Assembly (NCBI GenBank): GCA_046704805.1
Contig: JBJKRG010000248.1
Span: 20,602-84,601 of the forward strand
DNA length: 64,000 bases
Direction of reading: 5' to 3'
Origin: Gemmatimonadaceae bacterium
Lineage (GTDB): Bacteria > Gemmatimonadota > Gemmatimonadetes > Gemmatimonadales > Gemmatimonadaceae
Part shown: in pieces, positions 1 to 64,000 of the stretch
Layout of the letters: every line of letters begins with the position of its first letter
How positions within the stretch are numbered: the stretch's first letter is position 1
Made by a program: the position numbers and the translations under genes
The notes under the pieces: generated by a model
Databases searched by the model: none
What the model was told of the DNA's origin: nothing
The model's input: only the letters and a program-made list of their open reading frames with translations

Positions 1-138
1 CCCAGAGGGCACGCGGTCGGCCCTCCGGATCACGATTGATCGGGAGGCCACGGATTCGGCCCGGGCCGCCTCGGCGGCGCAGACTCGGGCCATGCGGCGG
101 GAATCAGGGCGCCGCGATCCGGGCGGCGACATCACGCT

Positions 139-1131
139 CTAATTGTCCTCACAGCCCCGTGCGGACGCCTCCCGATCGGATGGCCCGTCGCGGTCGGTCC
201 CACGTCGCCCGACGGCCATTCGGTAGCCGGCTCCCGGCCGGCCCGGCGAGTAGATCGTGATCGACCCATTCTGGTCCGTGCGGTACCACGGGACGCCGGC
301 CGCCTGATAGACCGCCTTCGCCTGCTCGTGCATGTGCCCGTAGTCGTTCTCCGCACCCATCGACAGCACGGCCGTGTCCGGGTGGAGCGCCGCGAGGTAC
401 GGAATCGTCACCCCGTTGCAGCTGCCGTGGTGGTCGCCCTTCAACACGTTCACGCGCATGCCCGGGTCGAGCGCGTAGCCCGTCGTCCCGAGGAACCAGT
501 CGATGGCCGCTCGCTCGGCATCGCCGGCCAGCCACATGGTGAACGACGCCGAGTCGGCGCCGACGAGCTTCACCGCCGCCGAGCGATCGTTGATCGTCAC
601 CAGACGGGGGTAGGGCCGCAGCAGATGCAGCTGGGCGCCGCCCCGGAGCGTCAGCGTGCAGACGGCGCGTCCGTCGCCGCACGGATCATCGGTGTCCCGG
701 TAGATCAGCGAGCCCTGCGTCACGCGTGAAGCGATCGAGTCCCGAAGCTCTCGGAGGGACGCGGCCGTGGACGGATCCTGATTTTCGAAGAAGTAGCGGA
801 CGATGATGTGGCGTGATGAGCGGAAGAGTTCGCGCAGTCCGCTGTAGTGGTCGAAATGCTGGTGGGAGAGGATCACGGCGTCGACCGTGTCGTCGTGCAC
901 ACGCAGTGAATCGAGCAGATGCCCGAATCGACGGCGGTCGGGGCCGCCGTCGATGAACACCCGGCTGCCGCCGTTCGTGATGTAGGTGGCATCGCCCTGA
1001 CCGACGTCGAGCACCCGCACCGTCACCCCGTGGGGGTTCGCAGCGGTCGTCGTGTCACCGAGTCCGGGGCCGGACGGCCGGCAGGCGGCCATCGTCGCAA
1101 GCGTGAGCGTAGGGAGCAGCCATCGCGTCAT
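139..1131 (-). CDS. MBL-fold metallo-hydrolase, probable lipoprotein (ComEC C-terminal-like)
   Basis: 330-aa ORF. N-terminus LTLATMAAC looks like a lipobox signal. HxHxDH-type motif LSHQHFDHYSG and a later GDHHGS are typical of the metallo-beta-lactamase fold. Confidence 0.75.
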   Translation of the reverse strand: MTRWLLPTLTLATMAACRPSGPGLGDTTTAANPHGVTVRVLDVGQGDATYITNGGSRVFIDGGPDRRRFGHLLDSLRVHDDTVDAVILSHQHFDHYSGLRELFRSSRHIIVRYFFENQDPSTAASLRELRDSIASRVTQGSLIYRDTDDPCGDGRAVCTLTLRGGAQLHLLRPYPRLVTINDRSAAVKLVGADSASFTMWLAGDAERAAIDWFLGTTGYALDPGMRVNVLKGDHHGSCNGVTIPYLAALHPDTAVLSMGAENDYGHMHEQAKAVYQAAGVPWYRTDQNGSITIYSPGRPGAGYRMAVGRRGTDRDGPSDREASARGCEDN

Positions 1132-1228
1132 GCCTCCACGCTATGCAGCACGCGCCGCCACGCGCCGTCGTTTCCCGGCCCCTCGGCGCATTCCGTTTCG
1201 CGCTGACCGCCGGCGTGACGCGGTCGGG

Positions 1229-2593
1229 CTATCCGGCCTTCCCGATTCCGTTGGAACGGGGCCGAGCCCAGATCCAGTAGACCGGCACGCCGGCCGCCAT
1301 GATGATCAGACCGATTCCCGACGCCCTTGGAAACTGGAGAATCGTGCTCAGAGCCACGCCCCAGAACGCGATGACGAATGCGAGCGTCGTCCAGGGATGA
1401 CCCGGCATTCGCATCGTGACGCGCCCCATGCCGGCCTGATCCGCGCCGGATCGCGACTCGCGGCGGCGCAGGACGAGCAGCGCAGTACCGGTCAGTCCGA
1501 AGAACACCGCGTCCATCGAGATGACGTAGCTCAGAATCTGGTCGTATCGTCCCGAGACCGAGATCACCGCCGCCCACACTCCCTGCAGCACGATGGCCAC
1601 GGTGGGCACGCGTGACCGCGGATCGAGCCAACCGATGACCCGGAAGAATATCCCGTCGCGGGCCATGGCATAGTAGACGCGGGGTGCCGTCAGCATTCCC
1701 TGGCTCAGGAACCCGATCGTCGACACGGCGATGCCCGCCGCAATCAGCCGGGCGCCGACGGAGCCGAACGCGAGCCGCATGACGTCCGAGGCCGGAGTCG
1801 TCGTGCGGGCGAGGCCGGACGGCCCCAGCGCGTGCAGACACACCACGTTCACGCCAAGGTAGAGCAGGATCACCCCCATCACGCCGATGACCAGCCCCCG
1901 CGGCAGATCGCGCGTCGGGTTCCTGAGTTCACCACTCACGAAACTCGACGTCTGCCAGCCGCCGTAGGCGAAGAGCACCGGCACCATCGCCGCGGCGAAC
2001 GCGATCGGGATCGGCTTCCCTCCCGCCGTTGCCGTTGTCGCGGAGGCGGCCGGGACACCGGCCGCCTTCCATCCGAGCGCCACCAGGGCGAGCACGGCCA
2101 CGATCTTCGTGACCATGAGGGCGCTCTGCACGTTGCTGCCGGAGCGCACGCCGAAGCAGTTCACCACCGTGAGCAGGGCCAGGGCGAGCACGGCGAGGAG
2201 CGCCGGTGTCATGCTCGTGCCGGTCAGCTCCCGGAAGTAGTTCGCGAAGGTCACGGCAACGGCCGCCATGCCGCCGGTCTGGGTCACCAGCAGGAGACCC
2301 CATCCGTACAGGAACGCCACCATCGGGTGGAAGGCATCGCGCAGATAGGCATACTGGCCACCCACCTGCGGCCGCAGCTGGGCCAGCTCGGCGTACACGA
2401 ACGCGCCCGTGAGCGCGATGAGCCCACCCGCCGCCCACGCGCCGAGAATCAACGCCGGCGTGTGCAGTTGCTGCGCCACCACGTACGGATTGATGAAGAT
2501 CCCGGCGCCGATGATGCCGCCCATGACGATCATCGTCGCGTCGAAGAGGCCGAGCCGACGGGAGAGTTCCTTCGGTTCCGTGGGATGCGGCAT
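1229..2593 (-). CDS. APC-family amino acid permease
   Basis: Multi-TM ORF with the N-terminal signature LGLFDATMIVMGGIIGAGIFINP. Start is uncertain: MPHPTEPKEL at 2593 preferred over the upstream ATG at 2674. Confidence 0.85.
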   Translation of the reverse strand: MPHPTEPKELSRRLGLFDATMIVMGGIIGAGIFINPYVVAQQLHTPALILGAWAAGGLIALTGAFVYAELAQLRPQVGGQYAYLRDAFHPMVAFLYGWGLLLVTQTGGMAAVAVTFANYFRELTGTSMTPALLAVLALALLTVVNCFGVRSGSNVQSALMVTKIVAVLALVALGWKAAGVPAASATTATAGGKPIPIAFAAAMVPVLFAYGGWQTSSFVSGELRNPTRDLPRGLVIGVMGVILLYLGVNVVCLHALGPSGLARTTTPASDVMRLAFGSVGARLIAAGIAVSTIGFLSQGMLTAPRVYYAMARDGIFFRVIGWLDPRSRVPTVAIVLQGVWAAVISVSGRYDQILSYVISMDAVFFGLTGTALLVLRRRESRSGADQAGMGRVTMRMPGHPWTTLAFVIAFWGVALSTILQFPRASGIGLIIMAAGVPVYWIWARPRSNGIGKAG

Positions 2594-2717
2594 GCGGCGC
2601 TGGGTGAAGGCGGGCGGTGGCGGAGGAAGGGGGACGGCGGGCGGGGGTGAGGCGCCCAAAGATGCATCGCCCATCCGGCGCTGTCAGGAGCGACCGCCCG
2701 GGCGGCGTTCGTTGATT

Positions 2718-2737
2718 TGTACTAAAACGCTAGTACA
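2718..2737. promoter_or_regulatory. Perfect inverted repeat TGTACTA-N6-TAGTACA, candidate GntR operator
   Basis: Arms at 2718-2724 and 2731-2737 are exact reverse complements. Lies 13 nt upstream of the GntR ATG, in the AT-richer divergent spacer. GT...AC-type palindromes are the usual GntR-family operator form. Confidence 0.45.
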
Positions 2738-2749
2738 TTCAAACAAGCG

Positions 2750-3127
2750 ATGTTCCGTGTCGATCCGTCCAGTCCGGTGCCGCTCTATGCGCAGCTGGAG
2801 CACGCGATCCGCGCCGCCATCGCGGCGGGCGTGCTCAGGCGGGGCGAGCGTTTGCCCACGGTTCGCCAGCTTGCCGTGGAACTCCGGGTCAACGCCAATA
2901 CCGTGGCCCGGGTATATGCGGAGCTCGAGCGGGCGGGCGTTCTGGCCACCCAACGCGGCGTCGGCACCCGGGTGAAGGATCCGACAGCGATCGCGAAATC
3001 CGGGCGAGAACGCGAGCGCGCACTCCGCAGCATCGCCGACCGGACTCTGGCGGAGGCGTCCGCCGTGGGCATTCCGGCCGCCGAGGTGATCCGGCACCTC
3101 CAGCAACGCTCACGGGAGGCTCGCTGA
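2750..3127 (+). CDS. GntR-family winged-HTH transcriptional regulator (short, YhcF-like)
   Basis: 125 aa. PLYAQLEHAIRAAIAAGVLRRGERLPTVRQLAVELRVNANTVARVYAELERAGVL is the canonical GntR N-terminal HTH. Confidence 0.85.
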   Translation: MFRVDPSSPVPLYAQLEHAIRAAIAAGVLRRGERLPTVRQLAVELRVNANTVARVYAELERAGVLATQRGVGTRVKDPTAIAKSGRERERALRSIADRTLAEASAVGIPAAEVIRHLQQRSREAR

Positions 3128-3128
3128 T

Positions 3129-4091
3129 ATGCCCTACGAAATTTCCGACGACCGCATCGGCAATGCCGTGCTGCGTCTCGACAACAGTCCCCGGTTCAAC
3201 ATCGTGTCCATGGTCGTGTTGCTCGCTCCCACCATCGCCGGAGCGATCGCGACCCTGCTCACCCGGCAGCCGGCCGGTCTCATCGGCGGTCTGCTCCTCG
3301 GCAGTGTGTTGTCCGTCTCGCCCAAGATCGCCAAGCAGTGGGAGCGGGGCGTGGTCCTGCATCTTGGCCGCTACGCCGGACTCCGGGGCCCCGGCCTCTT
3401 CTTCATCACGCCCTTCATCGACTCCGTCGCGTTCTGGATCGACCAGCGCGTGCTCACCACCGGCTTCGCCGCCGAGCAGACGCTCACCCTGGATACGGTG
3501 CCGGTGAACGTCGATGCGGTGCTGTTCTGGATGGTCTATGACCCGGAGAAGGCGGCCCTGGAGGTGCAGAACTACGCGCAGGCCGTGAGCTGGGCCGCCC
3601 AGACCGCGCTGCGCGACATCATCGGGCGCACGTCGTTGGCCGATCTGCTGCGCGGACGGGAGAAGATCGAAACCGAGCTGCAGCAGTTGATCGATGAACG
3701 GGCGACTCCCTGGGGCGTGACCGTGCAGTCCGTCGAGATGCGCGACGTGGTGATCCCGACATCGCTGCAGGATGCGATGTCGCGGGAAGCGCAGGCATCA
3801 CGGGAGAAGTCGGCGCGGATCATCCTTGGCCAGGCGGAGGTGGAGATCGCGCAGTTGTTCCACGAGGCGGCGAAATCCTACCAGCACAATCCGACCGCGC
3901 TGCATCTGCGGGCCATGAACATCCTGTACGAGGGGCTCAAGGAGAAGGGCGCGCTCATGCTCGTGCCGAGCTCGGCGGTCGAATCGATGGGGCTGGGCGG
4001 CCTGCTCGGGGCTGCGGCGCTGCAGCAGGAGGCGCTGGCGGGGGAGAAGGGCGAGCAGGGGGACGCGACCGGAAACGTCGAGCCGGCGTGA
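3129..4091 (+). CDS. SPFH/Band-7 (stomatin/slipin-like) membrane protein
   Basis: 320 aa. N-terminal TM segments followed by an SPFH core (VVLHLGRYAGLRGPGLFFITPFID...TLDTVPVNVDAVLFWMV...LRDIIGRTSLADLL). The ATG lies 1 nt after the GntR stop codon. Confidence 0.85.
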   Translation: MPYEISDDRIGNAVLRLDNSPRFNIVSMVVLLAPTIAGAIATLLTRQPAGLIGGLLLGSVLSVSPKIAKQWERGVVLHLGRYAGLRGPGLFFITPFIDSVAFWIDQRVLTTGFAAEQTLTLDTVPVNVDAVLFWMVYDPEKAALEVQNYAQAVSWAAQTALRDIIGRTSLADLLRGREKIETELQQLIDERATPWGVTVQSVEMRDVVIPTSLQDAMSREAQASREKSARIILGQAEVEIAQLFHEAAKSYQHNPTALHLRAMNILYEGLKEKGALMLVPSSAVESMGLGGLLGAAALQQEALAGEKGEQGDATGNVEPA

Positions 4092-4129
4092 AGCGCAGCG
4101 AGGCGGTCTGTCATCGGACCGTCTGGGTC

Positions 4130-4175
4130 GAGATCCGCAAGCGGTGTGGCGTTAACGGGGCTGCTTGCGGATCTC
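4130..4175 (+). terminator. Long hairpin downstream of the stomatin-like gene
   Basis: GAGATCCGCAAGC (4130-4142) and GCTTGCGGATCTC (4163-4175) form a perfect 13-bp stem with a 20-nt loop. No U-tract follows. Lies between convergent genes. Confidence 0.45.
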
Positions 4176-4343
4176 GCAAAGTACGAACCGGCCCCCGCAA
4201 CCGATTCGACTCCGCGCCACGCTCCCGGCAGCGTGACGATCCCATGACTGGTGCTGCGGTGTGCGGACGGCCGATGCGATCCGGCGTCCCACTCCATACG
4301 TAGAACAATTGTGGTTTCGTCGCGTAAACACAAGCTCTTTCTT

Positions 4344-5261
4344 TCACGTTGCATCGGGTGCGTAATCGCTCGCCGACCAGCGCGCGCGCTCGAAACGCGA
4401 CGCGCGCACCGCCTCCACCACCACCGGCACCGCGCAGATCGCAAGCAGCAGACCGTACGGCCATGCCGCGCTCCATACCGTGCCTCTCGGTGCGAATGCG
4501 GGGCGGAGCAACAGCGCCGCGACGATCGGTAGCGCGGGGATGGCCGAAATCCATGCCCGCTGTTTGACGCGTGGCGCGTAGGTGTTCGTCTCGGCGAGGA
4601 ACACGCCCTTCGTCGGCGGGGGCTCGCCCGGACGGGCGAAGGCATGCCAGATCACCGACGTCGGCACGCAAGTGCCGATCGCCCACACGGTCGCGCTCGA
4701 CGAGACTTCTTCGGACAGCAACCGGGGCGGGGCGATGAAGTCGCGCGACGTCACGTGATCGCCGCTTCGCAGTTGCCACGGGAATTCGCCGAGGATGAAT
4801 ACCGTCGTCACCGTGGTCGTGCGGAAATGCCGGAACGTCGCGCCGTCGTATCGCACGAAGGGCTGCCGACCGCTCACCAACTCCGACGGCGCAATGCGGG
4901 TGATGTCGAAGTCGCACCAGTGGCCGTCGTACTCCATCAGGTACCGGTAGCCCTTGTAGGGATTCCACAGCGTGTATTCACGCCAGAAGTACTCCACGTC
5001 GTTCTGGCGCACGCTGCGCACCTGGAACCCGCTGACCTCGTATGGATCCCCGCGCAGCGTGCCGCGGGTTCCGAGGGGCAGGTCGGGCTCGAAGGTCATC
5101 TTCTGCTGGTAGGCCTGCAGGACGCTGAGTTGCTGGTCCCGGGCATCGAGCACGGCATGGCAGGCCGGACAGACGACCGTCTGCGTCTGCTGGACCGCGC
5201 GGATGGTGATCGCGGCGCCGCAGTTCGGACAGGAGAGCCCTTCTACGCGGGGAGCGGCCAT
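4344..5261 (-). CDS. Zinc-ribbon + DUF4178-like protein with C-terminal TM segments
   Basis: Start re-picked at MAAPRVEGLSCPNCGAAI (cat at 5259-5261). CxxC...CxxC ribbon followed by a DUF4178-like core (GDPYEVSGFQVRS...YFWREYTLWNP). Hydrophobic C-terminus. Confidence 0.65.
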   Translation of the reverse strand: MAAPRVEGLSCPNCGAAITIRAVQQTQTVVCPACHAVLDARDQQLSVLQAYQQKMTFEPDLPLGTRGTLRGDPYEVSGFQVRSVRQNDVEYFWREYTLWNPYKGYRYLMEYDGHWCDFDITRIAPSELVSGRQPFVRYDGATFRHFRTTTVTTVFILGEFPWQLRSGDHVTSRDFIAPPRLLSEEVSSSATVWAIGTCVPTSVIWHAFARPGEPPPTKGVFLAETNTYAPRVKQRAWISAIPALPIVAALLLRPAFAPRGTVWSAAWPYGLLLAICAVPVVVEAVRASRFERARWSASDYAPDAT

Positions 5262-5887
5262 CCGTCGATGGCGCGAAGCCGCGCCAGATGGAGGTCGTCG
5301 AACGTCGTCCATTCGCCCAGGTAGACGGCGGGCGGCTGGTCGCGATAGTCGATCGTGGCGATATGCCCATCCGTGGCATCGAGGTCGACCAGCGTCGCTT
5401 CGCGCCGGTTCCACGTCGTGAACGGCAGTTCGCCCTCGACCGCGCGATACCGCGCCTTCGTGACCGCCATCAGCTTGTAGATGCGCCGCTCCCACACGAA
5501 GTTGCTGCCGACGCGCAACTTCTCCAGCGTCGGGGCCTCCGCGGTCGCCGTTTTGATGGAGAACGCGTATTCCCCCCGGGCGTCGCTCAACCACGCGCTC
5601 GTGCCGTCATCCAGGTGTACGTGCCAGTCGTTCCAGGAGCCGCGGTCGTACTCGTAGACCACGCGGCCGATCACGGCGAACCGGCGGTGGCGGAAGCTGC
5701 CGGTGGTGCCGATCTGGATCGGCGAGCTCGTGGCGGGGAAGTCGCCCACCGTGCCGACGGTCTTGAGATTCACGTCGTCGCGCACGAGCACCGATTTGCA
5801 GTAGGGGCAGGTCGTCTGCACGGCGCCCGACCACTCGAACCGGATCGCGGCCCCACAATTCGGGCAGGTCACGGTGGGCGCGGTCAT
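5243..5887 (-). CDS. Zinc-ribbon + DUF4178-like protein
   Basis: Start re-picked at MTAPTVTCPNCGAAIRF. CPNC...CPYC ribbon followed by TVGDFPATSSPIQIGTTGSFRHRRFAVIGRVVYEY. A paralogue of the downstream gene, which it overlaps by 19 nt. Confidence 0.65.
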   Translation of the reverse strand: MTAPTVTCPNCGAAIRFEWSGAVQTTCPYCKSVLVRDDVNLKTVGTVGDFPATSSPIQIGTTGSFRHRRFAVIGRVVYEYDRGSWNDWHVHLDDGTSAWLSDARGEYAFSIKTATAEAPTLEKLRVGSNFVWERRIYKLMAVTKARYRAVEGELPFTTWNRREATLVDLDATDGHIATIDYRDQPPAVYLGEWTTFDDLHLARLRAIDGWPLPA

Positions 5888-5921
5888 GGTCGGTACCGGC
5901 GTGGATCGGGAGCGCGGGGAG

Positions 5922-6935
5922 TCAGGACTGTGCGCCACCGCATTCCGGACAGAACTTCGCGCTGCGTGGGATCGGCTTGCCACAGGCGATGCAGAATTTC
6001 GTGTCGCCTTCCGCGGCGGCTCCGGCTCCCGTCGTCGGAGCGGTCGTACCCGGCGGTGTGGCCGCGGCCGGCTGGCCCACGCCGCTCACGGCGTCGGCCA
6101 TCGCCTTCCCCATCGCCATGCCCGCGCCGAGCCCCGCGCCGAGCCCTGCACCCCCTCCCTCGTTGGCGGCAGCGATCGGCATCGACTGCGCCGCCTGATA
6201 CTGCGTGTACTGCTGCATGTTGCCGATCATGTTCATGCTGATGCGCTCGTCGAGTTTCTTCTGCAGCTCGTCAGGCAACGAGAGGTTCTCCACGGCGAAC
6301 GAATCGAGGGCCAGCCCGAACTCCCCGAAGGCCGGCGACAGCGTCGCCTTGAGCTTTTCGGCGAGCAGGCCCTGATTGGCCGCCATGTCCAGGAACGGGA
6401 CCCCGCTGGTCGCGAACGCATCGGCGAACCGCGCCAGGATGGTGTCGCGGAGCTGGCCCTCGAGGTCGCCCACGACGTACAGTTCGCGCGTGCCACTCAC
6501 CTTCTGATGGAATTTCAGAGGTTCGGTCAGGTGGTACGTGTAGATACCGAAGCCCCGGATCCGGACCATGCCGAAGTCCTTGTCGCGAATCGTGATCGGC
6601 TGCTGCGTGCCCCATTTCTGGTCGGTCTGGACTCGCGTCGAGAAGAAATAGACGTCGGACTTGAACGGTGATTTGAACAGCTTGTCCCAGTTCAGGAGGT
6701 TCGTCAGCACGGGCAGCGTGCGCGTTTCCAGCGTGTAGCGTCCCGGACTGAACGTGTCGGCGGCTTTGCCCTCGTTCACGAACAGCGCCATCTGGGATTC
6801 ACGAACCGTCAACTGCGCGCCGTACTGGATTTCCATATCGCGCATCGGATATCGGAAGGCGAGCGTCCCGTCGGCATCCTCCGTCCACTGAATGACGTCG
6901 ATGAATTGCTTCTTGATGAAATCGCCCAGCGACAT
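5922..6935 (-). CDS. SPFH-domain protein with C-terminal zinc ribbon (YdjI / COG4260-like)
   Basis: Start at MSLGDFIKKQFIDVIQW (cat at 6933-6935). SPFH-like core, a Gly/Ala-rich linker, and a terminal FCIACGKPIPRSAKFCPECG ribbon. Confidence 0.8.
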   Translation of the reverse strand: MSLGDFIKKQFIDVIQWTEDADGTLAFRYPMRDMEIQYGAQLTVRESQMALFVNEGKAADTFSPGRYTLETRTLPVLTNLLNWDKLFKSPFKSDVYFFSTRVQTDQKWGTQQPITIRDKDFGMVRIRGFGIYTYHLTEPLKFHQKVSGTRELYVVGDLEGQLRDTILARFADAFATSGVPFLDMAANQGLLAEKLKATLSPAFGEFGLALDSFAVENLSLPDELQKKLDERISMNMIGNMQQYTQYQAAQSMPIAAANEGGGAGLGAGLGAGMAMGKAMADAVSGVGQPAAATPPGTTAPTTGAGAAAEGDTKFCIACGKPIPRSAKFCPECGGAQS

Positions 6936-7210
6936 GGTGGGGCCTCCGGGTGGGCGTTGAGGGGGATCGGCGCGCGGGCCGGGCCGTCGGACGTCGGACG
7001 ATAAAGAAACCACAAGTACGGGGCAACCGGGGCCCGGGCGCGTACCGCCCAGCGGGTGGGAGGGCGTACGCGCCGGACCTGGTGGCCTGCCCGTTCAACA
7101 CTCCCGAAGCACGTGCCGTATATGGTATTGTCGTGTCAGCCACCGGCCCGGAGCGGACCGGTGCAGCTCGGTCCCGCCGAGCCGTTCCTCGCACTCTCAC
7201 AGGACCTCCC

Positions 7211-10200
7211 ATGCAACGCTACCGGCTCCTTCCCTTCCTCGCCGGAGCTTTCCTGAGCGCTGCCGCCGCCTTGCCCGCGGCGGGTCAGAGCCTGGACTCC
7301 GCGACCATCGCCGGCCTGCGCTGGCGAAACATCGGACCGGCCAACTTCGACGGCCGGGTCAATGCCATCGCCGGCATCGGGTTTCCTTCCAAGACCTTCT
7401 ACGTCGGCGCCGCCGGCGGCGGCGTCTGGAAGACGACCAACGAAGGCACCACCTTCCGGCCCCTGTTCACCAACGAGCCCGTCGCGTCGATCGGGGCGAT
7501 CGCCGTCGCACCGTCCGACACGAACGTCGTGTGGGTCGGGACCGGTGATCCGAACAGCCGGAACACCATCGAGCCCGGGGACGGCGTCTACAAGTCCACC
7601 GATGGCGGGATGACGTGGAAGATGATGGGCCTCAAGGACGGGCAGATGATCGGGAACATCGCCATCGACCCGGCCAACGCCAACGTCGTGTACATCGCCG
7701 AGCTGGGACACGCCTGGGACAACAAGGGCGAGCGGGGCCTCTACAAGACCACGGACGGCGGGAATACCTGGAAGCGCATCAAGTACATCAACGACAGAAC
7801 CGGGTTCGTGGACGTCAAGATCGATCCGTCGAACCCGAACGACATCTTCGCCGCCGCGTGGCAGCGCATCCGCGGTCCCTACTATCTGAAGTCGGGCGGG
7901 CCCGGCTCCGGGCTGTGGCACAGCACCGACGGCGGCAACACGTGGACCGAGGTGAAGGGCGGCGGGTTCCCGTCCACCGAGAAGGGCCGCATCACGGTCG
8001 CGTTCGCCCGCAGCAATCCCCGGATCGTCTACGCGCTCGTCGAGGCCGACTCGATGCGCGGCAAGAATCACCCGATCCTCGCTCCGGCCAGCGATTCCAT
8101 CGGCGACACGCCGCGGAAGCCCGTGGCCCAGCGGCTGCTGAGCGGCCTCTACCGTTCCGACGACGGCGGGCACACCTGGCGCTGGATGAACGACCAGGAT
8201 ACGCGCCCCTTCTACTACTCGCGCGTCGCGGTCGATCCCCAGAATCCGGACCGCGTCTATTTCTCGTCCACACCCTTCCTGTTCTCGGACGACGGCGGGA
8301 AGACCGCGCGCACGGCCACCGGTGAGGTGCACGTCGACGACCACGCGATCTGGATCGATCCTAACGACGGCCAGCACTGGTTGATCGGCAACGACGGCGG
8401 TGTGGCGCAGACCTGGGACCGCGGCGGGAACTTCGAATACCTCAACACCCTGCCGATCGCGCAGTTCTACGACGTCAGCTACGACAATGCGGTGCCGTTC
8501 AACGTCTGCGCCGGCGCCCAGGACAACGGCGGCTGGTGCGGGCCGAGCGCCCGCAAGCAGGGCCCGGTGACCAACGCGTACTGGTTCACCATCTCGGGCG
8601 GTGACGGCTTCTACACGGCCCAGGATCCGAACAACCCGAACATCGTCTGGGGCGAGTCCCAGGAGGGCGGCGTGGTCCGCCGCAACCTCAAGACCGGCGA
8701 GAACGCCAGGCTGCAGAAGCCGACCTGGCAGGCATCGTACCGCATGTGGGAGGACTCGATCCTCTCCGTGCGCGGGGATACCACCAGGCCCGAGACAGCC
8801 ACCCAGAAGCGCGAGATCGCGGAGTTGCGCAAGACGCAGAAGGACGATTCCATCGCGCTCGACATGCGCTACAACTGGGAGACGCCCTTCATCATCTCCG
8901 CCTTCAATCCCCGCGTGTTCTACATGGCGGGGAATCGCGTGCTGAAGTCGATGGATCGTGGCGACAACCTCTATCCGATCTCGCCCGATCTGAGCACCGA
9001 CGACACGGCAAAGATCCACGTCAGCCTCGTCACGACCGGCGGCATCACCAACGATGCCACGGGTGCCGAGAACTACTGCACGATCGTCTCACTCGCCGAG
9101 TCGTACCTCCGGCCCGGCTGGCTGTATGCGGGCACCGACGACGGCAACGTCTGGATGACCCACAACGACGGCGCCACCTGGGAGAAGCTGAACGGGCGGT
9201 TCCCGGGCGTACCGGCCGGCACCTACGTCAGCCGCATCGAACCGTCGCACTTCGACACGAACACGTTCTACGTCGCGTTCGACAACCATCGCAACAACGA
9301 TTTCGGCGTCTACCTCTACGAGACGAACGACGGCGGCAAGACCTTCCACTCGATCGCCAGCGACCTGCCGACGGGCGGGTCGGACTACGTCCACGTAATC
9401 CGCGAGGATCCGTACAACCGCAACCTGCTGTTCGTCGGTACGTCGCGGGCGGCCTACGCATCGATCGACGGTGGGGCGCACTGGTCGCGCTTCATGTCCG
9501 GAATGCCCACGGTGCCGGTGTACGACCTCAAGATCCAGCCGCGGGACCACGACCTGATCGCCGCCACGTTCGGCCGCGGCATCTGGATCGCGCCGATCGC
9601 GCCGATCGAGCAGCTCAACGCCAAGGTGCTCGCCGCCAACGTGCACCTCTTCAAGCCCGTCACGGCATACCAGTACGGACAGGGCCCGGCAATGGGCGCC
9701 TCGGCCAATGGACAGGGCCAGCAGGTCTTCGAGGCTCCGAGCCCCGAGTACGGGGCCGAGATCAGCTACCGGCTGGCCAGCCGCGTGCGCGGCCAGGTGG
9801 ACGTCGTCGTATCGGACGTCGCCGGTGACACGATCGCGAACGTGCGCGGCCCCGGGGCTGCCGGCATCCATACCGTCACCTGGAACTTCCAATCGTCGCA
9901 GCGTCCGCCGGCACCCAAGCTCTCGCCGTCCGAGGTTCGGGACAGCATTCTGCGGGCGAGAAAGACCGAGCACGTGCTCGACTCGCTGTCCAAGTCGGGT
10001 ATGGACCCGCAGACCATCGCCCAACTGCGCCGCATGGCTCAGGGTGGAAGCATGGCCGGATTCTTTGGCCGTGGCCGCGGCGGACGGGGTGGTCGGGGAG
10101 GCGAAACCGGGTTCGTCGAACGGCCCGCGGAAGGTCCGGTGCAGGGAGCCGGTCGCGGTGGACGCGGCGGCTTTGCCAACATCGCCGCTGCGTTCCCGGG

Positions 10201-10417
10201 TGGTTTCCGTCAGATGCGAGACTTGCTCGGCCTCGGCGGTCGCGGTGGCTTCGGCGGATTCGGACGCGGTGGCAGCACCGTCGGCGCCGGAGATTACCTC
10301 GTGACGCTCACCCTCAACGGTGATACCCAGCAACAGGTGCTCCGGGTGGAGCAACACGGCGAGGTCGGCCAGTCCGATTCCGGATTCGGCGCCGACAACG
10401 CGCAGCACCGTAAGTAA
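7211..10417 (+). CDS. Secreted sortilin/VPS10-type BNR (Asp-box) repeat beta-propeller protein
   Basis: Start at MQRYRLLPFLAGAFLSAAAALPAAGQ (signal peptide). Repeated S/TxDGGxTW Asp-boxes (STDGGMTW, TTDGGNTW, STDGGNTW, SDDGGHTW, NDGATW, NDGGKTF, IDGGAHW). RGG-rich segment near the C-terminus. Confidence 0.8.
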   Translation: MQRYRLLPFLAGAFLSAAAALPAAGQSLDSATIAGLRWRNIGPANFDGRVNAIAGIGFPSKTFYVGAAGGGVWKTTNEGTTFRPLFTNEPVASIGAIAVAPSDTNVVWVGTGDPNSRNTIEPGDGVYKSTDGGMTWKMMGLKDGQMIGNIAIDPANANVVYIAELGHAWDNKGERGLYKTTDGGNTWKRIKYINDRTGFVDVKIDPSNPNDIFAAAWQRIRGPYYLKSGGPGSGLWHSTDGGNTWTEVKGGGFPSTEKGRITVAFARSNPRIVYALVEADSMRGKNHPILAPASDSIGDTPRKPVAQRLLSGLYRSDDGGHTWRWMNDQDTRPFYYSRVAVDPQNPDRVYFSSTPFLFSDDGGKTARTATGEVHVDDHAIWIDPNDGQHWLIGNDGGVAQTWDRGGNFEYLNTLPIAQFYDVSYDNAVPFNVCAGAQDNGGWCGPSARKQGPVTNAYWFTISGGDGFYTAQDPNNPNIVWGESQEGGVVRRNLKTGENARLQKPTWQASYRMWEDSILSVRGDTTRPETATQKREIAELRKTQKDDSIALDMRYNWETPFIISAFNPRVFYMAGNRVLKSMDRGDNLYPISPDLSTDDTAKIHVSLVTTGGITNDATGAENYCTIVSLAESYLRPGWLYAGTDDGNVWMTHNDGATWEKLNGRFPGVPAGTYVSRIEPSHFDTNTFYVAFDNHRNNDFGVYLYETNDGGKTFHSIASDLPTGGSDYVHVIREDPYNRNLLFVGTSRAAYASIDGGAHWSRFMSGMPTVPVYDLKIQPRDHDLIAATFGRGIWIAPIAPIEQLNAKVLAANVHLFKPVTAYQYGQGPAMGASANGQGQQVFEAPSPEYGAEISYRLASRVRGQVDVVVSDVAGDTIANVRGPGAAGIHTVTWNFQSSQRPPAPKLSPSEVRDSILRARKTEHVLDSLSKSGMDPQTIAQLRRMAQGGSMAGFFGRGRGGRGGRGGETGFVERPAEGPVQGAGRGGRGGFANIAAAFPGGFRQMRDLLGLGGRGGFGGFGRGGSTVGAGDYLVTLTLNGDTQQQVLRVEQHGEVGQSDSGFGADNAQHRK

Positions 10418-10441
10418 TCGACGATACTTCGCACCGACGTT

Positions 10442-10480
10442 GAAGAGCCCGCCGGCATGCAGTGTGCCGGCGGGCTCTTC
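10442..10480. terminator. Bidirectional terminator-like hairpin
   Basis: GAAGAGCCCGCCGGCA (10442-10457) and TGCCGGCGGGCTCTTC (10465-10480) form a perfect 16-bp stem with a 7-nt loop, between convergent genes. Confidence 0.7.
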
Positions 10481-10587
10481 GTCTACATCGCGCTGCCGCG
10501 GTGGTGCCGCGCAGGCCGGCCGGGGGGGAGCGCCGGGCGGCCGTGGGGAGTTCCACCCCGGCATGCGGCGACCTCGCGTCCCGGCCC

Positions 10588-10872
10588 TCAGTCGTCTTCC
10601 TCGTCCTCCTCGTCTTCCTCTTCGTCTTCCTCGTCTTCATCCCCGTCGTCCAGCCCGAGCACGAACCGCGCGTCACGCACCGCCGAGGCCGGAACCAGAA
10701 CGTCGACTCCCTTGGCGGTCACTCCCTGAAAACCGGGGCCGAAGATGCCGACGATGTCGTTGCCTCGTGACACGGCCGGAATCTCCGCCGATTCAAGCCG
10801 CGCCACGGCCACATCGGCTTCCAGGGCCGATCCGTACGTGATCAGTTTCGTCCACTCCGATCCTCTGCCCAT
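10588..10872 (-). CDS. Small DUF2007-like protein with poly-Asp/Glu tail
   Basis: Start re-picked at MGRGSEWTKLITYG. The pattern W..L....S.LEADVAVARLESAEIPA...VLVP...A resembles DUF2007. The last 20 residues are DDGDEDEEDEEEDEEDEEDD. Confidence 0.5.
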   Translation of the reverse strand: MGRGSEWTKLITYGSALEADVAVARLESAEIPAVSRGNDIVGIFGPGFQGVTAKGVDVLVPASAVRDARFVLGLDDGDEDEEDEEEDEEDEEDD

Positions 10873-10995
10873 TCCCCTGGCCCGCGTTGACGTGTCGATG
10901 CAAGATACTGGGCCCTCCGGTGTCGTGCGATTGCCGCCCAGCCGGTTCCGCCGCCGCAAGCGGTCGCCCTCCCCTCCACACGTCAGGAGCTTGCC

Positions 10996-12039
10996 GTGCC
11001 TTCCTCCCGCCTCGCGCTCGTCATCCTGTACATCGCTCTCGCCGCGCCGGCCGCGGCGCAGTCGGCTGCCGTTGCGGCGCCTCCCGCCGGCCACCGCTAC
11101 CACCTGATGCCGACCCCGAGCACCGTGGCTTGGGGCTACTACTGGTCGCAGGCCAGGCCCGTGCTCCACATCAAGTCGGGCGACGAGGTGGACGTCGGCA
11201 CGCTCATTACGTCGAGTCCCACCCGGCTTGAGCGTGCGGGGGTTGATTCGGCCGACGTGCAGCCGTCATTGCGGGACATCTTCGCGCACGTGAAGGACCG
11301 CGGACCGGGCGGCCACATTCTCACCGGGCCGATCTACGTCGAGGGCGCTGATTCCGGGGATGTGCTCGAAGTCCGCATCGAGAAGATCGACCTCGCCATT
11401 CCGTACGCCTACAATGCGTTCGGACCCCGGGGCGGGTTCCTGCCCGAGGATTTCCCCTACTCCCGCATGAAGATCATCCCGCTCGACCGGCAGCACATGG
11501 TCGCCCACTTCGCGCCCGGCATCGACATCCCGCTGCACCCGTTCTTCGGCAGCATCGGCGATGCACCGCCCGCGGCGATGGGACGGGTCAGCAGCGTACC
11601 ACCCGGCATCTATGCCGGCAATCTCGACGACAAGGACCTCGTGGCCGGTACCACCCTGTACATCCCCGTCTGGACGAAGGGGGCACTGCTCGAGATCGGC
11701 GATGGCCACGCCGGCCAGGGCAACGGGGAGGTCGACATCACGGCGATGGAGACTTCCCTCGAAGGCCGGTTCCAGATCATCGTGCGGAAGGATCTGCACG
11801 CCGAATGGCCCCGTGCCGAGACGCCGACCGACTACATCGCGATGGGAATCGACAGCAATCTCGTAACGGCTACCAAGAACGCCATCCGCGAGGCGATCGA
11901 CTTCCTCGTCACGCAGAAGGGCCTGTCGCGCGACGAGGCCTATATGCTGGTCAGTGTCTCGTCGGATGTCGACGTGACCGAACTGGTCGACGGAACGCTG
12001 GGGGTGCATGTGATGATCCCGAAGTCCATTTTCAGGTAG
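10996..12039 (+). CDS. Acetamidase/formamidase-family amidohydrolase with signal peptide
   Basis: GTG start preceded by AGGAG. LALVILYIALAAPAAAQ signal. GGHILTGPIYVEGADSGDVLEVRIEKIDL and GDGHAGQGNGEV are family hallmarks. Confidence 0.85.
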   Translation: MPSSRLALVILYIALAAPAAAQSAAVAAPPAGHRYHLMPTPSTVAWGYYWSQARPVLHIKSGDEVDVGTLITSSPTRLERAGVDSADVQPSLRDIFAHVKDRGPGGHILTGPIYVEGADSGDVLEVRIEKIDLAIPYAYNAFGPRGGFLPEDFPYSRMKIIPLDRQHMVAHFAPGIDIPLHPFFGSIGDAPPAAMGRVSSVPPGIYAGNLDDKDLVAGTTLYIPVWTKGALLEIGDGHAGQGNGEVDITAMETSLEGRFQIIVRKDLHAEWPRAETPTDYIAMGIDSNLVTATKNAIREAIDFLVTQKGLSRDEAYMLVSVSSDVDVTELVDGTLGVHVMIPKSIFR

Positions 12040-12077
12040 TCCTCGATGTCCCGAACACGTGGTTCGTCCCGGCGCGC

Positions 12078-12851
12078 ATGTCCAGTCGGCACCCGTTCCT
12101 GATTCCGCTGGTGTGGGGCACGCTCGTTTTCGGGTCCGCGCCTCGTGTCCTGGCCCAAGCGGCGGCTTCGCCGCACACGGCGAACCCTGAACGTCCCACC
12201 GTTGCGACGAATGCCGGGACGGTCGCCCCTGGATGGTTCGAGATCGAAAGCGGCGTCGAGCGCGACCGCCTCGGTCCCGGAGCGTCGAGCATCGCCACCC
12301 CCACGCTGCTGAAGTTCGGCGTTGCGCGGCGCATGCAGTTCGACATCGCGCTCACGACCGTCCGGCCACCGGCCGCCCGTCCCTGGGGGATCGGGGACGA
12401 CGCCGTCGCCCTGAAGTGGCGGCTGGCGGACGGCATGCCGTTGCTCGGCGACTTCGCAGTGCAACCGTCGATCAAATTGCCGACGGGATCGCGCCCGCGG
12501 GGTACCGGCACTGGTACCACGGACTACTCCCTGGTGGTCATCTCGAGCCATGCGCTGGGCCCGACGGCGCTCGACCTCAACCTGGGGTACACGCGCCACA
12601 GCGACGGCACCAATGCGGCGCTCTGGACGGTCTCCACCGGCACCACGATCGCCGGTCCGCTGGCACTGGCGGCGGAGATCTTCGGCTACCCGGGATTCGG
12701 CGCCGGACCGAGCGTCGGGTTTCTGTCCGGCCCAACGTGGACCGTGCATCCGTGGTTCGTCGCCGACGCCGGGTTCATCGCCAACGTGAGTGGATTGCAG
12801 CCACCAGCGCTCTACGCAGGCCTTACGTGGAACGTCGGCCGGTGGCGGTAG
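12078..12851 (+). CDS. Putative outer-membrane beta-barrel (MetA-pathway/transporter-like)
   Basis: Start at MSSRHPFLIPLVWGTLVFGSAPRVLAQA (signal peptide). Alternating hydrophobic pattern. C-terminus ends ...YAGLTWNVGRWR (aromatic terminus). Confidence 0.5.
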   Translation: MSSRHPFLIPLVWGTLVFGSAPRVLAQAAASPHTANPERPTVATNAGTVAPGWFEIESGVERDRLGPGASSIATPTLLKFGVARRMQFDIALTTVRPPAARPWGIGDDAVALKWRLADGMPLLGDFAVQPSIKLPTGSRPRGTGTGTTDYSLVVISSHALGPTALDLNLGYTRHSDGTNAALWTVSTGTTIAGPLALAAEIFGYPGFGAGPSVGFLSGPTWTVHPWFVADAGFIANVSGLQPPALYAGLTWNVGRWR

Positions 12852-12865
12852 CGTCCGGACGCCAC

Positions 12866-12893
12866 TTGACCTGGTCGCCAGGGACGGTATCTT
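12866..12893 (+). promoter_or_regulatory. Sigma-70-like promoter candidate for the aro leader
   Basis: TTGACC (12866-12871), 16-nt spacer, TATCTT (12888-12893). The leader ATG at 12901 lies 7 nt after the -10 box, so a leaderless transcript is possible. Confidence 0.35.
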
Positions 12894-12900
12894 GACGCCC

Positions 12901-12984
12901 ATGATGCGCCGTCACCTCGTCGCCTATTACTACTACCGCGCGGTCCCAGCTACGGGCCGTGGTCGGAGACGTTCGCGCGACTGA
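12901..12984 (+). CDS. Candidate Tyr-rich leader peptide (MMRRHLVAYYYYRAVPATGRGRRRSRD)
   Basis: 27-codon ORF with four consecutive Tyr codons (TAT TAC TAC TAC, 12925-12936). Sits between a promoter-like element and a terminator hairpin, directly upstream of aroF, chorismate mutase and tyrA. Confidence 0.5.
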   Translation: MMRRHLVAYYYYRAVPATGRGRRRSRD

Positions 12985-13011
12985 AGCCGCGTCAACTTCG
13001 TTCGACTCACC

Positions 13012-13049
13012 AGGAGCCCGTGGATCACCACGGGCTCCTTCTTCGTTTC
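13012..13049 (+). terminator. Intrinsic terminator / attenuator hairpin
   Basis: AGGAGCCCGTGG (13012-13023) pairs with CCACGGGCTCCT (13028-13039): 12-bp stem, 4-nt loop. Followed by TCTTCGTTTCC. Lies 28 nt before the aroF ATG. Confidence 0.6.
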
Positions 13050-13077
13050 CGCACCACTGCACCCATCCGGAGAGCGC

Positions 13078-14133
13078 ATGATCATCGTCACCACGCCCGG
13101 CGCCACCGAGGCTCAACTCGACGGGATTCGCGAACGCGTCGAAGGTCTCGGCCTGCGCACCCATCTGTCGCGCGGCGAACGGCGCACGATCATCGGCTGC
13201 ATCGGGGACGAGTCCCTGCTTCGCGAGGCCGGCCTGCTGTCCCTGCCGGGCGTCGAGTCGGTGACACCCATCCTCAAACCGTACAAGCTGGTGTCGCGTG
13301 AATTCGTGCCGGGCGGAACCGTCGTCCGCTTCGGCGACGCGGCGGGCATCGCCATCGGCGAGCGCGACTTCACCGTCATCGCGGGGCCCTGTTCGGTGGA
13401 GGGTCGGGACATGCTGCACGAAACGGCCCGGTTCGTGCGCGCCGCCGGAGCGGCCATGCTTCGCGGCGGTGCCTTCAAGCCGCGAACCTCTCCCTACGCC
13501 TTCCAGGGACTCGGTGCCGCAGCGCTCCGCATGCTCGCCGAGGTCCGTTCGAGTACCGGCATCCCCGTCGTCAGCGAGGTCATGGACACCCGGCAGGTGG
13601 AGTTGGTGGCGGAGCACGTCGACATGCTCCAGGTGGGCGCCCGCAACATGCAGAACTTCGCTCTCCTTGCCGAGGTCGGCAGGACGCAGCGTCCCGTACT
13701 GCTCAAACGGGGCATGTCCGCAACGGTCGCCGAGCTCCTGATGGCGGCGGAATACATCATGGCCCAGGGTAATCACGACGTGGTCCTCTGCGAACGGGGG
13801 ATTCGCACGTTCGAGCCATCGACGCGGAACACCCTCGACATTGCGGCGATCCCGGTCCTCAAGCGAGAGACGCATCTCCCGGTGATCGTCGATCCGAGTC
13901 ACGCCGGTGGCCGGGCCGACCTCGTCGCGCCCCTGGCGCTGGCTGCGGTCGCGGCCGGGGCGGACGGCCTCATCGTGGAAGTACATCCGAAACCCGATCG
14001 CGCGCTGTCCGACGGTGATCAGTCGCTGACCTTCGATGCCTTCCGCGATCTCATGATGCGGCTGCGACCCTTTGCCGAGGCCGCCGGTCGTACGCTTACC
14101 TTTTCCGTCGTCGAATCGGAGGTCGCGGCATGA
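13078..14133 (+). CDS. aroF: 3-deoxy-7-phosphoheptulonate (DAHP) synthase, type I-beta with N-terminal regulatory domain
   Basis: 351 aa. ACT/ferredoxin-like N-domain followed by [44 protein letters not shown] and [10 protein letters not shown]. Confidence 0.9.
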
Positions 14134-14432
14134 GCACGCCGACCGATGATCACAACGAGGGACCGCCCGATCTCGCGGACCTGCGCGCCGAAATTGAGCG
14201 TATCGACCGCGACCTGATTCGTCACATCGCGCGCCGCGTCGAACTGGCGCGCCAGGTAGGCGTCGTCAAGCATGCCGCCGGCCTTCCCGCCCTCGACCCG
14301 GCTCGCGAAGCCTCCGTGATTCGCCGGGTCAGCGAGATCGCACGTGAGGAAGGTGCCCCCGAGGAAGACGTGCGGTACCTCTTCTGGCACATCATCGGCA
14401 TGTCGCGCCGAGCGCAGTTGACCGAGGAGTAG
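14130..14432 (+). CDS. Chorismate mutase (AroQ class)
   Basis: 100 aa. LADLRAEIERIDRDLIRHIARRVELARQVGVVK is a typical CM_2 helix. ATGA overlap with aroF. Confidence 0.85.
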   Translation: MSTPTDDHNEGPPDLADLRAEIERIDRDLIRHIARRVELARQVGVVKHAAGLPALDPAREASVIRRVSEIAREEGAPEEDVRYLFWHIIGMSRRAQLTEE

Positions 14433-14434
14433 CC

Positions 14435-15313
14435 ATGACGACCGCAAGGCAACACGTCGGGATCGTCGGCCTCGGTTTGATGGGCGGATCACTTGCCCGC
14501 GATCTGCTCCGCCGCGGGATCGAGGTCACCGCCTACGACACCGGTTTTGCTGATATCGTCGATGGCAGGGACGGGGAATCCGAAGTCGCGCGCATTCGTC
14601 GTGCGCCCGATCTGGCCACAGTGGCGGATGCACCTATCGTCGTCATCGCCGTGCCCGTTCAGACGGCCGTCGACGTCCTCAGCCGCCTGGCCCCCCATCT
14701 CGGCCCCGCCCATCTGGTGATGGACGTCGGAAGCACGAAACGCCACATCGTGGCGAGCGCCGAAGCGCTCGGGCTCGGCGGCCGCTTCGTCGGGTGCCAC
14801 CCGTTGGCCGGCGACCACCGTTCGGGTTGGGCCGCGTCGCGCGCCGGGCTCTTCGACGGAGTTCCGGTCTTTCTCTGTCCCCCGACCGGCGTCGGCAGCG
14901 ACGCCCTGCCACAAGCCGCGGCCTTCTGGGCGGCCCTCGGCGCGTGCCCGGAGGTCATCGACGCCGACACACATGACCGGCGCATGGCGTGGGTGAGTCA
15001 CCTGCCTCACATGCTCAGTGCCGCGCTCTCGCTGGCCCTCGGGGAGGCCGGGCTCACAGTCGACGCGCTCGGTCCCGGTGGCCGCGGCATGACGCGGCTC
15101 GCCGCCAGCTCCCCCGATCTCTGGACCCAGATTGCCGGACAGAATCGTCCTTTCCTGATCGGCACGCTCGACGCCTTCGAGGACCACCTCCGCCACCTGC
15201 GTCGAGCGATCGAGGCCGGTGATCATGCGGATCTCGCGCGGTACCTGGCGGCGGCCGCCGTGTGGACCGGGGCTCGACCGGCGCCGGGTGCCCGTCAGGT
15301 CGACCGGATGTAG
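14435..15313 (+). CDS. tyrA: Prephenate dehydrogenase
   Basis: 292 aa. N-terminal Rossmann GIVGLGLMGGSLARDL, then DVGSTK and HPLAG motifs. Starts 2 nt after the chorismate mutase stop. Confidence 0.85.
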   Translation: MTTARQHVGIVGLGLMGGSLARDLLRRGIEVTAYDTGFADIVDGRDGESEVARIRRAPDLATVADAPIVVIAVPVQTAVDVLSRLAPHLGPAHLVMDVGSTKRHIVASAEALGLGGRFVGCHPLAGDHRSGWAASRAGLFDGVPVFLCPPTGVGSDALPQAAAFWAALGACPEVIDADTHDRRMAWVSHLPHMLSAALSLALGEAGLTVDALGPGGRGMTRLAASSPDLWTQIAGQNRPFLIGTLDAFEDHLRHLRRAIEAGDHADLARYLAAAAVWTGARPAPGARQVDRM

Positions 15314-16041
15314 TGGCAACCGGCTTCCTGAGCGCGAATGGCAGCGAAGATTCCCGACGGCTGCAGCTGCACGCCCGGCACCAGGTGGCGGCGAAGCTCA
15401 TCGAATACGGCGTCTGCCTTCTCGTGGGAGCGTTTCGCGAGAATACTGGCCATACCGTGCGTGGCGAGTGCGCAGGCAAGCACCACCGCGCCTCGTTTCT
15501 CTAGAGCCTCCAAGGTGAAATCGGCGTCCTGCTCGTCGCCGGGCGCCGCCTTCCAGAACGGGTTGCGCCGTGCCCACCGTTCCGTTCCGGGCTCCTTCAC
15601 CTTGGTGAATGCTCCGAGGGCGTACCGGTCCCAGATCGCGTCGTCGAACGCCATCGGGATGGCCGAGTGACGGACGACGATCACGGCGTTCACGTCGGCA
15701 TCCCGTACACCGTACATGCTCTCGAAGCCCTGCATGAACGTGTACGCATTGAAGATTGCCGTGCCATCCTCGATTTCGGGGGAGTCGAAGACGGCGCGAT
15801 ACCGGCCGGTCACCCTGGCAGTCCAGGTGTCGTCGAATTTCAGCGGCGGAAGCGGTGGTACCGGCGGAAGCTTCGGTGGCACCTCGATGGTGGACGATGC
15901 CGCGACCGATCCCGTACCCCCCGCGGTCGCGCCGCCACTGACGCAGGCGGAGGCCGTGAGTGCCGCCGCTGCGGTCGCGAGCTGGCCGAGGAACGCACGC
16001 CGGGGAGTGGAAGGCGAGTCGAGCGGGAAAGCGCTGGGCAT
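15295..16041 (-). CDS. Tat-signal secreted protein, function unknown (possibly DsrE-like fold)
   Basis: Start at MPSAFPLDSPSTPRRAFLGQLATAAAALTASA (twin-arginine motif). Its 3' end overlaps the tyrA 3' end by 19 nt (convergent). Confidence 0.5.
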   Translation of the reverse strand: MPSAFPLDSPSTPRRAFLGQLATAAAALTASACVSGGATAGGTGSVAASSTIEVPPKLPPVPPLPPLKFDDTWTARVTGRYRAVFDSPEIEDGTAIFNAYTFMQGFESMYGVRDADVNAVIVVRHSAIPMAFDDAIWDRYALGAFTKVKEPGTERWARRNPFWKAAPGDEQDADFTLEALEKRGAVVLACALATHGMASILAKRSHEKADAVFDELRRHLVPGVQLQPSGIFAAIRAQEAGCHYIRST

Positions 16042-16213
16042 GGCGAGCTCTGCTGAGGAAGGTGGCCGGGGCGAGACGCGGCGGATGGCCGGCCGTCGCC
16101 GTCGCCCGTCGTCCATCAACCACGGTGGAACGCGGCGACCAGGAGCGGCACGCCCGCCCGCGCTTCTCCCAACGCACGACGCCCTGCGATCGTGCTGCAG
16201 GGCGTGTTCGGAG

Positions 16214-16285
16214 AGGCGCGGGCGGGAATCGAACCCGCGTATAGCGGTTTTGCAGACCGCCGCCTTACCACTTGGCTACCGCGCC
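16214..16285 (-). tRNA. tRNA-Cys (GCA)
   Basis: Reverse complement reads GGCGCGGTAGCCAAGTGGTAAGGCGGCGGTCTGCAAAACCGCTATACGCGGGTTCGATTCCCGCCCGCGCCT. 7-bp acceptor stem, CTGCAAA anticodon loop, GTTCGATTC T-loop. CCA is not encoded. Confidence 0.9.
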
Positions 16286-16412
16286 GAAGCCAGTGGAACT
16301 TAGTGGGCGTTTCACACCCGCTCAAGCATGTTCGAGCAGCGCTCGCCGTTTCTAATCCGACCCGTGATGTCGCTATCGCGCGCCTTCCCCATCTGCTAAT
16401 CTCCGCCCGTTC

Positions 16413-17696
16413 ATGCCAGCACCTGCCTCGCCCCTCGGGCCCTCCGTTCCGCCGCCGCCGTCGGCGCAGGTGCACGATCCCTACACGTCCCTCCGCATCG
16501 TGAACTTCCGCTGGTTCATCGTCAGCGTGTTCACGATGACGATGGCGACGCAGATCCAGGGCATCGTCGTCGGCTGGCAGATCTACGCGATCACGCACGA
16601 CCCGTTGTCGCTCGGGCTGATCGGTCTCGCCGAGGCAGCCCCGTTCCTGAGCATCTCGCTCCCGGCCGGCCATGCTGCCGACCGGTTCAATCGGCGCCGC
16701 ATCACCTTGCTGTCGCTCGCCGCACTGGTGGCGTGCTCGGCGAGCTTCCTTGCGTTCAGCGTCACCCCTCGCGTCCTGATCCTCCCCGGTGCATGGCCGT
16801 TCTTCGCCGTGATCTTCGTGAGCGGAGTCGCCCGCGCCTTTCTCAATCCGGCACGCGCAGCACTCCTCGCCGAGATCGTCCCACGCTCCGCGTACGCGAA
16901 TGCTGCTGCCTGGCGCAGTTCCTCGTGGCAGACGGCCGCCGTGCTCGGCCCGGCAATCGGCGGCCTCCTGTATGGATTCTCATCGGCCACGGTTGCCTAT
17001 GCCGCCGACACGACGCTGATGGTCATCGCGTTCGTCTGTTTTGCCGGCATTCGCTACGTCCGCTCCGCCGCCATACCCGGTCGGGAATCCATCGCCAGGA
17101 GCCTGCACACCGGCATCCAGTTCGTCTTCCGGAACCCGGTGATCCTCGGGGCCCTCACGCTCGATCTCTTCTCGGTTCTGCTCGGCGGCGCCGAAGCGCT
17201 ACTGCCAGTCTTCGCCTCTGATATTCTGCACGTTGGCCCGGAGGGCCTGGGGGTGCTTCGCGCGGCTCCCGCCGTCGGCGCCGTGGTGATGTCGCTGTAT
17301 CTCGCGCATCGCCGACCACTCGAGCGGGCCGGACGTGCCATGCTGCTGGCCGTGGCGACCTTCGCGATCGCCATCGTGGCGTTCGGACTGTCCCGTAGCA
17401 TGGTGCTCTCGTTCGCCCTGCTGGCCGTGAGCGGCATGGCGGACAACGTGAGCGTCGTGGTGCGGTCGACGCTCATCCAGATCATGTCGCCTCCCGAGAT
17501 GCTCGGGCGCATCTCGGCAGTCAACGCCATCTTCGTCGGATCCTCCAATGAACTCGGTGCTTTCGAGTCGGGGGTGACGGCCCGTCTGCTGGGCACGGTT
17601 CCGGCCGTGATTCTGGGGGGGCTCGCCTCGCTCGGCGTCGTCGGGATCGTCACCAGGACGGTGCCGGAGTTGCGCGCACTCAAACGTTTGGAGTAG
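16413..17696 (+). CDS. MFS transporter (EntS/MFS_3-like)
   Basis: 427 aa, about 12 predicted TM segments. FRWFIVSVFTMTMATQIQGIVVGWQIY and GHAADRFNRRRI loop motifs are typical of MFS. Confidence 0.85.
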   Translation: MPAPASPLGPSVPPPPSAQVHDPYTSLRIVNFRWFIVSVFTMTMATQIQGIVVGWQIYAITHDPLSLGLIGLAEAAPFLSISLPAGHAADRFNRRRITLLSLAALVACSASFLAFSVTPRVLILPGAWPFFAVIFVSGVARAFLNPARAALLAEIVPRSAYANAAAWRSSSWQTAAVLGPAIGGLLYGFSSATVAYAADTTLMVIAFVCFAGIRYVRSAAIPGRESIARSLHTGIQFVFRNPVILGALTLDLFSVLLGGAEALLPVFASDILHVGPEGLGVLRAAPAVGAVVMSLYLAHRRPLERAGRAMLLAVATFAIAIVAFGLSRSMVLSFALLAVSGMADNVSVVVRSTLIQIMSPPEMLGRISAVNAIFVGSSNELGAFESGVTARLLGTVPAVILGGLASLGVVGIVTRTVPELRALKRLE

Positions 17697-17742
17697 TAAC
17701 GGACGCGTTGAAGGCCAGGTCATTTCGGCCGGATCCCAGAGC

Positions 17743-17817
17743 AATTGCCGGTTATCTCTGCTTGCGATTACAAATGGAACATGGCATTATTGCTTGATAT
17801 TACAAAGCAAAATTGCC
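17743..17817 (+). promoter_or_regulatory. AT-rich Lrp upstream region with nested direct repeats
   Basis: AATTGCC at 17743 and 17811; ATTACAAA at 17767 and 17798 (31 nt apart). Ends at the Lrp ATG. Confidence 0.3.
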
Positions 17818-18285
17818 ATGGATGCACTTGACTATAAGGCCCTGTCACGGCTTCAGCAGTTCGGCCGCGACAGCTGGAAGAACCTGGGCAGTCTCCTCGG
17901 AATTACCGCTCAGGCGGCGGCGGATCGGGTGCACAAACTCGAGGAGCAGGGAGTCGTCCACGGTTATGCCGCCCTCATCGACCCCGACACCGTGGGACTG
18001 CATTTCACGGCGTTCGTCAGCGTCACGCTCGACCGCTCCCGCAATCGGGAGGCGTTTCTGGATCGGGTGACGTCCCTTTCGGAAGTGCAGGAGTGCCATC
18101 GTGTTTCGGGCGATGACGACTACCTGCTCAAACTCCGGTGCCGCAGCACATCTGACATCGAACGGCTGGTCGGGGACGAGCTGCGAGGCATCCCGGGGGT
18201 GTCGCGGACGCGGACCACGATCGTGCTTCGTACGATCAAGGAGACGGTCGCGCTTCCTCTGGTCACCGGACCCGTCCAGACATGA
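17818..18285 (+). CDS. Lrp/AsnC-family transcriptional regulator
   Basis: MDALDYKALSRLQQFGRDSWKNLGSLLGITAQAAADRVHKLEEQGVV (HTH) followed by a RAM/AsnC_trans_reg domain. ATG at 17818 preferred over TTG at 17794. Confidence 0.85.
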   Translation: MDALDYKALSRLQQFGRDSWKNLGSLLGITAQAAADRVHKLEEQGVVHGYAALIDPDTVGLHFTAFVSVTLDRSRNREAFLDRVTSLSEVQECHRVSGDDDYLLKLRCRSTSDIERLVGDELRGIPGVSRTRTTIVLRTIKETVALPLVTGPVQT

Positions 18286-18451
18286 GAGGAAGGCCCGATA
18301 GACCCGTCTCCCCGTCCTACCGGGGATCCAGTACGCCACCACACCTCTGCGTTTGGAATATTTGCGTCACTGATTGCTTGCAGCTATTGCAGCGGATGGC
18401 TGAGAAACTGTAAATTCGATGCTTCCGACGGCACATTTTGGCGTTTTTTTG

Positions 18452-18464
18452 TGCATGTCATGCA
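18452..18464. promoter_or_regulatory. 13-bp perfect palindrome TGCATGtCATGCA upstream of glnN
   Basis: Read directly, in the AT-rich leader about 55 nt before the glnN start. A GTGCAC palindrome follows at 18473. Confidence 0.3.
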
Positions 18465-18519
18465 TTTTTCTGTGCACGTTCCTACAACTCCCGTTCGCCG
18501 TCCTCAACCCGTTTCATCA

Positions 18520-20733
18520 ATGTCCAGTTCATCGTCCTCGGGCCGCATTGCCGCACTCCGCGATGTGGTCGGCCGCAGCCCTCTGCTCCCCAAGTCGCCT
18601 TATCCCGCGCCCACATCGGCGTACTTCGGAGTCAATACCTTCGGGGCCCGCCAGATGCGCGAGAAGCTGCCGAAGGCCGTCTACGAGAAGCTCGTCGACT
18701 CGATCCGCCTCGGGAACAAGCTCGATCTCGAGATCGCCCCCACAGTAGCGCAGGTGATCAAGGACTGGGCGATCTCCCGCGGGGTGACCCACTTCACCCA
18801 CTGGTTCCAACCGCAGACCGGGCTGACGGCCGAGAAGCACGATGCCTTCCTGACCTTCGATGAGCATCGGGAGCCGATGGAATCATTCAGTGGGGCCCAG
18901 CTCATTCAGAGCGAGCCCGATGCGTCGAGCTTTCCATCGGGTGGCCTCCGGGCAACATGGGAAGCGCGCGGCTACACGGCGTGGAATCCGGCGAGCCCGG
19001 TCTTCATCGTCGAGTCGGGCGGAGTGCGCACGCTGTGCATTCCGTCGGTGTTCATCGGCTACAACGGTGAGGCCCTCGATGAGATGGCCCCGCTGCTTCG
19101 CAGCTCGGACGTGCTGTCCGAGAAGGCCATCGAGCTACTCTCGCTACTCGGTGACAAGGGCGTTCAGCGTGTGTACACGACCTTGGGACCTGAGCAGGAA
19201 TACTTCCTGATCGACCGCAGCTTCTTCGCCCTGCGCCCGGATCTCGTGATGTCGGGGAGGACGCTGCTCGGGGCCGCACCGCCGCGGGGACAGCAACTCG
19301 AAGATCACTACTTCGCCGGGATTCCGGAGCGGATCCAGGCATGCATCGCCGAGGTCGAGCACGAACTGTACAAGCTGGGCGTGCCGATCGTCACGCGGCA
19401 CAACGAAGTGGCCCCGTCCCAGTACGAGATGGCGCCCACGTACGAGGAGACCGACATCGCGGTCGACCACAACCAGTTGGTGATGGCCACGCTGCGCAAG
19501 GTTGCCCTCCGGCACGGCCTGCAGGCCGTGCTCCACGAGAAGCCCTTCGCCGGCATCAACGGTTCTGGCAAGCACTGCAACTGGTCGATGTCGATTGCAT
19601 CCGACCGACCGGAACTCGACAGCGTCAACCTGCTCAAGCCGGGGGACACGCCGCACCAGAACGTCCGCTTCCTGCTCTTCCTGGCGGCAGTGCTGCAGGC
19701 CGTGCACCGGCATGCCGGCCTGCTGCGGGCGGGCATCGCCTCGTCGGGCAACGAGCATCGCCTCGGGGCCAACGAGGCGCCGCCAGCCGTCATCAGCGTA
19801 TTCATGGGACGCATGCTCACCCAGGTGATCGAGAGCATCGCCAGCGGCAAGACCGTCGGCAGCGCCGAGCAGGCGATGATCAAGCTCGGCATCGCCAAGC
19901 TCCCGGATATCGCGAAGGACAATACCGATCGGAATCGTACGTCGCCGTTCGCCTTCACGGGCAACAAGTTCGAGTTCCGGGCGGTGGGCTCGTCGGCCTC
20001 GATCGCCTTCCCGATCTGTCTGTTGAACGCCGGTGTCGCCGAAGCACTCGGCGAGCTCTCGGCGGCGTTGCGCGCCGAACTCAAGAAGACGAAGCGGGTG
20101 GACGACGCGGTGCTCAAGGTCGTGCGTCCCGTGTTCCGGGCTACCAAGAACGTGCGCTTCGAGGGCAACAACTACGCGCCGGAATGGATCGCCGAGGCCG
20201 AGCGGCGAGGGCTCCCCAACCTGCGGCGGACCCCCGAGGCGCTGGCGCAGTTGATGACGGCGAAGTCGCGCAAGATGTTGACGAGCCTGGGCATCTTCAC
20301 GCGGCAGGAGCTCGACTCCCGGTATCACGTCCGGTTGGAGCGCTACGTGAAGGACATCCTCATCGAAGCGCATACGACCCGCGAGATGGTGGACACCATG
20401 ATTCTACCCGCGGGGTACGCCTACTCGGGCACGCTCACCAAGGCTGCAGCGGACGCGAAAGCAGCGGGCATCTCCGCCGCGGCGCAGGTTCAGGCGGCGG
20501 GCGAGGTCGCCAAGCTGATCGCCGCCGTCCGGCAGAAGCGAGCAACGCTGGGCAGGGCCATCGACAAGGCGGAATCGCTCCACACGAAGTTGGACGAGCA
20601 GGCGAAGTACCTGACCGGCCCCTGTTCCGATGCCATGCACGCGTTGCGCGAGGCGTGCGACACACTCGAGTTGGCGGTGGGTGATCAGCAATGGCCGCTT
20701 CCGAAGTACCGGGAAATGCTGTTTCCGGCCTGA
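18520..20733 (+). CDS. glnN: Glutamine synthetase type III
   Basis: About 737 aa from MSSSSSSGRIAALRD. GSIII-type length, with motifs NEVAPSQYEMAP, HEKPFAGINGSGKHCNWS and RNRTSPFAFTGNKFEFRAVGSS. Confidence 0.9.
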   Translation: MSSSSSSGRIAALRDVVGRSPLLPKSPYPAPTSAYFGVNTFGARQMREKLPKAVYEKLVDSIRLGNKLDLEIAPTVAQVIKDWAISRGVTHFTHWFQPQTGLTAEKHDAFLTFDEHREPMESFSGAQLIQSEPDASSFPSGGLRATWEARGYTAWNPASPVFIVESGGVRTLCIPSVFIGYNGEALDEMAPLLRSSDVLSEKAIELLSLLGDKGVQRVYTTLGPEQEYFLIDRSFFALRPDLVMSGRTLLGAAPPRGQQLEDHYFAGIPERIQACIAEVEHELYKLGVPIVTRHNEVAPSQYEMAPTYEETDIAVDHNQLVMATLRKVALRHGLQAVLHEKPFAGINGSGKHCNWSMSIASDRPELDSVNLLKPGDTPHQNVRFLLFLAAVLQAVHRHAGLLRAGIASSGNEHRLGANEAPPAVISVFMGRMLTQVIESIASGKTVGSAEQAMIKLGIAKLPDIAKDNTDRNRTSPFAFTGNKFEFRAVGSSASIAFPICLLNAGVAEALGELSAALRAELKKTKRVDDAVLKVVRPVFRATKNVRFEGNNYAPEWIAEAERRGLPNLRRTPEALAQLMTAKSRKMLTSLGIFTRQELDSRYHVRLERYVKDILIEAHTTREMVDTMILPAGYAYSGTLTKAAADAKAAGISAAAQVQAAGEVAKLIAAVRQKRATLGRAIDKAESLHTKLDEQAKYLTGPCSDAMHALREACDTLELAVGDQQWPLPKYREMLFPA

Positions 20734-20755
20734 CCCCGCAGCGCTGATGGATCGA

Positions 20756-20786
20756 CGGCCGGTACCCTCACGGGTGCCGGCCGTTT
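20756..20786 (+). terminator. Intrinsic terminator after glnN
   Basis: CGGCCGGTACCC / GGGTGCCGGCCG: 12-bp stem (one G-U pair), 4-nt loop, followed by TTT. Confidence 0.65.
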
Positions 20787-21032
20787 GCGTGCGCCGTCGG
20801 TCCAGAGATCCGGCGAGCCCGTGGAGCCGGCGGTGCCGCGGGGCGGCAACAGGATCGCCTGCCGCGCCGTTCGAGGTACGGCCGGAGGGACCGCCACCAC
20901 GCCGTGCCGGGGGCTCCCCGGCTGTCGGCGGCTACCGGATTCTCGTATCTTCGCGCGGAGTCAGTGCGTCTCTCGGTTCACTGCCGGTTCCGACCACCCC
21001 CACCCCCCACCCCCTACGCCGGAGTCGTCCCC

Positions 21033-21683
21033 ATGCATGCGCGCTTCCCACTGCTGGTGGCTGCCGCTCTCGCAACGATGGTGCCGAACACCGCCATTGC
21101 ACAGAACACCTTTGAAGGTGTGGTCACGTTCAACGTCACGGAGCACGGGGACTCGGTCATTCCCGTCCGGTATTCGATCAAGGGGAGCAAGGTGCGCATG
21201 GACCTCACGGCGAACGGGATGCCCGTGATCATGCTGTACGACCGGAACGCGCGCACCGTCTCCATGGTGATCCCCGCCCAGCAGATGTACATGGAGCAGA
21301 CCATGAACGAAGCCAGTGTCCACATGGACTCGCTGGCCGCGGTCTCCAAGATCAAGTGGACGGGAAAGAAGGAATCGATCGCCGGCCATGAATGCGAGTA
21401 CGCCGCGATCTCGGACGCTGAGGGCACCACCGATGTCTGTCTTGCGAAGGGGTTGGGCTCGTTTGCCCCGATGCGTGGGGGCTTCGGGCGGGGCGGCGGC
21501 GCGCAGACGACCTGGGAGGCCCGGCTCGGCGACGCATTCCCCCTGAAGGCTCTCGACAACAAGGGGAACGTGGAGATGGTCGTCACCAGCATCCAGAAGA
21601 AATCGCTGGACAATTCGTTGTTCACGATTCCCGCTGGATTTACCAAGATGAACATGCCGATGGGTGGTGGCGGAACCCGCTGA
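21033..21683 (+). CDS. Secreted DUF4412-like protein
   Basis: Start at MHARFPLLVAAALATMVPNTAIAQ (signal peptide). FEGVVTFNVTEHGD...KGSKVRMDL...MVIPAQQMYME pattern resembles DUF4412. Confidence 0.55.
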   Translation: MHARFPLLVAAALATMVPNTAIAQNTFEGVVTFNVTEHGDSVIPVRYSIKGSKVRMDLTANGMPVIMLYDRNARTVSMVIPAQQMYMEQTMNEASVHMDSLAAVSKIKWTGKKESIAGHECEYAAISDAEGTTDVCLAKGLGSFAPMRGGFGRGGGAQTTWEARLGDAFPLKALDNKGNVEMVVTSIQKKSLDNSLFTIPAGFTKMNMPMGGGGTR

Positions 21684-21705
21684 GCCGCGGACCCGCCCGG
21701 GCAGG

Positions 21706-23067
21706 TCAGTACTTCCCCAGGTACTCGTCCACCTCCCACCGGCTGACCTGGGAGATATACGCGCGCCATTCCTGCCGCTTGGCGGCCAGGAAATGTTGTG
21801 TCACGTGGTCGCCCAACGCCTCCCGAATCACGGCATCCTTCTCCAGCTCGCGACACGCTTCGTTCAGATCGTGCGGGAGATCGTCGATCCGCAGGCGTCG
21901 TTTCTCGCGGTGCGACATCTCCCAGATGTTCTCGTTCACCGGCTCGCGCCAGTCAATCTTGGTCTCGATCCCGTCCAGGCCCGCGGCGAGCATTGCCGCC
22001 AGCGCGAGGTACGGATTGGCTGAAGGGTCCGGGACCCGGTGCTCGACCCGGGTCCCCGGGCCACGCCGTTCCGGAATGCGGAGCATCGGTGAGCGGTTCC
22101 GCATCGACCACGCGACGTTCACCGGTGCTTCGAACCCGGGGACGAGTCGCTTGTAGGAATTCACCAACGGGTTGGTGATCGCACAGTATCCCCGGGCGTG
22201 CCTGAGGAGCCCCCCGATGTAGTGCAGCGCCGTCTTCGACAGCTCCCACTGTGCCTTCGGATCCCAGAAGGCGTTCTCGGTCCCACGGAACAGCGATTGG
22301 TGCGTGTGCATGCCGCTCCCGTTCTGCCCGTAGATCGGCTTCGGCATGAAGGAGGCGAAGAGGCCGAACTGCTGGGCGACGTACTTCACCACGAATCGGA
22401 ACGTCGCGATGTTGTCCGCCGTCGTCAGCGCGTCGGCGTACCGGAAGTCGATCTCGTGCTGCCCGTGGGCCACTTCGTGGTGTCCCGCCTCGACCTCGAA
22501 TCCCATGCGTTCGAGGGTATCGACGATGCCCCGCCGTGCATCCTCACCGAGGTCCACGGGGGCCAGGTCGAAGTATCCGCCCACGTCGTGCGTGCGGGTC
22601 GTCGCCTCCCCGTCCGGGCCGCGCCGGAACATGAAGAACTCCGCCTCCATCCCCGCGTTCATCGAGAACCCCAGCTTCGCGGCGCGGGCCAGTTGGCGCT
22701 TCAGCACTCCCCGCGGATCTCCTGGAAACGGCGAACCGTCGGGCAGATTGATGTCGCAGATGACCCGGCAGACCCGGCTCTCGGTGTCGGTCCACGGGAA
22801 GACCACGAACGTGGACAGGTCCGGAGCCAGCAACATGTCGGACTCCTCGATGCGGACGAATCCCTCGATCGACGACCCGTCGAACATGATGTCCCCGGCG
22901 AGAGCTTTCTCGAACTGCGACGCCGGAATCTCGACGTTCTTGTTGACGCCCAGGATGTCCGTGAATTGCAGCCGCATGAAGCGAACGTTCAGCCGCGTGG
23001 CGAGCTCGAGGACATCTTTGGCACGAGCACCCGACAGATTGGGTGTGAGCGATCGAGATGGGGGCAT
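21706..23067 (-). CDS. glnA: Glutamine synthetase type I
   Basis: Start re-picked at MPPSRSLTPNL (cat at 23065-23067), giving 453 aa. FMRLQFTDILG, FDGSSIEGF, MPKPIYGQNGSGMHTHQSL and NRSPMLRIP motifs. Confidence 0.9.
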   Translation of the reverse strand: MPPSRSLTPNLSGARAKDVLELATRLNVRFMRLQFTDILGVNKNVEIPASQFEKALAGDIMFDGSSIEGFVRIEESDMLLAPDLSTFVVFPWTDTESRVCRVICDINLPDGSPFPGDPRGVLKRQLARAAKLGFSMNAGMEAEFFMFRRGPDGEATTRTHDVGGYFDLAPVDLGEDARRGIVDTLERMGFEVEAGHHEVAHGQHEIDFRYADALTTADNIATFRFVVKYVAQQFGLFASFMPKPIYGQNGSGMHTHQSLFRGTENAFWDPKAQWELSKTALHYIGGLLRHARGYCAITNPLVNSYKRLVPGFEAPVNVAWSMRNRSPMLRIPERRGPGTRVEHRVPDPSANPYLALAAMLAAGLDGIETKIDWREPVNENIWEMSHREKRRLRIDDLPHDLNEACRELEKDAVIREALGDHVTQHFLAAKRQEWRAYISQVSRWEVDEYLGKY

Positions 23068-23219
23068 GAGCGGAAGTCGAATGCGGAAGAGCCGCCGGAG
23101 AGCCCGGTATGGCGCGTGCGGTTCAAGCTCCCCTGCGCGGCGCGGAATGTCAAAGGGTCCGCAGCGCCCGGGAGGCGCCACCCTCCCCGATGGTCACGCA
23201 GGCGCTAACTTATCCCCCC

Positions 23220-24050
23220 ATGAATGAGCCCTCTTCCCCCGCGCCGGCCGCAGCCCCCTGCCCGAACTGCGGCGCGCCCGCCAGTGGTCGTTTCTGCTCC
23301 AACTGCGGCGCACCACTCGGCGGTGTCGCGTGCGGCGCCTGCGGGGCCGAGCTGGCCCCCGGTGCCAAGTTCTGTCACCGGTGCGGGACGCCCGTCGCCG
23401 TTCCCGGAAGCGCGACTGCGGCTCCGGCCGCCGCCGCCTCTACCGGCGCACCCTCCCCGGCGAACGGCTCGAAGAGCACGCTGCCGTGGGCAGTGGCGGC
23501 GATAGCCGTGCTGGCGCTCGTGGCGATGTTTGCCGGCCAGCGGTTCGCGCAGGCCGGATCGAACGGGAGCCCCGCCGCTGCCGCTTCCGATGGCGGTGGT
23601 CTGATGCCCTCGGGACCGGCGCCGGACATCAGTCAGATGTCCCCCGAGGAGCAGGCCCAGCGACTCTACGACCTCATGATGCGCGCCTACGAGGGCGGCC
23701 ACACGGACACTCTCCAGATGTTCGCCCCGATGGCCACGGCCGCGTACGAGCGGCTCGATACCATGACGCTCGACGATCGCTATGACCTTGGCCGGCTTGG
23801 CGAGATCACGGGCAACCCGGCGCTCGCCGCTGCCGAAGCCGATACGATTCTCAAGCAGGATCCGAACCATCTGCTGGGACTCATTCTCGCCGCCGAGGCG
23901 GCAGGCTCCCGCGGCGATTCGGCGGTCGAGAAACGCTATCTGCAGCGGCTGCTCAAGGTGGCGCCTGCGGAACAGCGCAAGAAACTCCCGGAATACCAGC
24001 AGCACGAGAACGACATCAAAGCCGCCCTCGCCCAGGCACGTAAGGGATAG
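23220..24050 (+). CDS. Double zinc-ribbon / single-TM / TPR-like protein
   Basis: CPNCGAPASGRFCSNCGAPLGGVACGACGAELAPGAKFCHRCG, then TM LPWAVAAIAVLALVAMFAG, then a helical repeat C-domain. Confidence 0.6.
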   Translation: MNEPSSPAPAAAPCPNCGAPASGRFCSNCGAPLGGVACGACGAELAPGAKFCHRCGTPVAVPGSATAAPAAAASTGAPSPANGSKSTLPWAVAAIAVLALVAMFAGQRFAQAGSNGSPAAAASDGGGLMPSGPAPDISQMSPEEQAQRLYDLMMRAYEGGHTDTLQMFAPMATAAYERLDTMTLDDRYDLGRLGEITGNPALAAAEADTILKQDPNHLLGLILAAEAAGSRGDSAVEKRYLQRLLKVAPAEQRKKLPEYQQHENDIKAALAQARKG

Positions 24051-24074
24051 GCACCGGCATTTCCTCTCAGGCCG

Positions 24075-24911
24075 ATGACCCGCACAATTCACGTCGCGCA
24101 CAGTCCGGATTCGGACGACGCGTTCATGTTCTACGCACTCGCCGAAGGCAAGATCGACACCGAGGGGCTCACCTACGTGCACGAGCTCCAGGACATCGAA
24201 TCCTTGAACCAGCGTGCGATGCGGGCCGAGCTCGAAGTGACGGCCGTTTCGATTCACGCCTACGCCTATCTCGCCGATCGGTACGCGCTCCTCCCGCACG
24301 GAGCATCGATCGGGGATCGGTATGGACCACGGCTCGTTGCGCGCACGCCCATGACCCGCGAAGGCCTCCGGGGTACGCGTATCGCCATTCCCGGCTACAA
24401 GACCACGGCCTACCTGTCGTTGCGTCTCTTTCAACCCGAGTTCGAGCCCGTTCCGATCCCATTCGACCAGATCGAGGACGCCGTTGTCGATGGAAAGGCG
24501 GATGTGGGGCTACTGATCCACGAGGGACAGCTGACCTTCGGGGATCAGGGCCTTCATCTCATTCAGGACCTCGGCGAGTGGTGGTATCAGGAGACCGGGC
24601 TGCCGCTTCCGCTTGGCGGGAACGTCATCAGAAAGGACCTTGGAAGCGACTTGATTCGTAAGATTTCGCGACACTTACGAGCCAGTATTGCGTATGCGTT
24701 AGAACACCGTGACGACGCGCTCGACCACGCCATGAAGTTCGCCAGAGGGCTCGAGCGCTCGCGCGCCGACACGTTCGTCGGCATGTACGTCAACGACTGG
24801 ACCCTGGACTACGGGGAGCGGGGGCGCGAGGCGGTCCGGTTGCTTCTGGATCGCGGCGCAGCGGCCGGTGTGATTCCACAGCGGGTGCCCGTGGAGTTCG
24901 TGGACGACTGA
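24075..24911 (+). CDS. MqnA/MqnD-family (futalosine-pathway, periplasmic-binding-fold) protein
   Basis: 278 aa. IHVAHSPDSDDAFMFYALAEGKID... and the C-terminal YVNDWTLDYGERG resemble the VitK2_biosynth family. Assignment to MqnA versus MqnD is not resolved. Confidence 0.65.
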   Translation: MTRTIHVAHSPDSDDAFMFYALAEGKIDTEGLTYVHELQDIESLNQRAMRAELEVTAVSIHAYAYLADRYALLPHGASIGDRYGPRLVARTPMTREGLRGTRIAIPGYKTTAYLSLRLFQPEFEPVPIPFDQIEDAVVDGKADVGLLIHEGQLTFGDQGLHLIQDLGEWWYQETGLPLPLGGNVIRKDLGSDLIRKISRHLRASIAYALEHRDDALDHAMKFARGLERSRADTFVGMYVNDWTLDYGERGREAVRLLLDRGAAAGVIPQRVPVEFVDD

Positions 24912-25194
24912 GCGCGGAGGTCTGCGGCGGTGACGGCCGCCGGCGCCGCACGTCCTGTTCACCGACCGTTCGCGGGGCCATACCTCCCCGTGATGTCCCG
25001 CCGAAGCCGCGTCCGCGGAAGCGCTTGACGGAACGAGGTCGGGATTGTACTAGGGAGTTGTCGCACCATCGGGTACGGCGCGACCGGGTGCAAGGAACCG
25101 CGTTGGGCGCCGTGTTCCATTGCCCTTCCAACAGCAAATCGACGACGACTGCGCGCGCGCAGGATATCCCTATACCAACACGAGGAGGCGGGCA

Positions 25195-25896
25195 ATGCTG
25201 CGGGGCGAAAAGCTGAACGACCCGTTCGGGTTTTCCGATCGTGACGAGGATTCGGAAGACCTGGGCTACGGCGGAGGATCATCTTACGACGACGACGATG
25301 AGGAAGACGGCGGCTGGATGACCCACAAGGACGACAGCGACGACTTGTGGGATAGCACCGAAGACCTCGAGGAGGAGGAAGAGGAGACCGAGGTGTTCGC
25401 GGAGTCGGGCGAGGAAGAGGAGGAGGAGGATCTGTTCGGTGGGCAGTCGTCCGTCGCCACCCCGCCACCGGCAAGCACGCCGGCACCAGCGCCGGCCCCT
25501 GCCCCCGCTGCTGCCGCACCTGTTCCCACTCCCCCCAAGGCACCGGCGAAGAAAGCGGTGAAAGAGGCAGCCAAGACGAAGCCGGTGAAGAACGCCGTCA
25601 AGAAGAAGCCGGCCAAGAAAGCCGCGAAGAAAGTCGCCAGGAAGAAGACCGTGAAGAAGGCAGCCAAGAAGAAACCGGCCAAGAAGAAGCTGGCCAAGAA
25701 GGCCGCCAGGAAGCCGGCCAGGAAAGCGACCGGGAAGCGCCCCGCCAAGAAGGCCGTGCGGAAGCGGCCCGTCCGCAAGGCGACGCGCAAACCCGCCAAG
25801 AAGAAGACGGCCAAACGGCCCGCGAAGAAGGCCCGCCGCGCCCCCGCCCGCGGGGCGGCACGGAAACAGAAGTCCACCAGGAAACGCCGCCGTTAG
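25195..25896 (+). CDS. Bipartite acidic / Lys-Ala-rich histone-H1-like protein
   Basis: Strong RBS GAGGAGG 6 nt before the ATG at 25195. The N-half is rich in D/E runs (DDDDEEDGG, EEEEEETE, EEEEEED). The C-half consists of AKK/PAKK repeats ending RKRRR. Confidence 0.7.
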   Translation: MLRGEKLNDPFGFSDRDEDSEDLGYGGGSSYDDDDEEDGGWMTHKDDSDDLWDSTEDLEEEEEETEVFAESGEEEEEEDLFGGQSSVATPPPASTPAPAPAPAPAAAAPVPTPPKAPAKKAVKEAAKTKPVKNAVKKKPAKKAAKKVARKKTVKKAAKKKPAKKKLAKKAARKPARKATGKRPAKKAVRKRPVRKATRKPAKKKTAKRPAKKARRAPARGAARKQKSTRKRRR

Positions 25897-25925
25897 AACG
25901 CGGCCCCGCCGTCTCGTCGACATTC

Positions 25926-25958
25926 GAGCAGCAGGAACGGTCTCCGTTTCTGCTGCTC
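25926..25958 (+). terminator. Hairpin after the histone-like gene
   Basis: GAGCAGCAGGAAC / GTTTCTGCTGCTC: 13-bp stem with one G-U pair, 7-nt loop. No U-run follows. Confidence 0.5.
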
Positions 25959-26044
25959 TCGTGCGTTCGGCCTCTCACCCCCGATCATCGCGCCCGTTAT
26001 TGTTGTCACATGTGGACACCCGGCACTCCCCACCCCCGCCAGCC

Positions 26045-26593
26045 ATGTCCGACACTCAGGTAGGTCTGCTTCGCGCCCATGCCCGCCATGCGCCCTGGAA
26101 TGCCCGCGGGCTGGCCGCGCACGCCACGGCGCTGGTGGATGCGGCGGGGGTGAGACCAACCAACGCTTCGGCACGGGCCGCACCGAGCGCGCGGGCCATC
26201 CGGTTCTACGTCGCCAGCGGGCTCCTCGACCACCCACAGGGAGCCGGGACGGCAGCCACCTACGGATACCGCCATCTCCTGCAACTCCTGGCGATCAAGA
26301 TCCGGCAGCGGGAGGGCGCGACACTGGAGGCAATCAAGCAGGAGATGCAGGACGTCACGGGCGACGCGCTCGAGCGTCGGGTGGCGACTTCATTGGCACC
26401 GGCCCTTGCCGTCCGAGCCGACGCCGCAGCGGCGCAGCAGGACGACATGCCGGCCGTGGCGTGGCATCGTGTCGTCGTCGGCGACGGGATCGAGCTGCAC
26501 GTGCGGGGGGACTCACCGGCAGCCGACCCGGATGCGCTCATCGCCATGCGCGAGGCGGTCCGCGCCGCCTTGGGACGTGAGGAGTTCCGATAG
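26045..26593 (+). CDS. MerR-like HTH domain protein
   Basis: Start at MSDTQVGLL. ARAIRFYVASGLLDHPQG...YGYRHLLQLLAIKIRQREGATLEAIKQEM matches the MerR HTH plus coiled-coil pattern. Confidence 0.55.
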   Translation: MSDTQVGLLRAHARHAPWNARGLAAHATALVDAAGVRPTNASARAAPSARAIRFYVASGLLDHPQGAGTAATYGYRHLLQLLAIKIRQREGATLEAIKQEMQDVTGDALERRVATSLAPALAVRADAAAAQQDDMPAVAWHRVVVGDGIELHVRGDSPAADPDALIAMREAVRAALGREEFR

Positions 26594-26594
26594 C

Positions 26595-26816
26595 GTGCCG
26601 CAACGTCAGGCCCTGGTCCCCGGGGTCGGCCGGGCCGGTGAGATCGTGGCCGGGACGTTCGCCGAGCAGGGTAATCTGGTCCTTCTGGTCGAGCGCAACT
26701 CCGGCCGCATCTCGGCACATGCGCCCGCGTTCTCGGCGCACGCGGCGACGCGCGCCCTCCTGCCATCGCTGCGTGCCGCACGTGCGATCACAGGTCAGGC
26801 CGTTCGGCTCGGGTGA
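26595..26816 (+). CDS. Small hypothetical protein, translationally coupled to the MerR-like gene
   Basis: GTG start 1 nt after the MerR-like TAG stop. 73 codons with high GC3. No recognisable motif. Confidence 0.3.
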   Translation: MPQRQALVPGVGRAGEIVAGTFAEQGNLVLLVERNSGRISAHAPAFSAHAATRALLPSLRAARAITGQAVRLG

Positions 26817-26837
26817 CGGAGCGGAACGCTCCAGGCA

Positions 26838-27758
26838 GTGCGGCCGGCGAATCCGTCCGTGATGACCGCCAGGCCCCGCCGGCGCATTGCGCCGCACCGG
26901 GTGACGCTGGATCGCTCGCTCGAGGAGCTTCCGCTGTTCCGACTCAGCGATTCACCGGATGATGTGCCCCTCGTGTTCACCACGGAAGCCGGAGGACGCT
27001 GGCGCGTCCTTCCCCGTCCCGGCGATCGCCTTCCCGGAACCTTCGATCAGGACGTGTACGTCGAGATCATGCGGCGCTTCCAGGAGGCGGGCAATCCCGT
27101 CGACGGCACGCTTCTGTTCACCCTGCACGCCTTCCTTCGTTCGATGGGGCGCCGTGTGGATGGACGCACGTACGAGCTGCTGCGCGCTGCACTCTTCCGG
27201 CTGGAGCGAACCGTTCTCGAGTCCACCGGAGCCTATCGCCTGGCCGGGCGGAACGAGGCGTTCGACGGCCGTCTCACCCTGCTCACGTCCGTATCCATCG
27301 AGCGCCGCCGGGCGGTGGATCGCGATCAACTCCCCCTGTTCGACCCGGCCATGGGTGCCGAGCCCGGCGAGGTCCGGGCGATCGTCGCCCCGTTGATTCG
27401 CGAGAACCTCACGGCCCGGCACGTCGTGACGCTCTCCTTGCCCCGGTATCTGGGCCTGGCCTCGCCAGTGGCCAGGCGGTTGTATCGACTGCTCGAGCTC
27501 GCCCGGGCGGACGGGCGGCTGGTCTGGCGGGTCTCGCTGGAGCGTCTGAAGGAGCTGCTCCCCCTGATGCAGCGCTATCCTTCGCATCTGCAACGAGTTC
27601 TGCAGCCGGCTCACGAGCGGCTGCTGGAATCCGGGGTGATCCGCAGCACGGCGATCCGGCAGGAGCGGCGCCACTGGTACGTCAACTACGTCCTTGGCAG
27701 TCGGGTTCCGTCCGGGGGGCGGGACGGGGTAAACCCCGATCCGGAACGTTCCGAGTGA
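26838..27758 (+). CDS. Replication-initiator-protein-A (RepA/RPA)-like protein
   Basis: Block order LPLFRLSD..., PGTFDQDVYVEIMRRFQEA, GRTYELLRAALFRLERTVLES, LSLPRYLGLASPVARRLYRLLE, WRVSLERLKELLPL parallels plasmid RepA (PF10134-type) proteins. Judged from memory, not from a search. Confidence 0.5.
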   Translation: MRPANPSVMTARPRRRIAPHRVTLDRSLEELPLFRLSDSPDDVPLVFTTEAGGRWRVLPRPGDRLPGTFDQDVYVEIMRRFQEAGNPVDGTLLFTLHAFLRSMGRRVDGRTYELLRAALFRLERTVLESTGAYRLAGRNEAFDGRLTLLTSVSIERRRAVDRDQLPLFDPAMGAEPGEVRAIVAPLIRENLTARHVVTLSLPRYLGLASPVARRLYRLLELARADGRLVWRVSLERLKELLPLMQRYPSHLQRVLQPAHERLLESGVIRSTAIRQERRHWYVNYVLGSRVPSGGRDGVNPDPERSE

Positions 27759-27789
27759 ACGCTGAGGCCCGATCGGAGTACAACACGGC

Positions 27790-28011
27790 ATGGCTACCAA
27801 ACTGACTCACGAGATTCGACGCGAGATCACCATCGGCGACGAGGCGTTCACGATCGTCATCTCCCCACAGGGCTTGCGGTTGTCCCGCAAGCGGTTCCGC
27901 TCTGGGCGCGAGCTCACCTGGGAAGCGCTCTGGCGCCAGGGCGGCATGGAGAACGGGGACGGCGGTCGTGCCGTTGGTTCGCCCGTGCGGGGAGAGGACC
28001 AGGCGATATAG
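27790..28011 (+). CDS. Small hypothetical protein
   Basis: 73 codons following the RepA-like gene on the same strand. No motif recognised. Confidence 0.35.
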   Translation: MATKLTHEIRREITIGDEAFTIVISPQGLRLSRKRFRSGRELTWEALWRQGGMENGDGGRAVGSPVRGEDQAI

Positions 28012-28043
28012 TTTTCGGGAGCTTCTTCCCGGATTCGCCGTTC

Positions 28044-29642
28044 ATGAGCCGCTCCCGAAAGTTCGCCGTCGCCGCTGTCGCCCTCATCATCCCGGCTGCT
28101 GTCGGAGGATTCGTCCTCCAATCACGGACGCCGGCCGCCGGCGCGTTGCTTCTCGACCAGGTGCTCTCGCTGGTCTCGGATCACTACGTGGACTCGCTGC
28201 CGCCCGGTGATGTGTATGCGAAGGCCGCCACCGGCCTCGTCCACGAGTTGAACGACCCGTACAGCCAGCTCTTCACGCCCGAGGAGATGAAGAATTTCAC
28301 CACCAATACGAGCGGGCATTACGGTGGGATCGGGATGCAGATCGAGAGCCAGAACGGGATCGTCACGGTGAGCAAGGTGTTCCCCAACACGCCGGCGGAA
28401 GCCGCTGGCGTCGTCGAGGGCGATCAGATCGTCCGGGTCGATACCCTGTCGACGCTCGGCTGGTCCCTGACGCGAACCGCCGATTATCTCACCGGCACGC
28501 CCGGTACCAAGGTGAAGGTGCAGTTCGCCCGCCCCGGGGTCGTCGAGCCCATCGTGGTCGACTTCACCCGTGCCGTGATTCATGTGCCGGCCGTCCCGTA
28601 CTACCTCATGCTGGACGGGAACATCGGGTATATCCCGCTGCAGCAGTTCAACGAAACCGCCGCGCAGGACGTGGCCGACGCCGCTCGTGCACTGCAGAAG
28701 CAGGGCGCGAAAGGGTTCATTCTCGACGAACGGGGGAATCCGGGCGGGTACGTGGACCAGGCGCTGGATCTGAGCGGCCTGTTCCTCAAGAAGGGACAGG
28801 AGATCCTCTCCGTACGCACGCGCGTCGGTCCCCCACAGGTCGACTCCGCGGACGGCACGCCGACATTCGGATCCGTCCCCCTCATCGTGCTCACCGACGG
28901 CGGCACCGCCTCCGCCGCCGAGATCGTGGCCGGCGCGCTGCAGGATCACGACCGGGCGCTGATCGTCGGGCAGACGACGTTCGGAAAGGGGCTGGTGCAA
29001 TCGGTGTACAATCTCGACGACGGGTACGCCCTCAAGCTGACGACGGGCAAGTGGTACACGCCCAGTGGCCGGTCCATCCAGCGGCCACGGAAGGTGGTCG
29101 ACGGACATTTCGTGCCGACCCCACCGGATTCGACGGAGAACCAGGAATCGAAGAAGAAACGGCCGGCGTTCCGCTCCGACGATGGACGCATTGTCTATGG
29201 CGGCGGAGGGATCACCCCCGATGTGATCGTCGCCGACGACACGCTCACGACACCGGAGCAGCGGCTGGCCCGGGCGCTCGCACCGAAGTCGCAGGTGGTG
29301 TATGTCACCCTGTACTCGTTCGCACTCGGGCTCTCGCACCATCTGTCCCGCGGCTTCAAGTACAACCCCGCCTGGCGGGGAGCCTTCATCAAGGATCTGG
29401 AGGCCAAGGGTGTGAAGATCGACCCGAAGCTCTACGCCGCCGCGCCACGGTACCTCGACCGGCTGATCACCGACCGGGTGTCACGCTTCGTCGAGGGCGA
29501 TTCCACCGCCAAGCGCCGTGAGTTGTCGCTCGATGCCCCGCTCGACAGTGCCATGCGGTTGATGGAAAGGGCCAGGACCCAACAGCAGTTGTTCGCCCTT
29601 GCCGACGCGGAGCCGCCGGCCGAGCACCGCAAGAAACCCTGA
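28044..29642 (+). CDS. S41-family C-terminal processing peptidase (PDZ + S41)
   Basis: 532 aa. GIGMQIESQNGIVTVSKVFPNTPAEAAGVVEGDQIV (PDZ), LDERGNPGGYV, TDGGTASAAEIVAGALQD and GQTTFGKGLVQ. Confidence 0.9.
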   Translation: MSRSRKFAVAAVALIIPAAVGGFVLQSRTPAAGALLLDQVLSLVSDHYVDSLPPGDVYAKAATGLVHELNDPYSQLFTPEEMKNFTTNTSGHYGGIGMQIESQNGIVTVSKVFPNTPAEAAGVVEGDQIVRVDTLSTLGWSLTRTADYLTGTPGTKVKVQFARPGVVEPIVVDFTRAVIHVPAVPYYLMLDGNIGYIPLQQFNETAAQDVADAARALQKQGAKGFILDERGNPGGYVDQALDLSGLFLKKGQEILSVRTRVGPPQVDSADGTPTFGSVPLIVLTDGGTASAAEIVAGALQDHDRALIVGQTTFGKGLVQSVYNLDDGYALKLTTGKWYTPSGRSIQRPRKVVDGHFVPTPPDSTENQESKKKRPAFRSDDGRIVYGGGGITPDVIVADDTLTTPEQRLARALAPKSQVVYVTLYSFALGLSHHLSRGFKYNPAWRGAFIKDLEAKGVKIDPKLYAAAPRYLDRLITDRVSRFVEGDSTAKRRELSLDAPLDSAMRLMERARTQQQLFALADAEPPAEHRKKP

Positions 29643-29670
29643 GATCGCGTTCCGATGAGGCCGTTCCTTT

Positions 29671-29700
29671 CCGCCGCCGTGCTCGTCCGCACGGCGGCGG
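29671..29700 (+). terminator. Hairpin after the S41 peptidase gene
   Basis: CCGCCGCCGTGC / GCACGGCGGCGG: perfect 12-bp stem, 6-nt loop. Confidence 0.55.
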
Positions 29701-30016
29701 TCGACCATGCCCATCGAAAGTCGATCCGACCGGGAGCTACCGCCGCCGGGTGTCCTCCTTCGACCTCCACACGGTGAACCCCAACGGGGGCGACCGTGAC
29801 CAGGCCACGATCTCCGCGCCGCCCATTTCACGCCGCCCTTCACACCGGGCATGGTACGCGTCATCTTCGCCCCGAACCATACGAATTCGCCTGGTCACAC
29901 ATTCGACCTGTCTATCGGACCGCCACGGCACGATGCTGGCCGAGACCGATATCTTCTTCGCGGATTGGGTCCCCTGATCCGACAAGCCGCCTTCGGGCGA
30001 GCGCCGGAGCGCCTGC

Positions 30017-30967
30017 ATGGAAAAGCGCAGCAAGATCTACGTGGCCGGGCACCGTGGACTGGTGGGCTCGGCGCTCGAACGTGAGCTCCTCCGGCTGGGC
30101 TACGACAATCTCACCCGACGTACGCGACAGCAGCTCGACCTTCGGGATCGCGCGAAGGTCACTGCGTTCTTCGCCGAGGAACGCCCGGAGTTCGTCTTCC
30201 TGGCGGCGGCTCGCGTTGGGGGAATTCTCGCGAACAACACGTACCCCGCGGATTTCATCCGGGAGAACCTCGAGGTCCAGCTCCATGTGATCGACGCGGC
30301 GCATCGCTACGGAGTCCGGAAGCTCATGTTCCTCGGAAGCGCCTGCATCTATCCGAAGCTCGCCCCACAGCCGATCCGCGAGGAGTACCTCCTGACCGGT
30401 CCGCTCGAGCCCACCAACGCGCCGTATGCCATCGCCAAGATCGCCGGCATCTCGCTCTGCCAGTCCTACAATCGACAGTACGGCACGCAGTTCATCAGTG
30501 TGATGCCCACGAACCTGTACGGACCGGGCGACACCTTCGACCTGCAGAACAGCCATGTCCTTCCGGCGCTCATGCGGCGTCTCGACGAGGGGAAGCGCAC
30601 CGGGGCGCCGCAGGTCACGATCTGGGGCTCCGGGTCCCCCCGCCGCGAATTTCTGCACGTGGACGACATGGCCCGGGCGTGCGTGCACCTCATGCTGCAC
30701 TACGATTCGTCCGAAATCATCAACGTCGGATGCGGGGAGGACATCGCGATCGGGGACCTCGCCCACAAGATCCAGCGGCTGGTCGGGTACGAGGGCATGC
30801 TGGAGTTCGATCGGTCCAAACCCGACGGCACGCCGCTCCGCAGGCTCGATATCAGCCGGCTGTTGGCAACCGGGTGGAAGCCGACCATCTCGCTGGATGC
30901 CGGTCTCGAATCCACGTACCGCTGGTACTGTGACAATCGCAGCCAATTGCGGATCGGATCCGGCTGA
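30017..30967 (+). CDS. fcl: GDP-L-fucose synthase
   Basis: 316 aa. [15 protein letters not shown] (Rossmann), [21 protein letters not shown] and YAIAKIAG are typical Fcl/WcaG motifs. Confidence 0.9.
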
Positions 30968-31133
30968 GACGCGTGCAGGAGAGGTCGTTTCGGGTCGGGC
31001 GTCGCGTTTCTTGACGTTGCCTAAGAACTGGCCACGCGTCAGGTTGTTGGCGTCGACGTGACGTGACATCTGGCCGGTCGTTGTTGCGACGCCACAACGC
31101 ATCGACACACCCCCGATTGGCCCCACCGGAACG

Positions 31134-32657
31134 ATGGTTCTTGCCGTCACGATCTTCGCGATGCTGGTTGCGCTCGTCACCACGCGGTGGCTGGCGAGGA
31201 TCGCGCCCGCCCAACGTGAGCCGAGTGTGGTCCCCATCACGTATCGTCCGGGCTCCGCGCCGCCGATTCCCCGAGTCGGCGGCGCGGCGGTCTATGTGGC
31301 CATCGTCGTGGCGCTCGGGGCGGCGGCCGCGGTCGGCGCCACCGGCATGGCTCCCATCCTGCGGCGGCCGGAACTCTACGGCGGCATCTTCGGCGGCGCG
31401 ACGCTCCTGCTCGCCGTCGGACTCGCCGACGATTTTCTCGATCTGTCGCCGGCGGTCAAGCTTCTGGCGCAGGGCATGGCCGCGATGTTCGCCGTATCCG
31501 GGGGCCTGTCGCTTCGAGTGATTCAGCTCGACCCGACATCGACGGTTCGCCTGGGGTGGATCGGGGTTCCGCTCACCGGCCTGTGGATCATCGCCGCCAC
31601 CAACACGTTCAACTTCATTGACGGCCTCGACGGGCTGGCCTCCGGCGTCGGCATCATCGGCTTCGCCGCCACGGTGGTCTCGGCGACCATCCTCGGCCAT
31701 GCCGACGTGGTGCTCCTTGGCATGGTGCTCATCGGGGCGCTGGGGGGGTTCCTCCGCCACAACGTCGCGCCGGCCAGGATCTATCTGGGTGATTCCGGCA
31801 GCCTGCTGATCGGCTATCTGCTGGCGACACTCTCGCTGATCGGCGCCACCACGGCTTCCAGCGGCGTCCTCGTCTATGTGCCGATCTTCGCCCTCGCCCT
31901 GCCATTGCTCGACGGCTGGGTCGCGGTCGCGCGCCGCTGGCTCCGGCACATGCCCGTCTGGAAGGGTGACCATCGCCACATTCATCACCGGGTGCAGGCG
32001 CTCGGATTCGGCAAGCGGCAGAGCGTGCTCCTGCTCATCGGGGCCGCCGCACTGTTCGCGCTCGTCGGCGAGTTGATGGCGTTCGCTAATCCGGCGCTCT
32101 TCTCCTCTTCGGCCGTCGTGTTCACGCTGGGCGTCACGGTGATCGGGACGTCGCTGGGCCTCGGCCGCCTGGATTATTACGAATTCGCCGCGGTCCGGAC
32201 GGCGTGGGCGCGCCGGGTCCCGGCGTGGCGCCGGTTCGTTCGGGAGGAGATCCGCCTGCGCGATGCCGAACGTGAGTTGGCGACCGCCCGCGATCTCAAC
32301 GACCTGCGGACCGGGCTGGATCGATGTGCGCTGGCGTTCGGCCTCGACCGCGTGGAGATTTCCCGTCAGCGCCCGCGCCTGCGGCGTACCTGGCACGGGC
32401 AGTACGTCGACATCCTCGTCACGGCATCCGACTCGGCAGGCAACGACGATTGGGTTCTCCGCGTCTGGTATGGTGAGTACGATTCACCCCGACCTGATCT
32501 GGTGCAGCGTGCGGCGCGGGTTCTGGCCCGCGCGTGCGGCACGTGGCTGCACGAGTACGGCCTGCTGGCCGCCCCGGCCAGGGCGCCAGTCCAGCGCCGC
32601 GCGGTCCATGAGGGACCGACTCTCCCGCGGTCGCATCGCCACCTCGTCAAGGCGTAG
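31134..32657 (+). CDS. WecA/MraY-family polyprenyl-phosphate sugar-1-phosphate transferase with about 170-aa C-terminal extension
   Basis: ADDFLDL, NTFNFIDGLDGLASG, GDSGSLLIGY and HIHHRV motifs, followed by a soluble Arg-rich C-terminal region of unknown function. Confidence 0.85.
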   Translation: MVLAVTIFAMLVALVTTRWLARIAPAQREPSVVPITYRPGSAPPIPRVGGAAVYVAIVVALGAAAAVGATGMAPILRRPELYGGIFGGATLLLAVGLADDFLDLSPAVKLLAQGMAAMFAVSGGLSLRVIQLDPTSTVRLGWIGVPLTGLWIIAATNTFNFIDGLDGLASGVGIIGFAATVVSATILGHADVVLLGMVLIGALGGFLRHNVAPARIYLGDSGSLLIGYLLATLSLIGATTASSGVLVYVPIFALALPLLDGWVAVARRWLRHMPVWKGDHRHIHHRVQALGFGKRQSVLLLIGAAALFALVGELMAFANPALFSSSAVVFTLGVTVIGTSLGLGRLDYYEFAAVRTAWARRVPAWRRFVREEIRLRDAERELATARDLNDLRTGLDRCALAFGLDRVEISRQRPRLRRTWHGQYVDILVTASDSAGNDDWVLRVWYGEYDSPRPDLVQRAARVLARACGTWLHEYGLLAAPARAPVQRRAVHEGPTLPRSHRHLVKA

Positions 32658-32663
32658 CTCACG

Positions 32664-32978
32664 ATGTGCGAGGGCGTGGCGGTGAGCACCGTCACACTCC
32701 TGTCGCGCGTCTCGGCGACGGCGGACCTGCTCGTCAGCGAACTTTCCGGGGAAATGGTGCTACTGAATCCCGGGGACGGCGTATACTATGGCTTGGATGC
32801 CGTGGGTGCCCACATCTGGCATCTGCTCGAAGTACCGTGCGACGTGGGGACGATCGTCGACGACGTCCTGGCGCACTACGAGATCGACCGGACGCGATGC
32901 GAGCATGACGTACTCACGTTTCTCCGGGAGTTGCACGCGCACGGGCTCGTGTCGGTGCTCGCGGCCGGTGCCGACTGA
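32664..32978 (+). CDS. PqqD-family protein (RiPP recognition element / lasso B1-like)
   Basis: 104 aa. VSELSGEMVLLNPGDGVYYGLDAVGAHIWHLLEVPCDVGTIVDDVLAHYEIDRTRCEHDVLTFLRELHAHGLV is a textbook PqqD fold pattern. Starts 7 nt after the WecA-like stop. Confidence 0.85.
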   Translation: MCEGVAVSTVTLLSRVSATADLLVSELSGEMVLLNPGDGVYYGLDAVGAHIWHLLEVPCDVGTIVDDVLAHYEIDRTRCEHDVLTFLRELHAHGLVSVLAAGAD

Positions 32979-33005
32979 ACGGGCCGCGAGAGGCATGAGC
33001 ACGCC

Positions 33006-34892
33006 GTGAGCGGGTTCGTCGGCCTCCTCTCCCTCGACGGGTCGGCCATCGATCCACGCGTGCTGCATCGGCTCACCGACGCCCTCGCCTACTTCGCGCC
33101 GGATGGTGCGGCAGCCCGCGCGAGTGGGCCGATCGGCCTCGGGTTTGCAGCACTCCGCACCACCCGGCCGGGTCCGGACGAACGCAACGCGCCGGCACCG
33201 ATGCCCACCTCCGACGGCCACGGCAGCTGGATCGTCGCCGACGCCATGCTCGACGACCGCGAGCAGCTGGTGCGTGACCTCGGCCTCGCCGGTGTCCGGG
33301 TCGACCCGCAGGACAGCGACGCCGACTTGCTGCTCGGCGCCTACCGGGCGTGGGGGACGCGGTGTGCGCAGCACGTCCACGGTGACTTCTCGTTCGCGCT
33401 GTGGGACACGGACCGGCGTCGGCTGCTGCTGGCACGCGATCGATTTGGCATGCGACCGCTGTACTACGGCCGTGCCGGCAGAACGCTCGTCTTCTCGAAT
33501 GCCCTCGACGTCGTCCGCGCGCACCCGCGCATGTCCTCGGACCTGGACGCCGCTGCGATCGGTGACTTCCTGCGCCTGGGCCTGAACACGGACCTCGAAA
33601 CCACCACCTTCGCCGACGTGGCCTGTGTGCCGCCCGCGCACGCGTTCGTCGTGACCGAAGATGCCACCCGGCTCGTGAGCTACTGGGAGCTGCCGGTCGG
33701 CCGACCGCTTTCCTATCGCCGGGTCGAGGAATACGCCGAGCATTTCACCGAGGTCTTCAGTGCGGCGGTCTCCGATCGCCTCCGGGGACTCGACGACGCC
33801 GTGATCATGATGAGCGGCGGCCGGGATTCGACGGCGGTGGCCGCCATGGCCCGGTCGGCCGGCCGGCCGGCGTCGACCCACCTGCACGCCGTGACGGCGG
33901 TGTACGATTACGCACTTCCCGACGAGGAACGGGTCCATGCGGCGCTCGCCGCGGCGGCGCTCGACATCCCGGTGGAGTTCGTACCGCAGGACGAGTACCG
34001 GTGGTTCGAGGACTGGGATCGCGAGGATCTGTGGCGGCCGGAGCCCGTGGAGGCGCCGCTGCTGGCCGCTGATGCCGACCTCGCCGACCGCGCGGCTGCT
34101 ACGGCTCGTGTCGGGCTCTCGGGAGACGGCGGGGATGCGGCTCTTCGCGAGCGCGAATCGCATCTGGCCCAGTTGCTGCTCTCGGGACGGTGGGTGCAGG
34201 CGGCGACCGAATCGCTCACGTACGTGCGGTGGCACCGTCGGCTTCCGCGGCCCGGATTCCGGCGGCTGCGTGCCCGGCAGCGCGGTCTGACGTCACCCAG
34301 GCCGCCGGCCCCACCATGGCTGCGCACCGACCTGATCGACCGGACCGGGCTCCGGGCTCGCTGGGCCGCGTTGGAAGCCGAGGACGGACGCCTTCCGACC
34401 GGGGTCGGGCGTCCGGAAGCCTACGCGAAGCTCCGGTCGGAGTTCTGGCCCCGCTGCTTCGAGGCGGATCACGCCGGAGCGATCGGTATTCCCCTGGTGA
34501 TGCGGCATCCGTTCTTCGACGAGCGCGTCGTCGAGTTCCTGCTTTCCCTGCCCACCGAACAGTGGGCCAACGACAAGGGGATTCTCGTGGCTGCCATGCG
34601 GGGTCGCCTTCCCGACCGCGTTCGCCTGCGCCCGAAGACGCCGCTCGTCGGCGACTGCTACGACCTGGCGTTCACGGCTGCCGGATCACCCCGGCCCGGT
34701 CGGGACGCATTCTGCGAGGAAGCCCTCGAGTACGTCGATCCCGACGCCCTGTTCACGGTGACACCGGACATGGATCCGTCGGATGCGTGGGACTGGACGC
34801 GCGCCTACAGCCTCTCGCTCTGGCTGTCGCGGCGTGCCGTCGGCCGGCGTCCGAGACGCGTCCGGGCAGAGATCGCATTCGAAGTGAGTTGA
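33006..34892 (+). CDS. Asparagine-synthetase-like adenylating enzyme (lasso cyclase-type, C protein)
   Basis: 628 aa, GTG start. N-terminal Ntn-like domain (DFSFALWDTDRRRLLLARDRFGMRPLYY) but begins MSG rather than MCG. PP-loop MMSGGRDSTAVAAMA. Confidence 0.8.
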   Translation: MSGFVGLLSLDGSAIDPRVLHRLTDALAYFAPDGAAARASGPIGLGFAALRTTRPGPDERNAPAPMPTSDGHGSWIVADAMLDDREQLVRDLGLAGVRVDPQDSDADLLLGAYRAWGTRCAQHVHGDFSFALWDTDRRRLLLARDRFGMRPLYYGRAGRTLVFSNALDVVRAHPRMSSDLDAAAIGDFLRLGLNTDLETTTFADVACVPPAHAFVVTEDATRLVSYWELPVGRPLSYRRVEEYAEHFTEVFSAAVSDRLRGLDDAVIMMSGGRDSTAVAAMARSAGRPASTHLHAVTAVYDYALPDEERVHAALAAAALDIPVEFVPQDEYRWFEDWDREDLWRPEPVEAPLLAADADLADRAAATARVGLSGDGGDAALRERESHLAQLLLSGRWVQAATESLTYVRWHRRLPRPGFRRLRARQRGLTSPRPPAPPWLRTDLIDRTGLRARWAALEAEDGRLPTGVGRPEAYAKLRSEFWPRCFEADHAGAIGIPLVMRHPFFDERVVEFLLSLPTEQWANDKGILVAAMRGRLPDRVRLRPKTPLVGDCYDLAFTAAGSPRPGRDAFCEEALEYVDPDALFTVTPDMDPSDAWDWTRAYSLSLWLSRRAVGRRPRRVRAEIAFEVS

Positions 34893-34958
34893 CGCGCCCC
34901 CACCCGTGATCCCGATCACATGGGGGCCTGCCCGATGCCATTATCGTCGACGCATATC

Positions 34959-34964
34959 TATAAT
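34959..34964 (+). promoter_or_regulatory. Consensus -10 hexamer TATAAT, 5 nt upstream of the precursor ATG
   Basis: Read directly. No SD between it and the ATG at 34970. No good -35 box seen. Confidence 0.3.
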
Positions 34965-34969
34965 CCAGC

Positions 34970-35173
34970 ATGCGGCATCCAATCGCATCGATCCCTCCGG
35001 GTTCGCCCGACGCTCTTCAACCGGTGACGCCGACGCCGTCCGCGCCATCCGACAAGCGGCCGTATGGGACGCCGATCCTCACGGCGTACGGATCGATCGC
35101 CGACCTCACGCGTCTCGTGGGGCCGCGGGGCAAGAAGGACGCGCAACGAGGGCCCCGGCGGACGGGGTTCTAG
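34970..35173 (+). CDS. Candidate lasso-peptide precursor (A peptide)
   Basis: 67 codons in the cyclase-kinase gap, with high GC3. Leader segment YGTPILTAYGSIADLTR fits YxxPxLx3Gx5Tx. Predicted core LVGPRGKKDAQRGPRRTGF has a single acidic residue, at position 9. Confidence 0.6.
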   Translation: MRHPIASIPPGSPDALQPVTPTPSAPSDKRPYGTPILTAYGSIADLTRLVGPRGKKDAQRGPRRTGF

Positions 35174-35316
35174 CTCGAAGCCATCGGCATCCGGATGGTC
35201 GATCCCGAGTCGTCGCGCGAACGGGCACTGACGACAACGGGAGCGGCGCGCAGGACCGGCCTCACCTCGCTGCACTGTCGCGACGCGGCTGCGCTGCGTA
35301 TCGTCCCGGCATCCTC

Positions 35317-36297
35317 ATGTTCTCGTTCACGTCTCGTGCATTCGGCCTCGGCATCGCGGCTGATGCTCCGGTTCCCGGCCTCGTGCCGACAGGAATCACC
35401 CATGTGGATCTGCACATTCACATGGGTCGCCTGCCTGACTCGCTCGAAACCGGAACACGACGGCTCCCGGAGATCTGGCGTTCTCCATCCGACGCGGACA
35501 CCCAGGGAGACGTGGTCACGATGCGGGCGAGCCCCGAGGGCGCCTTGCTCGTGCTCGAGTATGGTGACGGTACACGCTTCGCGTTGAGCCGACGGGGCGA
35601 TGAAGTCTGGGTGGGATGGCCCGAGGGGATTCCGGCTGCCGTGGCTGCGACATATCTCGCCGGCCCGGTGCTGGGATTTGCGCTGCGTCTTCGGGGCATC
35701 ACCTGTCTCCACGCGAGTGTGGCCGTCCTCGGCGGCCGGGCCGTGCTGTTCGTCGGGCCAGCCGGGATGGGAAAGTCCACCATCGCAGCGGCGCTCGCGC
35801 TCCGCGGGCACCGCGTGATCGCGGACGACATTGCCGCCCTCACCCACGCGCATGACGCGTGGATGGTCCAACCGGCGGTGCCCGGGCTCCGCTTGTGGGA
35901 CGATTCGGTCGAGCTGCTGCTCGGACGACGTGACGCTCTGCCGCTCATGGCACCGGGTTGGGACAAACGGCTGTTCGATCTCCAGTCGACGCCGGTGGGA
36001 TTTCATCCCGAGCATCCCGTTCCCCTCGGGCTGATCTACGTTCTCGATGACGACGGGACGGCCCCCGGTGCATCCGTCCGGCTCGGCGGGCGTGACGCAC
36101 TCATGGCGCTCGTCGCGAATACCTACGCGAACGTCCTGCTCGATGCCGATGCACGCCGGTCCGAGTTCGTGGAGGTCTCGGCGCTCGTCCGGGACGTACC
36201 GGTTCGCCGGATCACCGTGCCGCGGGACGGGCCCACTCTTGCGGCCTTCGCCGCCGTCATCGAACGCCAGGGCGACCATGACGCAGCGCGCGACTGA
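35317..36297 (+). CDS. HPr-kinase-related P-loop kinase
   Basis: Start re-picked at MFSFTSRAFG. LHASVAVLGGRAVLFVGPAGMGKSTIAAALALRGHRVIADD matches the HprK C-terminal domain (Walker A GxxGxGKS). Confidence 0.75.
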   Translation: MFSFTSRAFGLGIAADAPVPGLVPTGITHVDLHIHMGRLPDSLETGTRRLPEIWRSPSDADTQGDVVTMRASPEGALLVLEYGDGTRFALSRRGDEVWVGWPEGIPAAVAATYLAGPVLGFALRLRGITCLHASVAVLGGRAVLFVGPAGMGKSTIAAALALRGHRVIADDIAALTHAHDAWMVQPAVPGLRLWDDSVELLLGRRDALPLMAPGWDKRLFDLQSTPVGFHPEHPVPLGLIYVLDDDGTAPGASVRLGGRDALMALVANTYANVLLDADARRSEFVEVSALVRDVPVRRITVPRDGPTLAAFAAVIERQGDHDAARD

Positions 36298-37483
36298 CAG
36301 TCTGGAGGGCCTCGCCCCGTTACCTCGCCTGCTGTGCGCGTGTGCCGGCCCGCCCGACGTCGTGCCGGGCATCGGGCCGTCGACACTGTCGTTGCCGGAA
36401 CGGATCGAGTGGGCGGCGGTGCCATCCCAGTTGGTGCGGCACGGACTTCCCGTTCTCGGGGCAGCCTACCTGGCGCCGGCGTCCGATCGCATGCCCGCGT
36501 CCGTGTGGGGGGAGATCCAGGAGAATGCCCTGTTGGCACGGGCGACGGGGCTCGCCATGGCCGGAGAATTGCTTCGCGTCCTGGCGGCAGCCGCCGAGCG
36601 GGGCCTCCGCGTGCTTCCCTATAAGGGGCCCCTGCTCGCCTGGGAAGCCTACGGCGACCTTGGGGCGCGCCCCTTCGTGGATCTGGATCTGCTCTGTGCT
36701 CCCGGCGATGTCGACGCTCTGTTGGACGTGCTCCGGACGCTTGGCTACGCCGCTCTGCACCGGCTCTCGCCTGCTCGGGACGCCTGGTTCCGGCGGGTCG
36801 ACGGCGACTATCAGATGGTCCATGAAGACACGAGTACCCTGCTCGAAGTCCATACTCGGGCGCTGTCGCTCCGGCTCGCCCCCGGGCCGCCGGTCGCCGC
36901 GCTCTGGGAGCGTCGTCGGACGGTGGTCGTGTCGGGACAATCCATCACGGTGCTCGGCGCGGACGATCAGCTCTACCTGCAACTCGTTCACGGAGCCAAG
37001 CATCGATGGGAACGGCTCGAGTGGGTCGGAGCCACCGGCGCGCTGCTCCGCCGACGCCGTGGCGACGTCATGGCCCTGAAGGGCCCCGCCTATCCCGACA
37101 GCCGGGCCGTGGAGCTGGGCTGCCTGCTGGCGCACCAGCTCGTCGACGCTCCGCTCGCCCCCCGTATCGCCGGCACCGCGGAGATCGATCCCGTCGTGCA
37201 CCGTCTGGTCCTCGCGGCACGCCACCACCTCTTCGCGGAGCGGACGCCCGACGATCGCGCCGAAACGGCTGGAAAGCTCTGGTTCAACCTGCGCCTGCAG
37301 CGCGGGGTCCGCGCCCGGCTGCAGTTCCTGTATCGATGGATGGTGTGGCCCTCGCCCGAAGACTGGGCGGCGATTTCGCTCCCCGACCCCCTCTTCATCT
37401 GCTATCGCCTGCTCCGGCCGCTCCGTTTGCTGGGCCGGTATCTCGGACTGGCGGGCGCCCGCATGCGGAGCGTCGGTGGCTGA
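36278..37483 (+). CDS. Uncharacterised nucleotidyltransferase (NTP_transf_5-like)
   Basis: Start at MTQRATDSLEG (20-nt overlap with the kinase gene). LRVLPYKGPLLAWEAYGDLGARPFVDLDLLCAPGDVDALLDVLRTLGY and a C-terminal LFICYRLLRPLRLL segment. Confidence 0.7.
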   Translation: MTQRATDSLEGLAPLPRLLCACAGPPDVVPGIGPSTLSLPERIEWAAVPSQLVRHGLPVLGAAYLAPASDRMPASVWGEIQENALLARATGLAMAGELLRVLAAAAERGLRVLPYKGPLLAWEAYGDLGARPFVDLDLLCAPGDVDALLDVLRTLGYAALHRLSPARDAWFRRVDGDYQMVHEDTSTLLEVHTRALSLRLAPGPPVAALWERRRTVVVSGQSITVLGADDQLYLQLVHGAKHRWERLEWVGATGALLRRRRGDVMALKGPAYPDSRAVELGCLLAHQLVDAPLAPRIAGTAEIDPVVHRLVLAARHHLFAERTPDDRAETAGKLWFNLRLQRGVRARLQFLYRWMVWPSPEDWAAISLPDPLFICYRLLRPLRLLGRYLGLAGARMRSVGG

Positions 37484-39224
37484 GCGTTTCCTGCCCGCGC
37501 TTCGCACCCTGACGGGTCGTCTGCTGTCGGGGCAGCGGTGGCGCACGATCGGAGTGCTCGCCCTCATGATCGCGAATACCGTCGTGCAGGGAGCGACGGT
37601 GGCGCTGTTGATCCCGTTGCTGCACGCCGCCGGTGTCCCCACCGGCACGGGGGCCGTGGCGGCCGTCGACCGCGTGATCGCGGCGATGTTCCATGCGGTG
37701 GGCCTCGCACCCAGCCTCCCGGCGGTGCTGGCGCTCTTCGTGGCAGCGGCCTGGGCCCAGGCCACGCTCGAGCATCTGGAGCTTGTGGAGACCGCGTGGG
37801 TGGAGCAGGGGTTGGTGCGCGATCTGCGCGAAGCGCTGTACCGGCAGCTGTTGGCGGCACGGTGGCAGTTCTTCACTGAACGGCGCGGGTCCGACCTCAC
37901 GCATGCGGTCACCCGGGACACTGATCGGGCCGGAGCGGCGGTCGGCTACCTGCTGCGCGGAATCGCTCAATGCGGCAGCGTGGTCGTGTACGGAGCGCTC
38001 GCCATCGCGGTCTCTCCGATGGCGTCAGCGGTGGCGCTCGCCGGTGGCGCCGTCCTGGCGCTCGTGTTGCGCCAGACGTTCCGCTCCGCACACGCCACCG
38101 GGGAGGCGCTCGGCCTCGTGTCGGCCGATACGCTGGCCCTCGTGTCCCAGCACGTCGAGGCGATCAAGCTCGTGAAGAGCTACGGCGCCGAGGCGCGGGC
38201 GCTCGACGCCTTCGGCGCGATCGCCGACCAGTCCGCCCAGTCAGCGGTCGACGCGACCCGCGCACACGCCCGGGCCCATGTGGCGACCATCGCCGGCTCG
38301 GCCACCCTGCTGGGTGTCGTCGTCTTCGTCGCCCTGAGGACCCTGCATCTCGGCGCCGCCACGACGCTCGTGTTGGCATTCCTGTTCTGGCGGCTCGTGC
38401 CGCGGCTGATGGACGTCCAGCAGAGCATCCGCTTCGCGGTGCACGAGTTGCCCGGGTTTGAGGTTGTGCAGGGCCTGCTCCGGGCTTCGGACGAGGCACG
38501 GGAGACCCCCGCCGAGGCGGCAGCGGTGCCGGCGGTCGGACGGCTGGCGATCCGGAGTGGTGTGGAGTTCGACCACGTCTCCTTCGCCTACGGAGCGGCT
38601 CCGGTTCTGACCGACGCGTGCTTCGCCGTACCGGCCGGGCGAATCACGGCCTTCACCGGCCCTTCGGGGGTGGGAAAGACCACGCTGGTGGACCTCATGC
38701 TGGGGCTGCTGACGCCCTCGTCCGGCTCCATCCGCATCGACGGAGCACCGCTGAGCGCCGCCATGCTCCCACGCTGGCGGGCCGCCGTGGCCTACGTGCC
38801 GCAGGACGCCCTGCTCTTCCACGATACGATTCTCGCCAATCTGCGCTGGGCGAAGCCCGACGCCACCGTCTCTCAGGTCTGGGAAGCCCTGCGGGCCGCC
38901 GCTGCCGAGGATTTCGTCCGCGAGCTGCCTCAGGCCCTCGACACCGTGATCGGGGACCGCGGCGTTCGTCTCTCTGGCGGTGAACGCCAGCGCCTGGCCC
39001 TCGCCCGCGCGCTGCTACGCGAACCCGCACTCCTCGTCCTGGACGAGGCCACGAGCGCGGTCGACGCCGAGAGCGAAGCCCATATCCTGCAAGCCCTCGA
39101 GGCCGTGCGGGGATCGATCACGATCGTGCTCGTCAGCCACCGGGCGGAACCCGTAAGACGCGCCGATCTGGTCTACGTGTTGGAGGCCGGCACCGTCGGC
39201 CGTCAGCCCTCGGACGCCGTGTAG
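37476..39224 (+). CDS. ABC exporter, fused permease-ATPase (McjD/MsbA-type)
   Basis: 582 aa, GTG start overlapping the upstream stop (GTGGCTGA). 6-TM N-half. Walker A GPSGVGKTT, signature LSGGERQRLALARALL, Walker B LLVLDEATSAVD. Confidence 0.9.
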   Translation: MAERFLPALRTLTGRLLSGQRWRTIGVLALMIANTVVQGATVALLIPLLHAAGVPTGTGAVAAVDRVIAAMFHAVGLAPSLPAVLALFVAAAWAQATLEHLELVETAWVEQGLVRDLREALYRQLLAARWQFFTERRGSDLTHAVTRDTDRAGAAVGYLLRGIAQCGSVVVYGALAIAVSPMASAVALAGGAVLALVLRQTFRSAHATGEALGLVSADTLALVSQHVEAIKLVKSYGAEARALDAFGAIADQSAQSAVDATRAHARAHVATIAGSATLLGVVVFVALRTLHLGAATTLVLAFLFWRLVPRLMDVQQSIRFAVHELPGFEVVQGLLRASDEARETPAEAAAVPAVGRLAIRSGVEFDHVSFAYGAAPVLTDACFAVPAGRITAFTGPSGVGKTTLVDLMLGLLTPSSGSIRIDGAPLSAAMLPRWRAAVAYVPQDALLFHDTILANLRWAKPDATVSQVWEALRAAAAEDFVRELPQALDTVIGDRGVRLSGGERQRLALARALLREPALLVLDEATSAVDAESEAHILQALEAVRGSITIVLVSHRAEPVRRADLVYVLEAGTVGRQPSDAV

Positions 39225-41671
39225 CCGTACCCGTAGTAGTAGTTGCCGTAGCGCCCGTAGCGGGGGGTGCGCGCGTCGGGATCGTTGAGCACGGCCCCCA
39301 GCATCCGGCCCCCCAGATGTCCGATCTGCTCGACCGCATGGCGCGCCGCTACTCGCTCCGACTTCCCGGCGCGGACCACGAGCACGACTCCGTCCGCCTG
39401 AACACCCATCAGCGCCGCGTCCGCCGTCACAAGGACCGGTGGCGTATCGATGAGGACCACGTCGAATCGCTCCCGCAGGGTCGCGAGCAGATCGCGCATG
39501 CGCTCACCCCCCAGGAACTCCAGTGGGTTCGGAGGGAGCGTTCCAGCGGGAATGACGCTCAGCCCCGCGATTCCCGACGGGCGGACACCCTGTTCGAGGG
39601 TCGCGTTTCCGACCAGCATGTCGGTGAGTCCCGGCTCCATGCCGAGACCGAATACATCGTGGATTCGCGCACGCCGCAGATCGGCGTCGACGAGCACGAC
39701 GTGTCGGCCCTGCTGGGCGAAGGCCACGGCCAGGTTGGCGACCGTGGTCGTCTTCCCCTCGCCCGCCGAAGCACTCGTGACCACGACCACGCGCAGCCCG
39801 GGGCGTGAGGCCGAGTACATGAGGTTGGTCATCAGCTTCCGGTACGATTCGGCGCTGGCGGACCGTACGTCGTTCACCATCACCAACTCGCTGCCGACCT
39901 CGTCGCTGAGCACCCCGCGCTGCGGGACGAGTCTGGGCAGCAGGTGGTGCGCGGTGCCGCGCAGGCGGCTCGGCCACCCCTGTCTCTGATCGCCGGCGAT
40001 CTGCGGGATCAGGCCCAGCCCGGGTACGCGCATGACCGATTCCAGGTCTTCCCACCGCCGTACGCTGCTGTTCAGCCGGTCGGTGACCACGGTGAGACCG
40101 ATGCCGAGCAGCAACCCGAGGAACGCTCCATACGTCAGCTTCCGCTTTCGCCCGGCGCCGATCGAGGCGCTCGGAAATTGCGCCAGGTCGACGATCTGGA
40201 CCTGCCCCGTCTCCACGGCTTCCGAGATCTTCGCGACCTGCAACTCGTCATTGAGCTTGTCCGACATCTTCAGGATGTTGTCGGCATCTCGCTGCAACCG
40301 CTGCTCCGTCTCCTCCACGCCCGGGATTGCGGCGATCTCCTGGGTGCGATGCGCCCGCAGGCTGTCGACGGCTGCGATCTCGCCTTCCACATTGGCGAGC
40401 TGATTCTGGACAGCCGTGCGTAGCTGCGGCTCGGTCGCCGTGATCAGCGCATCCACGCGCTCCACGGCCGGGTGCTTGGCGGTCCGGGCGAACAGACCCG
40501 TCGTCAGGGAGTCACGCGTGTGCTCGTACTGGGCGAGCTCGGTGTACAGCATGTTGATCGACGCGTTGCCCGCCGGATTGACCACGAACGCCATCGTACG
40601 CAGAGCCGTGGAATCTCCCTGCTCGTAGCGCCGTAGCTCGCCGAGCAGGGACTGGTAGGTTGCGCGCGACTCGTGCAGGGTCTGCGCCTGTGTGTTGAGG
40701 GCCGCCAGGTCCGCCTGCTCGGCGTTGTACTTGTCCTGCGCGCTGAGGGCGAGCGTGCGGCGACGGTACGCGGCGAGTTTGGCCTGGGCGATCGCCAGCA
40801 GCGAGTCGGTCGTCGTGAGCTGGCTCTCGATGAAGATGCGCCGTCGGTGGGACTGCTGCCGCGCCGCTTCGGCATTCTCTGCCTTGAACACCTCGGCGAC
40901 TTCGCTGGCCACCGCCTGGGCCGTGTAGGGGTCGTCGCAGGTGTACGTGATGTCGATCACCGAGGTCATATCCCGCGGCTTCGCCGTGAGGCTGGCCAGC
41001 AGCCCGTCGGCCGCCACGTCCTGCGACACGACGTCGAGCACTGCCGTCGCGACCCTCGGACTGGCGCGCACCGTGAAGGTCACCCCGCCCGTCGTGACCG
41101 GCGTTCCATAGTCGCCGATGATCGAGTCCCGCTCGCTGTACACCACGAAGTGCGACGGGGCGAATCGCAGGTTCAGTGTGGTCGTCGCCGCATCGAGCGC
41201 GACATGAACGTGCTCCAGCGCCCCCACGTGGAAGTCGGGCGTGCGGCTCTGCAGCCGGAGGCCCAGCGAATCCACCACCCGGTCGGCAATGATCCGGCTC
41301 TTGATCACCTGCACCTGGGTAAGGATCGGGTCGGTGTAGCCACCGAATCCGCCGTTGTAGTCCGGCACCAGGTTCCCGCTCATCGCGGCGCCCTGATCGG
41401 TCAGGCGAACCGCGCTCGCAGCACGATAGAGCGGAAGGTCGTCCCGCACCCGGTACCACTGATACCCGATCGCTCCGGCGGTCGTGAGGAGGATGATCCA
41501 CCAGTAGCGCCGGATGATGGAGAGATACTGGCGCAGCGGATTCGGCTCGGCGTTGGACGAGTCGGTGCCGAATCCCTGGTAGTTCCCCCCGCCCGGCGGA
41601 TAGGGGATCGCGGGGAGGCTGCTGCCCTCCCGGGGACGGCTTACGCCCATGGACGGTTTATGCTCCGACAC
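39203..41671 (-). CDS. Polysaccharide co-polymerase / tyrosine autokinase (Wzc/GumC-type)
   Basis: 822 aa. Wzz-like N-domain with coiled coil, P-loop VTSASAGEGKTT, Walker B VLIDTPPV, and a Tyr-rich tail YGRYGNYYYGYGY. GTG start preceded by GGAGGA. Confidence 0.9.
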   Translation of the reverse strand: MSEHKPSMGVSRPREGSSLPAIPYPPGGGNYQGFGTDSSNAEPNPLRQYLSIIRRYWWIILLTTAGAIGYQWYRVRDDLPLYRAASAVRLTDQGAAMSGNLVPDYNGGFGGYTDPILTQVQVIKSRIIADRVVDSLGLRLQSRTPDFHVGALEHVHVALDAATTTLNLRFAPSHFVVYSERDSIIGDYGTPVTTGGVTFTVRASPRVATAVLDVVSQDVAADGLLASLTAKPRDMTSVIDITYTCDDPYTAQAVASEVAEVFKAENAEAARQQSHRRRIFIESQLTTTDSLLAIAQAKLAAYRRRTLALSAQDKYNAEQADLAALNTQAQTLHESRATYQSLLGELRRYEQGDSTALRTMAFVVNPAGNASINMLYTELAQYEHTRDSLTTGLFARTAKHPAVERVDALITATEPQLRTAVQNQLANVEGEIAAVDSLRAHRTQEIAAIPGVEETEQRLQRDADNILKMSDKLNDELQVAKISEAVETGQVQIVDLAQFPSASIGAGRKRKLTYGAFLGLLLGIGLTVVTDRLNSSVRRWEDLESVMRVPGLGLIPQIAGDQRQGWPSRLRGTAHHLLPRLVPQRGVLSDEVGSELVMVNDVRSASAESYRKLMTNLMYSASRPGLRVVVVTSASAGEGKTTTVANLAVAFAQQGRHVVLVDADLRRARIHDVFGLGMEPGLTDMLVGNATLEQGVRPSGIAGLSVIPAGTLPPNPLEFLGGERMRDLLATLRERFDVVLIDTPPVLVTADAALMGVQADGVVLVVRAGKSERVAARHAVEQIGHLGGRMLGAVLNDPDARTPRYGRYGNYYYGYGYTASEG

Positions 41672-42818
41672 GAATCCTCCCGCGGGCCTGCTGTTCGTCG
41701 CCGGCCAGCACGGCTCCGTACAGCGCCAGGGTGCGCTCGGTCATCCCATCCAGGGTGTAGTGGTCGAAGACACGCCGCCGGCCGGCGGCACCCATGCAGC
41801 CGGCGAGGTCCGGGTCGTCCAACAGCCGTGTTAGCGCGTGCGCCAGGGCATCCGGATTGGCAGGCGGAACGGTGAACCCCGTGACCCCATCCACGGACAC
41901 GCCCGGTACGCCCGACGGTAGCCGCGTATTGACCACGGGTAGACCGGCGGCCATGGCTTCCAGTTGGACAATGCCGAACGCCTCACTCCGGCGGTGGGAG
42001 GGGAGCGCGAACACGCGGGCGGCATGGTAGTACGGCGTCGGGTCCGGCACGTGGCCGAGCAGACTCACGCGGTCGCCGACGTTCTGAGACGCGATCTCCG
42101 CACGGAGCGTGTCGTGCATCGGCCCCTGACCGATGATCAGGGCGTGTCCCCGGACCGATCGCATCGCACGGATCAGGAATTCCAGCCCCTTGTAGTACAC
42201 GAGCCGCCCGACGGCGAGAACGATCCGGTCGCCGTACGTCCGGCGGATCCGCGTGACGGCCGCGGAGTCCGCCCGGACGAAGCGCTCCGGGTCGATCGCC
42301 ATCGGAATGACGACACAGCGGTCGCGGTATCGTTCGAGCATCGGCGACGATTCGAGGTATTCGCGAGAACTGACGATGATGGCATCGGCGCGGGACAACA
42401 CCGCCCGCACAATCGGCTCGTAGACCAGGTTGAGCAGGCGTTGTTGGACCACGTCGCTATGATAGGTGACGATCAGCCGGCCCCGATGGCCACTTGCCAG
42501 GTAACTGAGGAAGGCGGAGGGGTTCGGGTGGTGGAGATGGACGACGTCGGCTCCGCTGCGGCGGATCAGCCCCCGGAGATCGGGACAGAGCGGGGCGCTG
42601 CGGACCGTAGCCCAGGTGCCGGCCCGGGTGACCGGCACGCCGTCCACGATCTCGTGAACCGTGCGCCGTGTGCGACCGGACACCAGCACGTCGAGGTCGG
42701 CCCGGTCGCGCAACCGGCGGCACAGGCCCTCCAGGTGCGTCTCCATCCCTCCCTCGTCGGGCGGGTAGAACTTGCCGACCTGAAGCACTCGGACCCTAGC
42801 CACGTGCCACCTCCGCAT
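41658..42818 (-). CDS. Glycosyltransferase family 4
   Basis: VLQVGKFYPPDEGGMETHL N-terminus; C-half ...PSHRRSEAFGIVQLEAMAAGLPVV (EX7E). Start is either ATG 42818 or GTG 42803. Confidence 0.8.
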   Translation of the reverse strand: MRRWHVARVRVLQVGKFYPPDEGGMETHLEGLCRRLRDRADLDVLVSGRTRRTVHEIVDGVPVTRAGTWATVRSAPLCPDLRGLIRRSGADVVHLHHPNPSAFLSYLASGHRGRLIVTYHSDVVQQRLLNLVYEPIVRAVLSRADAIIVSSREYLESSPMLERYRDRCVVIPMAIDPERFVRADSAAVTRIRRTYGDRIVLAVGRLVYYKGLEFLIRAMRSVRGHALIIGQGPMHDTLRAEIASQNVGDRVSLLGHVPDPTPYYHAARVFALPSHRRSEAFGIVQLEAMAAGLPVVNTRLPSGVPGVSVDGVTGFTVPPANPDALAHALTRLLDDPDLAGCMGAAGRRRVFDHYTLDGMTERTLALYGAVLAGDEQQARGRIRVGA

Positions 42819-43941
42819 ACAACTGCGCCATGCGCTCGGCGTATGCCTCCCACGTGAATCTCGCCGCCCGGACCGCCGCCGCCTGCCGTCGACGTTCCCA
42901 CGCCTCCGGCGACGTCGCACGCTCGGTCAGCAGTTCCCCGATCATTCGGACCCAATGCTCGACGTCGCCCGCCGGAGCATATGTGATGGACGATCCACCC
43001 ACCTCTCGCAGCACAGGCAGGTCGCTGGCGACGACCGGGGTTCCGCAGGCCATCGCTTCCACGACCGGCAGACCGAATCCCTCCGCGGCCGAGGGCAACA
43101 GGACCAGGGCCGCGTCCCGGTAGAGCCCCGCCAGCTCGGCGTGGCTCACCGGTGGCATGACCCGGATCGCGTCCTCGACGCCTAGTGTTCGGGCCAGCGC
43201 CGTCTGCGCCGGCGTGAACGCTCCGCCCACGCGGACGAGGCGCATCGTCGGCGCGTGCTCCCGTACCCGGGCGAGCACGTTCAACAGCACGTCGATTCGC
43301 TTGCGCGCGATGGTGCTGCCCACGTGGAGCAGCGTCACCGGGCCGTCGGCGATCTCTCGCGTTGCGGGGGTACCGCGCGTGAATGCGGGATGCACGCCCA
43401 GCGGCACGACTTCCAGGCGCTCCGTGCGCAGGCCGTGCGTCACGAGCGCTTCCCGGGTCGCTTCGCTGTCGCAGGCCACGATCGCCGCCGCGCGAACTCC
43501 GGCCAGGAGGCGCTCGGTCATCCGGCGAAACGCGGCCGATCTGGGCTCGTTTGCGGGGTCGAACAGGGAACGGAACGCGTCCACGTCATGGCAGGTGACC
43601 ACGGTATGCTCGGCCGGCAGCTCGCGTACGAGATGGGCGTACGTGTGGTCAACGACGTGGTAGGCTCCGTATGTCCCGCGGTGCCGGCGCAGCCATCGTG
43701 GATATCGCCGATGCCGATCGAGATACCGGTTGGCGTTCACGAGGGCCCGGACGTGGGCCGCGCGGGCCAGCGTTGCCGGCCACCGCGGCATCGTCGGCCG
43801 CAGACGCGCAGGCTGCACCGGCGGCGCGGCCACGCCGGGCAGGGTGCGCACGAGTTGATCGGCCACGAGATCCATGCTCGGCCACCGCTCCTCGAGCAGG
43901 TCGCACACGATGCCGACCGGAATCGGCGCGCTCGGAGTCAT
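42796..43941 (-). CDS. Glycosyltransferase family 4
   Basis: Start MTPSAPIPVGIV (ATGA overlap at 43938-43941). LPSAAEGFGLPVVEAMACGTPVV EX7E motif. Confidence 0.8.
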   Translation of the reverse strand: MTPSAPIPVGIVCDLLEERWPSMDLVADQLVRTLPGVAAPPVQPARLRPTMPRWPATLARAAHVRALVNANRYLDRHRRYPRWLRRHRGTYGAYHVVDHTYAHLVRELPAEHTVVTCHDVDAFRSLFDPANEPRSAAFRRMTERLLAGVRAAAIVACDSEATREALVTHGLRTERLEVVPLGVHPAFTRGTPATREIADGPVTLLHVGSTIARKRIDVLLNVLARVREHAPTMRLVRVGGAFTPAQTALARTLGVEDAIRVMPPVSHAELAGLYRDAALVLLPSAAEGFGLPVVEAMACGTPVVASDLPVLREVGGSSITYAPAGDVEHWVRMIGELLTERATSPEAWERRRQAAAVRAARFTWEAYAERMAQLYAEVARG

Positions 43942-44726
43942 CGGGGGGTGCAGACGAACCAGGCCTGGCTGGCGAGCTGCGGCCCGAGTTGCGACAGCGG
44001 GGAGAAGCGGGTCTGCACCACCCGGAACGTCTGGTCGACGCGCCGGCGCATTGCCCGCCAGTTGAACCCCTTGTGGCCGTGGTACCGGTTCGGGATGCCG
44101 GGAGCGAACTCGCTCTCGTACACCGGCCGCTCGACGACCGTCCGTTCCCCCGGCGCCAGCATCCGCAGAAACTCGCGCGGACGGTATCGCTCGCGGTGAC
44201 GATAGTCCGTGGACACCCGGCGGGCCGCCACGGCGCGTGCGACCTGCTTCACGACGAGCGGCAGCCCGGTCTCCACGGGCACACTGATGATCACCCGGGC
44301 ATCCGGGGCCGCCAGCCGGTGCATGCGGGACAGCACGCGCTCCACCGCCTCCGGTGGGCAGTGCTCGAGCACTTCCGTGCAGAGCACGATGCCGAACGTG
44401 CCCGCCGCCAGCCCATCGCTCTCCGTGGCCAGCAGGAATCGAAGATCGCCAGCACCGGATCCGTCCAGACGCGAGCGGCAGTTCTCCACCAACCCGGGAT
44501 CGACTTCCAACCCAACCGAGCCGGGGAACGCACCGCGGGCCATGGCCAGGAAGGTGCCGTCCCCACACCCATAGTCCAGCAATGGCCGCCCCGCATACGG
44601 CGCCGCCAGGGCGAGCGCCGTCTCGAACCGTCGGCGGTGGCTCCACGACAGGATGGAGCACCCCCCGAAGAGTTGCTTCCGGGCGTACGTGCCGCCGTAG
44701 AGCGTTTCAGCTTCGCGGTCCGTCAT
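43938..44726 (-). CDS. Class I SAM-dependent methyltransferase
   Basis: Start MTDREAETLYG. LLDYGCGDGTFL (motif I) and VLCTEVLEHCPPE. Confidence 0.8.
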   Translation of the reverse strand: MTDREAETLYGGTYARKQLFGGCSILSWSHRRRFETALALAAPYAGRPLLDYGCGDGTFLAMARGAFPGSVGLEVDPGLVENCRSRLDGSGAGDLRFLLATESDGLAAGTFGIVLCTEVLEHCPPEAVERVLSRMHRLAAPDARVIISVPVETGLPLVVKQVARAVAARRVSTDYRHRERYRPREFLRMLAPGERTVVERPVYESEFAPGIPNRYHGHKGFNWRAMRRRVDQTFRVVQTRFSPLSQLGPQLASQAWFVCTPR

Positions 44727-45877
44727 GGTCCCACCAGCTGCTGGAAGAACACAAGGTGCCGCCTCGCGACGACGGGCCAGGCGAATTCGGCTTCGGCCCG
44801 AACCCGGCCCCGCGCTCCCAAATCCCGCCGTGCGCCGGCATCCGACAGGAGGCGTGCCAGCGCATCCGTCCACGCCGCACCGTCGCCTTCGCGGACGACG
44901 ATGCCGGCATCCCCCACGACGTGGGGGATCTCCCCGCTGTCGCTGCCCAGGACCGCCACTCCACAGGCGAACGCCTCGACGATCATCCGTCCGAACTGTT
45001 CGCGCCACCTCGGCGTCGTCCGGCTCGGCGCACACAGCACATCCATGCATCTGAGATGACGCGGCACGTCGCCGTGCGCCACACCCGTGACGAGTCGCAC
45101 GCGATCGTCGCGCGTGGATGCGAATTCGCGGACGCGTCGTTCCAGCGGCCCGCCGCCCACCAGCAGCGCACGCCATGGCACGTCGCGGCGGTCCAGATCC
45201 TCAAGGGTGTCGAGCAGCAACGGCAGTCCCTTCTCCTCGACGAACCGTCCGAGGAATCCGACGACCGGCGGACCGTCCGCCTTCCACCCCAACTGTTGCA
45301 GTGCCTCGCTCCGTGAGGCATCGTCCGGCGAGAAGCGGGACAGGTCAACGCCGAACGGGATGACGGCGTGCGGCCGGTCGGCATACCCTGCGCGCCGCTC
45401 GAGCGTCGACGCGACGGTGGACCCGAACCCGATCCAGCCGGCGGCGTGCCGCATGCTGTATCGCTCCAGCGCACTGAACGGCAGGGGGTAGTGCTTGTCG
45501 ATGTTCTGGAAGCTCGCGTAGACCAGAGCCGACCGCCGGGGCACGGCGCGTGCGATCTGCGCGGCTGCCAGGACGTACGGCTCCTCCCAACAGTGCACGA
45601 TGTCCCACGACTCGCCGAGCAGCTGCCGCAGGCCGTGCCCGTACCGCATGAGGTGAATGCGCCGGGCACCGTGGACCGGGATCGGTCGCAGGTCGGTCCC
45701 TTCCTCCGGCTCGCGTGCCGTCGTGATCGGTCCGAAGTCTCCTGGAAAGTGCTCCGGAGCCACGACCGTGACCTGCCAGTCGCCGGCACCGGTGGCGGCC
45801 AGTGCTTCGGCGAGCTCACGATTCCGGCGGATGCAGTACGAGTGGCCGATCGTGAGCAGTCGGCGGCGGCCCGTCAT
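44723..45877 (-). CDS. Glycosyltransferase family 4
   Basis: Start MTGRRRLLTIGHSY. C-half CAPSRTTPRWREQFGRMIVEAFACGVAVL (EX7E). Confidence 0.8.
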   Translation of the reverse strand: MTGRRRLLTIGHSYCIRRNRELAEALAATGAGDWQVTVVAPEHFPGDFGPITTAREPEEGTDLRPIPVHGARRIHLMRYGHGLRQLLGESWDIVHCWEEPYVLAAAQIARAVPRRSALVYASFQNIDKHYPLPFSALERYSMRHAAGWIGFGSTVASTLERRAGYADRPHAVIPFGVDLSRFSPDDASRSEALQQLGWKADGPPVVGFLGRFVEEKGLPLLLDTLEDLDRRDVPWRALLVGGGPLERRVREFASTRDDRVRLVTGVAHGDVPRHLRCMDVLCAPSRTTPRWREQFGRMIVEAFACGVAVLGSDSGEIPHVVGDAGIVVREGDGAAWTDALARLLSDAGARRDLGARGRVRAEAEFAWPVVARRHLVFFQQLVGP

Positions 45878-46794
45878 GCCGGACTCCGATAGGCGGGCGT
45901 GTTTCGCACCAGGGACCGCCAGCGGCGGATCGTCCGCCACCGCACCGGGTGCCGCAATCGTCTGGCCGTCCGAAGATCTCGCGCCAACCACCGCAGCACG
46001 GCGCGGAATCCTCCGGGATCGTCCACGTGCCATCCCCTCCGCATGCGGAAGTACGCGAGCAGCCGCATCGGGACCCGGACGCAGAGAAGCGGCAGGGGAT
46101 CGTTGTAGACGGAGGCGAGCACTCCGTTGCGGACGGTGAGGTGCAGGTAGCGCTGGACATCGCGACCCTTCGGGTCGGCGAGATGGGCGATTCTCGCCGC
46201 CGGTAGGTACACGACCCGGAATCCGGCGTCGAGCGCGCGCACGCACAGTTCGCCTTCCTCGCCGTGGATGATGAGCTGGCTGCGGAATCCCCCGAGTCGC
46301 AGGAACGCGTCCCGGCGCACGAGATGGCCGAACCCGATGAACGCTGCGACCTGGCACGGATGATCGACCACGGCAGGCTGGACTGCGGCCGGCCAGGGGT
46401 CACCGTTCGCCTTGGCCTGCGCGAAGGCGATGGCGAAGATCGACGGATCGGCGGCGATCGTCTGCAGCGCAGCGTGCACGGCCTCCGCCGATACGATCAC
46501 CGCATCATCGTCGAGATTGAGCACCCAGGGAGACGTGGCCTGTCGAACGGCTTCCGAGCGTGCGGCTGCCACCCCCCGGGCCGGCGCGAACCGGGTCATG
46601 CGGAGCTTCCCCTCGAGTTCCGGTGGCACTGATGCGCGGACGGCCGGCTCTAGCGCCTCCGCCGAGCCGTCGTCCACGACCACGATCTCCGCCAGGATGT
46701 CGCCAAGGAGGCGGAGAGAGGTGATGCAGCGCGTCAGCGACTCCGGCCGGCCGCGGCTGGCGATACCCACGGACAGCGGGCGGGGCTCCGTCAT
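45874..46794 (-). CDS. Glycosyltransferase family 2
   Basis: Start MTEPRPLSVGIASRGRPESL. IVVVDDGS and NLDDD motifs. Confidence 0.8.
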   Translation of the reverse strand: MTEPRPLSVGIASRGRPESLTRCITSLRLLGDILAEIVVVDDGSAEALEPAVRASVPPELEGKLRMTRFAPARGVAAARSEAVRQATSPWVLNLDDDAVIVSAEAVHAALQTIAADPSIFAIAFAQAKANGDPWPAAVQPAVVDHPCQVAAFIGFGHLVRRDAFLRLGGFRSQLIIHGEEGELCVRALDAGFRVVYLPAARIAHLADPKGRDVQRYLHLTVRNGVLASVYNDPLPLLCVRVPMRLLAYFRMRRGWHVDDPGGFRAVLRWLARDLRTARRLRHPVRWRTIRRWRSLVRNTPAYRSPA

Positions 46795-47942
46795 GCCCCC
46801 GTCCGGTGGGCGATCGCCTGCCGGTACGACTCCAGCGTCCGCTCCGCGGTGCGCGTCCAGGTATGCGCCGTTGCAACAGGAAGGGCGCCGGTCGCCAGGC
46901 GTGCGCGCAGTGCCGGGTCGCCGAGAAGCCGCCGCAGCGCCTCCGCCAGATCGGTCGCGGAGCGTGGAGCCACGAGCCACCCGGTTTCGCCGTGCTGGAT
47001 GAGCAACTGTGCGCAGCCCACCGGGGTGGCGACGACCGGCAGCCGTTGCGTCATGGCTTCCAGAACCACCATGCCGAATCCTTCATAGGTCGACGGGAGG
47101 ACCAGCAGGTCGTGCGTGCGATAGTGCGCCATGACTTCGGCTTCTCCGACGCGCGGCAGCACCGTCACGGCGGGCCGGGTCGCAACCGGGAATTGCGAGA
47201 GCACCGCCGCCTCCGGGATTCCTGGCCCGAGGATCGTCAGTCGTGCGTCCGGGTCGGCTGCCGCCACTTCCGAGAACGCTGCCGCCAGGTATCGCACCCC
47301 TTTCACATCGTCCCACGTTCCGCAGAACAGGATGCCTTTTCCGCGCACGGCGGCATCAGCCGGTGGGTCGTCGAGGAACCGGCTCGAGACGCCGTGCGGG
47401 ACCACGTCGATCCGGTCCCTCGTCTTCCATCCCCTGTCGATCACGAAGGCTGCGTCGTCCGCATTCGGCACGATCATCCGATCGGCCAAGCGGGCCGCCA
47501 TCGCCACCTGCGACAGCCGGACGGCCGGGTACCACCATCGGCGATACCACCCCTTGCGGCTCAACCCCGCCGCGTGGTCATCCAGCAGTCGCTGGTAGTT
47601 GCGGTGCTCCAGTCCATGCGAACGGCTCACGATCGCGGTCAAACGGTCTGCCTGGATCGCGTGCCGGAGTCCGATCAGGCTGCCCTCGGCACTCGCGACG
47701 TCGATCACGTCATAGACTCCCGCGGCTCCACGCGTTGCCCACGCCATGAGGGCAGGGGTCGCCGCCCAGCGAAGCTTCGGATGCCGTGGACGTGGGCCCA
47801 GATCCGGGCCGAGTCGCAGGTCGCAGTGATGGCCGAGGCGCGTGAATTCCTCGCGCAGCTTGTAGTAGACCTTGCTCGATCCTAGCGTCGGGTCGGCCGC
47901 GTAGTCGCCGGCCAGCAGGATCCGGAGCGGAGTGTCCGTCAT
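46791..47942 (-). CDS. Glycosyltransferase family 4
   Basis: MTDTPLRILLAGDY...; LPSTYEGFGMVVLEAMTQRLPVV EX7E motif. Confidence 0.8.
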   Translation of the reverse strand: MTDTPLRILLAGDYAADPTLGSSKVYYKLREEFTRLGHHCDLRLGPDLGPRPRHPKLRWAATPALMAWATRGAAGVYDVIDVASAEGSLIGLRHAIQADRLTAIVSRSHGLEHRNYQRLLDDHAAGLSRKGWYRRWWYPAVRLSQVAMAARLADRMIVPNADDAAFVIDRGWKTRDRIDVVPHGVSSRFLDDPPADAAVRGKGILFCGTWDDVKGVRYLAAAFSEVAAADPDARLTILGPGIPEAAVLSQFPVATRPAVTVLPRVGEAEVMAHYRTHDLLVLPSTYEGFGMVVLEAMTQRLPVVATPVGCAQLLIQHGETGWLVAPRSATDLAEALRRLLGDPALRARLATGALPVATAHTWTRTAERTLESYRQAIAHRTGA

Positions 47943-48307
47943 CCGATTCTCCGCCGGCGCATCGCGTAGCGGGTTCGCGCCTCGACCACGCGCGCCGCCT
48001 GCAACGGACGCCCCTGGCGCAGCGAATCGGTGGTGAAGATGCGGCCGCGCAACTCGTCCATCATGCCCCGCGACTGCAGGTCGCCGCGACCTTGCACGAG
48101 GGCGGCGTGGAAAGCGACCCAGAGGGGAAAGTACGGCCGGTCGAGTGCCGCCAGGAGCCGCGTGTAGTCGCCGAAGGGAGCGTCAGCCCACTGCGGGTTG
48201 CCTACGACTGCGTCCGACCGGAGCAGCAGCACCGCAATCGCGTTCTGTTGGCGCCGCCCGGCGTCGTCCGTGGCAGGGTAGAGGCTCATGCCGACGACGC
48301 CGCTCAT
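47939..48307 (-). CDS. Hypothetical 122-aa protein embedded in the EPS operon
   Basis: Framed by ATGA overlaps on both sides, with high GC3. No motif recognised and no Cys residues. Confidence 0.45.
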   Translation of the reverse strand: MSGVVGMSLYPATDDAGRRQQNAIAVLLLRSDAVVGNPQWADAPFGDYTRLLAALDRPYFPLWVAFHAALVQGRGDLQSRGMMDELRGRIFTTDSLRQGRPLQAARVVEARTRYAMRRRRIG

Positions 48308-49473
48308 GCGATGCGCCCGGGAGGAGTGGAGAGGAGCGTCTCCACGGTGTGCCGCAGCGCGAAGCGCTGGTCGTACATCTCGAAACCGCCCGCGCCGAGC
48401 CGGCGCTGGCGCTCATCGTCGTCGAGCAGAGCCGCCACTGCGTCACGGAGTGCGGAGGGACGCAGGGATGCGGCGACTGCCACGGCCCCGTCGGAGATCC
48501 ACTCCTCCTCCGTAGCCGGCCCCCGGTTCGTCACCACCGGTACCCCGTTCACCAGTGCCGCCATGAGCGTCGTCCGGCGACCGCTGACTCCATCCGGATA
48601 GGGCTGGAGCGCGACGTCGCATGCCTTGAGACCGGCTGCCACGTCGCCGGGGGACAGATGCCCGGTGCACGTGATACGTGACTTCCATTCGTCGCGACCG
48701 GCACAGAGCCGGGCTGCGAACTCTGCCCCGCGCGGCCCAATGAGACAGAGGTGAACGTCTGGGCGGTCGGCCAGGATGAGCGCGAGCGCTGGTTCCAGCG
48801 TCCGCGCGAGGAGGGTGCCGTACGTCCCGAAATGCCCCACCACTCGAGCGCCTGCCTCGGGCGCCAGTCGGTGTCGCCATTCTGCGACGCGAGCCGGATC
48901 TCCGGCCGCCGGTATGGTCGATGGAATGGGAAGCCAGACGAATCGACGGGTGCGGGGCGCGTAGTGGGCCAGCCGGCGTTCCCACGCCTTCGTGGACACA
49001 TAGGCCACCCGGATATCGGAGAGCAGGAGCACGGCCATCAGGCGATTGACGACCGCCAGGAGATTGTGCTGCAGGGGCCACGCCGTGAATGGGTGGTACG
49101 GCTCGTGGAACATCACGCGGACGTCCGCCCCGGGACAGCGCGCACGCTCCTGGACCCAGCGGCAGAATCCGACATTCATCCCGCGCGCGCCGAACGCCTG
49201 CGGTACGTACTGCACGAGCAGCGTCCCCGGTTCGCCGTCGTTCTCCAGGGCCTGCGTGACCTCGGTGAGGGCACGGTCTCCAAAGACGCCCGGAATCCGG
49301 TGGACCTCCACGCCGGGCAGCGCTGATGCCGGTGCCGGATCGATCGATGGCGCCCACACGTGCATGCGGCATCCCGCTGCCGCGAGGGCGCTGGCCACCG
49401 AAGCGGTGTAGTCGCTCACGCCGCCGCTCTGTGGCGGATATTCTCCGGTGACGAAGTGCCAGGTGTCGCTCAT
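48304..49473 (-). CDS. Glycosyltransferase (GT-B fold, GT4-like)
   Basis: Start MSDTWHFVTGEYPPQSGGVSDY. C-half ...CDVALQPYPDGVSGRRTTLMAALVNGVPVV. Confidence 0.7.
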   Translation of the reverse strand: MSDTWHFVTGEYPPQSGGVSDYTASVASALAAAGCRMHVWAPSIDPAPASALPGVEVHRIPGVFGDRALTEVTQALENDGEPGTLLVQYVPQAFGARGMNVGFCRWVQERARCPGADVRVMFHEPYHPFTAWPLQHNLLAVVNRLMAVLLLSDIRVAYVSTKAWERRLAHYAPRTRRFVWLPIPSTIPAAGDPARVAEWRHRLAPEAGARVVGHFGTYGTLLARTLEPALALILADRPDVHLCLIGPRGAEFAARLCAGRDEWKSRITCTGHLSPGDVAAGLKACDVALQPYPDGVSGRRTTLMAALVNGVPVVTNRGPATEEEWISDGAVAVAASLRPSALRDAVAALLDDDERQRRLGAGGFEMYDQRFALRHTVETLLSTPPGRIA

Positions 49474-50654
49474 CGCGCCCCCTGCATCGCCACGTCGGCC
49501 AGCACGCGTTCGAGCGACGCTACATACGCATCGAGCGAGAGTCGTGCAGCCGCTTCCCGCGCCTTGAGTCGCCGTTGCTCGAGCATCGGCTCGTTCCGGC
49601 GTGCTTCTACGAGTGCGCGGGCCAGGCCGGCCGGGCCTTCGGCCGCAGGCACCAGCCATCCATTCTCCCCGTCCCGCAGCCACGTTCCGATGCCTCCGGT
49701 GTCGAACGCAACCGCCGCCGCTCCGTACGCTCCGGCCTCCAGCCCCGTGAGTCCGAACGGCTCCGGCCATCGGCTCGGGACGGCCACGAGGGACGCGTTG
49801 CGGAAGAGTTCCGCGCGCTGCGCACCGGCAACCCACCCTGGAAAGGCGGCGTCCACGCCCAATGAACGGCTGAGCGCCTGCCACGCGCTCCGTGCCGGCC
49901 CGTCCCCGGCCAACGTCAGCGGTACGGTGGACCCGAGCGCTGCCGTCGCCAGTGCCGCGGCGCGGATCAGGAGGTCGCCGCCCTTGAGCGGAGTCATCCG
50001 ACCGAGGAACAGCACCCGGAACCGCGGCGGCAGCGGGGTGGCCCGGGGCGGGAGGTGCGGCGCGAACAGGGGGATGACCGTCACCCGATTCGCGGGAACC
50101 CCGTTGCGCACGAACTCACGGCGCATGTGCTCGCTGGCGACCACGACTTCCGCATACCGGGAGAAGAGCCTCCGCTGCTCACGCGCCCATGCGTACTGCC
50201 GGCGCAGCCGGCCGGGACGCCACTGCCCGCAGTGTCGCGGCAGATACAGCAGAGTGCATGCGGCGCCGAATCGCCGATCGCATGCCACGCTCCGTGGAAA
50301 GGCGTGCATCTTCTGCCCGCTGATGCACGTTCCCGCATAGGCATGCATCATCTTCACAACAGGCGCCTGCTTGAGCAGCAACGATTCGGCCTGGAGCGCC
50401 CGCATGTTGTGCGAGAACACCACACCGGGGTGCCAGCCAACGGCGTTGCGGACCGCCTCCGTAGTCCCGGACTCCGCGACGCAGAAGTGCGGAGACGCGG
50501 CGCCGAGAGGCGAGTCCTGGGGAGCCCGCAGCCGATCGAGGTGCAGCAGCGCCAGCTCGTGCCCCCGGTCTCGCAGCGCGCCAGCCACCGCGGTGAGGTA
50601 GATCTGCACTCCGCCGGCGTCTCCGACGCCGTCGTTCACAAAGAGGATCCGCAT
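49470..50654 (-). CDS. Glycosyltransferase family 4
   Basis: MRILFVNDGVGDAGGVQIY...; VPSRWPEPFGLTGLEAGAYGAAAV EX7E motif. Confidence 0.8.
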   Translation of the reverse strand: MRILFVNDGVGDAGGVQIYLTAVAGALRDRGHELALLHLDRLRAPQDSPLGAASPHFCVAESGTTEAVRNAVGWHPGVVFSHNMRALQAESLLLKQAPVVKMMHAYAGTCISGQKMHAFPRSVACDRRFGAACTLLYLPRHCGQWRPGRLRRQYAWAREQRRLFSRYAEVVVASEHMRREFVRNGVPANRVTVIPLFAPHLPPRATPLPPRFRVLFLGRMTPLKGGDLLIRAAALATAALGSTVPLTLAGDGPARSAWQALSRSLGVDAAFPGWVAGAQRAELFRNASLVAVPSRWPEPFGLTGLEAGAYGAAAVAFDTGGIGTWLRDGENGWLVPAAEGPAGLARALVEARRNEPMLEQRRLKAREAAARLSLDAYVASLERVLADVAMQGAR

Positions 50655-50695
50655 CGGTCAGTGACTCTCCGCGCAGGAAACCCCGTGGCCGGACA

Positions 50696-51604
50696 TTATG
50701 CGATCGCGCGCCGCCGTAGCCGGCGTCCGCCCTCGCGGAACAGGGCCCGGACCGTTCCCGCCGCCGCCGCCACACCGAGTCTGCGACGCCACGTCCGACG
50801 GCGTCTGGTGTGCTCCCGGACGATGACCCCGTCCCAACGTTCGTGGAACAGCACCGCGTTGCGGAGTGCCGCCGCCTGGCGCTTTCCCCAGTGCGTCCGT
50901 CCGAACGTCGAACTCAACAGGTGCTCGTACGCGCCGTCACGCTCGTACCCGTGCGTCGCAACCGACCACCCGGCGGCCCGGATCCGAAAGCAGAGGTCCG
51001 CCTCGTCCCATTCCGTGGGCCGGAATGCTTCGTCGAGCAGCCCCACCCGATCCAGGCAGGCGCGTCGTACGACCCACGGCCGTACGACCGCATCCACCTC
51101 CGTCAGCCGGAGCCAGTTGAGCGGGGCAGATCCGATCGTACTCTGCAGGCGTCGCCAGTCGATCGAGTCCTCGAATGTCCGCACAGGCTCGCTCATCGGC
51201 GCGCACTGGAGGCCGCGACTCAGACTCAGCAGCCCGATCTCCAGATAGCCTTCGAATGTCGCGAGCAGCTCCGGGACGAACCATCGGCTCTCGAGAAACA
51301 TGTCGTCGTGCCAGCTCATGATCAGTGGTGCCCGGGCTTCCCGGATGCCGCGATTCGTACACATGAGCTCGTGCACGTCGTCCTCGTGGAACACGCGAAG
51401 GTCGATTTCGCCCCACGGCTCCGTCTGGATGCCACACAGATACTCCGCCGTGCCGTCCGTACACCCGTCCTCGATCACGAGGAGCTCCACGGGCTGGCGT
51501 GATGCGAACCGCTTCCATGCCTCCAAGCACCGCACCAGCACCGGCTGGTTGTCGTGGGTCGCGATGATCACTGAGAGCCGGGGTGCGCCCGAGGCGGTCG
51601 TCAT
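50696..51604 (-). CDS. Glycosyltransferase family 2
   Basis: Start MTTASGAPRLSVIIATHDN. LLVIEDGCTDGT and SWHDDM motifs. Confidence 0.8.
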   Translation of the reverse strand: MTTASGAPRLSVIIATHDNQPVLVRCLEAWKRFASRQPVELLVIEDGCTDGTAEYLCGIQTEPWGEIDLRVFHEDDVHELMCTNRGIREARAPLIMSWHDDMFLESRWFVPELLATFEGYLEIGLLSLSRGLQCAPMSEPVRTFEDSIDWRRLQSTIGSAPLNWLRLTEVDAVVRPWVVRRACLDRVGLLDEAFRPTEWDEADLCFRIRAAGWSVATHGYERDGAYEHLLSSTFGRTHWGKRQAAALRNAVLFHERWDGVIVREHTRRRRTWRRRLGVAAAAGTVRALFREGGRRLRRRAIA

Positions 51605-52554
51605 GTGGCCCGAGCGTAGGCTTGGAGGTGGAGAGCCAGCGGCGTGCGTGTCCCTCCGGGGAGCGTACGGGCGCCCGCGTAGGCGGCCCGCCGCACGGCA
51701 TTCATGGCGAGGCGGCCGACGGGGCGCCCGCCGTTGCGCTGTACGACTTCGGGTGCTGCCGGGCGAACCTCGACGCCCCCGAACCCCGCCCGCTCCAACG
51801 CCATGGTCAAGGTGCGGGGGGAGAAGTGATTCACGTGCACCAGATTGTCTGCGACCGTCGCGCGATAGCCGCGCACGAGGCCGGCGCGAATCGACTCCTT
51901 GTGGAGCTGGACCGGTCCGTTGGGGACCTTCACGGCAATCCATCCGCCGGGCGCGAGCACGCGACGCGCCCCCGCCAGAACGGGAACCGGATCGGGAATG
52001 TGCTCGAGCACGTCGATGAACGTCACGGCGTCGAACCGCCGGCCGGCATCCGCCAGCGTCCGCGCATCGGCCCGGTGCACCGGCAGGCCCGTATGGCTCG
52101 CGGCAAACGCCGCCGTCTGCGGATTCAACTCGATGCCTTCCGCGGTCCACCCCGTGTCATGAGCAATGCGAAGCAGGCGACCGACGTGGGCGCCCAGGTC
52201 GAGAAGCGTTCGGCGCGTTGGCGGGAGCCTGCGCCCCAACTCCGCCAGCACTGTTCGGAAAATCAGGTCCTTGTAGGCGCTGTCGTATTCGCGCGCCATC
52301 CATGCCTCCGACCACCGCTGGTCGTACATACGGGCGAAGAACCCGTCGAGCGTTGGGAGTGCCTGCGGCTGCCCGAAACCGCAACCGCCACAGCGCGCCA
52401 GCATCACGTGATGGCCGGTGTACGCGGCGAGTCCCGGATCCTGGGCGGCATACATCGAGAACTCGAAGATGGCTTCGTGCACGGCACGAAGGTCGGTTCC
52501 GCCACAGACCCAGCAGGCGGGGAGCGGGCTGAACAGGGGCGACAAGTCGGTCAT
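51601..52554 (-). CDS. Class I SAM-dependent methyltransferase with N-terminal Cys-rich segment
   Basis: Start MTDLSPLF. CWVCGG...CGGCGF, then LLDLGAHVGRLL and FIDVLEHIPDP. Confidence 0.8.
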   Translation of the reverse strand: MTDLSPLFSPLPACWVCGGTDLRAVHEAIFEFSMYAAQDPGLAAYTGHHVMLARCGGCGFGQPQALPTLDGFFARMYDQRWSEAWMAREYDSAYKDLIFRTVLAELGRRLPPTRRTLLDLGAHVGRLLRIAHDTGWTAEGIELNPQTAAFAASHTGLPVHRADARTLADAGRRFDAVTFIDVLEHIPDPVPVLAGARRVLAPGGWIAVKVPNGPVQLHKESIRAGLVRGYRATVADNLVHVNHFSPRTLTMALERAGFGGVEVRPAAPEVVQRNGGRPVGRLAMNAVRRAAYAGARTLPGGTRTPLALHLQAYARAT

Positions 52555-53687
52555 CGGGCAGTCTCCATGAGCTGGACGATGCGCCCCGCCATGTCGTCCC
52601 AACTCCAGGCGCGCAGTTGCGCCGACAGCGTGTCGGCGACCTGTGCCCAGGTGTCGGGCGCAGCACGCCACCGCCGCAGCGCTGCCGCCAGTGCCCCGGT
52701 ATCGTCCGCACGCTCCGGTTGCAGGGGCTCCAGCCCGCTCAGTCGCTCGGCGACACCGGAATCCGGGCTCACGATTGCTGCAAGTCCGCAGCTCACGGCT
52801 TCGTGCACGGCCAATCCGTAGGCTTCGTACCGGGCCGGCGCGACGATTCCGTCGCAGGCCCAGAGCACGGCGCGCACGTCCGGCGTGAATCCCAGAAACC
52901 GGATGTGCCGATCCAGGCCGGCAGCTTCCGTACGACGGCGCCATGCCGGGAGCTCGCGTCCCGAACCGGCCACGACGAGGCGTGCGTCCCAGTCGGGATC
53001 CCGACAGAGCTCGTTCCACGCGGCGAACACGATGTCGAATCCCTTCCGGCGGTCCCCCAATGCGCCGACGAACGCCAGACCGGGTCGCGCGTCGCTCCAT
53101 CCGAGGCGTTCGCGTGCCTGTCGCCGCTCCGCCGCCGTCGGCGGTCGGTGCCAGGCGGCGTCGGTGCCGTAGTACACAGTGTGGATTCGCGCGGCGGCAA
53201 CGCCTACACGTTCCATGAGTTCGCGCCGCGTGCGGTCCGAGTTGGCGATCACCAGCCGGGCTGCGGTGAGCTCTCGCCGCTCGGCCGTGACGTGTCGACG
53301 GTGCATCCAGCGCGCGAGCGCCCGCCGGAGCGGTGGTGCCGCGAGCTCCGGCGGGTGCCCGGCGTGTACATAGTGGACCCAATTGGTGTCCGAACTCGGG
53401 CAGTTTCCGCCGTTGACGACCTGGTGCCCGCCCTGGTCGGCGACGCGGCGGGCCCAGTGCCGTCCGGCACGATGCAACCGTCCTTCACCAAGGAGGTACG
53501 ATCCCAACGGCTTCGCCACCCGGTGCCAGTGCACACCTGGCATGTCCGCCAGTTCCGGGTCGACACGGTGCGCCACTACGTGGACGTCCGTGTTTCCCTG
53601 TGCAAGATGCCGGGCAAGGTAGAAGTTGGCGGCGTCCATCCCACCCGTGCGGACCAGGTCCCCCGCGACGATGAGGAACGGCGTCAC
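52551..53687 (-). CDS. Glycosyltransferase family 4
   Basis: GTG start at 53687 (GTGA overlap). TPFLIVAGDLVRTGGMDAANFY...; ARYEAYGLAVHEAVSCGLAAIV EX7E motif. Confidence 0.75.
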   Translation of the reverse strand: MTPFLIVAGDLVRTGGMDAANFYLARHLAQGNTDVHVVAHRVDPELADMPGVHWHRVAKPLGSYLLGEGRLHRAGRHWARRVADQGGHQVVNGGNCPSSDTNWVHYVHAGHPPELAAPPLRRALARWMHRRHVTAERRELTAARLVIANSDRTRRELMERVGVAAARIHTVYYGTDAAWHRPPTAAERRQARERLGWSDARPGLAFVGALGDRRKGFDIVFAAWNELCRDPDWDARLVVAGSGRELPAWRRRTEAAGLDRHIRFLGFTPDVRAVLWACDGIVAPARYEAYGLAVHEAVSCGLAAIVSPDSGVAERLSGLEPLQPERADDTGALAAALRRWRAAPDTWAQVADTLSAQLRAWSWDDMAGRIVQLMETAR

Positions 53688-55075
53688 GCGTCGGCCGGTT
53701 CCCGCCAGCGGTCGTGCCGTGCCTGCGTGCGCGCCGCGGCGAACAACACCGAGTTCAGCAACCAGAATTCCATACCCGTCTGTGAGAGAAAGACGGGGTA
53801 CGAGAACGTCATCGCGAACGTGCCCACCGAGTAACCGAGAATTACCGTTCCCCAGAGCGGCAGGGTGGCGTCGTTCCGCCGCTGGCGTCTGGCGATCTCG
53901 AGCGTGGCCAGCAAGGTGACGATCAGCGCCCAGACGTAGGCGACGGTGAGGGGAAGCCCGCCGTCGAGAATCCATCCTGCCCACTGGATCTCTGCCCAGA
54001 GGCTGGGATTCGGATCCGACTTGCTGCCGAAATACGCGTTCATCATGCCCCACCGACCGATCCCCGCACCCAGCGGGTACTTCGGCAGCAGGTCCTCGAA
54101 TGCCTGTTTCAGAAACTGGCCGCGGTTCTGGTCGTAGACCTGTACGGGCGCGCCCGCCGCCAGGGTCCCCAGACGCTGTTCCACGCTGCCGCGGGCCAGT
54201 GACGTGGCGCCCCGGAAGCTTGCGAGGACCACGACCACCAGAATGACGGCGAATCCGCTCAACCGCCGGTAGTCGCGCCGGAGGAGCAGCACGCCGGTCA
54301 CCGAGACGATGCTGATCCCGGCTACGACCATCTCCACCCGGACCTGCGACAGATAAAGGGCCGTCAGCCCCGCCAGCACGCTGCCGACGGCGGCGACCGC
54401 AAGCCAGCGCCGTTTCGAGGTCAGATACATCCCGATGCCGAGTACGACCGCGTAGAGCCCCGATGTGCCGGCGCCGCCCGGAACATCCGTCAGTCCCATC
54501 GGACGGTATACGCGGATCCCTCCGGTGGTCACGATCTTCAAGCTCTCCGCGTACCCCTTGCCGAGGGCGAGGATGACCGGCGAGACGTTTGGCTGGAAGT
54601 GGCCGGGAAAATAGACCTGAAGGATCCCGACGATCGATCCCACAGTGTGAAAGCCCCACAACACCACCAGCAGTGTCCGGAGCGTCTTGGTGGTGACGCT
54701 GAGCCTCGGCACCCAGAACAGCGGGGCCATCACGGCGACGTACAGCCCCACCTGCGCCAGCGCGGCCGGCAGCACGGCTGCAGTCGGGTGGAGCACGCCC
54801 AGCATCAGAAGCACGAATACGACGATCGCCGTGTTCCGCGCCGGGTGCGCCGAAGCCTTGCCCTGCACGAGGACCAGGAAGATGAGACTGCTGCCGAATG
54901 CGGCCATCCGGATCAGCGTACGGGCGCTGCCCAGCGGACTGATGATCGCCAGTTGTGAGACGACCTGGATGATGATGAACCAGCGGATCCAGAAGTCGGC
55001 GGTCCGCTCGTCCGGCGTCATCACCATTGATACCGCATGGCGCGTGATGGGCGTGTCCCTGGCGACGGTCGTCAT
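53684..55075 (-). CDS. O-antigen ligase/polymerase-like (Wzy-type) integral membrane protein
   Basis: Start MTTVARDTPI. About 10-12 TM segments with a large loop, resembling the Wzy_C/O-antigen ligase architecture. Confidence 0.7.
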   Translation of the reverse strand: MTTVARDTPITRHAVSMVMTPDERTADFWIRWFIIIQVVSQLAIISPLGSARTLIRMAAFGSSLIFLVLVQGKASAHPARNTAIVVFVLLMLGVLHPTAAVLPAALAQVGLYVAVMAPLFWVPRLSVTTKTLRTLLVVLWGFHTVGSIVGILQVYFPGHFQPNVSPVILALGKGYAESLKIVTTGGIRVYRPMGLTDVPGGAGTSGLYAVVLGIGMYLTSKRRWLAVAAVGSVLAGLTALYLSQVRVEMVVAGISIVSVTGVLLLRRDYRRLSGFAVILVVVVLASFRGATSLARGSVEQRLGTLAAGAPVQVYDQNRGQFLKQAFEDLLPKYPLGAGIGRWGMMNAYFGSKSDPNPSLWAEIQWAGWILDGGLPLTVAYVWALIVTLLATLEIARRQRRNDATLPLWGTVILGYSVGTFAMTFSYPVFLSQTGMEFWLLNSVLFAAARTQARHDRWREPADA

Positions 55076-55752
55076 CGCCGTGCGTCCGGCTTGCGGGCCA
55101 TGATGGCCACGTTGTCGGAGCATGCCCGCGGCAGGAGCCGGCTGAGCAGGCGAGGGTAGTGACGCGCCGAGAACGGGATCCTTCCTTCGCCGCTGTATCG
55201 CACGTGTGCATCGACGAGCCCCGCCTCGGCCGCCGCGCGGCGGAGGTCGACCTCGAGGAGCGCCGTACGATGAGCCGGATATGAGGGCGCCTGAAAGGCG
55301 TTGAAGGCGTTCTTGACGACGACGGTCCATTTGCTGAGCAGGCTCAGTTGATTCGGGGTGGTGATGATGACCCAGCCGCCCGCCGTGGTGAGACGCGCCA
55401 GCTCACGCGTGAACGCCCACGGGTTCTCGAGATGCTCGATCGTCTCCACCGCTGTCACCACGTCCGCGCACCCGTCCGCCAGGGGGATGCCCGGACGGTC
55501 GAGATCGTGGCGAACGAAGTCCACCGTCGAGTCCAGCCCCTCGTAACGCACCGCGTCGATGCCCGTGCAACCGGCGAAGTGGGGGCGCAGCCTGCGGCAC
55601 AGCGCGCCGGTGCCGCACCCCACGTCCACCAGCAGCCCTCCGCCGTCGTGGCGCTCCGTCACGAGCGTCTCGACCAGTGCATGGATCGCATCGCTGCTCG
55701 CCCCACGCGACAGTCGGGCGCGTGATTCGAGATCCATGGCCGTCGTGCTCAT
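55072..55752 (-). CDS. Class I SAM-dependent methyltransferase
   Basis: LLVDVGCGTGALCRRL (motif I) and VVTAVETIEHLENP. Confidence 0.8.
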   Translation of the reverse strand: MSTTAMDLESRARLSRGASSDAIHALVETLVTERHDGGGLLVDVGCGTGALCRRLRPHFAGCTGIDAVRYEGLDSTVDFVRHDLDRPGIPLADGCADVVTAVETIEHLENPWAFTRELARLTTAGGWVIITTPNQLSLLSKWTVVVKNAFNAFQAPSYPAHRTALLEVDLRRAAAEAGLVDAHVRYSGEGRIPFSARHYPRLLSRLLPRACSDNVAIMARKPDARR

Positions 55753-56870
55753 CGTTGGCGCCGCTCCGCAATGAGCGGCGTCAGGATGTCATGCAGGCGC
55801 CGCAGCTGCGTGCCGGGGTCGCAGAGCGCCCGCGCTCGCGCGGGACCGGCAGCACCCATTGCCCGTCGCCGCTCGGGATTCTCGATCAGCATCCGGAGCG
55901 CGTCGGCAAGCTGGCGTGGCTGCTGTGGGGGCACGAGTATCCCGCAGGCCTGGCCGCCCAGGATTTCCGTCGGTCCACCCATGTCGGTGGCCACGACCGG
56001 CAACCCTGCATACAACGCCTCGATGATCGCCACGCCGAACGGTTCCGCCTGTGCATTCGGCTGGCAGAAGATGTCCGCACCGGCGAGCACGGTTCCGATG
56101 TCGTCCCGCTCTCCCAGGAACCGCACACGCGACCTCACCCCGCGCGATACTACCAGGGTCCGGAGGCCCGCCTCGTAGGTACGTTCCGACGCGCGCTGCG
56201 CTCCGCCGACGACCCAGCACTCCCAGTGTGGAAGGTCGCCCAGGAATCCCAGCGCGTGCATCAGCAGTGCATGACCCTTCCAGCGCTCGAGCCGTCCTGC
56301 CTGGACGATGACTGCCGTTTCCGGTGCCAGACCGAACTCTCGCCGCATTGCCTCCCGGCGCTCCGCTACTGCGGGAGGAGACACCGGACAGTGAATCAGC
56401 TGGGCACGCGCCCGCGTGAACACGGCTTCGACCGTCTGCCCCGTGAACGCGCTGTTGTACACGACCAGATCGGGCGTGCGGAGTCTCGCCAACCGCTCGG
56501 TCCAGTGGGTACCCCGGACGGCATCGTGCAGCCAGAATCCCACCGGGTAGCCGGCGCGACGGATCGCCGGCCCGAACAGGGAATACGACCAGGCCGAGTG
56601 GCACATCACGAAGTCCGGCCGGCTTCGCTTGAGCAGCGCCCTCAGTGCGCGCCGGGCGCGGAGGATCGTCGCCGGGCGGCTCGCGCGCACCGCCCCTAGG
56701 AGATGGACCGGAACATCACAGGCCCGCAACTCGCGGGCCAGTCGTCCATCGAAGCACAGGGCGAATTCCGGTTCCAGATCGGGGAATGCCGCCCGTGCCC
56801 GTGCCAGCACGACGAGCATCGACTCGACCCCGCCGAACAGATTGCCGCTGTACACGTGGAGGAGCCTCAT
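55749..56870 (-). CDS. Glycosyltransferase family 4
   Basis: MRLLHVYSGNLFGGVESML...; CQPNAQAEPFGVAIIEALYAGLPVV EX7E motif. Confidence 0.8.
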   Translation of the reverse strand: MRLLHVYSGNLFGGVESMLVVLARARAAFPDLEPEFALCFDGRLARELRACDVPVHLLGAVRASRPATILRARRALRALLKRSRPDFVMCHSAWSYSLFGPAIRRAGYPVGFWLHDAVRGTHWTERLARLRTPDLVVYNSAFTGQTVEAVFTRARAQLIHCPVSPPAVAERREAMRREFGLAPETAVIVQAGRLERWKGHALLMHALGFLGDLPHWECWVVGGAQRASERTYEAGLRTLVVSRGVRSRVRFLGERDDIGTVLAGADIFCQPNAQAEPFGVAIIEALYAGLPVVATDMGGPTEILGGQACGILVPPQQPRQLADALRMLIENPERRRAMGAAGPARARALCDPGTQLRRLHDILTPLIAERRQR

Positions 56871-58102
56871 GCGTCGGTTCCCGCCGCCGTTCGGCGAGCG
56901 CTGGCGGCTCGGTAGATCGGGACCATCTCGCGCCCGATGCGCGCTCGGTCGAAACGGGCTTCCGCAGTTGCCCGGGCAGCCTTTCCCAATCGCGCGCGCA
57001 GGTCGGCGTCCTTCACCAACCGATCGATGGCCTGGCGTAGACCCTCCACGTCTCCCGGTTCGTGCACGAGTGCGTCCACGTCCGACATCACGATCTCCCC
57101 AGCCCCGCCCGCGGCGCTCGCGATGACGGCTCGTCCGCAGGCCATCCCTTCGGCGATGACCAAGCCAAACGGTTCCGGCACGGTCGTCGCATGAACGACC
57201 ACGTCGAGGGCCCGCATGGCCGGCGCCGGATCTTGAACGAAGCCCGTGAATCCCACGCGAGCCGAAATGCCAAGTTCGGCCGCCAGCGTCTTCAGCGCGT
57301 CGACTGATGCCTCGCTGTCCCGTGTTTCGTAGAGCGGCCCACCAACGACGTACCCACGAACGGGCAGGGACGAGGGCAGTCTGGCGAGGGCGCGTAGAAA
57401 CACGTCATGGCCCTTGAAACGCCCCATGGTCGCGACCAGGCCGACTCGAACCACCCCCGGTGGCGCCGGAGGGAGACCGGCCAGTGCGTCCAGATCGGTA
57501 CGGTCGCCAGCCGGCCGAAAGGCTTCAAGATCCACCCCGTTCAGCACCACCTGCACGGGAGATCGCCCCTTCCAGAGGCTCCGCACGTCATCGGCGACAC
57601 TCGCCGAGACGGCGATACCGGCATCACAGTTGCGTGACAGGTGTGTCATCGCATGCGCCATGAGTGGACGGGACGAGGCGTAGTCGTGGAGGTGCCAGAC
57701 GAGCGCAGCCGGAGCGGGCCGGCTCCAGGCACCGAGGATGTGCATCTTGTACCCATTGGTATGGACGATGTCGGGGCCCAGTCGTCCCAGCACCGTACGC
57801 ATCCGGCGTCGATACCCCGTCACGCCACCCATTGCCGCAATGGTTCGGATGCCCACACCGAGCAGGCGTTGGGCGCCACCCTGAACGCCTGAATCCCCCA
57901 GATTTGCCAGCCCTTCCGGCATCGGGACCACCTCTGCCGCGAAGCCCGACTTCCGTACGCGATCTACGAGCAACCCCGGTCGCGGAGCGATGACGCTGAG
58001 GTCCCAGGTTGGCTCGGCGCGATGGATGCTCTCGAGGACGTCGACGAGGCATCGTTCGGCCCCGCCGAGCTGACCACTTGCACTGAGGTAGACGACGCGC
58101 AC
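56867..58102 (-). CDS. Glycosyltransferase family 4 (first gene of the minus-strand EPS operon)
   Basis: GTG start. RVVYLSASGQLGGAERCLVD...; HATTVPEPFGLVIAEGMACGRAVI EX7E motif. Confidence 0.8.
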   Translation of the reverse strand: MRVVYLSASGQLGGAERCLVDVLESIHRAEPTWDLSVIAPRPGLLVDRVRKSGFAAEVVPMPEGLANLGDSGVQGGAQRLLGVGIRTIAAMGGVTGYRRRMRTVLGRLGPDIVHTNGYKMHILGAWSRPAPAALVWHLHDYASSRPLMAHAMTHLSRNCDAGIAVSASVADDVRSLWKGRSPVQVVLNGVDLEAFRPAGDRTDLDALAGLPPAPPGVVRVGLVATMGRFKGHDVFLRALARLPSSLPVRGYVVGGPLYETRDSEASVDALKTLAAELGISARVGFTGFVQDPAPAMRALDVVVHATTVPEPFGLVIAEGMACGRAVIASAAGGAGEIVMSDVDALVHEPGDVEGLRQAIDRLVKDADLRARLGKAARATAEARFDRARIGREMVPIYRAASARRTAAGTDA

Positions 58103-58313
58103 GCGCTGCGAACGGTGGACGGTGAGGGTGAACGAGCCGTCAGGTTCGGATTCCCGGAGACAAAAACGTTCGTTTTCGCCTCCTCGGTCGTCCTTTCGTT
58201 GCGTCCAGGGCAGTTCACGGCCGCCCCGGTGAAAGGATCACAGATATTATGTCCGCAACCGTTCAGAGCCAATACAGCCCCCCTCGTTTTCCGCTCATCC
58301 CAGTCCTCCTATC

Positions 58314-59261
58314 TTGCAGCCAATGGACAAGATGACCGGAACTCGCCGGCTTCGGCCTGGTTTCTACGCGGCGGTTGCTGCCTTCTGGCTCATCCCCGGT
58401 CTCATTGGGGGAGCGAGTCTGCACGCCCAGACCACGGATGCTCGACAGCAGGTCAATCCGCGGCTCGACTCGTTGCGCCGCTCGTTCGAGGTTCCCCCGG
58501 CACCGGTTCGCCCGATCGTCGTCGCCACGTTCCTCGGAGCGCCGGGAAGCAGCATCGGCTCTCCTGATCCTGCAGGCGTGGGGACCGGCGACTACTTCGT
58601 CGGTGCCGGCTATCAGGAACGGACGCGGGACACGGAGCGCCCGGACGGTGCCGTCGGAGTCGGCGCCGGGCTCGGTGATCCGGAAGCGGGAGTCGCACTC
58701 GAGGTGACGGCCACATCGTACTCATCGGTGCGCCACCCACCGGCTTCCATCGGCGGCATCAGCATCAAGCTGCACCACCGGGATCCCCAGAACCTGATGT
58801 TGTACGCGGTCGGGGTGGAGAATGCGCTCTCGTGGGGTCAGACGGACGGCGGAACCGACGTCTACGGCATCATCGGCCGTGTCTTCGTGCTGCGTCCTGC
58901 CGAGGACGAGGCATTCGGCGTACTCAGCGCCTCCATTGGCGTCGGGAACGGACGCTTTCGCTCCCAGTCCGCCATCATGAACCACCGGAACGGCGTCGGC
59001 ATTTTCGGGGGGCTCGGACTGCGGCTCGTGCAATCCGTGGCGGCGTCTGCCGACTGGACCGGGCAGGATCTCGACGCCGGGTTGACGTTCACACCGTTTT
59101 CCGATCGCGGCATCGTCGGCACGATCGGATTCGCCGACCTTACGCATTCGGCTGGCAACGGCGCCCGGTTCATCATGAGCATCGGCTACGGCTTCAATAC
59201 GCGCCGGGACAGCCGACGCCTGTCACCGGAGGACCTCAATGCGGTATTCAGGACGCCTTGA
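58314..59261 (+). CDS. Secreted protein, possible outer-membrane beta-barrel
   Basis: Signal-like FYAAVAAFWLIPGLIGGASLHAQ. Gly-rich alternating pattern. Ends ...FIMSIGYGFNTRRD... Exact start uncertain (58314, 58323 or 58332). Confidence 0.5.
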   Translation: MQPMDKMTGTRRLRPGFYAAVAAFWLIPGLIGGASLHAQTTDARQQVNPRLDSLRRSFEVPPAPVRPIVVATFLGAPGSSIGSPDPAGVGTGDYFVGAGYQERTRDTERPDGAVGVGAGLGDPEAGVALEVTATSYSSVRHPPASIGGISIKLHHRDPQNLMLYAVGVENALSWGQTDGGTDVYGIIGRVFVLRPAEDEAFGVLSASIGVGNGRFRSQSAIMNHRNGVGIFGGLGLRLVQSVAASADWTGQDLDAGLTFTPFSDRGIVGTIGFADLTHSAGNGARFIMSIGYGFNTRRDSRRLSPEDLNAVFRTP

Positions 59262-59868
59262 CGGCTGGCGCCACGTCTGTGGGGCGTGTGCGCTCCTCGT
59301 CTGCTCGGCGGTCGGCGCCGCGGCGCAGCGGGGAAATCAGTCTGATATCACGGGTATCCCGATCACCAGCAGCAGCGTCGTCAGTCCCGTGTTCTCGGTT
59401 TCGATGGGCGGCGCGGTACGCGTGATCACCTTCATCACGCCGCAGGTCGCGGAATCCTACAAGGAAGCATCCGCACGCGTGAGCGCCCAGCTCAGCAGCC
59501 AGGTCTTCACCGACAGCGCCGGCGTCCAGGCTCCCGCGGCAACTCAGAACCTGATCTCCGAAGTGGTCTCGGGTGGCGGTCAGAGCGCCCGGGCAGCCAG
59601 CCAGTTGCTCGGCATTCTGACACACGGGAACGCTGCTCCCGAAACGGTCGCGAACGCCGAGGCCTTCGTGCAATCGTTCCGGGGCCTCCTCGCGCGGGGC
59701 ATCGCCATGGATCCCCGGTTCTTCAACACGCTCGTCGCTACGCAACTCGCCAACGCCGTGGCGGCGTACAACGCATACATCCAGACGAGTAACGAGAGCT
59801 TTCTCTCGGCACCGCCGGCCGCCCTTCCGGTGATCCACCGCATTCTGGCCCAACTCACTGCTCGATAG
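59239..59868 (+). CDS. Secreted hypothetical protein
   Basis: Signal ACALLVCSAVGAAAQ. Ala/Gln-rich and probably helical. Overlaps the upstream ORF by 23 nt. Confidence 0.45.
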   Translation: MRYSGRLDGWRHVCGACALLVCSAVGAAAQRGNQSDITGIPITSSSVVSPVFSVSMGGAVRVITFITPQVAESYKEASARVSAQLSSQVFTDSAGVQAPAATQNLISEVVSGGGQSARAASQLLGILTHGNAAPETVANAEAFVQSFRGLLARGIAMDPRFFNTLVATQLANAVAAYNAYIQTSNESFLSAPPAALPVIHRILAQLTAR

Positions 59869-59886
59869 CCAGCGGCCGATCGCCCG

Positions 59887-60537
59887 TCAGGGGTGCCGCG
59901 CCAATGCGACGATCAGTCCGATGGTCTGGAGAACCGTGAGTGCGTTCTGCCAGGTCAGCCACCTACGTGGTTTTGGCGGAACCACGATTCGGTCGCCCGA
60001 CTCCAGCACGATGCCGAGCGCCGGGGTTCCCGTTTCCATCGCTGCCGCCCCGTTCAGCACGACGACGTGGTCGTTGCGCAGCAGCCGGATGTGCGCGAGA
60101 TCGGCGTTGGGGCCCGGTCCTCCGGCCTGGCTCAGCGCGTCGAAGACCGTCTGGGTCGCATCCACGGGGTAGAGCCCTGGACGCAACACGTCGCCGATCA
60201 CGGCAACGCGAAACTGCAGTGAGACGATCGCCACTCCATTGGTCGTGAGCGCACGGTACCGGTTCCTGACCTCCGTCCGCACGTCGCCGAGCGTCTTGTC
60301 CGACACGTTCAACTCTCCAAGGAGTGGCACCGCCACCACTCCCGAAGTCTCGACCTCGTAGTCCCCGGAATACTGCTGCTCGGGCCAGAACTTGATCCGT
60401 AATACGTCGCCGGGGCGTACCAGGACGTCGGTTACGGCGCGCGGCTCGGGCGATGACGTGGGGTTCTGCGCACCAACCACCGCCGGTACCAGGGCGAATC
60501 CGATCAATAGAGAGAGGATGCGGAGAGATCGTGGCAT
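59887..60537 (-). CDS. Short polysaccharide export (OPX/Wza-family) protein
   Basis: 216 aa. Signal peptide, Poly_export motif PGDVLRIKFWPEQQYSGDYEVETSGVVAVPLLGELNV, one SLBB-like domain (VAVIGDVLRPGLYPV), and a hydrophobic C-terminal segment. Confidence 0.8.
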   Translation of the reverse strand: MPRSLRILSLLIGFALVPAVVGAQNPTSSPEPRAVTDVLVRPGDVLRIKFWPEQQYSGDYEVETSGVVAVPLLGELNVSDKTLGDVRTEVRNRYRALTTNGVAIVSLQFRVAVIGDVLRPGLYPVDATQTVFDALSQAGGPGPNADLAHIRLLRNDHVVVLNGAAAMETGTPALGIVLESGDRIVVPPKPRRWLTWQNALTVLQTIGLIVALARHP

Positions 60538-60581
60538 GTTCGCGCGGAAGGGTGAAGATCGTGCACCAGTATAGCACGCCG

Positions 60582-61592
60582 TCAGGGCTTCTCGCGATGC
60601 CGGGTCTCGCCGTGTAGTCCCAGCCAGAGGGCGTCGTCGGGGAGCCCGGCACGCTGCCAGAGCACCCGGGTGCGTGCCGGCGGCTCATCCATCGGCTCAT
60701 CGGTCAACCGGAAGGTTCCCCAGTGAATCGGAAGCATGCGCGGCGCCGGCGCGATCGGATGCGCATTCCGGATCTCGCCGTAGGCGCGGACGGCGTCCTC
60801 GGGATTCATGTGGACGCTTTCCATGAACCATCGCGGCTCGTAGGCGCCCACCGGTAGCAGCACGAGGTCGAAGGGACCGCCGTGCTCGGCGATTCGCCCG
60901 AATTCCGGGTGGTAGGCCGTGTCCCCGGCGAAGTAGACACGCCACCCGTTCGCCTGGATCGTCCAGCCGGACCACAGCGTCCGCGCCCGGTCCCACGGCG
61001 TGCGTGCGCTGAAGTGCCGGGCCGGGACGCAGGCGACCGACCCGAAATCCGTATCGTCCGACTGCCACCAGTCCAACTCACGGACGTTCGCCGCGCCCCA
61101 CCGATGGAGGAGTCGGGGGACGCCCAATGGGGCGTACCAGACTGCCGCCGGATGATGGGTGGCGATCGTACGGACCGTCGCGCGGTCGAGATGGTCGTAG
61201 TGGTTGTGCGAGATGAGCACGATGTCGATGGGCGGCAGCGCCGACAACGGTACGGGCGGGTCCACCACCCGGCTCGGCCCCGCCCACGAAACCGGGCTCG
61301 CCCGTCGGCTCCACATGGGGTCCGTGAGCACGTTGAGCCCCCCCAGCTGTAGCAATGCCGTGGCATGGCCGATCCACGTCGCCGTCAGCAGACCTTCAGG
61401 TGCGTGCGGCATCTCGAAGCGGCTCGGCGCCGTCCCCGGGGGTGCACCCGCCGGTCTGCGGTCGGAGCCCAGGAGCCTCGCACGCTCGCGCCGCTCACGC
61501 CGCCAACGGAGCAGGTCGGCCAGTCCGCGGGGTTCCTCCCCTGGCCACGGATTCCGGAAGCCCTTGGGCGCCATGTGGTGGGACGCGGTCAT
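60582..61592 (-). CDS. MBL-fold metallo-hydrolase (NAPE-PLD-like)
   Basis: VLISHNHYDHLD motif. TWIGHATALLQ and later GDTAY / PIHWGTF blocks. Confidence 0.8.
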   Translation of the reverse strand: MTASHHMAPKGFRNPWPGEEPRGLADLLRWRRERRERARLLGSDRRPAGAPPGTAPSRFEMPHAPEGLLTATWIGHATALLQLGGLNVLTDPMWSRRASPVSWAGPSRVVDPPVPLSALPPIDIVLISHNHYDHLDRATVRTIATHHPAAVWYAPLGVPRLLHRWGAANVRELDWWQSDDTDFGSVACVPARHFSARTPWDRARTLWSGWTIQANGWRVYFAGDTAYHPEFGRIAEHGGPFDLVLLPVGAYEPRWFMESVHMNPEDAVRAYGEIRNAHPIAPAPRMLPIHWGTFRLTDEPMDEPPARTRVLWQRAGLPDDALWLGLHGETRHREKP

Positions 61593-61791
61593 GGGGCAAG
61601 AATACCCTCGTCCCCCCCCACCGCTCCATCTCCCGGCCCGGGCCCTGATCTGTGACCTTCGCGAGATACCCCCTGTCTTCCGGCTGGGTTAGATTGTGCC
61701 CTTGTGTGGGCTGGTGGACTCCGGCCCGCACCCCACCCGGCCCGCATGTGCCGCCGGTAGTACTTCTAATCCGTAAAACTCGGAGACTGGA

Positions 61792-62547
61792 ATGCCAGGT
61801 TTCGGCGTCTTGGCCGGCCGCTGGTGGCTCCCGCTGTTGTTCATCGTCATCGCGGGTCATATCACCAATGTGTGCGTCACGCTGTTTCTACACCGGGCCC
61901 AAACACACCGGGGACTGCGCCTGCACTATCTCGCAGCCCTTCCCATGCGCCTGTGGCTCTGGATGACGACCGCGATCGTTACCAAGGAGTGGGTCGCCTG
62001 TCATCGGAAGCACCATGCGTTTGCCGACCGCGAGGGCGATCCGCACAGCCCGCTGCTCGAAGGCCTCCGCAACATCCTGCTGAAGGGCGCCTTCTATTAT
62101 CGGAAGGCCGTCCGGCAGCCCGGCATGCTGGAGAAATACGGCAAGGGAACTCCCAACGATTGGATCGAGCGCCACCTGCTCTCACGGCTCAATTGGCTTG
62201 GCATCCTGTTGATGCTGGGCATCGACACCTACCTGTTCGGGTTCATCGTCGGTCCTCTCGTCTGGGCCGTGCAGATGGTCTGGATTCCCTTCTGGGCAGC
62301 CGGTGTCGTGAACGGCATCGGTCATGCGCTGGGCTATCGCAACTTCAACGTGAAGGACGAGAGCCGGAACATCGCCCCGATTGCGATCTGGCTCGGCGGA
62401 GAGGAGTTGCACAACAACCACCATGCCGATCCGAAGTCGGCGAAGTTCAACGCCAAGTGGTACGAATTCGACATTGGATGGATGTACATCCGCCTGCTTC
62501 AGCTCATCGGGCTGGCCAAGGTTGAGTACGCACGCGGTAGTCGCTAG
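61792..62547 (+). CDS. Membrane fatty-acid (acyl-CoA/acyl-lipid) desaturase
   Basis: Three His boxes: HRAQTH, HRKHH and HNNHH. TM segments lie between them. Confidence 0.85.
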   Translation: MPGFGVLAGRWWLPLLFIVIAGHITNVCVTLFLHRAQTHRGLRLHYLAALPMRLWLWMTTAIVTKEWVACHRKHHAFADREGDPHSPLLEGLRNILLKGAFYYRKAVRQPGMLEKYGKGTPNDWIERHLLSRLNWLGILLMLGIDTYLFGFIVGPLVWAVQMVWIPFWAAGVVNGIGHALGYRNFNVKDESRNIAPIAIWLGGEELHNNHHADPKSAKFNAKWYEFDIGWMYIRLLQLIGLAKVEYARGSR

Positions 62548-62571
62548 GTCGCGGTCCCTTCGGTTCCCCTC

Positions 62572-62850
62572 ATGGCAGACATCACCTGCACCCGTTGTGG
62601 CCAGACCAAGCCGGCGTTCGAGCGTGCACCATTTCCGGGCACCATCGGAGCCCGTATCGTTTCCGAAATCTGTCAGGACTGTTGGGCGCTCTGGCTCAAG
62701 CAGCAGACCATGCTCATCAACCACTACGGGTTGAACGTCATGGACCCGCAGGCGCGCGCGTTCCTCACGAAGAACCTCCAGGCCTTTCTCTTCAAGACCG
62801 GACAGGAGGAAGACGTGGACATCAGCAAGAAGGGATCGATCTCCTGGTGA
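62572..62850 (+). CDS. yggX: Fe(2+)-trafficking / oxidative-damage protection protein YggX
   Basis: 92 aa. Pattern C..C.....AFERAPFPG..G.RI...I...CW..W...QTMLINHYGLN parallels E. coli YggX. Confidence 0.85.
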   Translation: MADITCTRCGQTKPAFERAPFPGTIGARIVSEICQDCWALWLKQQTMLINHYGLNVMDPQARAFLTKNLQAFLFKTGQEEDVDISKKGSISW

Positions 62851-62924
62851 TGCCTTAACCAGCATGCCGTCTGATTGACGGTCGCCGTGCCGACCCGTAT
62901 ATATCGCGCGCGATGTGAATCTCG

Positions 62925-62950
62925 AAGGGCCCCGCAATTGCGGGGCCCTT
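62925..62950. terminator. Perfect palindromic hairpin after yggX
   Basis: AAGGGCCCCGCA-AT-TGCGGGGCCCTT is a 26-nt perfect palindrome. Confidence 0.6.
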
Positions 62951-62954
62951 GACT

Positions 62955-62975
62955 TTAGTATCGCTCTGCTACTAA
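62955..62975. promoter_or_regulatory. Inverted repeat TTAGTA-N9-TACTAA, candidate NrtR-like operator
   Basis: Arms at 62955-62960 and 62970-62975 are exact reverse complements, 8 nt upstream of the regulator's start codon. Confidence 0.4.
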
Positions 62976-62982
62976 TTCGCGC

Positions 62983-63687
62983 GTGATGCGCGACCGCCCT
63001 TCGTCTGACTCGATTCCATCCGCGCTCCAGATCACGTTGTCGGTCGACATCGTGGTCATCAGCCCACAGGGTAAGACGCTCTCGATTCTGCTCGCGAAGC
63101 TCGCCGAGGCTCGGTCACGCGAGCGCTGGGTCCTGCCCTGGGATGCACCGCGCGGTGAAGAATCTCTCGCCGACGCGGCCGGTCGCGTCGCCCGATCCAC
63201 GCTCGGCGCCGCTCCAGCCGCCGTCGAGCAAATTCGTGCCTTCGGCGACAACCGACGCCACCCGGGTGACGCTGAGGTCTCGGTTGGGTTCGTCGCCCTC
63301 GTGCCGCGCGTCGAACGCGAGTTGCCCGATGTCGGGCTTTCGTGGTTCAGTCTCGCCGACGTGCCGACGCTGGCCCCACGGCATCGCGCCATTGTCGATG
63401 CGGCTCTCGAAACGATTCGGGCCCGGCTCGATCAATCACCGGTCGCCTTCCGGTTGCTCCCACCGACGTTCACGCTCAGCGAGTTGCAGGCGGTCTACGA
63501 GATCCTGCTCGGCCGCCGCCTGCACAAGGCCAGTTTCCGAAGGGCCCTCCAGGCCGCATACCTGGTCGAGCCGACCGACGAATGGAGAAGCGAGGGGCGC
63601 GGACGTCCGGCTCAACTCTTCCGCTTCGCTCCCCGAAAGCGTCGGGATTCCCGGCGGGGCGTTCGGTTCGACCTGATCACGGGGTGA
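62983..63687 (+). CDS. Nudix-domain + C-terminal winged-helix regulator (NrtR-like)
   Basis: The N-half is Nudix-like but has a degenerate Nudix box (PRGEESLADAAGRVARSTLG). The C-half LPPTFTLSELQAVYEILLGRRLHKASFRRAL...GRGRPAQLFRF matches the NrtR wHTH pattern. Confidence 0.7.
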   Translation: MMRDRPSSDSIPSALQITLSVDIVVISPQGKTLSILLAKLAEARSRERWVLPWDAPRGEESLADAAGRVARSTLGAAPAAVEQIRAFGDNRRHPGDAEVSVGFVALVPRVERELPDVGLSWFSLADVPTLAPRHRAIVDAALETIRARLDQSPVAFRLLPPTFTLSELQAVYEILLGRRLHKASFRRALQAAYLVEPTDEWRSEGRGRPAQLFRFAPRKRRDSRRGVRFDLITG

Positions 63688-63809
63688 CCGCTCTACAGGC
63701 GGGGCACACCGATCCGGTATGCCTCAACTGCCCCAATCGACGGTTCCCCGATCGAGCGCTTGACCCGGGTCAAAATTAGTAGCAAGATGTGCTTAAACAG
63801 GGCTCCCGC

Positions 63810-64000
63810 ATGCTTGCGTTTCTTGACTCATTCTGCCAGGTCCTCTGCGCGCGCGACGGCGACGCGATCCATCGGGCGCTCCGCCATCCGCTGGCCGGCG
63901 TTCTGCCCGCGGGCGTGCGCAGCGAGGCGCTCGCCATAGCCCGTGCGGGGTCTCGGGGACATCTCGCCCCGACGCGCACCTTTCATTTCTACTATCAGAC
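63810..64000 (+). CDS. 5' part of an unidentified ORF running off the window
   Basis: ATG at 63810, open to the end of the window, with high GC3 after the first codons. The antisense ORF 63776..63979 looks like a shadow ORF. Confidence 0.3.
   Translation, partial: MLAFLDSFCQVLCARDGDAIHRALRHPLAGVLPAGVRSEALAIARAGSRGHLAPTRTFHFYYQ

Follow-up and report, generated by a model that had tools for sequence, protein, structure and literature searches.

The leader region preceding the aroF, chorismate mutase (CM) and tyrA genes in the 64,000-nt stretch of Gemmatimonadaceae DNA analysed here (the window) is very probably a ribosome-mediated transcription attenuator of this operon, which would sense the charging of Tyr-tRNA. 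This interpretation, already put forward in a preliminary description of the same DNA, is supported by the folding of the leader RNA, by its conservation among relatives, by the frame-specific occurrence of aromatic codons, and by the covariation of the antiterminator.

Results

Organization of the operon and its leader

The three genes located downstream of the leader were assigned by Pfam and NCBIfam families (Table 1), in agreement with the DAHP-to-tyrosine branch that had been attributed to them from the sequence. Their reading frames overlap or abut, and the operon appears to end at position 15313, beyond which the minus strand carries large ORFs that match no family, as well as a tRNA-Cys gene.

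Table 1. Features of the leader region and of the downstream operon (positions in the window)
Feature	Position	Strand	Basis
Sigma-70-type promoter: -35 box TTGACC (12866-12871), 16-nt spacer, -10 box TATCTT (12888-12893)	12866..12893	+	Consensus scan
Leader ORF of 27 codons plus UGA (ATG 12901, TGA 12982-12984), encoding MMRRHLVAYYYYRAVPATGRGRRRSRD	12901..12984	+	Homologues in relatives
Putative regulatory codons UAU UAC UAC UAC (four consecutive Tyr)	12925..12936	+	Read from sequence
Region 1 (CGCGGUCC), pairs with 12954-12961	12939..12946	+	Folding
Region 2 (CUACGGGCCGUGG), pairs with region 1 or, via 12950-12957, with the terminator 5' arm	12950..12962	+	Pairing comparison
Middle hairpin B, whose loop includes the leader stop codon (12982-12984)	12962..13006	+	Folding
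Intrinsic terminator: region 3 (13012-13023), 4-nt loop, region 4 (13028-13039), U-rich tail UCUUCGUUUC	13012..13049	+	Hairpin scan, covariation
Shine-Dalgarno-like GGAGAG before aroF, outside all alternative structures	13069..13074	+	Read from sequence
aroF, type I-beta DAHP synthase with FXD domain	13078..14133	+	Pfam, NCBIfam
Chorismate mutase (CM_2, AroQ-type)	14130..14432	+	Pfam, NCBIfam
tyrA, prephenate dehydrogenase	14435..15313	+	Pfam, NCBIfam

The leader ORF and its four tyrosine codons lie exactly where the preliminary description had placed them, and across both strands of the 64-kb window the run (TAY)x4 is seen a single time, for an expectation of about 0.002 per strand. In related leaders, aromatic codons account for 20.2% of the codons in the ORF frame versus 3.3% and 5.7% for the two alternative frames. 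Tyrosine, phenylalanine and tryptophan interchange among these leaders, and both synonymous codons are in use with a marked preference for the rare U-ending ones, since UAU represents 40% of the Tyr codons and UUU 53% of the Phe codons, compared with 10% and 17%, respectively, in aroF. As for the expected conservation of the Tyr run, aromatic-rich leaders are indeed common and mostly made of tyrosine, but a strict series of four tyrosines is not a property of the family, whose signal is aromatic in a broader sense; the copy of the window contains Tyr only and no Phe.

This aromatic cluster is the sole peptide feature common to the whole leader family. The 3' half of the ORF (TGRGWRRTRD and variants), which overlaps the RNA pairing region, is kept as nucleotides, as illustrated by the replacement of AGA (Arg) by AGU (Ser). 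At the C-terminus, an Arg-rich tail is frequent, 55 of 69 leaders having an arginine at one of their three final positions and 19 finishing with RD-stop, and a GxGxxR motif recurs across lineages. Arginine is also the commonest leader residue (16.6%); its role as the sensed amino acid was considered and rejected because a sequence with 67% GC yields richness in arginine and because the operon has no link with arginine. The conserved Arg-rich tail, a GCGC directly before the stop codon and a GGAGNCGUA motif fall outside the account given by the attenuation model.

A promoter and a predicted leaderless start

Upstream of the ORF, the TTGACC-16-TATCTT promoter proposed previously was recovered by a consensus scan as the only promoter-like site between positions 12000 and 16000 (shuffle mean of 0.2). 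When anchored on the leader ATG, a promoter composed of a -35 box with at least 5 of 6 matches to TTGACA, a spacer of 16-18 nt and a NANNNT -10 box is present at the matching position in 54 of 69 related loci. The distance separating the -10 box from the leader ATG is 6-7 nt in 41 of these 54 loci, and the ATG of the window starts 7 nt past the -10 box. Besides, the leader ORF of the window is devoid of a Shine-Dalgarno sequence, and a motif resembling one was found in just 3 of the 69 leaders from relatives. Taken together, this short distance and the missing Shine-Dalgarno sequence imply that the transcript should begin at the leader AUG. To judge from promoter geometry, the leader ORF is thus probably translated from a leaderless mRNA, a point that was absent from the preliminary description.

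Distribution across Gemmatimonadota

The relatives of AroF belong to the Gemmatimonadota, the closest being found in Longimicrobiaceae, and the comparison was performed on 80 aroF loci of this phylum with an AroF identity of 66-79%. To be counted as a leader, a short ORF had to end 40-200 nt ahead of aroF and to contain a cluster of Tyr, Phe or Trp codons. Sixty-nine of the 80 loci passed this heuristic, about 67 of them convincingly, with ORFs of 19-31 codons that end mostly 70-125 nt before aroF (examples: MSRTIAYAYYYYFATPTPGRSWRRTR; MASPRTYHVFFYYYAHLQTGRGWRRMRD; MTTHATSYLAYFTSFWGYSPGSR). A covariance model of the element, built from 29 relatives, returned exactly one full-length plus-strand match in the window and a full-length match in 62 of the 80 loci, with one match per locus and 34 of them outside the building set. 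Each of these matches sits at the head of an aromatic operon, and the remaining ones are opposite-strand readings of the terminator, which is palindromic. The gene located upstream of the element in the window was found in none of the 80 loci; the element therefore belongs to, and travels with, aroF. The conservation upstream of aroF that had been anticipated for related genomes was thus observed, an aromatic-rich short ORF and a terminator being present in most of the 80 loci.

Twelve of the 80 loci fail the leader heuristic, and they do so in several ways. In three of them (L008, L010 and L061), aroF is found inside an operon. One locus (L037) is cut by a contig end with the element still there, and in another (L060) the leader has diverged and contains few aromatic codons. 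L003 has kept the promoter, an RNA scoring 42 bits against the model and the terminator, with an ORF of only three codons (MIE-stop), and L033 exhibits a compact form in which Tyr-Tyr-Trp codons are positioned a few nucleotides ahead of the terminator stem. In five further loci (L043, L065, L066, L072 and L079), no convincing leader was found.

Leader codons and operon content

The putative regulatory codons of the family track the content of the operon, being dominated by tyrosine before aroF-CM-tyrA and restricted to phenylalanine or mixed before aroF-pheA. Leaders preceding aroF-CM-tyrA (29 loci) contain on average 4.2 Tyr, 1.3 Phe and 0.4 Trp codons, compared with 2.4 Tyr, 2.0 Phe and 0.9 Trp for those preceding aroF without CM or tyrA (22 loci). 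This difference reaches a Mann-Whitney p value of 1e-4 when loci are counted as independent, although they are not independent samples since they are phylogenetically related. In two loci with an aroF-pheA arrangement (PDT + CM_1; L074 and L057), the leader displays seven Phe codons and no Tyr codon, and in L009, L035 and the group of L052, where aroF is followed by a prephenate dehydratase, the leader mixes Phe, Tyr and Trp codons. In the pheA-aroF-CM-tyrA operon of L008, leader and terminator precede pheA, and the leader contains three Phe and four Tyr codons. The Tyr-only leader of the window matches an operon that ends in tyrA. That the codon mix follows operon content is a second observation without a counterpart in the preliminary description.

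Terminator and alternative pairings

Between positions 12925 and 13050, the leader RNA folds as three hairpins with a z-score of -4.1 relative to shuffles. The comparison of folds proposed for this leader was carried out, and the alternative structures that emerged from it are in favour of the attenuator reading. The GC-rich hairpin with a U-rich tail announced upstream of aroF is present, with a stem of 12 bp (nine of them G-C) that closes a loop of 4 nt; the tail behind it, TCTTCGTTTC, ends 28 nt ahead of the aroF ATG at position 13078. The stem energy is -25.5 kcal/mol in the window, and a scan of the 64 kb for strong terminators returned this one on the plus strand and one on the minus strand. 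Among 29 aligned sequences, 92% of the cells of the terminator are paired and six pairs are changed on both sides, a score as high as this being reached by 0 of 500 shuffles; a clear hairpin-plus-U terminator is found in at least 56 of the 69 related loci.

Region 2 partly repeats the sequence of the terminator 3' arm and is therefore complementary to its 5' arm. The resulting 2:3 pairing, formed by CUACGGGC (12950-12957) with GCCCGUGG (13016-13023), counts 8 bp including one G-U pair, exactly as the antiterminator had been drawn by hand, and across loci the corresponding segment is typically located about 10-15 nt past the last aromatic codon. In the alignment of 29 sequences, 86% of its cells are paired and its covariation score is reached by 1 of 500 shuffles. 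In a model-guided alignment of 53 sequences, in which the antiterminator pairing is itself not part of the model, 86% of the cells are again paired (at most 48% in slid controls), with 26 double-sided changes versus 9.0 +/- 2.6 and none of 500 shuffles as high. Loci with a different terminator stem (GGCUCCCGG instead of GGCCCGUG) have a correspondingly different leader segment. In the same vein, pairing each leader segment with its own terminator arm gives a mean of -18.8 kcal/mol versus -15.2 +/- 0.39 kcal/mol after reassignment (0 of 2000 permutations as low), and a leader segment pairs more strongly with a terminator of its own class than with one of another class, the gain being about 4 kcal/mol. 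In the window taken alone, the antiterminator duplex (-14.9 kcal/mol) is no better than shuffles (-13.0 +/- 2.4 kcal/mol), 17 of 100 of which equal it; the support for this pairing, which covaries across lineages and is weak within the window, therefore comes from the other genomes.

The 2:3 helix by itself contributes -11.6 kcal/mol in the window, versus -25.5 kcal/mol for the terminator. When region 1 was masked, to mimic a ribosome whose A site holds the last Tyr codon, and the RNA was truncated at position 13027, which precedes region 4, the minimum-energy fold was the antiterminator, continuous with the hairpin at 12962-13006. As a refinement of the model, this hairpin belongs to the antiterminator form, with the 2:3 helix stacking on its base; as a defined structure, hairpin B is not conserved in the other loci. 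The competing 1:2 hairpin (12939-12946 with 12954-12961, -13.4 kcal/mol) begins 3 nt past the last Tyr codon, a position suited to its disruption by a ribosome stalled there. It corresponds to the small GGUCC/GGGCC hairpin noticed earlier, which does exist but is larger than indicated, with 8 bp instead of 5. Since this hairpin is conserved (72% paired among 29 relatives) without covariation, it is simply compatible with the model. RNAalifold applied to the 29 leaders retained the terminator and a 5-bp hairpin (columns 65-70 with 82-86) and no alternative pairings, as expected for a switch.

Two other candidate structures were discarded. A long-range helix joining UACGNCUAU, at the first Tyr codons, to the conserved GGAGNCGUA is 68% paired, with 115 of 500 shuffles as good, and a hairpin surrounding the stop codon (GCGCG-ACUGA-CGCGC), present in 36 of 67 loci, folds no better than shuffles (mean z = 0.04).

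Discussion

In the mechanism that we propose from these features, transcription would start at the leader AUG or 1 nt before it, and a ribosome would load on this 5'-terminal AUG without the help of a Shine-Dalgarno sequence. With plentiful Tyr-tRNA, the ribosome would reach the UGA codon and region 2 would be either covered by it or re-paired with region 1; the 12-bp terminator would then form and RNA polymerase would stop before aroF. With scarce Tyr-tRNA, the ribosome would stall at the Tyr codons with its leading edge over region 1, leaving region 2 free to pair with the terminator 5' arm once this arm is made and to stack on hairpin B, and the terminator would be blocked and the operon transcribed. 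In the trp operon of E. coli, the terminating ribosome sits on region 2. Here, the leader stop codon is found about 20 nt past region 2, which implies that a terminating ribosome would not simply be on region 2 and that the model needs the 1:2 hairpin to re-form behind it. The Arg-rich tail, together with the GCGC that precedes the stop codon, might also bring about a programmed pause when translation terminates.

An alternative is that the switch is real but independent of translation, with a protein, tRNA or small ligand binding to the leader RNA, as in the TRAP, PyrR, T-box and riboswitch systems, with an incidental ORF. The conservation of the 3' half of the ORF as nucleotides and not as peptide (AGA Arg to AGU Ser) would fit such a switch, as would the L003 locus, whose promoter, homologous RNA (42 bits) and terminator have been kept despite a MIE-stop ORF. 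However, we consider it improbable, since a ligand-binding RNA would not predict an aromatic enrichment (about four- to sixfold) that is confined to a single frame, an aromatic region conserved as an amino-acid class and not as a sequence, an ATG held at the predicted transcription start, or codon identities that track tyrA or pheA; besides, the leader has no Rfam match at E-values up to 10. No less improbable in our opinion is a leader peptide that would itself be the sensor or effector, either through a TnaC-like arrest by a free aromatic amino acid or through a peTrpL-like function in trans. Such trans functions of leader peptides are documented (peTrpL papers), and the Arg-rich tail and GxGxxR motif recur across lineages in a way that RNA pairing explains only partly. 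Yet, this tail overlaps region 2 and GC-rich RNA, its sequence varies together with the RNA from one terminator class to the next, a GC content of 67% gives a high proportion of arginine anyway, and the aromatic cluster remains the only peptide feature that is family-wide.

That the whole arrangement is a coincidence, with a hairpin that terminates the gene upstream and a short ORF that is open by accident, is barely conceivable. Short ORFs are frequent in GC-rich DNA and the antiterminator is not significant within the window alone, but the upstream gene accompanies aroF in 0 of 80 loci, compared with at least 62 for the element, a promoter lies between that gene and the hairpin, and a Tyr run as rare as the one calculated above would have to be accommodated. 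The attenuator sensing Tyr-tRNA charging is the reading that we retain.

This element would be a previously undescribed example of a textbook amino-acid sensor, absent from Rfam 15 and from the literature searched, and it leaves the understanding of attenuation unchanged. Tyrosine control is classically ascribed to repressors (TyrR) or T-boxes, and a leader peptide with Tyr codons would extend classical attenuation to this amino acid. With moderate confidence, we further suggest from the comparison of loci that it represents the first Tyr-specific leader-peptide attenuator, and that it belongs to an ancient, phylum-wide leaderless family in which the sensed amino acid has been re-coded several times on a single, conserved RNA scaffold. 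The re-coding states appear to be Tyr, Tyr+Phe+Trp and Phe alone, in step with gains and losses of tyrA or pheA by the operon. If true, these leaders would constitute a natural series showing the evolution of attenuator specificity. The relation between leader codon mix and branch enzyme offers a clear comparative example of how regulatory specificity evolves while the RNA scaffold stays the same. To our knowledge, the leader of C. glutamicum aroR is the one aromatic aroF leader tested so far, and Gemmatimonadota, although common in soil, have almost no experimental genetics. For this phylum, the family also provides an annotatable cis-regulatory element together with a promoter model (TTGACA, 17-18 nt spacer, TAnnnT, predicted leaderless start).

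A search of positions 11000-16000 against Rfam 15 with cmscan, at E-values up to 10, yielded four weak matches far under the gathering scores, none of them between 12866 and 13077 and none from the Phe_leader, Trp_leader, His_leader, Thr_leader, Leu_leader or T-box families. In the literature searched, no paper joins Gemmatimonadetes with a leader peptide and attenuation, and no leader with Tyr codons is reported upstream of tyrA or aroF; an attenuation survey across phyla (Lopatovskaya et al. 2010, Mol Biol 44:128, as cited in PMC4833913) may mention the element. The four-Tyr leader, which had not been recognised as described when it was first noticed, was thus encountered neither in these papers nor in Rfam 15. 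Leader peptides of aro genes are documented in a few lineages, as had also been stated at the outset, with C. glutamicum aroR and the Acholeplasma uORFC-13-1 motif as cases.

The closest functional analogue, likened here by its published description, would be C. glutamicum aroR, whose Phe-Tyr-Phe leader precedes aroF and is sensitive to Phe but insensitive to Tyr (Neshat et al. 2014, summarised in PMC11802643). Read-through of aroR rises upon ribosome stalling and corynebacterial leader peptides are commonly leaderless. Both systems place a short leader ORF with aromatic codons before a DAHP synthase operon, but that of the window belongs to another phylum, has four Tyr codons and no Phe, and precedes an operon that ends in tyrA. 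The uORFC-13-1 motif of Acholeplasma, found exclusively upstream of aroF, is likewise a candidate attenuator composed of a uORF and a terminator and supported by comparative analysis alone (PMC8632094). It differs by being AT-rich, with a U run coding for Phe, and by its occurrence in another phylum, with no sign of homology. Leaderless leader peptides have been described in Deinococcus deserti (14 predicted) and Streptomyces lividans, with starts mapped by RNA-seq, in reports whose main text makes no mention of tyrosine or aroF (PMC4007540, PMC8079986). They share with the arrangement predicted for the window a start at the AUG of a short regulatory ORF, followed by a hairpin and a U tract before amino-acid biosynthesis genes, their starts being mapped whereas that of the window is predicted from promoter geometry.

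Finally, E. coli pheL may be regarded as a functional analogue. The pheL and trpL leaders of the classical four-region model, in front of pheA and trpEDCBA, resemble the element of the window by their clustered cognate codons, by mutually exclusive 2:3 and 3:4 pairings, of which 3:4 is an intrinsic terminator, and by a competing 1:2 pairing that is putative in the window. In contrast to them, the ORF of the window is predicted to be leaderless and lacks a Shine-Dalgarno sequence, its stop codon is located past region 2 instead of between regions 1 and 2, an extra hairpin is found between regions 2 and 3, and the amino acid sensed would be tyrosine. To conclude, this putative attenuator would stand out among the known systems by its specificity for Tyr, its predicted leaderless start, the position of its stop codon past region 2 and the additional hairpin between regions 2 and 3.

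Codon choice and conservation within the leader

The aromatic codons of the leader ORFs in 69 loci, the window included, are strongly enriched in the rare U-ending codons, UAU reaching 40% in the leaders versus 10% in aroF and UUU 53% versus 17%. In the window, the first Tyr codon of the leader (12925-12927) is UAU, unlike the six Tyr codons of the operon, which are all UAC (6/6). The 3' end of the ORF (12958-12984 in the window, and the equivalent position elsewhere) is also conserved as GGAGNCGUA followed by GCGC, which lies immediately 5' of the stop codon in 40 of 67 loci. At the peptide level, an Arg is found among the final three residues in 55/69 leaders, and 19/69 finish with RD-stop. 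Of the two helices tested, neither a long-range helix over the first Tyr codons nor a hairpin at the stop codon explains this conservation, which is beyond what the attenuation model accounts for.

Genomic surroundings and leader variants

Besides the leader terminator, a single strong hairpin-plus-U terminator was found in the 64-kb window (Table); the genome seems to contain few intrinsic terminators of the canonical kind. The only tRNA gene of the window lies downstream of the aroF operon and converges with it. Upstream of the leader (10996-12851, plus strand), an acetamidase/formamidase-family ORF runs into the 5' part of a second ORF, 348 codons long, for which Pfam and NCBIfam returned no match.

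Features in the window and at compared aroF loci (L handles)
Feature	Location	Strand	Remark
Acetamidase/formamidase-family ORF	window 10996-12039	+	
348-codon ORF	window 11805-12851	+	
tRNA-Cys (GCA)	window 16213-16285	-	
Strong hairpin-plus-U terminator	window 56721-56739	-	GGCCCGC GAGTT GCGGGCC
Compact leader variant	L033 ~250-330		upstream of aroF at 494
Promoter, RNA and terminator with reduced ORF	L003:974-1109		
Leader MTTQSLHRSVGNGAARFFGYRAYSYFYPVERPRILA and its terminator	L008:1630-1815		5' of pheA, not of aroF
Leader, aroF and fused prephenate dehydratase/chorismate mutase	L074:1818-4080; L057:140-2406		
Prephenate dehydratase gene	about 250-900 nt upstream of leader	-	L025, L036, L044, L045, L047, L063, L064, L073, L077

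Among the compared loci, L033 has a compact leader, whose predicted leaderless ORF begins MDPRTLGCRYYWRAP. Only a few nucleotides separate its Tyr-Tyr-Trp codons from the terminator stem GGGCUCCC/GGGGGCCC, which is traversed by the ORF frame, and ribosome stalling could here directly obstruct the terminator, making a distinct antiterminator unnecessary. L003 retains the promoter, the terminator and an RNA homologous to the covariance model (42 bits); its ORF is reduced to ATG-ATA-GAG-TAA, devoid of aromatic codons. This element may be a decayed copy or a constitutively terminating one.

In Gemmatimonas-type loci, the prephenate dehydratase gene lies upstream of the leader and aroF-CM and is divergent from both; one intergenic region is therefore common to the two aromatic transcription units. 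In L008, where the operon order is pheA-aroF-CM-tyrA, the site preceding pheA matches the covariance model with 24.5 bits. Finally, the leader MIATRRFFAFGFFFGFPPGGRSRAGARS of L074 and L057 contains seven Phe codons and no Tyr codon, and is followed by aroF and then by a prephenate dehydratase-chorismate mutase fusion.

Follow-up and report, generated by a model that had tools for sequence, protein, structure and literature searches.

In the 64-kb window analysed here (the whole stretch of Gemmatimonadota DNA), the plus-strand segment 32664–39224 is, as judged from its sequence, a lasso-peptide cluster with the gene order B1-C-A-K-N-D. Its likely product, in our view, is a cationic lasso peptide of class II, related to the phosphorylated paeninodin, pseudomycoidin and Bsf; leader cleavage would be supplied from outside the cluster, and read-through from the upstream wecA gene is suggested. 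The peptide is probably phosphorylated and sugar-decorated. The families to which HMM and PDB searches assign its six genes bear out the lasso-type RiPP module proposed in the original prediction.

Gene organisation and enzyme assignments

All eight co-oriented plus-strand genes of that prediction, including the 67-codon ORF, were confirmed. The first two are fcl, encoding GDP-L-fucose synthase (30017–30967; NF047922, 474.5 bits), and the gene of a WecA/MraY-family polyprenyl-phosphate sugar-1-phosphate transferase (31134–32657; PF00953 (Glycos_transf_4), 122.7 bits; TIGR02380, 115 bits). The junctions were read from the sequence. The TAG stop of the transferase gene is followed after 6 nt by the ATG of B1; gaps of 27, 77 and 143 nt separate B1 from the cyclase gene, the cyclase gene from the peptide gene and the peptide gene from the kinase gene, respectively. 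The predicted overlaps of the kinase and N genes (20 nt) and of the N and ABC genes (8 nt) are present, as is that between the 3′ ends of the ABC gene and the convergent wzc (22 nt). The latter encodes a Wzc tyrosine autokinase/co-polymerase (39203–41671, minus strand; TIGR01007, 188.6 bits) and is the first gene of the minus-strand Wzc/GT/Wzy/Wza operon (39203–60684), which was likewise confirmed.

B1 (32664–32978, a PqqD-family RRE), C (33006–34892, an Asn-synthetase-like lasso macrolactam (isopeptide) cyclase) and A (34970–35173, the 67-aa precursor) match the NCBIfam lasso models NF033536 lasso_PqqD_Bac, NF033535 and NF033528 lasso_cyano with 75.4, 296.5 and 32.4 bits, all below the curated cutoffs (80, 525 and 33). 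B1 also matches PF05402 (74.3 bits), and its best PDB matches are the lasso B1 chaperones 9x90_B and TbiB1 (5v1u). The cyclase begins with VSGFVG, without the Cys2 nucleophile, and has a PP-loop, SGGRDS, at residue 270. K (35317–36297, true start ATG 35317; PF07475, 31.9 bits) encodes an HprK-like peptide kinase with the motif H132-G147-G150-G152-K153-S154-D170-D171, whose spacing is identical to that of BsfK (H148...D187; PMC10368454); a search with the kinase profile gives 5,479 representative clusters with E-values of 1e-30 or lower. N (36278–37483; PF14907, 120.8 bits) encodes an NTP_transf_5 protein with a V-D135-L-D137 motif, comparable to D134/D136 in PsmN (PMC6993621). It gave no match in NCBIfam and no sequence match in the PDB; its putative homology with PsmN is drawn via Pfam PF14907 and the literature, and N is a PsmN-like candidate for hexose addition to phosphate. 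The kinase, for which a tailoring role was originally proposed, and the NTP-transferase correspond to the pair of tailoring enzymes known from phosphorylated lasso peptides, the activity of which has been demonstrated experimentally (PMC6993621, PMC9266682, PMC10368454). D (37476–39224; PF00664 and PF00005) is an MsbA/HepA-like ABC exporter with fused permease and ATPase, in which no C39 peptidase domain was found. Its homologues also occur in lasso clusters without nearby exopolysaccharide (EPS) genes, such as L017.

Precursor peptide and proposed maturation

The precursor leader extends to R48 and contains the RRE motif Y32-G-T-P-I-L..G41..T47-R48 (35063–35113); this part, YGTPILTAYGSIADLTR, fits YxxPxLx3Gx5Tx with Thr at −2. 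The core L49–F67, LVGPRGKKDAQRGPRRTGF, is encoded at 35114–35170. Its sole acidic residue is Asp9, its sole hydroxyl residue Thr17 and its last residue Phe. Precursor homologues lie between the cyclase and kinase genes in ≈70 related loci, which together with the NF033528 match indicates that the 67-aa ORF is not a chance ORF. Throughout the family the leader motif is retained, as are Asp at one of positions 8–10 and, close to the C-terminus, [KR]-T with 0–3 residues after it. Conservation in syntenic loci, on which the original prediction depended, was found: motif and core are present in L001–L004, L012 and ≈60 more distant loci. A second in-frame start, GTG at 35024, is possible. A candidate sigma-70-like promoter (34935–34964, plus strand; ATGCCA, 18 nt, TATAAT) matches the consensus at 10 of 12 positions and ends 5 nt before the precursor ATG, so that the transcript may be leaderless; two such sites were observed in 9.9 kb against 0.6 expected.

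In the proposed pathway the precursor would be synthesised, perhaps from its own promoter, and its leader bound by the PqqD-type RRE via Y32xxPxL. The HprK-like kinase would then phosphorylate the core, most likely at Thr17 because this is the sole hydroxyl residue; the site is a guess, since the core ends in Phe and not in the C-terminal Ser used by paeninodin-type kinases. After removal of the leader behind Thr47-Arg48, the AsnB-like cyclase would activate Asp9 with ATP and link it to the new Leu1 amine, giving a 9-residue ring and a 10-residue tail. The NTP_transf_5 protein might put a hexose on the phosphate, compare the need for PsmN in pseudomycoidin, and the product would leave through the ABC pump.

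The B2 leader peptidase is a core lasso enzyme. The original prediction saw established lasso logic in the locus; the lasso-type module stands, but it is incomplete, a point then missed, as B2 (PF13471) was not found among the window's ORFs, and a B2 HMM built from 30 sequences detected none in any locus of the Gemmatimonadaceae clade. B2 is present in 14 of 15 well-flanked loci of more distant relatives. The leader must consequently be cut by a different protease or by a B2 whose gene lies elsewhere.

The cluster resembles the split-B psm cluster of Bacillus pseudomycoides and the paeninodin type in its HprK-like K, N and ABC pump D (PMC6993621, PMC9266682). Ring closure, at Glu9 in pseudomycoidin (PMC6993621), would likewise be at residue 9 here (Asp9), and the DxD of N is at almost the same position. 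However, psm encodes B2, the acceptor of psm and the paeninodin type is a C-terminal Ser whereas Thr17 here is at −3, and paeninodin-type leaders read WxxP instead of YxxP. The host moreover belongs to another, diderm phylum (Gemmatimonadota). The Gram-negative Bsf cluster of Bradymonas sediminis (B1-B2-C-A-K-N-D type) shares the H-G-G-G-K-S-D-D kinase spacing and the YxxPxL leader, and in it B1 assists the kinase (PMC10368454). Yet BsfK phosphorylates core Ser3 (PMC10368454), while the window core is devoid of Ser/Thr near its N-terminus; Bsf also has B2, and its leader carries Ile rather than Thr at −2. By description, the B-less cluster of Stanieria cyanosphaera PCC 7437 likewise combines cyclase, precursor and PsmK-like kinase without a leader peptidase (PMC6993621), and the best NCBIfam cyclase and precursor models of the window are ‘cya’- or ‘cyano’-named (NF033535 lass_lactam_cya, NF033528 lasso_cyano). 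It differs in also lacking B1 and in carrying a recognisable glycosyltransferase (PMC6993621).

Alternative readings of the cluster

The locus had been proposed to supply a candidate peptide substrate for an orphan, EPS-associated HPr-rel-A system. This system exists in NCBIfam (TIGR04352, TIGR04353, TIGR04355) and likewise combines an HprK-related kinase with a PqqD-family chaperone, but the window proteins are not members of it. The kinase was rejected at 40.4 bits against a TIGR04352 cutoff of 200, with kinases of distant relatives at just 30–37 bits; PqqD did not match TIGR04353 and N matched no NCBIfam model. Since all three fail membership, the locus supplies no substrate for that system. 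Weak similarity of the kinase to TIGR04352 (E = 1.8e-10) and the EPS association of the locus are the points that speak for this system or for an EPS-type asparagine-synthase/amidotransferase pathway; on the latter, the HMM check on the AsnB-like protein sided with lasso cyclases (296 bits) and not with the XrtA/EPS type (TIGR03108, 149 bits, cutoff 817). We regard membership in either pathway as extremely improbable.

A linear phosphorylated or glycosylated LPP-like peptide, with the AsnB-like protein serving another role, appears quite unlikely. RRE, HprK-like kinase, NTP transferase and MsbA-like transporter do constitute the LPP core (PMC13381572), B2 is missing, and pseudomycoidin without modification is not a threaded lasso (PMC6993621). 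Against this, the cyclase is full-length, has an intact PP-loop and is conserved at ≈70% identity, a scan of window ORFs turned up no SpI-type (S26) peptidase, and the leader has Thr at −2 in a precursor matching a lasso model. Asp9 is, in addition, invariant wherever a clade precursor is recognisable (window/L005, L001–L004, L012/L014). That Thr(−3) and the leader motif do not vary there either argues, with Asp9, against a decaying relic whose B2 loss inactivated the pathway, leaving the remainder to pseudogenisation. The clade-wide absence of B2 would fit such decay, and some members look damaged: in L009–L011 the cyclase call is shortened and a search recognised no precursor, and in L096 the ABC gene is fragmented (pieces of 43 and 91 aa). 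All six genes are nevertheless intact in the window, L001–L004 and L012; the enzymes are under purifying selection, with dN/dS of 0.15–0.44 for all of them across divergence reaching ≈50% kinase identity; and E. coli and B. subtilis produced pseudomycoidin in the absence of B1/B2 (PMC6993621). We hold decay to be unlikely and retain the phosphorylated lasso peptide as the preferred product.

Linkage to the exopolysaccharide locus

In the Gemmatimonadaceae clade the cluster is flanked on one side by the gene of the EPS priming transferase and on the other by the convergent Wzc operon. The order ctpA-(fcl)-wecA-B1-C-A-K-N-D followed by convergent wzc is kept in L001–L004, L009–L014 and L096, and gene order, short junctions and precursor are preserved down to ≈50% kinase identity. 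No terminator was predicted at the wecA/B1 junction, which together with its 6 nt suggests that the lasso cluster is co-transcribed from wecA; peptide and polysaccharide would then be made together. The 507-aa transferase, whose C-terminus is extended by ≈170 aa, is itself an ordinary EPS priming enzyme; homologues of similar length and 37–38% identity occur in the lasso-free EPS loci L095 and L097. The original prediction included fcl in the operon, but the gene is not conserved as part of the unit. It serves EPS sugar-nucleotide synthesis and is a variable neighbour outside the peptide module, present in L002, L003, L009 and L096 and absent from L001 and L004 by tblastn and gene calls. For L012 the evidence conflicts, with no epimerase among the gene calls and an fcl-like ORF found by phmmer at the protein level.

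The EPS linkage might still be meaningless, a mobile lasso cluster having landed between wecA and wzc in the clade ancestor and been inherited vertically since, its peptide having a role of its own, such as that of an antimicrobial or a signal. We think this quite possible, while inclining against it. Synteny in a single clade may be purely vertical, the WecA-like gene type is the one found in lasso-free loci, six loci (L008, L017, L045, L050, L051, L064) have no EPS genes within 9–10 kb, and such BGCs show patchy, HGT-driven distributions (Popov et al., PMC13381572). On the other hand, the close spacing of wecA and B1 (6–21 nt) is conserved, as is the overlap of the ABC gene with wzc (28 nt in L009, 22 nt in L012). 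Moreover, of 28 loci outside the clade whose flanks extend for 9 kb or more, 10 have Wzy_C/Wza/Wzc genes directly beside the lasso genes. These represent at least three further kinase lineages with differing arrangements, downstream co-directional or upstream divergent. Lasso genes within an EPS locus are found repeatedly among soil bacteria, and the same association has been reported for Bacilli (PMC13381572).

The context originally called unusual is therefore real but less unusual than supposed, phosphorylated lasso BGCs in polysaccharide loci of Bacilli having been described in 2026 (PMC13381572). Popov et al. found frequent co-localisation with capsule loci and suggested a role in biofilms (PMC13381572). 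[quoted passage not shown] They differ in belonging to Bacillota, and their LPPs have no cyclase and an SpI-type leader peptidase (PMC13381572), whereas in the window neither SpI nor B2 was found and a cyclase is present. The window locus is, furthermore, of the diderm Wzy/Wza/Wzc type, with the cluster 6 nt from the priming transferase gene.

Gene organisation and the lasso core

The ORF listing, third-position GC profiles (the window has a G+C content of about 68%) and direct reading of the junctions confirmed the original prediction of eight co-oriented plus-strand genes at 30017–39224. fcl (30017–30967; GDP-fucose synthase, 474 bits) and a WecA/MraY-family transferase gene (31134–32657; PF00953, 123 bits) precede the genes for a PqqD protein (B1; 32664–32978; PF05402, 74 bits), an asparagine-synthetase-like protein (C; 33006–34892), a 67-codon ORF (A; 34970–35173), an HprK-like protein (K; 35317–36297), an NTP_transf_5 protein (N; 36278–37483; PF14907, 121 bits) and an ABC exporter (D; 37476–39224; PF00664 and PF00005). 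The mechanical ORF start of K lies at 34906; the ATG at 35317 agrees with all homologues. As read directly, 6 nt separate the wecA stop from the pqqD ATG, and gaps of 27, 77 and 143 nt follow between pqqD and the cyclase, the cyclase and the precursor, and the precursor and the kinase, respectively. Kinase and N overlap by 20 nt, N and ABC by 8 nt.

The 3’ ends of D and the convergent wzc share 22 nt in the window (39203–39224). Such an overlap, of 22–28 nt, was seen in every locus checked of the Gemmatimonadaceae clade sharing this gene order (e.g. L009, 14087–14114; L012, 13876–13897), so that no space is left for terminators between the two transcription units. The minus-strand operon extends from 39203 to about 60684 and encodes Wzc, seven glycosyltransferases, a Wzy_C protein and Wza. 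Inside it lies a plus-strand ORF of 314 aa (43255–44199) without Pfam match, kept at 48–52% identity in L001, L002 and L004. The genes 5’ of fcl are housekeeping genes (S41 peptidase, RPA-like protein, a menaquinone gene, glutamine synthetases), and the plus-strand arm of the exopolysaccharide (EPS) locus therefore consists of fcl and wecA only. An odd neighbour in this housekeeping region is the gene for the RPA-like ‘replication initiator protein A’ (PF10134), which together with a 73-codon ORF occupies 26817–28011, just upstream of the S41 peptidase. All clade loci have both at this place in the chromosome, often preceded by MerR and SDR genes.

The lasso identity proposed for the module was right, B1, C and A each matching lasso models or motifs. 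The best NCBIfam model for B1 is the lasso PqqD chaperone NF033536 (75.4 bits; cutoff 80), and the nearest solved structures in a PDB search are the lasso B1 proteins 9x90_B and TbiB1; by these scores and matches B1 provides the RRE that a lasso gene cluster requires. For C, the best NCBIfam model is the lasso cyclase NF033535 (296.5 bits, E = 4.5e-88, under the curated cutoff of 525). The protein begins VSGFVG and is thus without the Cys2 glutamine nucleophile, and the PP-loop SGGRDS for ATP is retained, as expected of the macrolactam cyclase. The XrtA/PEP-CTERM (EPS-type) amidotransferase model TIGR03108 gave 149 bits against a threshold of 816.9, about half of the lasso cyclase score. The original prediction had considered that this ORF might group with exosortase/EPS-type asparagine synthases; since the lasso cyclase model scores twice as high, Cys2 is missing and the PP-loop is kept, this assignment is not borne out.

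The 67-codon ORF scored 32.4 bits with the lasso precursor model NF033528 (cutoff 33). Its leader (...KRP-Y-GT-P-I-L-TAY-G-SIADL-T-R) carries the RRE-binding motif YxxPxLx3Gx5Tx, with Y32xxPxL and T47 at position −2, and is followed by the core LVGPRGKKDAQRGPRRTGF. These 19 residues include one acidic (Asp9), one hydroxyl (Thr17) and six basic residues and end in RRTGF. The features required of a lasso precursor, namely YxxPxL, Thr at −2 and Asp/Glu at core position 7–9, are all present, the last as Asp9.

A strong sigma-70-like site (ATGCCA-18-TATAAT, 34935–34964; 10 of 12 consensus matches) ends 5 nt before the precursor ATG, and its use would make the precursor mRNA leaderless. Translation from the GTG at 35024, which is in frame, would instead yield a precursor of 49 aa. 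Upstream of the L003 precursor a TTGACC...TAGAAT pair is followed by GGAGG and then the ATG; the promoter position is not conserved. In a terminator scan, terminator-like sites appeared at chance-level counts and at none of the junctions, the 143-nt precursor–kinase spacer folded no better than shuffled sequence (z = 0.68), and Rfam returned no credible match in 29000–40000. Junctions of 6–21 nt across the clade tentatively suggest that the module may be co-transcribed with wecA by read-through.

Predicted tailoring, export and leader removal

The kinase has the His-Lys-Asp-Asp set required of the phosphorylated lasso type within the motif H132-G147-G150-G152-K153-S154-D170-D171, whose spacing is identical to that of the catalytic residues of the lasso kinase BsfK (H148...D186-D187; PMC10368454). 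For the kinases that have been characterised, the phospho-acceptor is a C-terminal Ser (paeninodin, pseudomycoidin) or Ser3 (Bsf), whereas the window core has no Ser at its C-terminus and Thr17 as its sole hydroxyl. Because of this, and because a near-C-terminal [KR]-T pattern runs through the family, the phosphate may, at lower confidence, be placed on Thr17. N (PF14907, 120.8 bits) contains a V-D135-L-D137 motif; its putative kinship to PsmN is read through the Pfam family and the DxD position, and no match to N was found among PDB sequences. PsmN D134/D136 are required for hexose addition to phosphoserine in pseudomycoidin (PMC6993621), and by analogy N might hexosylate the window peptide, again at lower confidence. 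The lasso core would have a calculated neutral monoisotopic mass of 2077.18, rising to 2157.14 with HPO3 and to 2319.20 with HPO3 and hexose. Homologues of D occur within lasso clusters without adjacent EPS genes (L017), unlike the WecA-like gene.

Methyltransferase genes were also encountered. L003 carries, between kinase and N, an additional PRMT-like gene (protein arginine methyltransferase-type; 13362–14558; PF22528, PF06325), and among the 15 distant relatives with good flanks, 8 have a PrmA-like methyltransferase gene 3’ of the kinase. As the cores are rich in Arg and Lys, peptide N-methylation may be a further tailoring step in the family.

The predicted module is thus B1-C-A-K-N-D. It corresponds to the phosphorylated lasso peptide layout (PMC9266682) except for one missing gene, that of the leader peptidase B2. 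Its absence was overlooked in the original prediction, in which RRE, cyclase, peptide and exporter were taken as the established lasso set. Pfam scanning of about 55 ORFs across the 64 kb gave no match to B2 (PF13471, Transglut_core3), and an HMM made from the B2 proteins of 30 relatives found nothing in the six-frame ORFs (≥45 aa) of the window or in the clade loci. The B2 that a lasso cluster requires was accordingly not found within the 64-kb window, and the clade loci are always without it. Both B1 and B2 are present in 14 of the 15 non-clade loci having at least 4.5 kb on each side, the exception (L039) having neither; in this sample only the window’s clade combines the presence of B1 with the absence of B2.

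C, K and N are equal in length to their counterparts in B2-carrying relatives, which argues against a fused protease, and Pfam detected no C39 peptidase domain in D. The C-terminal extension of the WecA-like protein was rejected as the protease, having no Pfam match and occurring also in lasso-free EPS loci. The upstream S41 peptidase was rejected as a weak candidate; its synteny is confined to the clade, and it is apparently a secreted protein. B2 could be encoded elsewhere, or a housekeeping protease could remove the leader. For pseudomycoidin, cleavage by a housekeeping protease was observed in E. coli and B. subtilis (PMC6993621). That the whole clade keeps B1 but has lost B2 from the cluster would be natural evidence that lasso maturation can manage without a dedicated peptidase, until now seen only in heterologous hosts, and genome-mining rules demanding B2 will overlook such clusters.

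Neither B1 nor B2 was detectable beside the cyclase in five metagenome loci from two kinase lineages (L039, with a flank of 9–10 kb on both sides; L024, L020, L058 and L071, with less). Their precursors still carry the YxxPxL RRE motif. Where upstream sequence is present (L039, L058, L024, L020), the cyclase comes immediately after a divergent TPR-WzyC-Wza-Wzc block.

Two other systems were compared with the module. The original prediction had pointed to an EPS-associated HPr-rel-A system to which these genes might belong. Such a system does exist in NCBIfam (TIGR04352, kinase A; TIGR04353, PqqD chaperone; TIGR04355, kinase B); membership of the window was rejected. The window kinase reached 40.4 bits against the cutoff of 200 for TIGR04352 (or TIGR04355), with distant kinases of the family at 30–37 bits on the HPr-rel-A kinase model. 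The window PqqD protein did not match TIGR04353 (cutoff 35 bits) at E ≤ 0.01, the relative in L049 scoring 24.3 bits, and N matched no NCBIfam model. A literature search under the name ‘HprK-related kinase’ found nothing. Taken together with the cyclase scores, an HPr-rel-A system or an EPS amidotransferase is extremely improbable. A linear, LPP-like product is also very unlikely: LPP (linear polyphosphorylated peptide) clusters have an SpI-type leader peptidase and are without a cyclase, whereas the window has the cyclase and, unlike the LPP family, showed no match to the signal-peptidase-I family among the ORFs scanned.

Conservation and the link to EPS genes

A species-level scan (one genome per species) found four Gemmatimonadaceae MAG loci, L001–L004, with about 70% cyclase identity, and the kinase search recovered the window’s own protein along with relatives of gradually decreasing similarity. 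In loci with kinase identities down to about 50%, the genes keep the order RPA, S41 peptidase, (Tricorn-like), (fcl), WecA-like, B1, C, [A], K, N, D, followed by the convergent Wzc and glycosyltransferase genes. By tblastn, fcl was not found in L001 and L004, and the evidence for L012 is conflicting, the gene calls being without an epimerase and phmmer reporting an fcl-like ORF. Clade precursors retain the leader motif and Asp9 and have (R/K)-T-G-(F/Y) at the C-terminus, as in L012 (TVGRRRRRDARRGRRRTGY). The distant relatives (L006, L008 and 80 soil-metagenome loci; kinase identity 33–45%) are mostly B1-B2-C-A-K with optional PrmA-like methyltransferase and N, and their precursors show KKP-YxxPxLxxYGxxxxLTx, Asp at 8–10 and a near-C-terminal [KR]-T followed by 0–3 residues.

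Orthologues of the WecA-like protein in the clade have 58–71% identity, after which there is an abrupt fall to 40% or less. Another Gemmatimonadota MAG (L095) and a MAG of the Bryobacteraceae (L097) have homologues of similar length and 37–38% identity within EPS loci that contain no lasso gene; judged from these, the WecA-like gene is not lasso-specific. Residues about 340–507 of the protein form a ~170-residue C-terminal extension without Pfam match, and homologues of 493–547 aa, with 82–98% of the query aligned, occur where Gemmatimonadota and Bryobacteraceae have EPS loci without lasso genes. In the simplest history, the B1-C-A-K-N-D cassette came between the EPS priming gene and the Wzc operon.

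Outside the clade, Wzy_C, Wza or Wzc adjoin the lasso genes in 10 of the 28 loci with at least 9 kb of flank (all three in 8), a count that stands without matched random loci, so that enrichment is argued and not measured. Typically the genes run K-(MT)-(N)-OMP-TPR-WzyC-Wza-Wzc-epimerase, or a TPR-WzyC-Wza-Wzc block lies upstream of C in divergent orientation, and in a rough kinase tree the EPS-linked loci span at least three further kinase lineages. With the clade synteny, these loci bear out the conserved EPS context that had been proposed. Because Popov et al. had reported a polysaccharide-locus context for such clusters, this is a known pattern, here extended to diderm soil phyla.

This context suggests to us, as a speculative and rather unlikely proposal, that the phosphorylated (and glycosylated) lasso peptides of the family serve Wzy-dependent polysaccharide export as functional accessories and do not act as independent antibiotics, the Gemmatimonadaceae cassette having been joined to the EPS priming operon and maturing without a dedicated B2. 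A cationic peptide, phosphorylated on Thr17 and hexosylated, possibly with sugar donors from the same locus, would be exported together with the polymer and would bind, cap or regulate it. If the proposal is true, the occurrence of this coupling also in Bacilli and in Acidobacteria-like soil contigs would suggest an envelope or biofilm role that is both old and general. Lasso cassette and EPS genes may instead be neutral neighbours, an explanation that competes with the functional coupling only and has a considerable, though less than even, chance of being correct. That the cassette is a decaying relic is improbable: dN/dS is 0.15–0.44 for WecA, B1, C, K, N and D (window against L001–L004/L012), rough values with synonymous sites near saturation.

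No antibacterial activity was seen for paeninodin and pseudomycoidin (PMC6993621). The biological role of phosphorylated lasso peptides is a standing question for the whole family, and with 5,479 kinase clusters (50% identity) at E ≤ 1e-30 in a profile search, it concerns many soil bacteria. A cassette joined to EPS priming and under purifying selection clade-wide offers a concrete system for testing a polysaccharide/biofilm link, and similar neighbourhoods in other soil lineages and Bacilli strengthen the case. Two points are most noteworthy: B2 is missing throughout a clade in which the genes are under purifying selection, and the association with EPS genes reaches across phyla.

Some clade loci deviate. 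In L009–L011 (9700–10100) no precursor could be recognised in frame and the cyclase call is shortened, with identical sequence in 11 contigs, and in L096 (16715–17486) the ABC exporter is called only as fragments of 43 and 91 aa; either may be a sign of decay or an assembly error. Many distant relatives (L006, L047, L078, L049, L045, L051, L064) have a divergent ABC-2 type transporter pair (permease and ATPase) directly upstream of B1, often with a DegT aminotransferase, and a similar DegT neighbour is known from Acidobacteriia lasso clusters cloned from soil (PMC9064862).

Follow-up and report, generated by a model that had tools for sequence, protein, structure and literature searches.

Lasso peptide biosynthesis is taught as requiring a precursor (A), the B function (B1/B2) and a cyclase (C). 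A small gene found in a stretch of 64,000 nucleotides, the whole of which is called here the window, raises the question of what may be made when this scheme is departed from. The chief interest of this precursor gene is its setting: a cluster endowed with a kinase, devoid of a leader-cutting protease and placed inside a locus of polysaccharide synthesis. What kind of peptide does it encode, how could that peptide be matured, and to what end? We hold with good confidence that the reading frame is the precursor gene of a class II-type lasso RiPP, part of a B1-C-A-K-N-D module in a Gemmatimonadaceae-related host, and the evidence for this reading, as well as that for its rivals, is set out below.

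A small gene under selection

The precursor gene (positions 34970..35173, forward strand) codes for 67 amino acids followed by a stop codon, and its translation coincides exactly with the peptide quoted in the initial annotation. Comparison with a metagenomic copy of 79% identity (L001) gave an omega value of 0.25 for the whole frame, 0.29 for residues 1-28 (dS 0.62) and 0.04 for the core, where seven synonymous changes and a single non-synonymous one were counted at a dS of about 0.6. Three of the remaining five frames had omega above 1, two of these being also interrupted by stops, and frame -1 reached 0.36, yet it is broken by stop codons. Purifying selection is confined to the precursor frame, with its peak in the core.

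The leader carries the recognition motif YGTPILTAYGSIADLTR (residues 32-48, 35063..35113, forward strand), which had been annotated as an exact YxxPxLx3Gx5Tx pattern and does fit Y..P.L...G.....T. at all positions, in the register Tyr-17, Pro-14, Leu-12, Gly-8 and Thr-2. This is the RRE-binding leader with a penultimate threonine expected of class II lasso peptides, and the threonine at -2, rightly singled out in that annotation, is invariant in 21 homologues. In its strict form the motif is found a single time in the six frames of the window, at the precursor itself, against a mean of 0.01 expected by chance in 200 dinucleotide-preserving shuffles; this rarity, together with the omega values, excludes a chance reading frame. 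What precedes the motif (residues 1-31, 34970..35062, forward strand) is a Pro/Ser/Ala-rich segment, weakly conserved and variable in length among family members. Further upstream, a promoter-like site, ATGCCA-18 nt-TATAAT (34935..34964, forward strand), matches 10 of 12 consensus positions where 0.1 such site is expected in shuffles, and ends 5 nt before the ATG, a position that suggests a leaderless or near-leaderless transcript. The site is kept in L001 and was not found conserved in more distant loci. Downstream of the gene we found neither an intrinsic terminator nor an unusually stable RNA structure (z = 0.5).

The best curated match of the precursor is the NCBIfam family lasso_cyano (NF033528), with 32.4 bits for a cutoff of 33 (E 6.8e-8, residues 29-57), so that the peptide is a borderline relative of that family, outside its membership by NCBI's rule. 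The same model matches 19 of 21 relatives at E<=0.01 (the best at 5e-8), and one relative already bears the NCBI name 'lasso RiPP family leader peptide-containing protein'. How many relatives are seen depends on the search: a single-precursor word-indexed search brought back one only, an exhaustive phmmer search representatives of about 20 small-peptide clusters, and about 55 members were retrieved with a profile. Two phmmer matches (P0004 and P0016) were discarded as false positives, being TPR/repeat proteins. Related loci were gathered with an alignment of the kinase, for which more than 553 relatives were found. The initial annotation had made its reading depend on conservation of the small frame in syntenic clusters, and the frame is indeed kept there, between cyclase and kinase, in eight loci (L002-L005, L009 and L017-L019); the four of them that derive from genomes are all Gemmatimonadaceae MAGs. 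In a further locus, L020, the motif search did not pick it up. The small frame is real and under selection, and it encodes the precursor of a lasso-type ribosomal peptide of strongly cationic character.

Core, predicted ring and likely target of the kinase

Cleavage after residue 48 would release a predicted core of 19 amino acids, LVGPRGKKDAQRGPRRTGF (35114..35170, forward strand), with a net charge of +5. It displays the features ascribed to it beforehand, namely six basic residues, a sole acidic residue, Asp9 (codon 35138-35140), and a sole hydroxyl residue, Thr17 (codon 35162-35164). An acidic residue at position 7 to 9 is what a lasso macrolactam needs as acceptor, and Asp9 is the predicted one here. 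The core ends with ...RRTGF, where R16 and F19 are candidate plugs. When the homologous small frames are aligned, as had been proposed, Tyr-17, Pro-14, Gly-8, Thr-2 and core Gly3, Gly6 and Asp9 are invariant across 21 members and the C-terminal T-G pair nearly so, while core position 1 may be L, T, N, Q, R, A or S. Thr-2 and Asp9 being invariant around a variable position 1, the leader/core junction is fixed after residue 48, which supports a ring between residue 1 and Asp9, hence a predicted Leu1-Asp9 ring in the present peptide. In the wider kinase-associated clade, 55 of 74 cores have an Asp or Glu as their ninth residue. The lasso topology of the product is what we infer from these features.

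A leucine is an uncommon ring-forming residue, and the precedent claimed for it in citrulassins does exist, the ring of citrulassin N being Leu1-Asp8 (PMC12971885). Like the peptide predicted here, citrulassins form their macrolactam from a leucine at core position 1; they differ from it in their 8-membered ring, in the lack of a kinase and in their canonical B1/B2 proteins, and they make up an unrelated family, that of actinobacteria. As a separate observation, core position 1 is one at which characterised lasso cyclases are usually strict, and its unusual variability here, where K occurs besides the residues named above, counts against a lasso reading.

The absence of a C-terminal serine, the phospho-acceptor of paeninodin-type peptides, had left the target of the neighbouring kinase unclear. 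That serine is absent, as claimed, and this proves typical of the kinase clade. Among 74 distinct cores from the loci that were fetched, nearly all adjoining kinases of this clade, 70 have a threonine within the last four residues, preceded by K or R in 57; the very last residue is threonine in 13 and serine in 2. Characterised lasso kinases target a C-terminal serine (PMC8498205, PMC9266682). The recurrence of a threonine near the end points to Thr17 as the likely phospho-acceptor of the present core. So far as it can be checked, the initial annotation holds in all its points.

A module without B2 inside an exopolysaccharide locus

All the neighbours implied by the initial annotation are present, PqqD and cyclase upstream of the precursor, the HprK-like kinase, the NTP_transf_5 protein and the ABC exporter downstream, and all seven genes are intact, packed closely or overlapping. 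The PqqD-family RRE, or B1 leader-binding protein (104 aa, 32664..32978, forward strand; Pfam PqqD 74 bits), scores 75.4 bits against NCBIfam lasso_PqqD_Bac, whose cutoff is 80, and matches in the PDB both TbiB1 (5v1u, E 1e-12) and 9x90_B, a 'lasso peptide biosynthesis PqqD family chaperone' (E 2e-13); a PqqD-like B1 protein is thus part of the cluster. Next to the precursor lies an Asn-synthase-like lasso cyclase of 628 aa (33006..34892, forward strand; Pfam GATase_7 and Asn_synthase), with a serine at position 2 in place of the glutaminase cysteine and the SGGRDS PP-loop kept. Its exact sequence returned no database record on look-up. The best NCBIfam match is lass_lactam_cya, at 296 bits though under the cutoff of 525, against 149 bits for eps_aminotran_1; this difference and the lack of Cys2 rule out an exopolysaccharide amidotransferase. 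The kinase (326 aa, 35317..36297, forward strand) is an HprK homologue (Pfam Hpr_kinase_C 31.9 bits), and a profile of six orthologues brings its histidine, its Walker A motif GxxGxGKS and its IADD motif into register with those of L. casei HprK/P (1jb1). Its C-terminal 190 aa are 30% identical to the proteobacterial-type kinase of locus L015, relative to which it has an extra N-terminal domain of about 100 aa. Its gene end is overlapped by that of the NTP_transf_5 protein (36278..37483, forward strand; PF14907 120.8 bits), which is PsmN-like by virtue of this shared Pfam family and is overlapped in turn by the ABC exporter gene (37476..39224, forward strand), a permease-ATPase fusion (Pfam ABC_membrane and ABC_tran) with 284 bits, under cutoff, against NCBIfam HepA_fam_ABC.

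What is missing, a point that the initial annotation did not raise, is B2, the transglutaminase-like cysteine protease that removes the leader. PF13471 had no match among the about 50 reading frames of the window, and a single-sequence B2 search of the window found nothing. A B2 model built iteratively from 28 sister-cluster sequences, which recovers B2 in 27 other loci, gave no match better than E=53 in any six-frame reading frame of the window, nor better than E=0.6 in the B2-less loci that were checked. B2 (Transglut_core3) was likewise not found in the eight syntenic loci, nor in any of the eight loci with B1 only, nor in a sister clade that is devoid of both B1 and B2; both are present in sister clusters whose kinase is the same and whose precursors are similar. 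The B2-less layout is kept where the kinases share only 50-54% identity (L018-L020). Within the window, then, the protease is absent, a copy elsewhere in the genome being possible, and the absence of B2 leaves a defining step of lasso maturation without an assigned enzyme. Three substitutes were considered and set aside. The N-terminal domain of the kinase occurs in B2-containing clusters too; neither the NTP_transf_5 protein nor the GT4 protein described below matches the B2 model, as a fused domain would; and an upstream S41/PDZ peptidase, which co-occurs in 8/8 B1-only loci, has an N-terminal signal or anchor and is probably extracytoplasmic, hence incompatible with an ATP-dependent cyclisation in the cytoplasm.

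The module sits within an exopolysaccharide locus, a setting equally passed over in the initial annotation. A WecA/MraY-type polyprenyl-phosphate sugar-phosphate transferase (GT4; 31134..32657, forward strand; Glycos_transf_4 122.7 bits) ends 7 nt upstream of the PqqD gene, with which it is possibly co-transcribed, and it adjoins PqqD in all eight B1-only loci. On the other side a Wzz/BY-kinase chain-length regulator (39203..41671, reverse strand; Pfam Wzz, GNVR and AAA_31) opens a convergent block that comprises GT1, GT2, Wzy_C and Poly_export genes and extends to Poly_export at 59887-60684. In 15 of 21 well-flanked loci a full-length homologue of this regulator lies no more than 10 kb away, although identity among the kinases is only about 40%. 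Conservation of this placement suggests a role related to the cell surface or the matrix, instead of or besides that of an antibiotic.

There is a different reading, which we consider quite improbable: no threaded lasso would be made, the leader would stay in place for want of B2, and the Asn-synthase homologue would activate Asp57 for condensation with a lysine side chain, an amino sugar or the like; alternatively, the threonine phosphate would link the peptide to a glycan, so that the peptide would serve this exopolysaccharide pathway as a component, a primer or a regulator. In its favour are the absence of B2 throughout the B1-only loci, and of B1 as well in the sister clade, the transferase next to PqqD, the many glycosyltransferases on the flanks and the recurrent regulator, and PsmN-type proteins have been linked to the attachment of a hexose to phosphate (PMC6993621). 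Against it, the leader retains the full lasso spacing, and Thr-2 with Asp at +9 is what cyclisation of the N-terminus onto Asp9 predicts; the sister clusters that combine this kinase and similar precursors with B1 and B2 argue likewise, and the cyclase is nearer to lasso cyclases than to the amidotransferases of exopolysaccharide synthesis. The pseudomycoidin lasso, moreover, can form with host proteases when the B proteins are absent (PMC6993621).

Should a lasso be made, its ring might also be different, with Gly3 joined to Asp9 (7 residues) after cleavage behind Val50. Gly51, that is core Gly3, is the same in all 21 aligned members, and residues 49-50 vary among them. Rings of 7 residues occur in xanthomonins, and lasso rings start more often with glycine than with any other residue, a general preference that speaks for this variant. 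It would, however, move the threonine to -4 and lose the exact register of the leader; position 3 is not conserved in the wider family (AVDMMGAAD, TAQRAMSAD, LAQKAPRAD), and more distant relatives have G or A directly after 'LTx', where their cores would begin. Since Gly3 is not conserved there while the spacing from Thr-2 to Asp is kept in most cores, this ring, already judged the poorer fit in the initial annotation, finds no support and appears very unlikely. The least probable account is that of a decaying remnant, in which B2 was lost, the product is no longer made and the frame persists through recent common ancestry. The missing B2 and the scores of precursor and cyclase under curated cutoffs would agree with decay; the strength of selection on the core at its substantial dS, the intact and tightly packed genes, the retention of the layout in loci with kinases so far diverged, and the preserved catalytic motifs of the kinase and PP-loop of the cyclase do not.

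A proposed pathway and its relation to known systems

The lasso reading, to which we return, may be put together as follows. Expression of the 67-aa peptide would probably be driven by a promoter of its own, immediately ahead of the gene, and the YxxPxL part of the leader would be bound by PqqD/B1, in line with the homology to TbiB1. By analogy with paeninodin and pseudomycoidin, and in view of comparative conservation, the HprK-like kinase would phosphorylate the linear precursor at Thr65, which is Thr17 of the core and belongs to the conserved R-T-G-F tail, and the NTP_transf_5 protein may add a hexose or a nucleotide to that phosphate. A protease encoded outside the cluster would then remove the leader between Arg48 and Leu49, and the cyclase would adenylate the side chain of Asp57 (core Asp9) and join it to the alpha-amine of Leu49, producing a macrolactam of 9 residues with a tail of 10, with Arg16 and Phe19, or the modified Thr17, as possible plugs around the small Thr-Gly segment. 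The cationic product, with a predicted mass of 2077.18 Da if unmodified, would finally be exported by the ABC transporter.

Paeninodin/ThcoK/SyanK-type systems resemble this arrangement in having an HprK-like kinase next to the precursor, a split B with PqqD/B1 and an ABC exporter, and paeninodin itself has the 9-membered ring onto Asp9 predicted here. The present cluster departs from them by the lack of a B2 gene, by a conserved hydroxyl residue that is a threonine two to four residues from the end and not a C-terminal serine, by the additional N-terminal domain of its kinase (as measured against the L015 enzyme), and by a strongly cationic core where that of paeninodin is acidic. The association of kinase and NTP_transf_5 protein (PsmN family) recalls pseudomycoidin of Bacillus pseudomycoides, a lasso peptide phosphoglycosylated by PsmK and PsmN (PMC6993621), which is also the experimental precedent for lasso formation without B proteins; the psm cluster nevertheless encodes dispensable B1 and B2, its acceptor is a C-terminal serine, and its host belongs to Bacillota, without an exopolysaccharide context. 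A B-less cluster has been noted in the cyanobacterium Stanieria cyanosphaera PCC 7437 (Zyubko 2019), in which cyclase, precursor and PsmK-like kinase are accompanied by a neighbouring glycosyltransferase and a leader peptidase is lacking; the best NCBIfam matches of our precursor and cyclase are, if below cutoff, lasso_cyano and lass_lactam_cya. The present cluster differs in having kept PqqD/B1 and in its Gemmatimonadaceae-like lineage. On this comparison of sequences, the cluster is a genuine, uncharacterised variant of the kinase-associated lasso peptides, its product and topology being predicted.

The consequences reach beyond this locus. Genome mining rules that demand B2 would miss such clusters, and a B2-less family with the full motif and an RRE is a natural test of leader removal and cyclisation uncoupled from B2, an independence of which pseudomycoidin gives a hint, under heterologous conditions. 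The comparison also yields, for a large clade of lasso kinases, a testable acceptor, the C-proximal [KR]-Thr, in departure from the 'C-terminal Ser' rule of the literature. A wider view, which we regard as speculative and rather unlikely, is that we are dealing with a large clade overlooked in environmental metagenomes, which dispenses with B2 (its sister group with B1 as well), modifies a C-proximal threonine and is integrated with exopolysaccharide synthesis. If this were true, the product would be a cationic lasso peptide phosphorylated or phosphoglycosylated on threonine, or indeed a conjugate of peptide and glycan, and its function would belong to matrix or capsule biology instead of classical antibiotic action. 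The repeated linkage with Wzz/BY-kinase genes suggests that lasso peptides may have a role beyond antibiosis.

A lasso precursor gene under selection

The 67-residue peptide of the initial annotation is the exact translation of 34970-35173 (+), and its residues 32-48 (YGTPILTAYGSIADLTR) do match, as had been claimed, the lasso leader motif YxxPxLx3Gx5Tx at every position. Within the 64-kb window this strict motif turns up a single time in all six reading frames, in this very ORF, against a chance mean of 0.01 in 200 dinucleotide-preserving shuffles. The predicted core, LVGPRGKKDAQRGPRRTGF (35114-35170), holds the six basic residues, the single acidic residue (Asp9) and the single hydroxyl residue (Thr17) first ascribed to it. 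A copy of the precursor, P0001, 79% identical, is present on the soil-metagenome contig L001, and alignment of the DNA reveals, in the core, seven synonymous substitutions alongside a single conservative one, Gln11Lys. Nei-Gojobori estimates of omega in the precursor frame are 0.25 for the whole ORF, 0.29 for the variable N-terminus (residues 1-28) and 0.04 for the core (residues 49-67). Omega exceeds 1 in three of the other five frames, two of these three also containing stops, while frame -1 gives 0.36 but is broken by stop codons; the overlapping long ORFs 34906-36297 and 34958-35275 are therefore ruled out as coding frames here. Selection acts on the precursor ORF, which is a real gene.

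A promoter-like ATGCCA-18-TATAAT (34935-34964), the -10 box of which ends 5 nt 5' of the precursor ATG, is preceded by a perfect palindrome, GTGATC-CC-GATCAC (34906-34919). Both are kept in L001 and absent from more distant loci, and no Shine-Dalgarno sequence is visible ahead of the ATG. This layout suggests a leaderless mRNA endowed with an operator. Downstream of the precursor, neither a terminator nor an unusual RNA structure was found.

The gene belongs to a family: exhaustive phmmer comparison with 1.84 billion cluster representatives yields 20 small-peptide relatives, and a profile search about 55 members. Against the NCBIfam model lasso_cyano (cutoff 33), which 19 of 21 relatives match, the peptide of the window reaches 32.4 bits. 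In the 21-sequence alignment Tyr-17, Pro-14, Gly-8 and Thr-2 of the leader (counted back from Arg48) and Gly3, Gly6 and Asp9 of the core are invariant, Leu-12, Tyr-9 and the C-terminal Thr-Gly nearly so, and core position 1 may be L, T, N, Q, R, A or S. The comparison of related loci proposed at the outset finds a small ORF at the precursor position in each of four Gemmatimonadaceae MAG contigs, where leader end and core read ...LTA|SGGRFGKHDKAVKHSRTGF (L002), ...LTA|AGGRKGKNDKAVKHSRTGF (L003), ...LTD|AVGRKGRKDMSGSRKTGF (L004) and ...FTS|SGGSVGKKDKAIKKSRTGF (L005). Their cyclases are about 70% identical to that of the window, and they have in common the order S41 peptidase, (epimerase), GT4, PqqD, cyclase, precursor, kinase, NTP_transf_5 and exporter, while genes for Wzz/BY-kinase and GT1 run on the other strand.

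Several variations on this theme were met. L004 carries between kinase and NTP_transf_5 (~13350-14640, +), next to an Arg/Lys-rich core, an extra gene for a class I SAM methyltransferase resembling protein arginine methyltransferases (VMVDLGAGPGLF... motif). Two tandem leader-plus-core units per ORF are found in P0006, P0009, P0012 and P0019. Many metagenomic proteins of about 120 residues (P0066-P0095) join a lasso-type leader and core (…YxxPTLTVYGSVxELTG|xxSGxxxGD…) to a C-terminal Peptidase_S74 self-cleaving chaperone domain (PF13884), and could be lasso precursors with a C-terminus freed by autoproteolysis. 'Orphan' precursors of the RRTG[FY] subfamily occur in L007, L008 and L016, flanked by Peptidase_M28 and CopD genes and with the surrounding 6-10 kb free of any cyclase; the genomes in question seem to have additional precursors apart from the biosynthetic module.

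A module that retains B1 and lacks B2

The genes of the module, closely packed or overlapping on the + strand, encode a WecA-type GT4 transferase (31134-32657), PqqD (32664-32978), an Asn-synthase-like cyclase (33006-34892), the precursor, an HprK-like kinase (35317-36297), an NTP_transf_5 protein (36278-37483) and an ABC exporter (37476-39224). PqqD, the putative leader-binding B1 component, is similar to the lasso RRE TbiB1 (5v1u, E 1e-12) and to a PDB chain entitled 'lasso peptide biosynthesis PqqD family chaperone'. Among NCBIfam families the cyclase scores best with lass_lactam_cya, a lasso cyclase model (296 bits, cutoff 525), at twice its score against the XrtA/PEP-CTERM exopolysaccharide (EPS) amidotransferase; because it starts with (f)Met-Ser-Gly instead of Met-Cys-Gly it has no glutaminase nucleophile, and it retains the SGGRDS PP-loop. 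The true kinase start is at 35317 (MFSFTSRAFG), and in a profile of six kinase orthologues its His, Walker A and IADD motifs align to L. casei HprK/P.

Pfam scans of some 50 window ORFs reveal no Transglut_core3 domain, the mark of the B2 leader peptidase. An iterative HMM of 28 sequences, with catalytic Cys and His visible, was seeded with the B2 of L015 (Citreimonas), a classic proteobacterial relative of order N-D-C-A-K-B1-B2 (NTP_transf_5, exporter, cyclase, precursor, kinase, B1, B2). It detects B2 in 27 loci, the weakest significant match at E 3e-9, and finds nothing better than E = 53 among all six-frame ORFs of the 64-kb window, nor better than E = 0.6 in L002-L005, L018-L020 and the sister-clade loci checked. 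B2 is absent from the window locus, though a copy may lie elsewhere in the genome, outside these 64 kb. There are therefore three architectures in the kinase clade: class I with B1 and B2 (e.g. L022, L028, L061), class II with B1 only (window, L002-L005, L018-L020), and class III with neither, in loci with YSKPxLTVYGTVRELTQ-type leaders (e.g. L042, L052, L060). The 21 well-flanked loci (at least 7 kb either side of the kinase) contain a cyclase in all cases, B1 in 16, B2 in 8, NTP_transf_5 in 17 and the ABC exporter in 12. Pseudomycoidin shows that a lasso can form by means of host proteases, B proteins not being required, and a cyanobacterial cluster devoid of B proteins but holding cyclase, precursor, kinase and glycosyltransferase is on record (PMC6993621).

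The sister clade with this YSKPxLTVYGTVRELTQ leader (L011-L013, L042, L052, L060 and others), devoid of PqqD and B2, has a cyclase, a kinase and, overlapping the stop of the cyclase, a precursor, the cores ending in KTHV, KTSF or RTSI. In L011 and L013 a gene for a DUF7948/SBBP protein of more than 1000 residues follows the kinase (its L012 counterpart runs off the contig) and NTP_transf_5 lies on the opposite strand; L013 adjoins Poly_export and Wzy_C genes.

The gene at 28044-29642 (+) encodes an S41 C-terminal-processing peptidase that has PDZ domains and an N-terminal signal/anchor. Such a gene lies upstream in all eight loci that keep B1 and lack B2, and in no other fetched locus; the precursors of exactly these eight end in T-G-[FY], resembling a class-I PDZ ligand ([S/T]-x-hydrophobic-COOH). 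Since the peptidase has a signal/anchor, an interaction in the periplasm, following export, is conceivable, but inherited synteny is the simpler explanation. Just upstream of the peptidase gene, an ORF at 26817-27758 (+), preceded by ORFs without family match, resembles Replication initiator protein A (PF10134, 67 bits), and could be a mobile-element remnant at the border of the EPS/lasso region. Further away are near-adjacent glutamine synthetases of two types, GSIII (18286-20733, +) and GSI (21706-23193, -), separated by a DUF4412 gene.

Predicted ring closure and a candidate phosphorylation site

Leu1-Asp9 had been proposed as the ring, with Gly3-Asp9 as a poorer alternative, and both judgements find support. 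The Y-17/P-14/L-12/G-8/T-2 register is exact only if cleavage follows Arg48. Of 74 distinct cores in the fetched loci, almost all of them neighbours of kinases from the window clade, 55 have the acidic residue at position 9, 13 at position 10 and 6 at position 8; position 3 varies outside the close family, and in more distant relatives a Gly or Ala opens the core immediately after 'LTx'. Leader register, acidic-position counts and variable position 3 together favour a residue1-Asp9 ring, which supports Leu1-Asp9 over Gly3-Asp9 as the predicted closure here. The precedent for Leu1 among citrulassins is sound: citrulassin N closes its ring between Leu1 and Asp8 (PMC12971885).

The conserved acceptor of lasso kinases is described as a C-terminal Ser (PMC8498205; PMC9266682). 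The window kinase clade, which abounds in environmental metagenomes (the matches listed include more than 553 relatives), differs: Thr lies within the last four residues of 70 of the 74 cores, follows Lys or Arg in 57, and is the final residue in 13, whereas just two end in Ser. In the window subfamily the motif is [RK]-T-G-[FY]. The initial annotation, noting the lack of a C-terminal Ser, had pointed to Thr17 as the only hydroxyl residue of the core, and the most economical reading of this conservation is that Thr17 would be the phospho-acceptor. Alternatively, or in addition, its role may be structural, with R16 and F19 as plugs flanking a small Thr-Gly segment in the ring.

With Thr17 as putative acceptor, the best-supported model, in which we infer every chemical step and the product topology, has five steps. 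B1 would bind the precursor leader; the kinase would modify Thr17 on the linear precursor, which the PsmN-like NTP_transf_5 protein may modify further; a protease would cut between Arg48 and Leu49; the cyclase would make the Leu1-Asp9 isopeptide; and the ABC transporter would export the +5 cationic lasso peptide. Its mass is predicted to be 2077.18 Da, rising to 2157.14 Da with HPO3 and to 2319.20 Da with HPO3 and a hexose.

Exopolysaccharide context

The lasso module heads an EPS locus of about 30 kb, from the epimerase at 30017 to Poly_export (59887-60684), which also holds GT4, Wzz/BY-kinase, a methyltransferase, Wzy_C and numerous genes of the GT1 and GT2 families. Of the 21 well-flanked loci, 15 have a full-length Wzz/BY-kinase homologue no more than 10 kb from the lasso kinase; near-duplicates among the 21 lower the effective number. 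By rough estimate this still far exceeds what chance would give if a genome has between one and a few genes of this type. The linked loci span all three architecture classes, with kinases only about 40% identical. Our literature search found no paper on this linkage or on this kinase clade.

The locus is not a new kind of system, a relative already being named at NCBI 'lasso RiPP family leader peptide-containing protein [Gemmatimonadota]'. Judged from its genes, it is a genuine variant of the kinase-associated lasso peptides, of interest for an architecture that lacks B2 while retaining B1, for a Thr acceptor that would replace the C-terminal Ser, and for the linkage of a lasso module to EPS genes.
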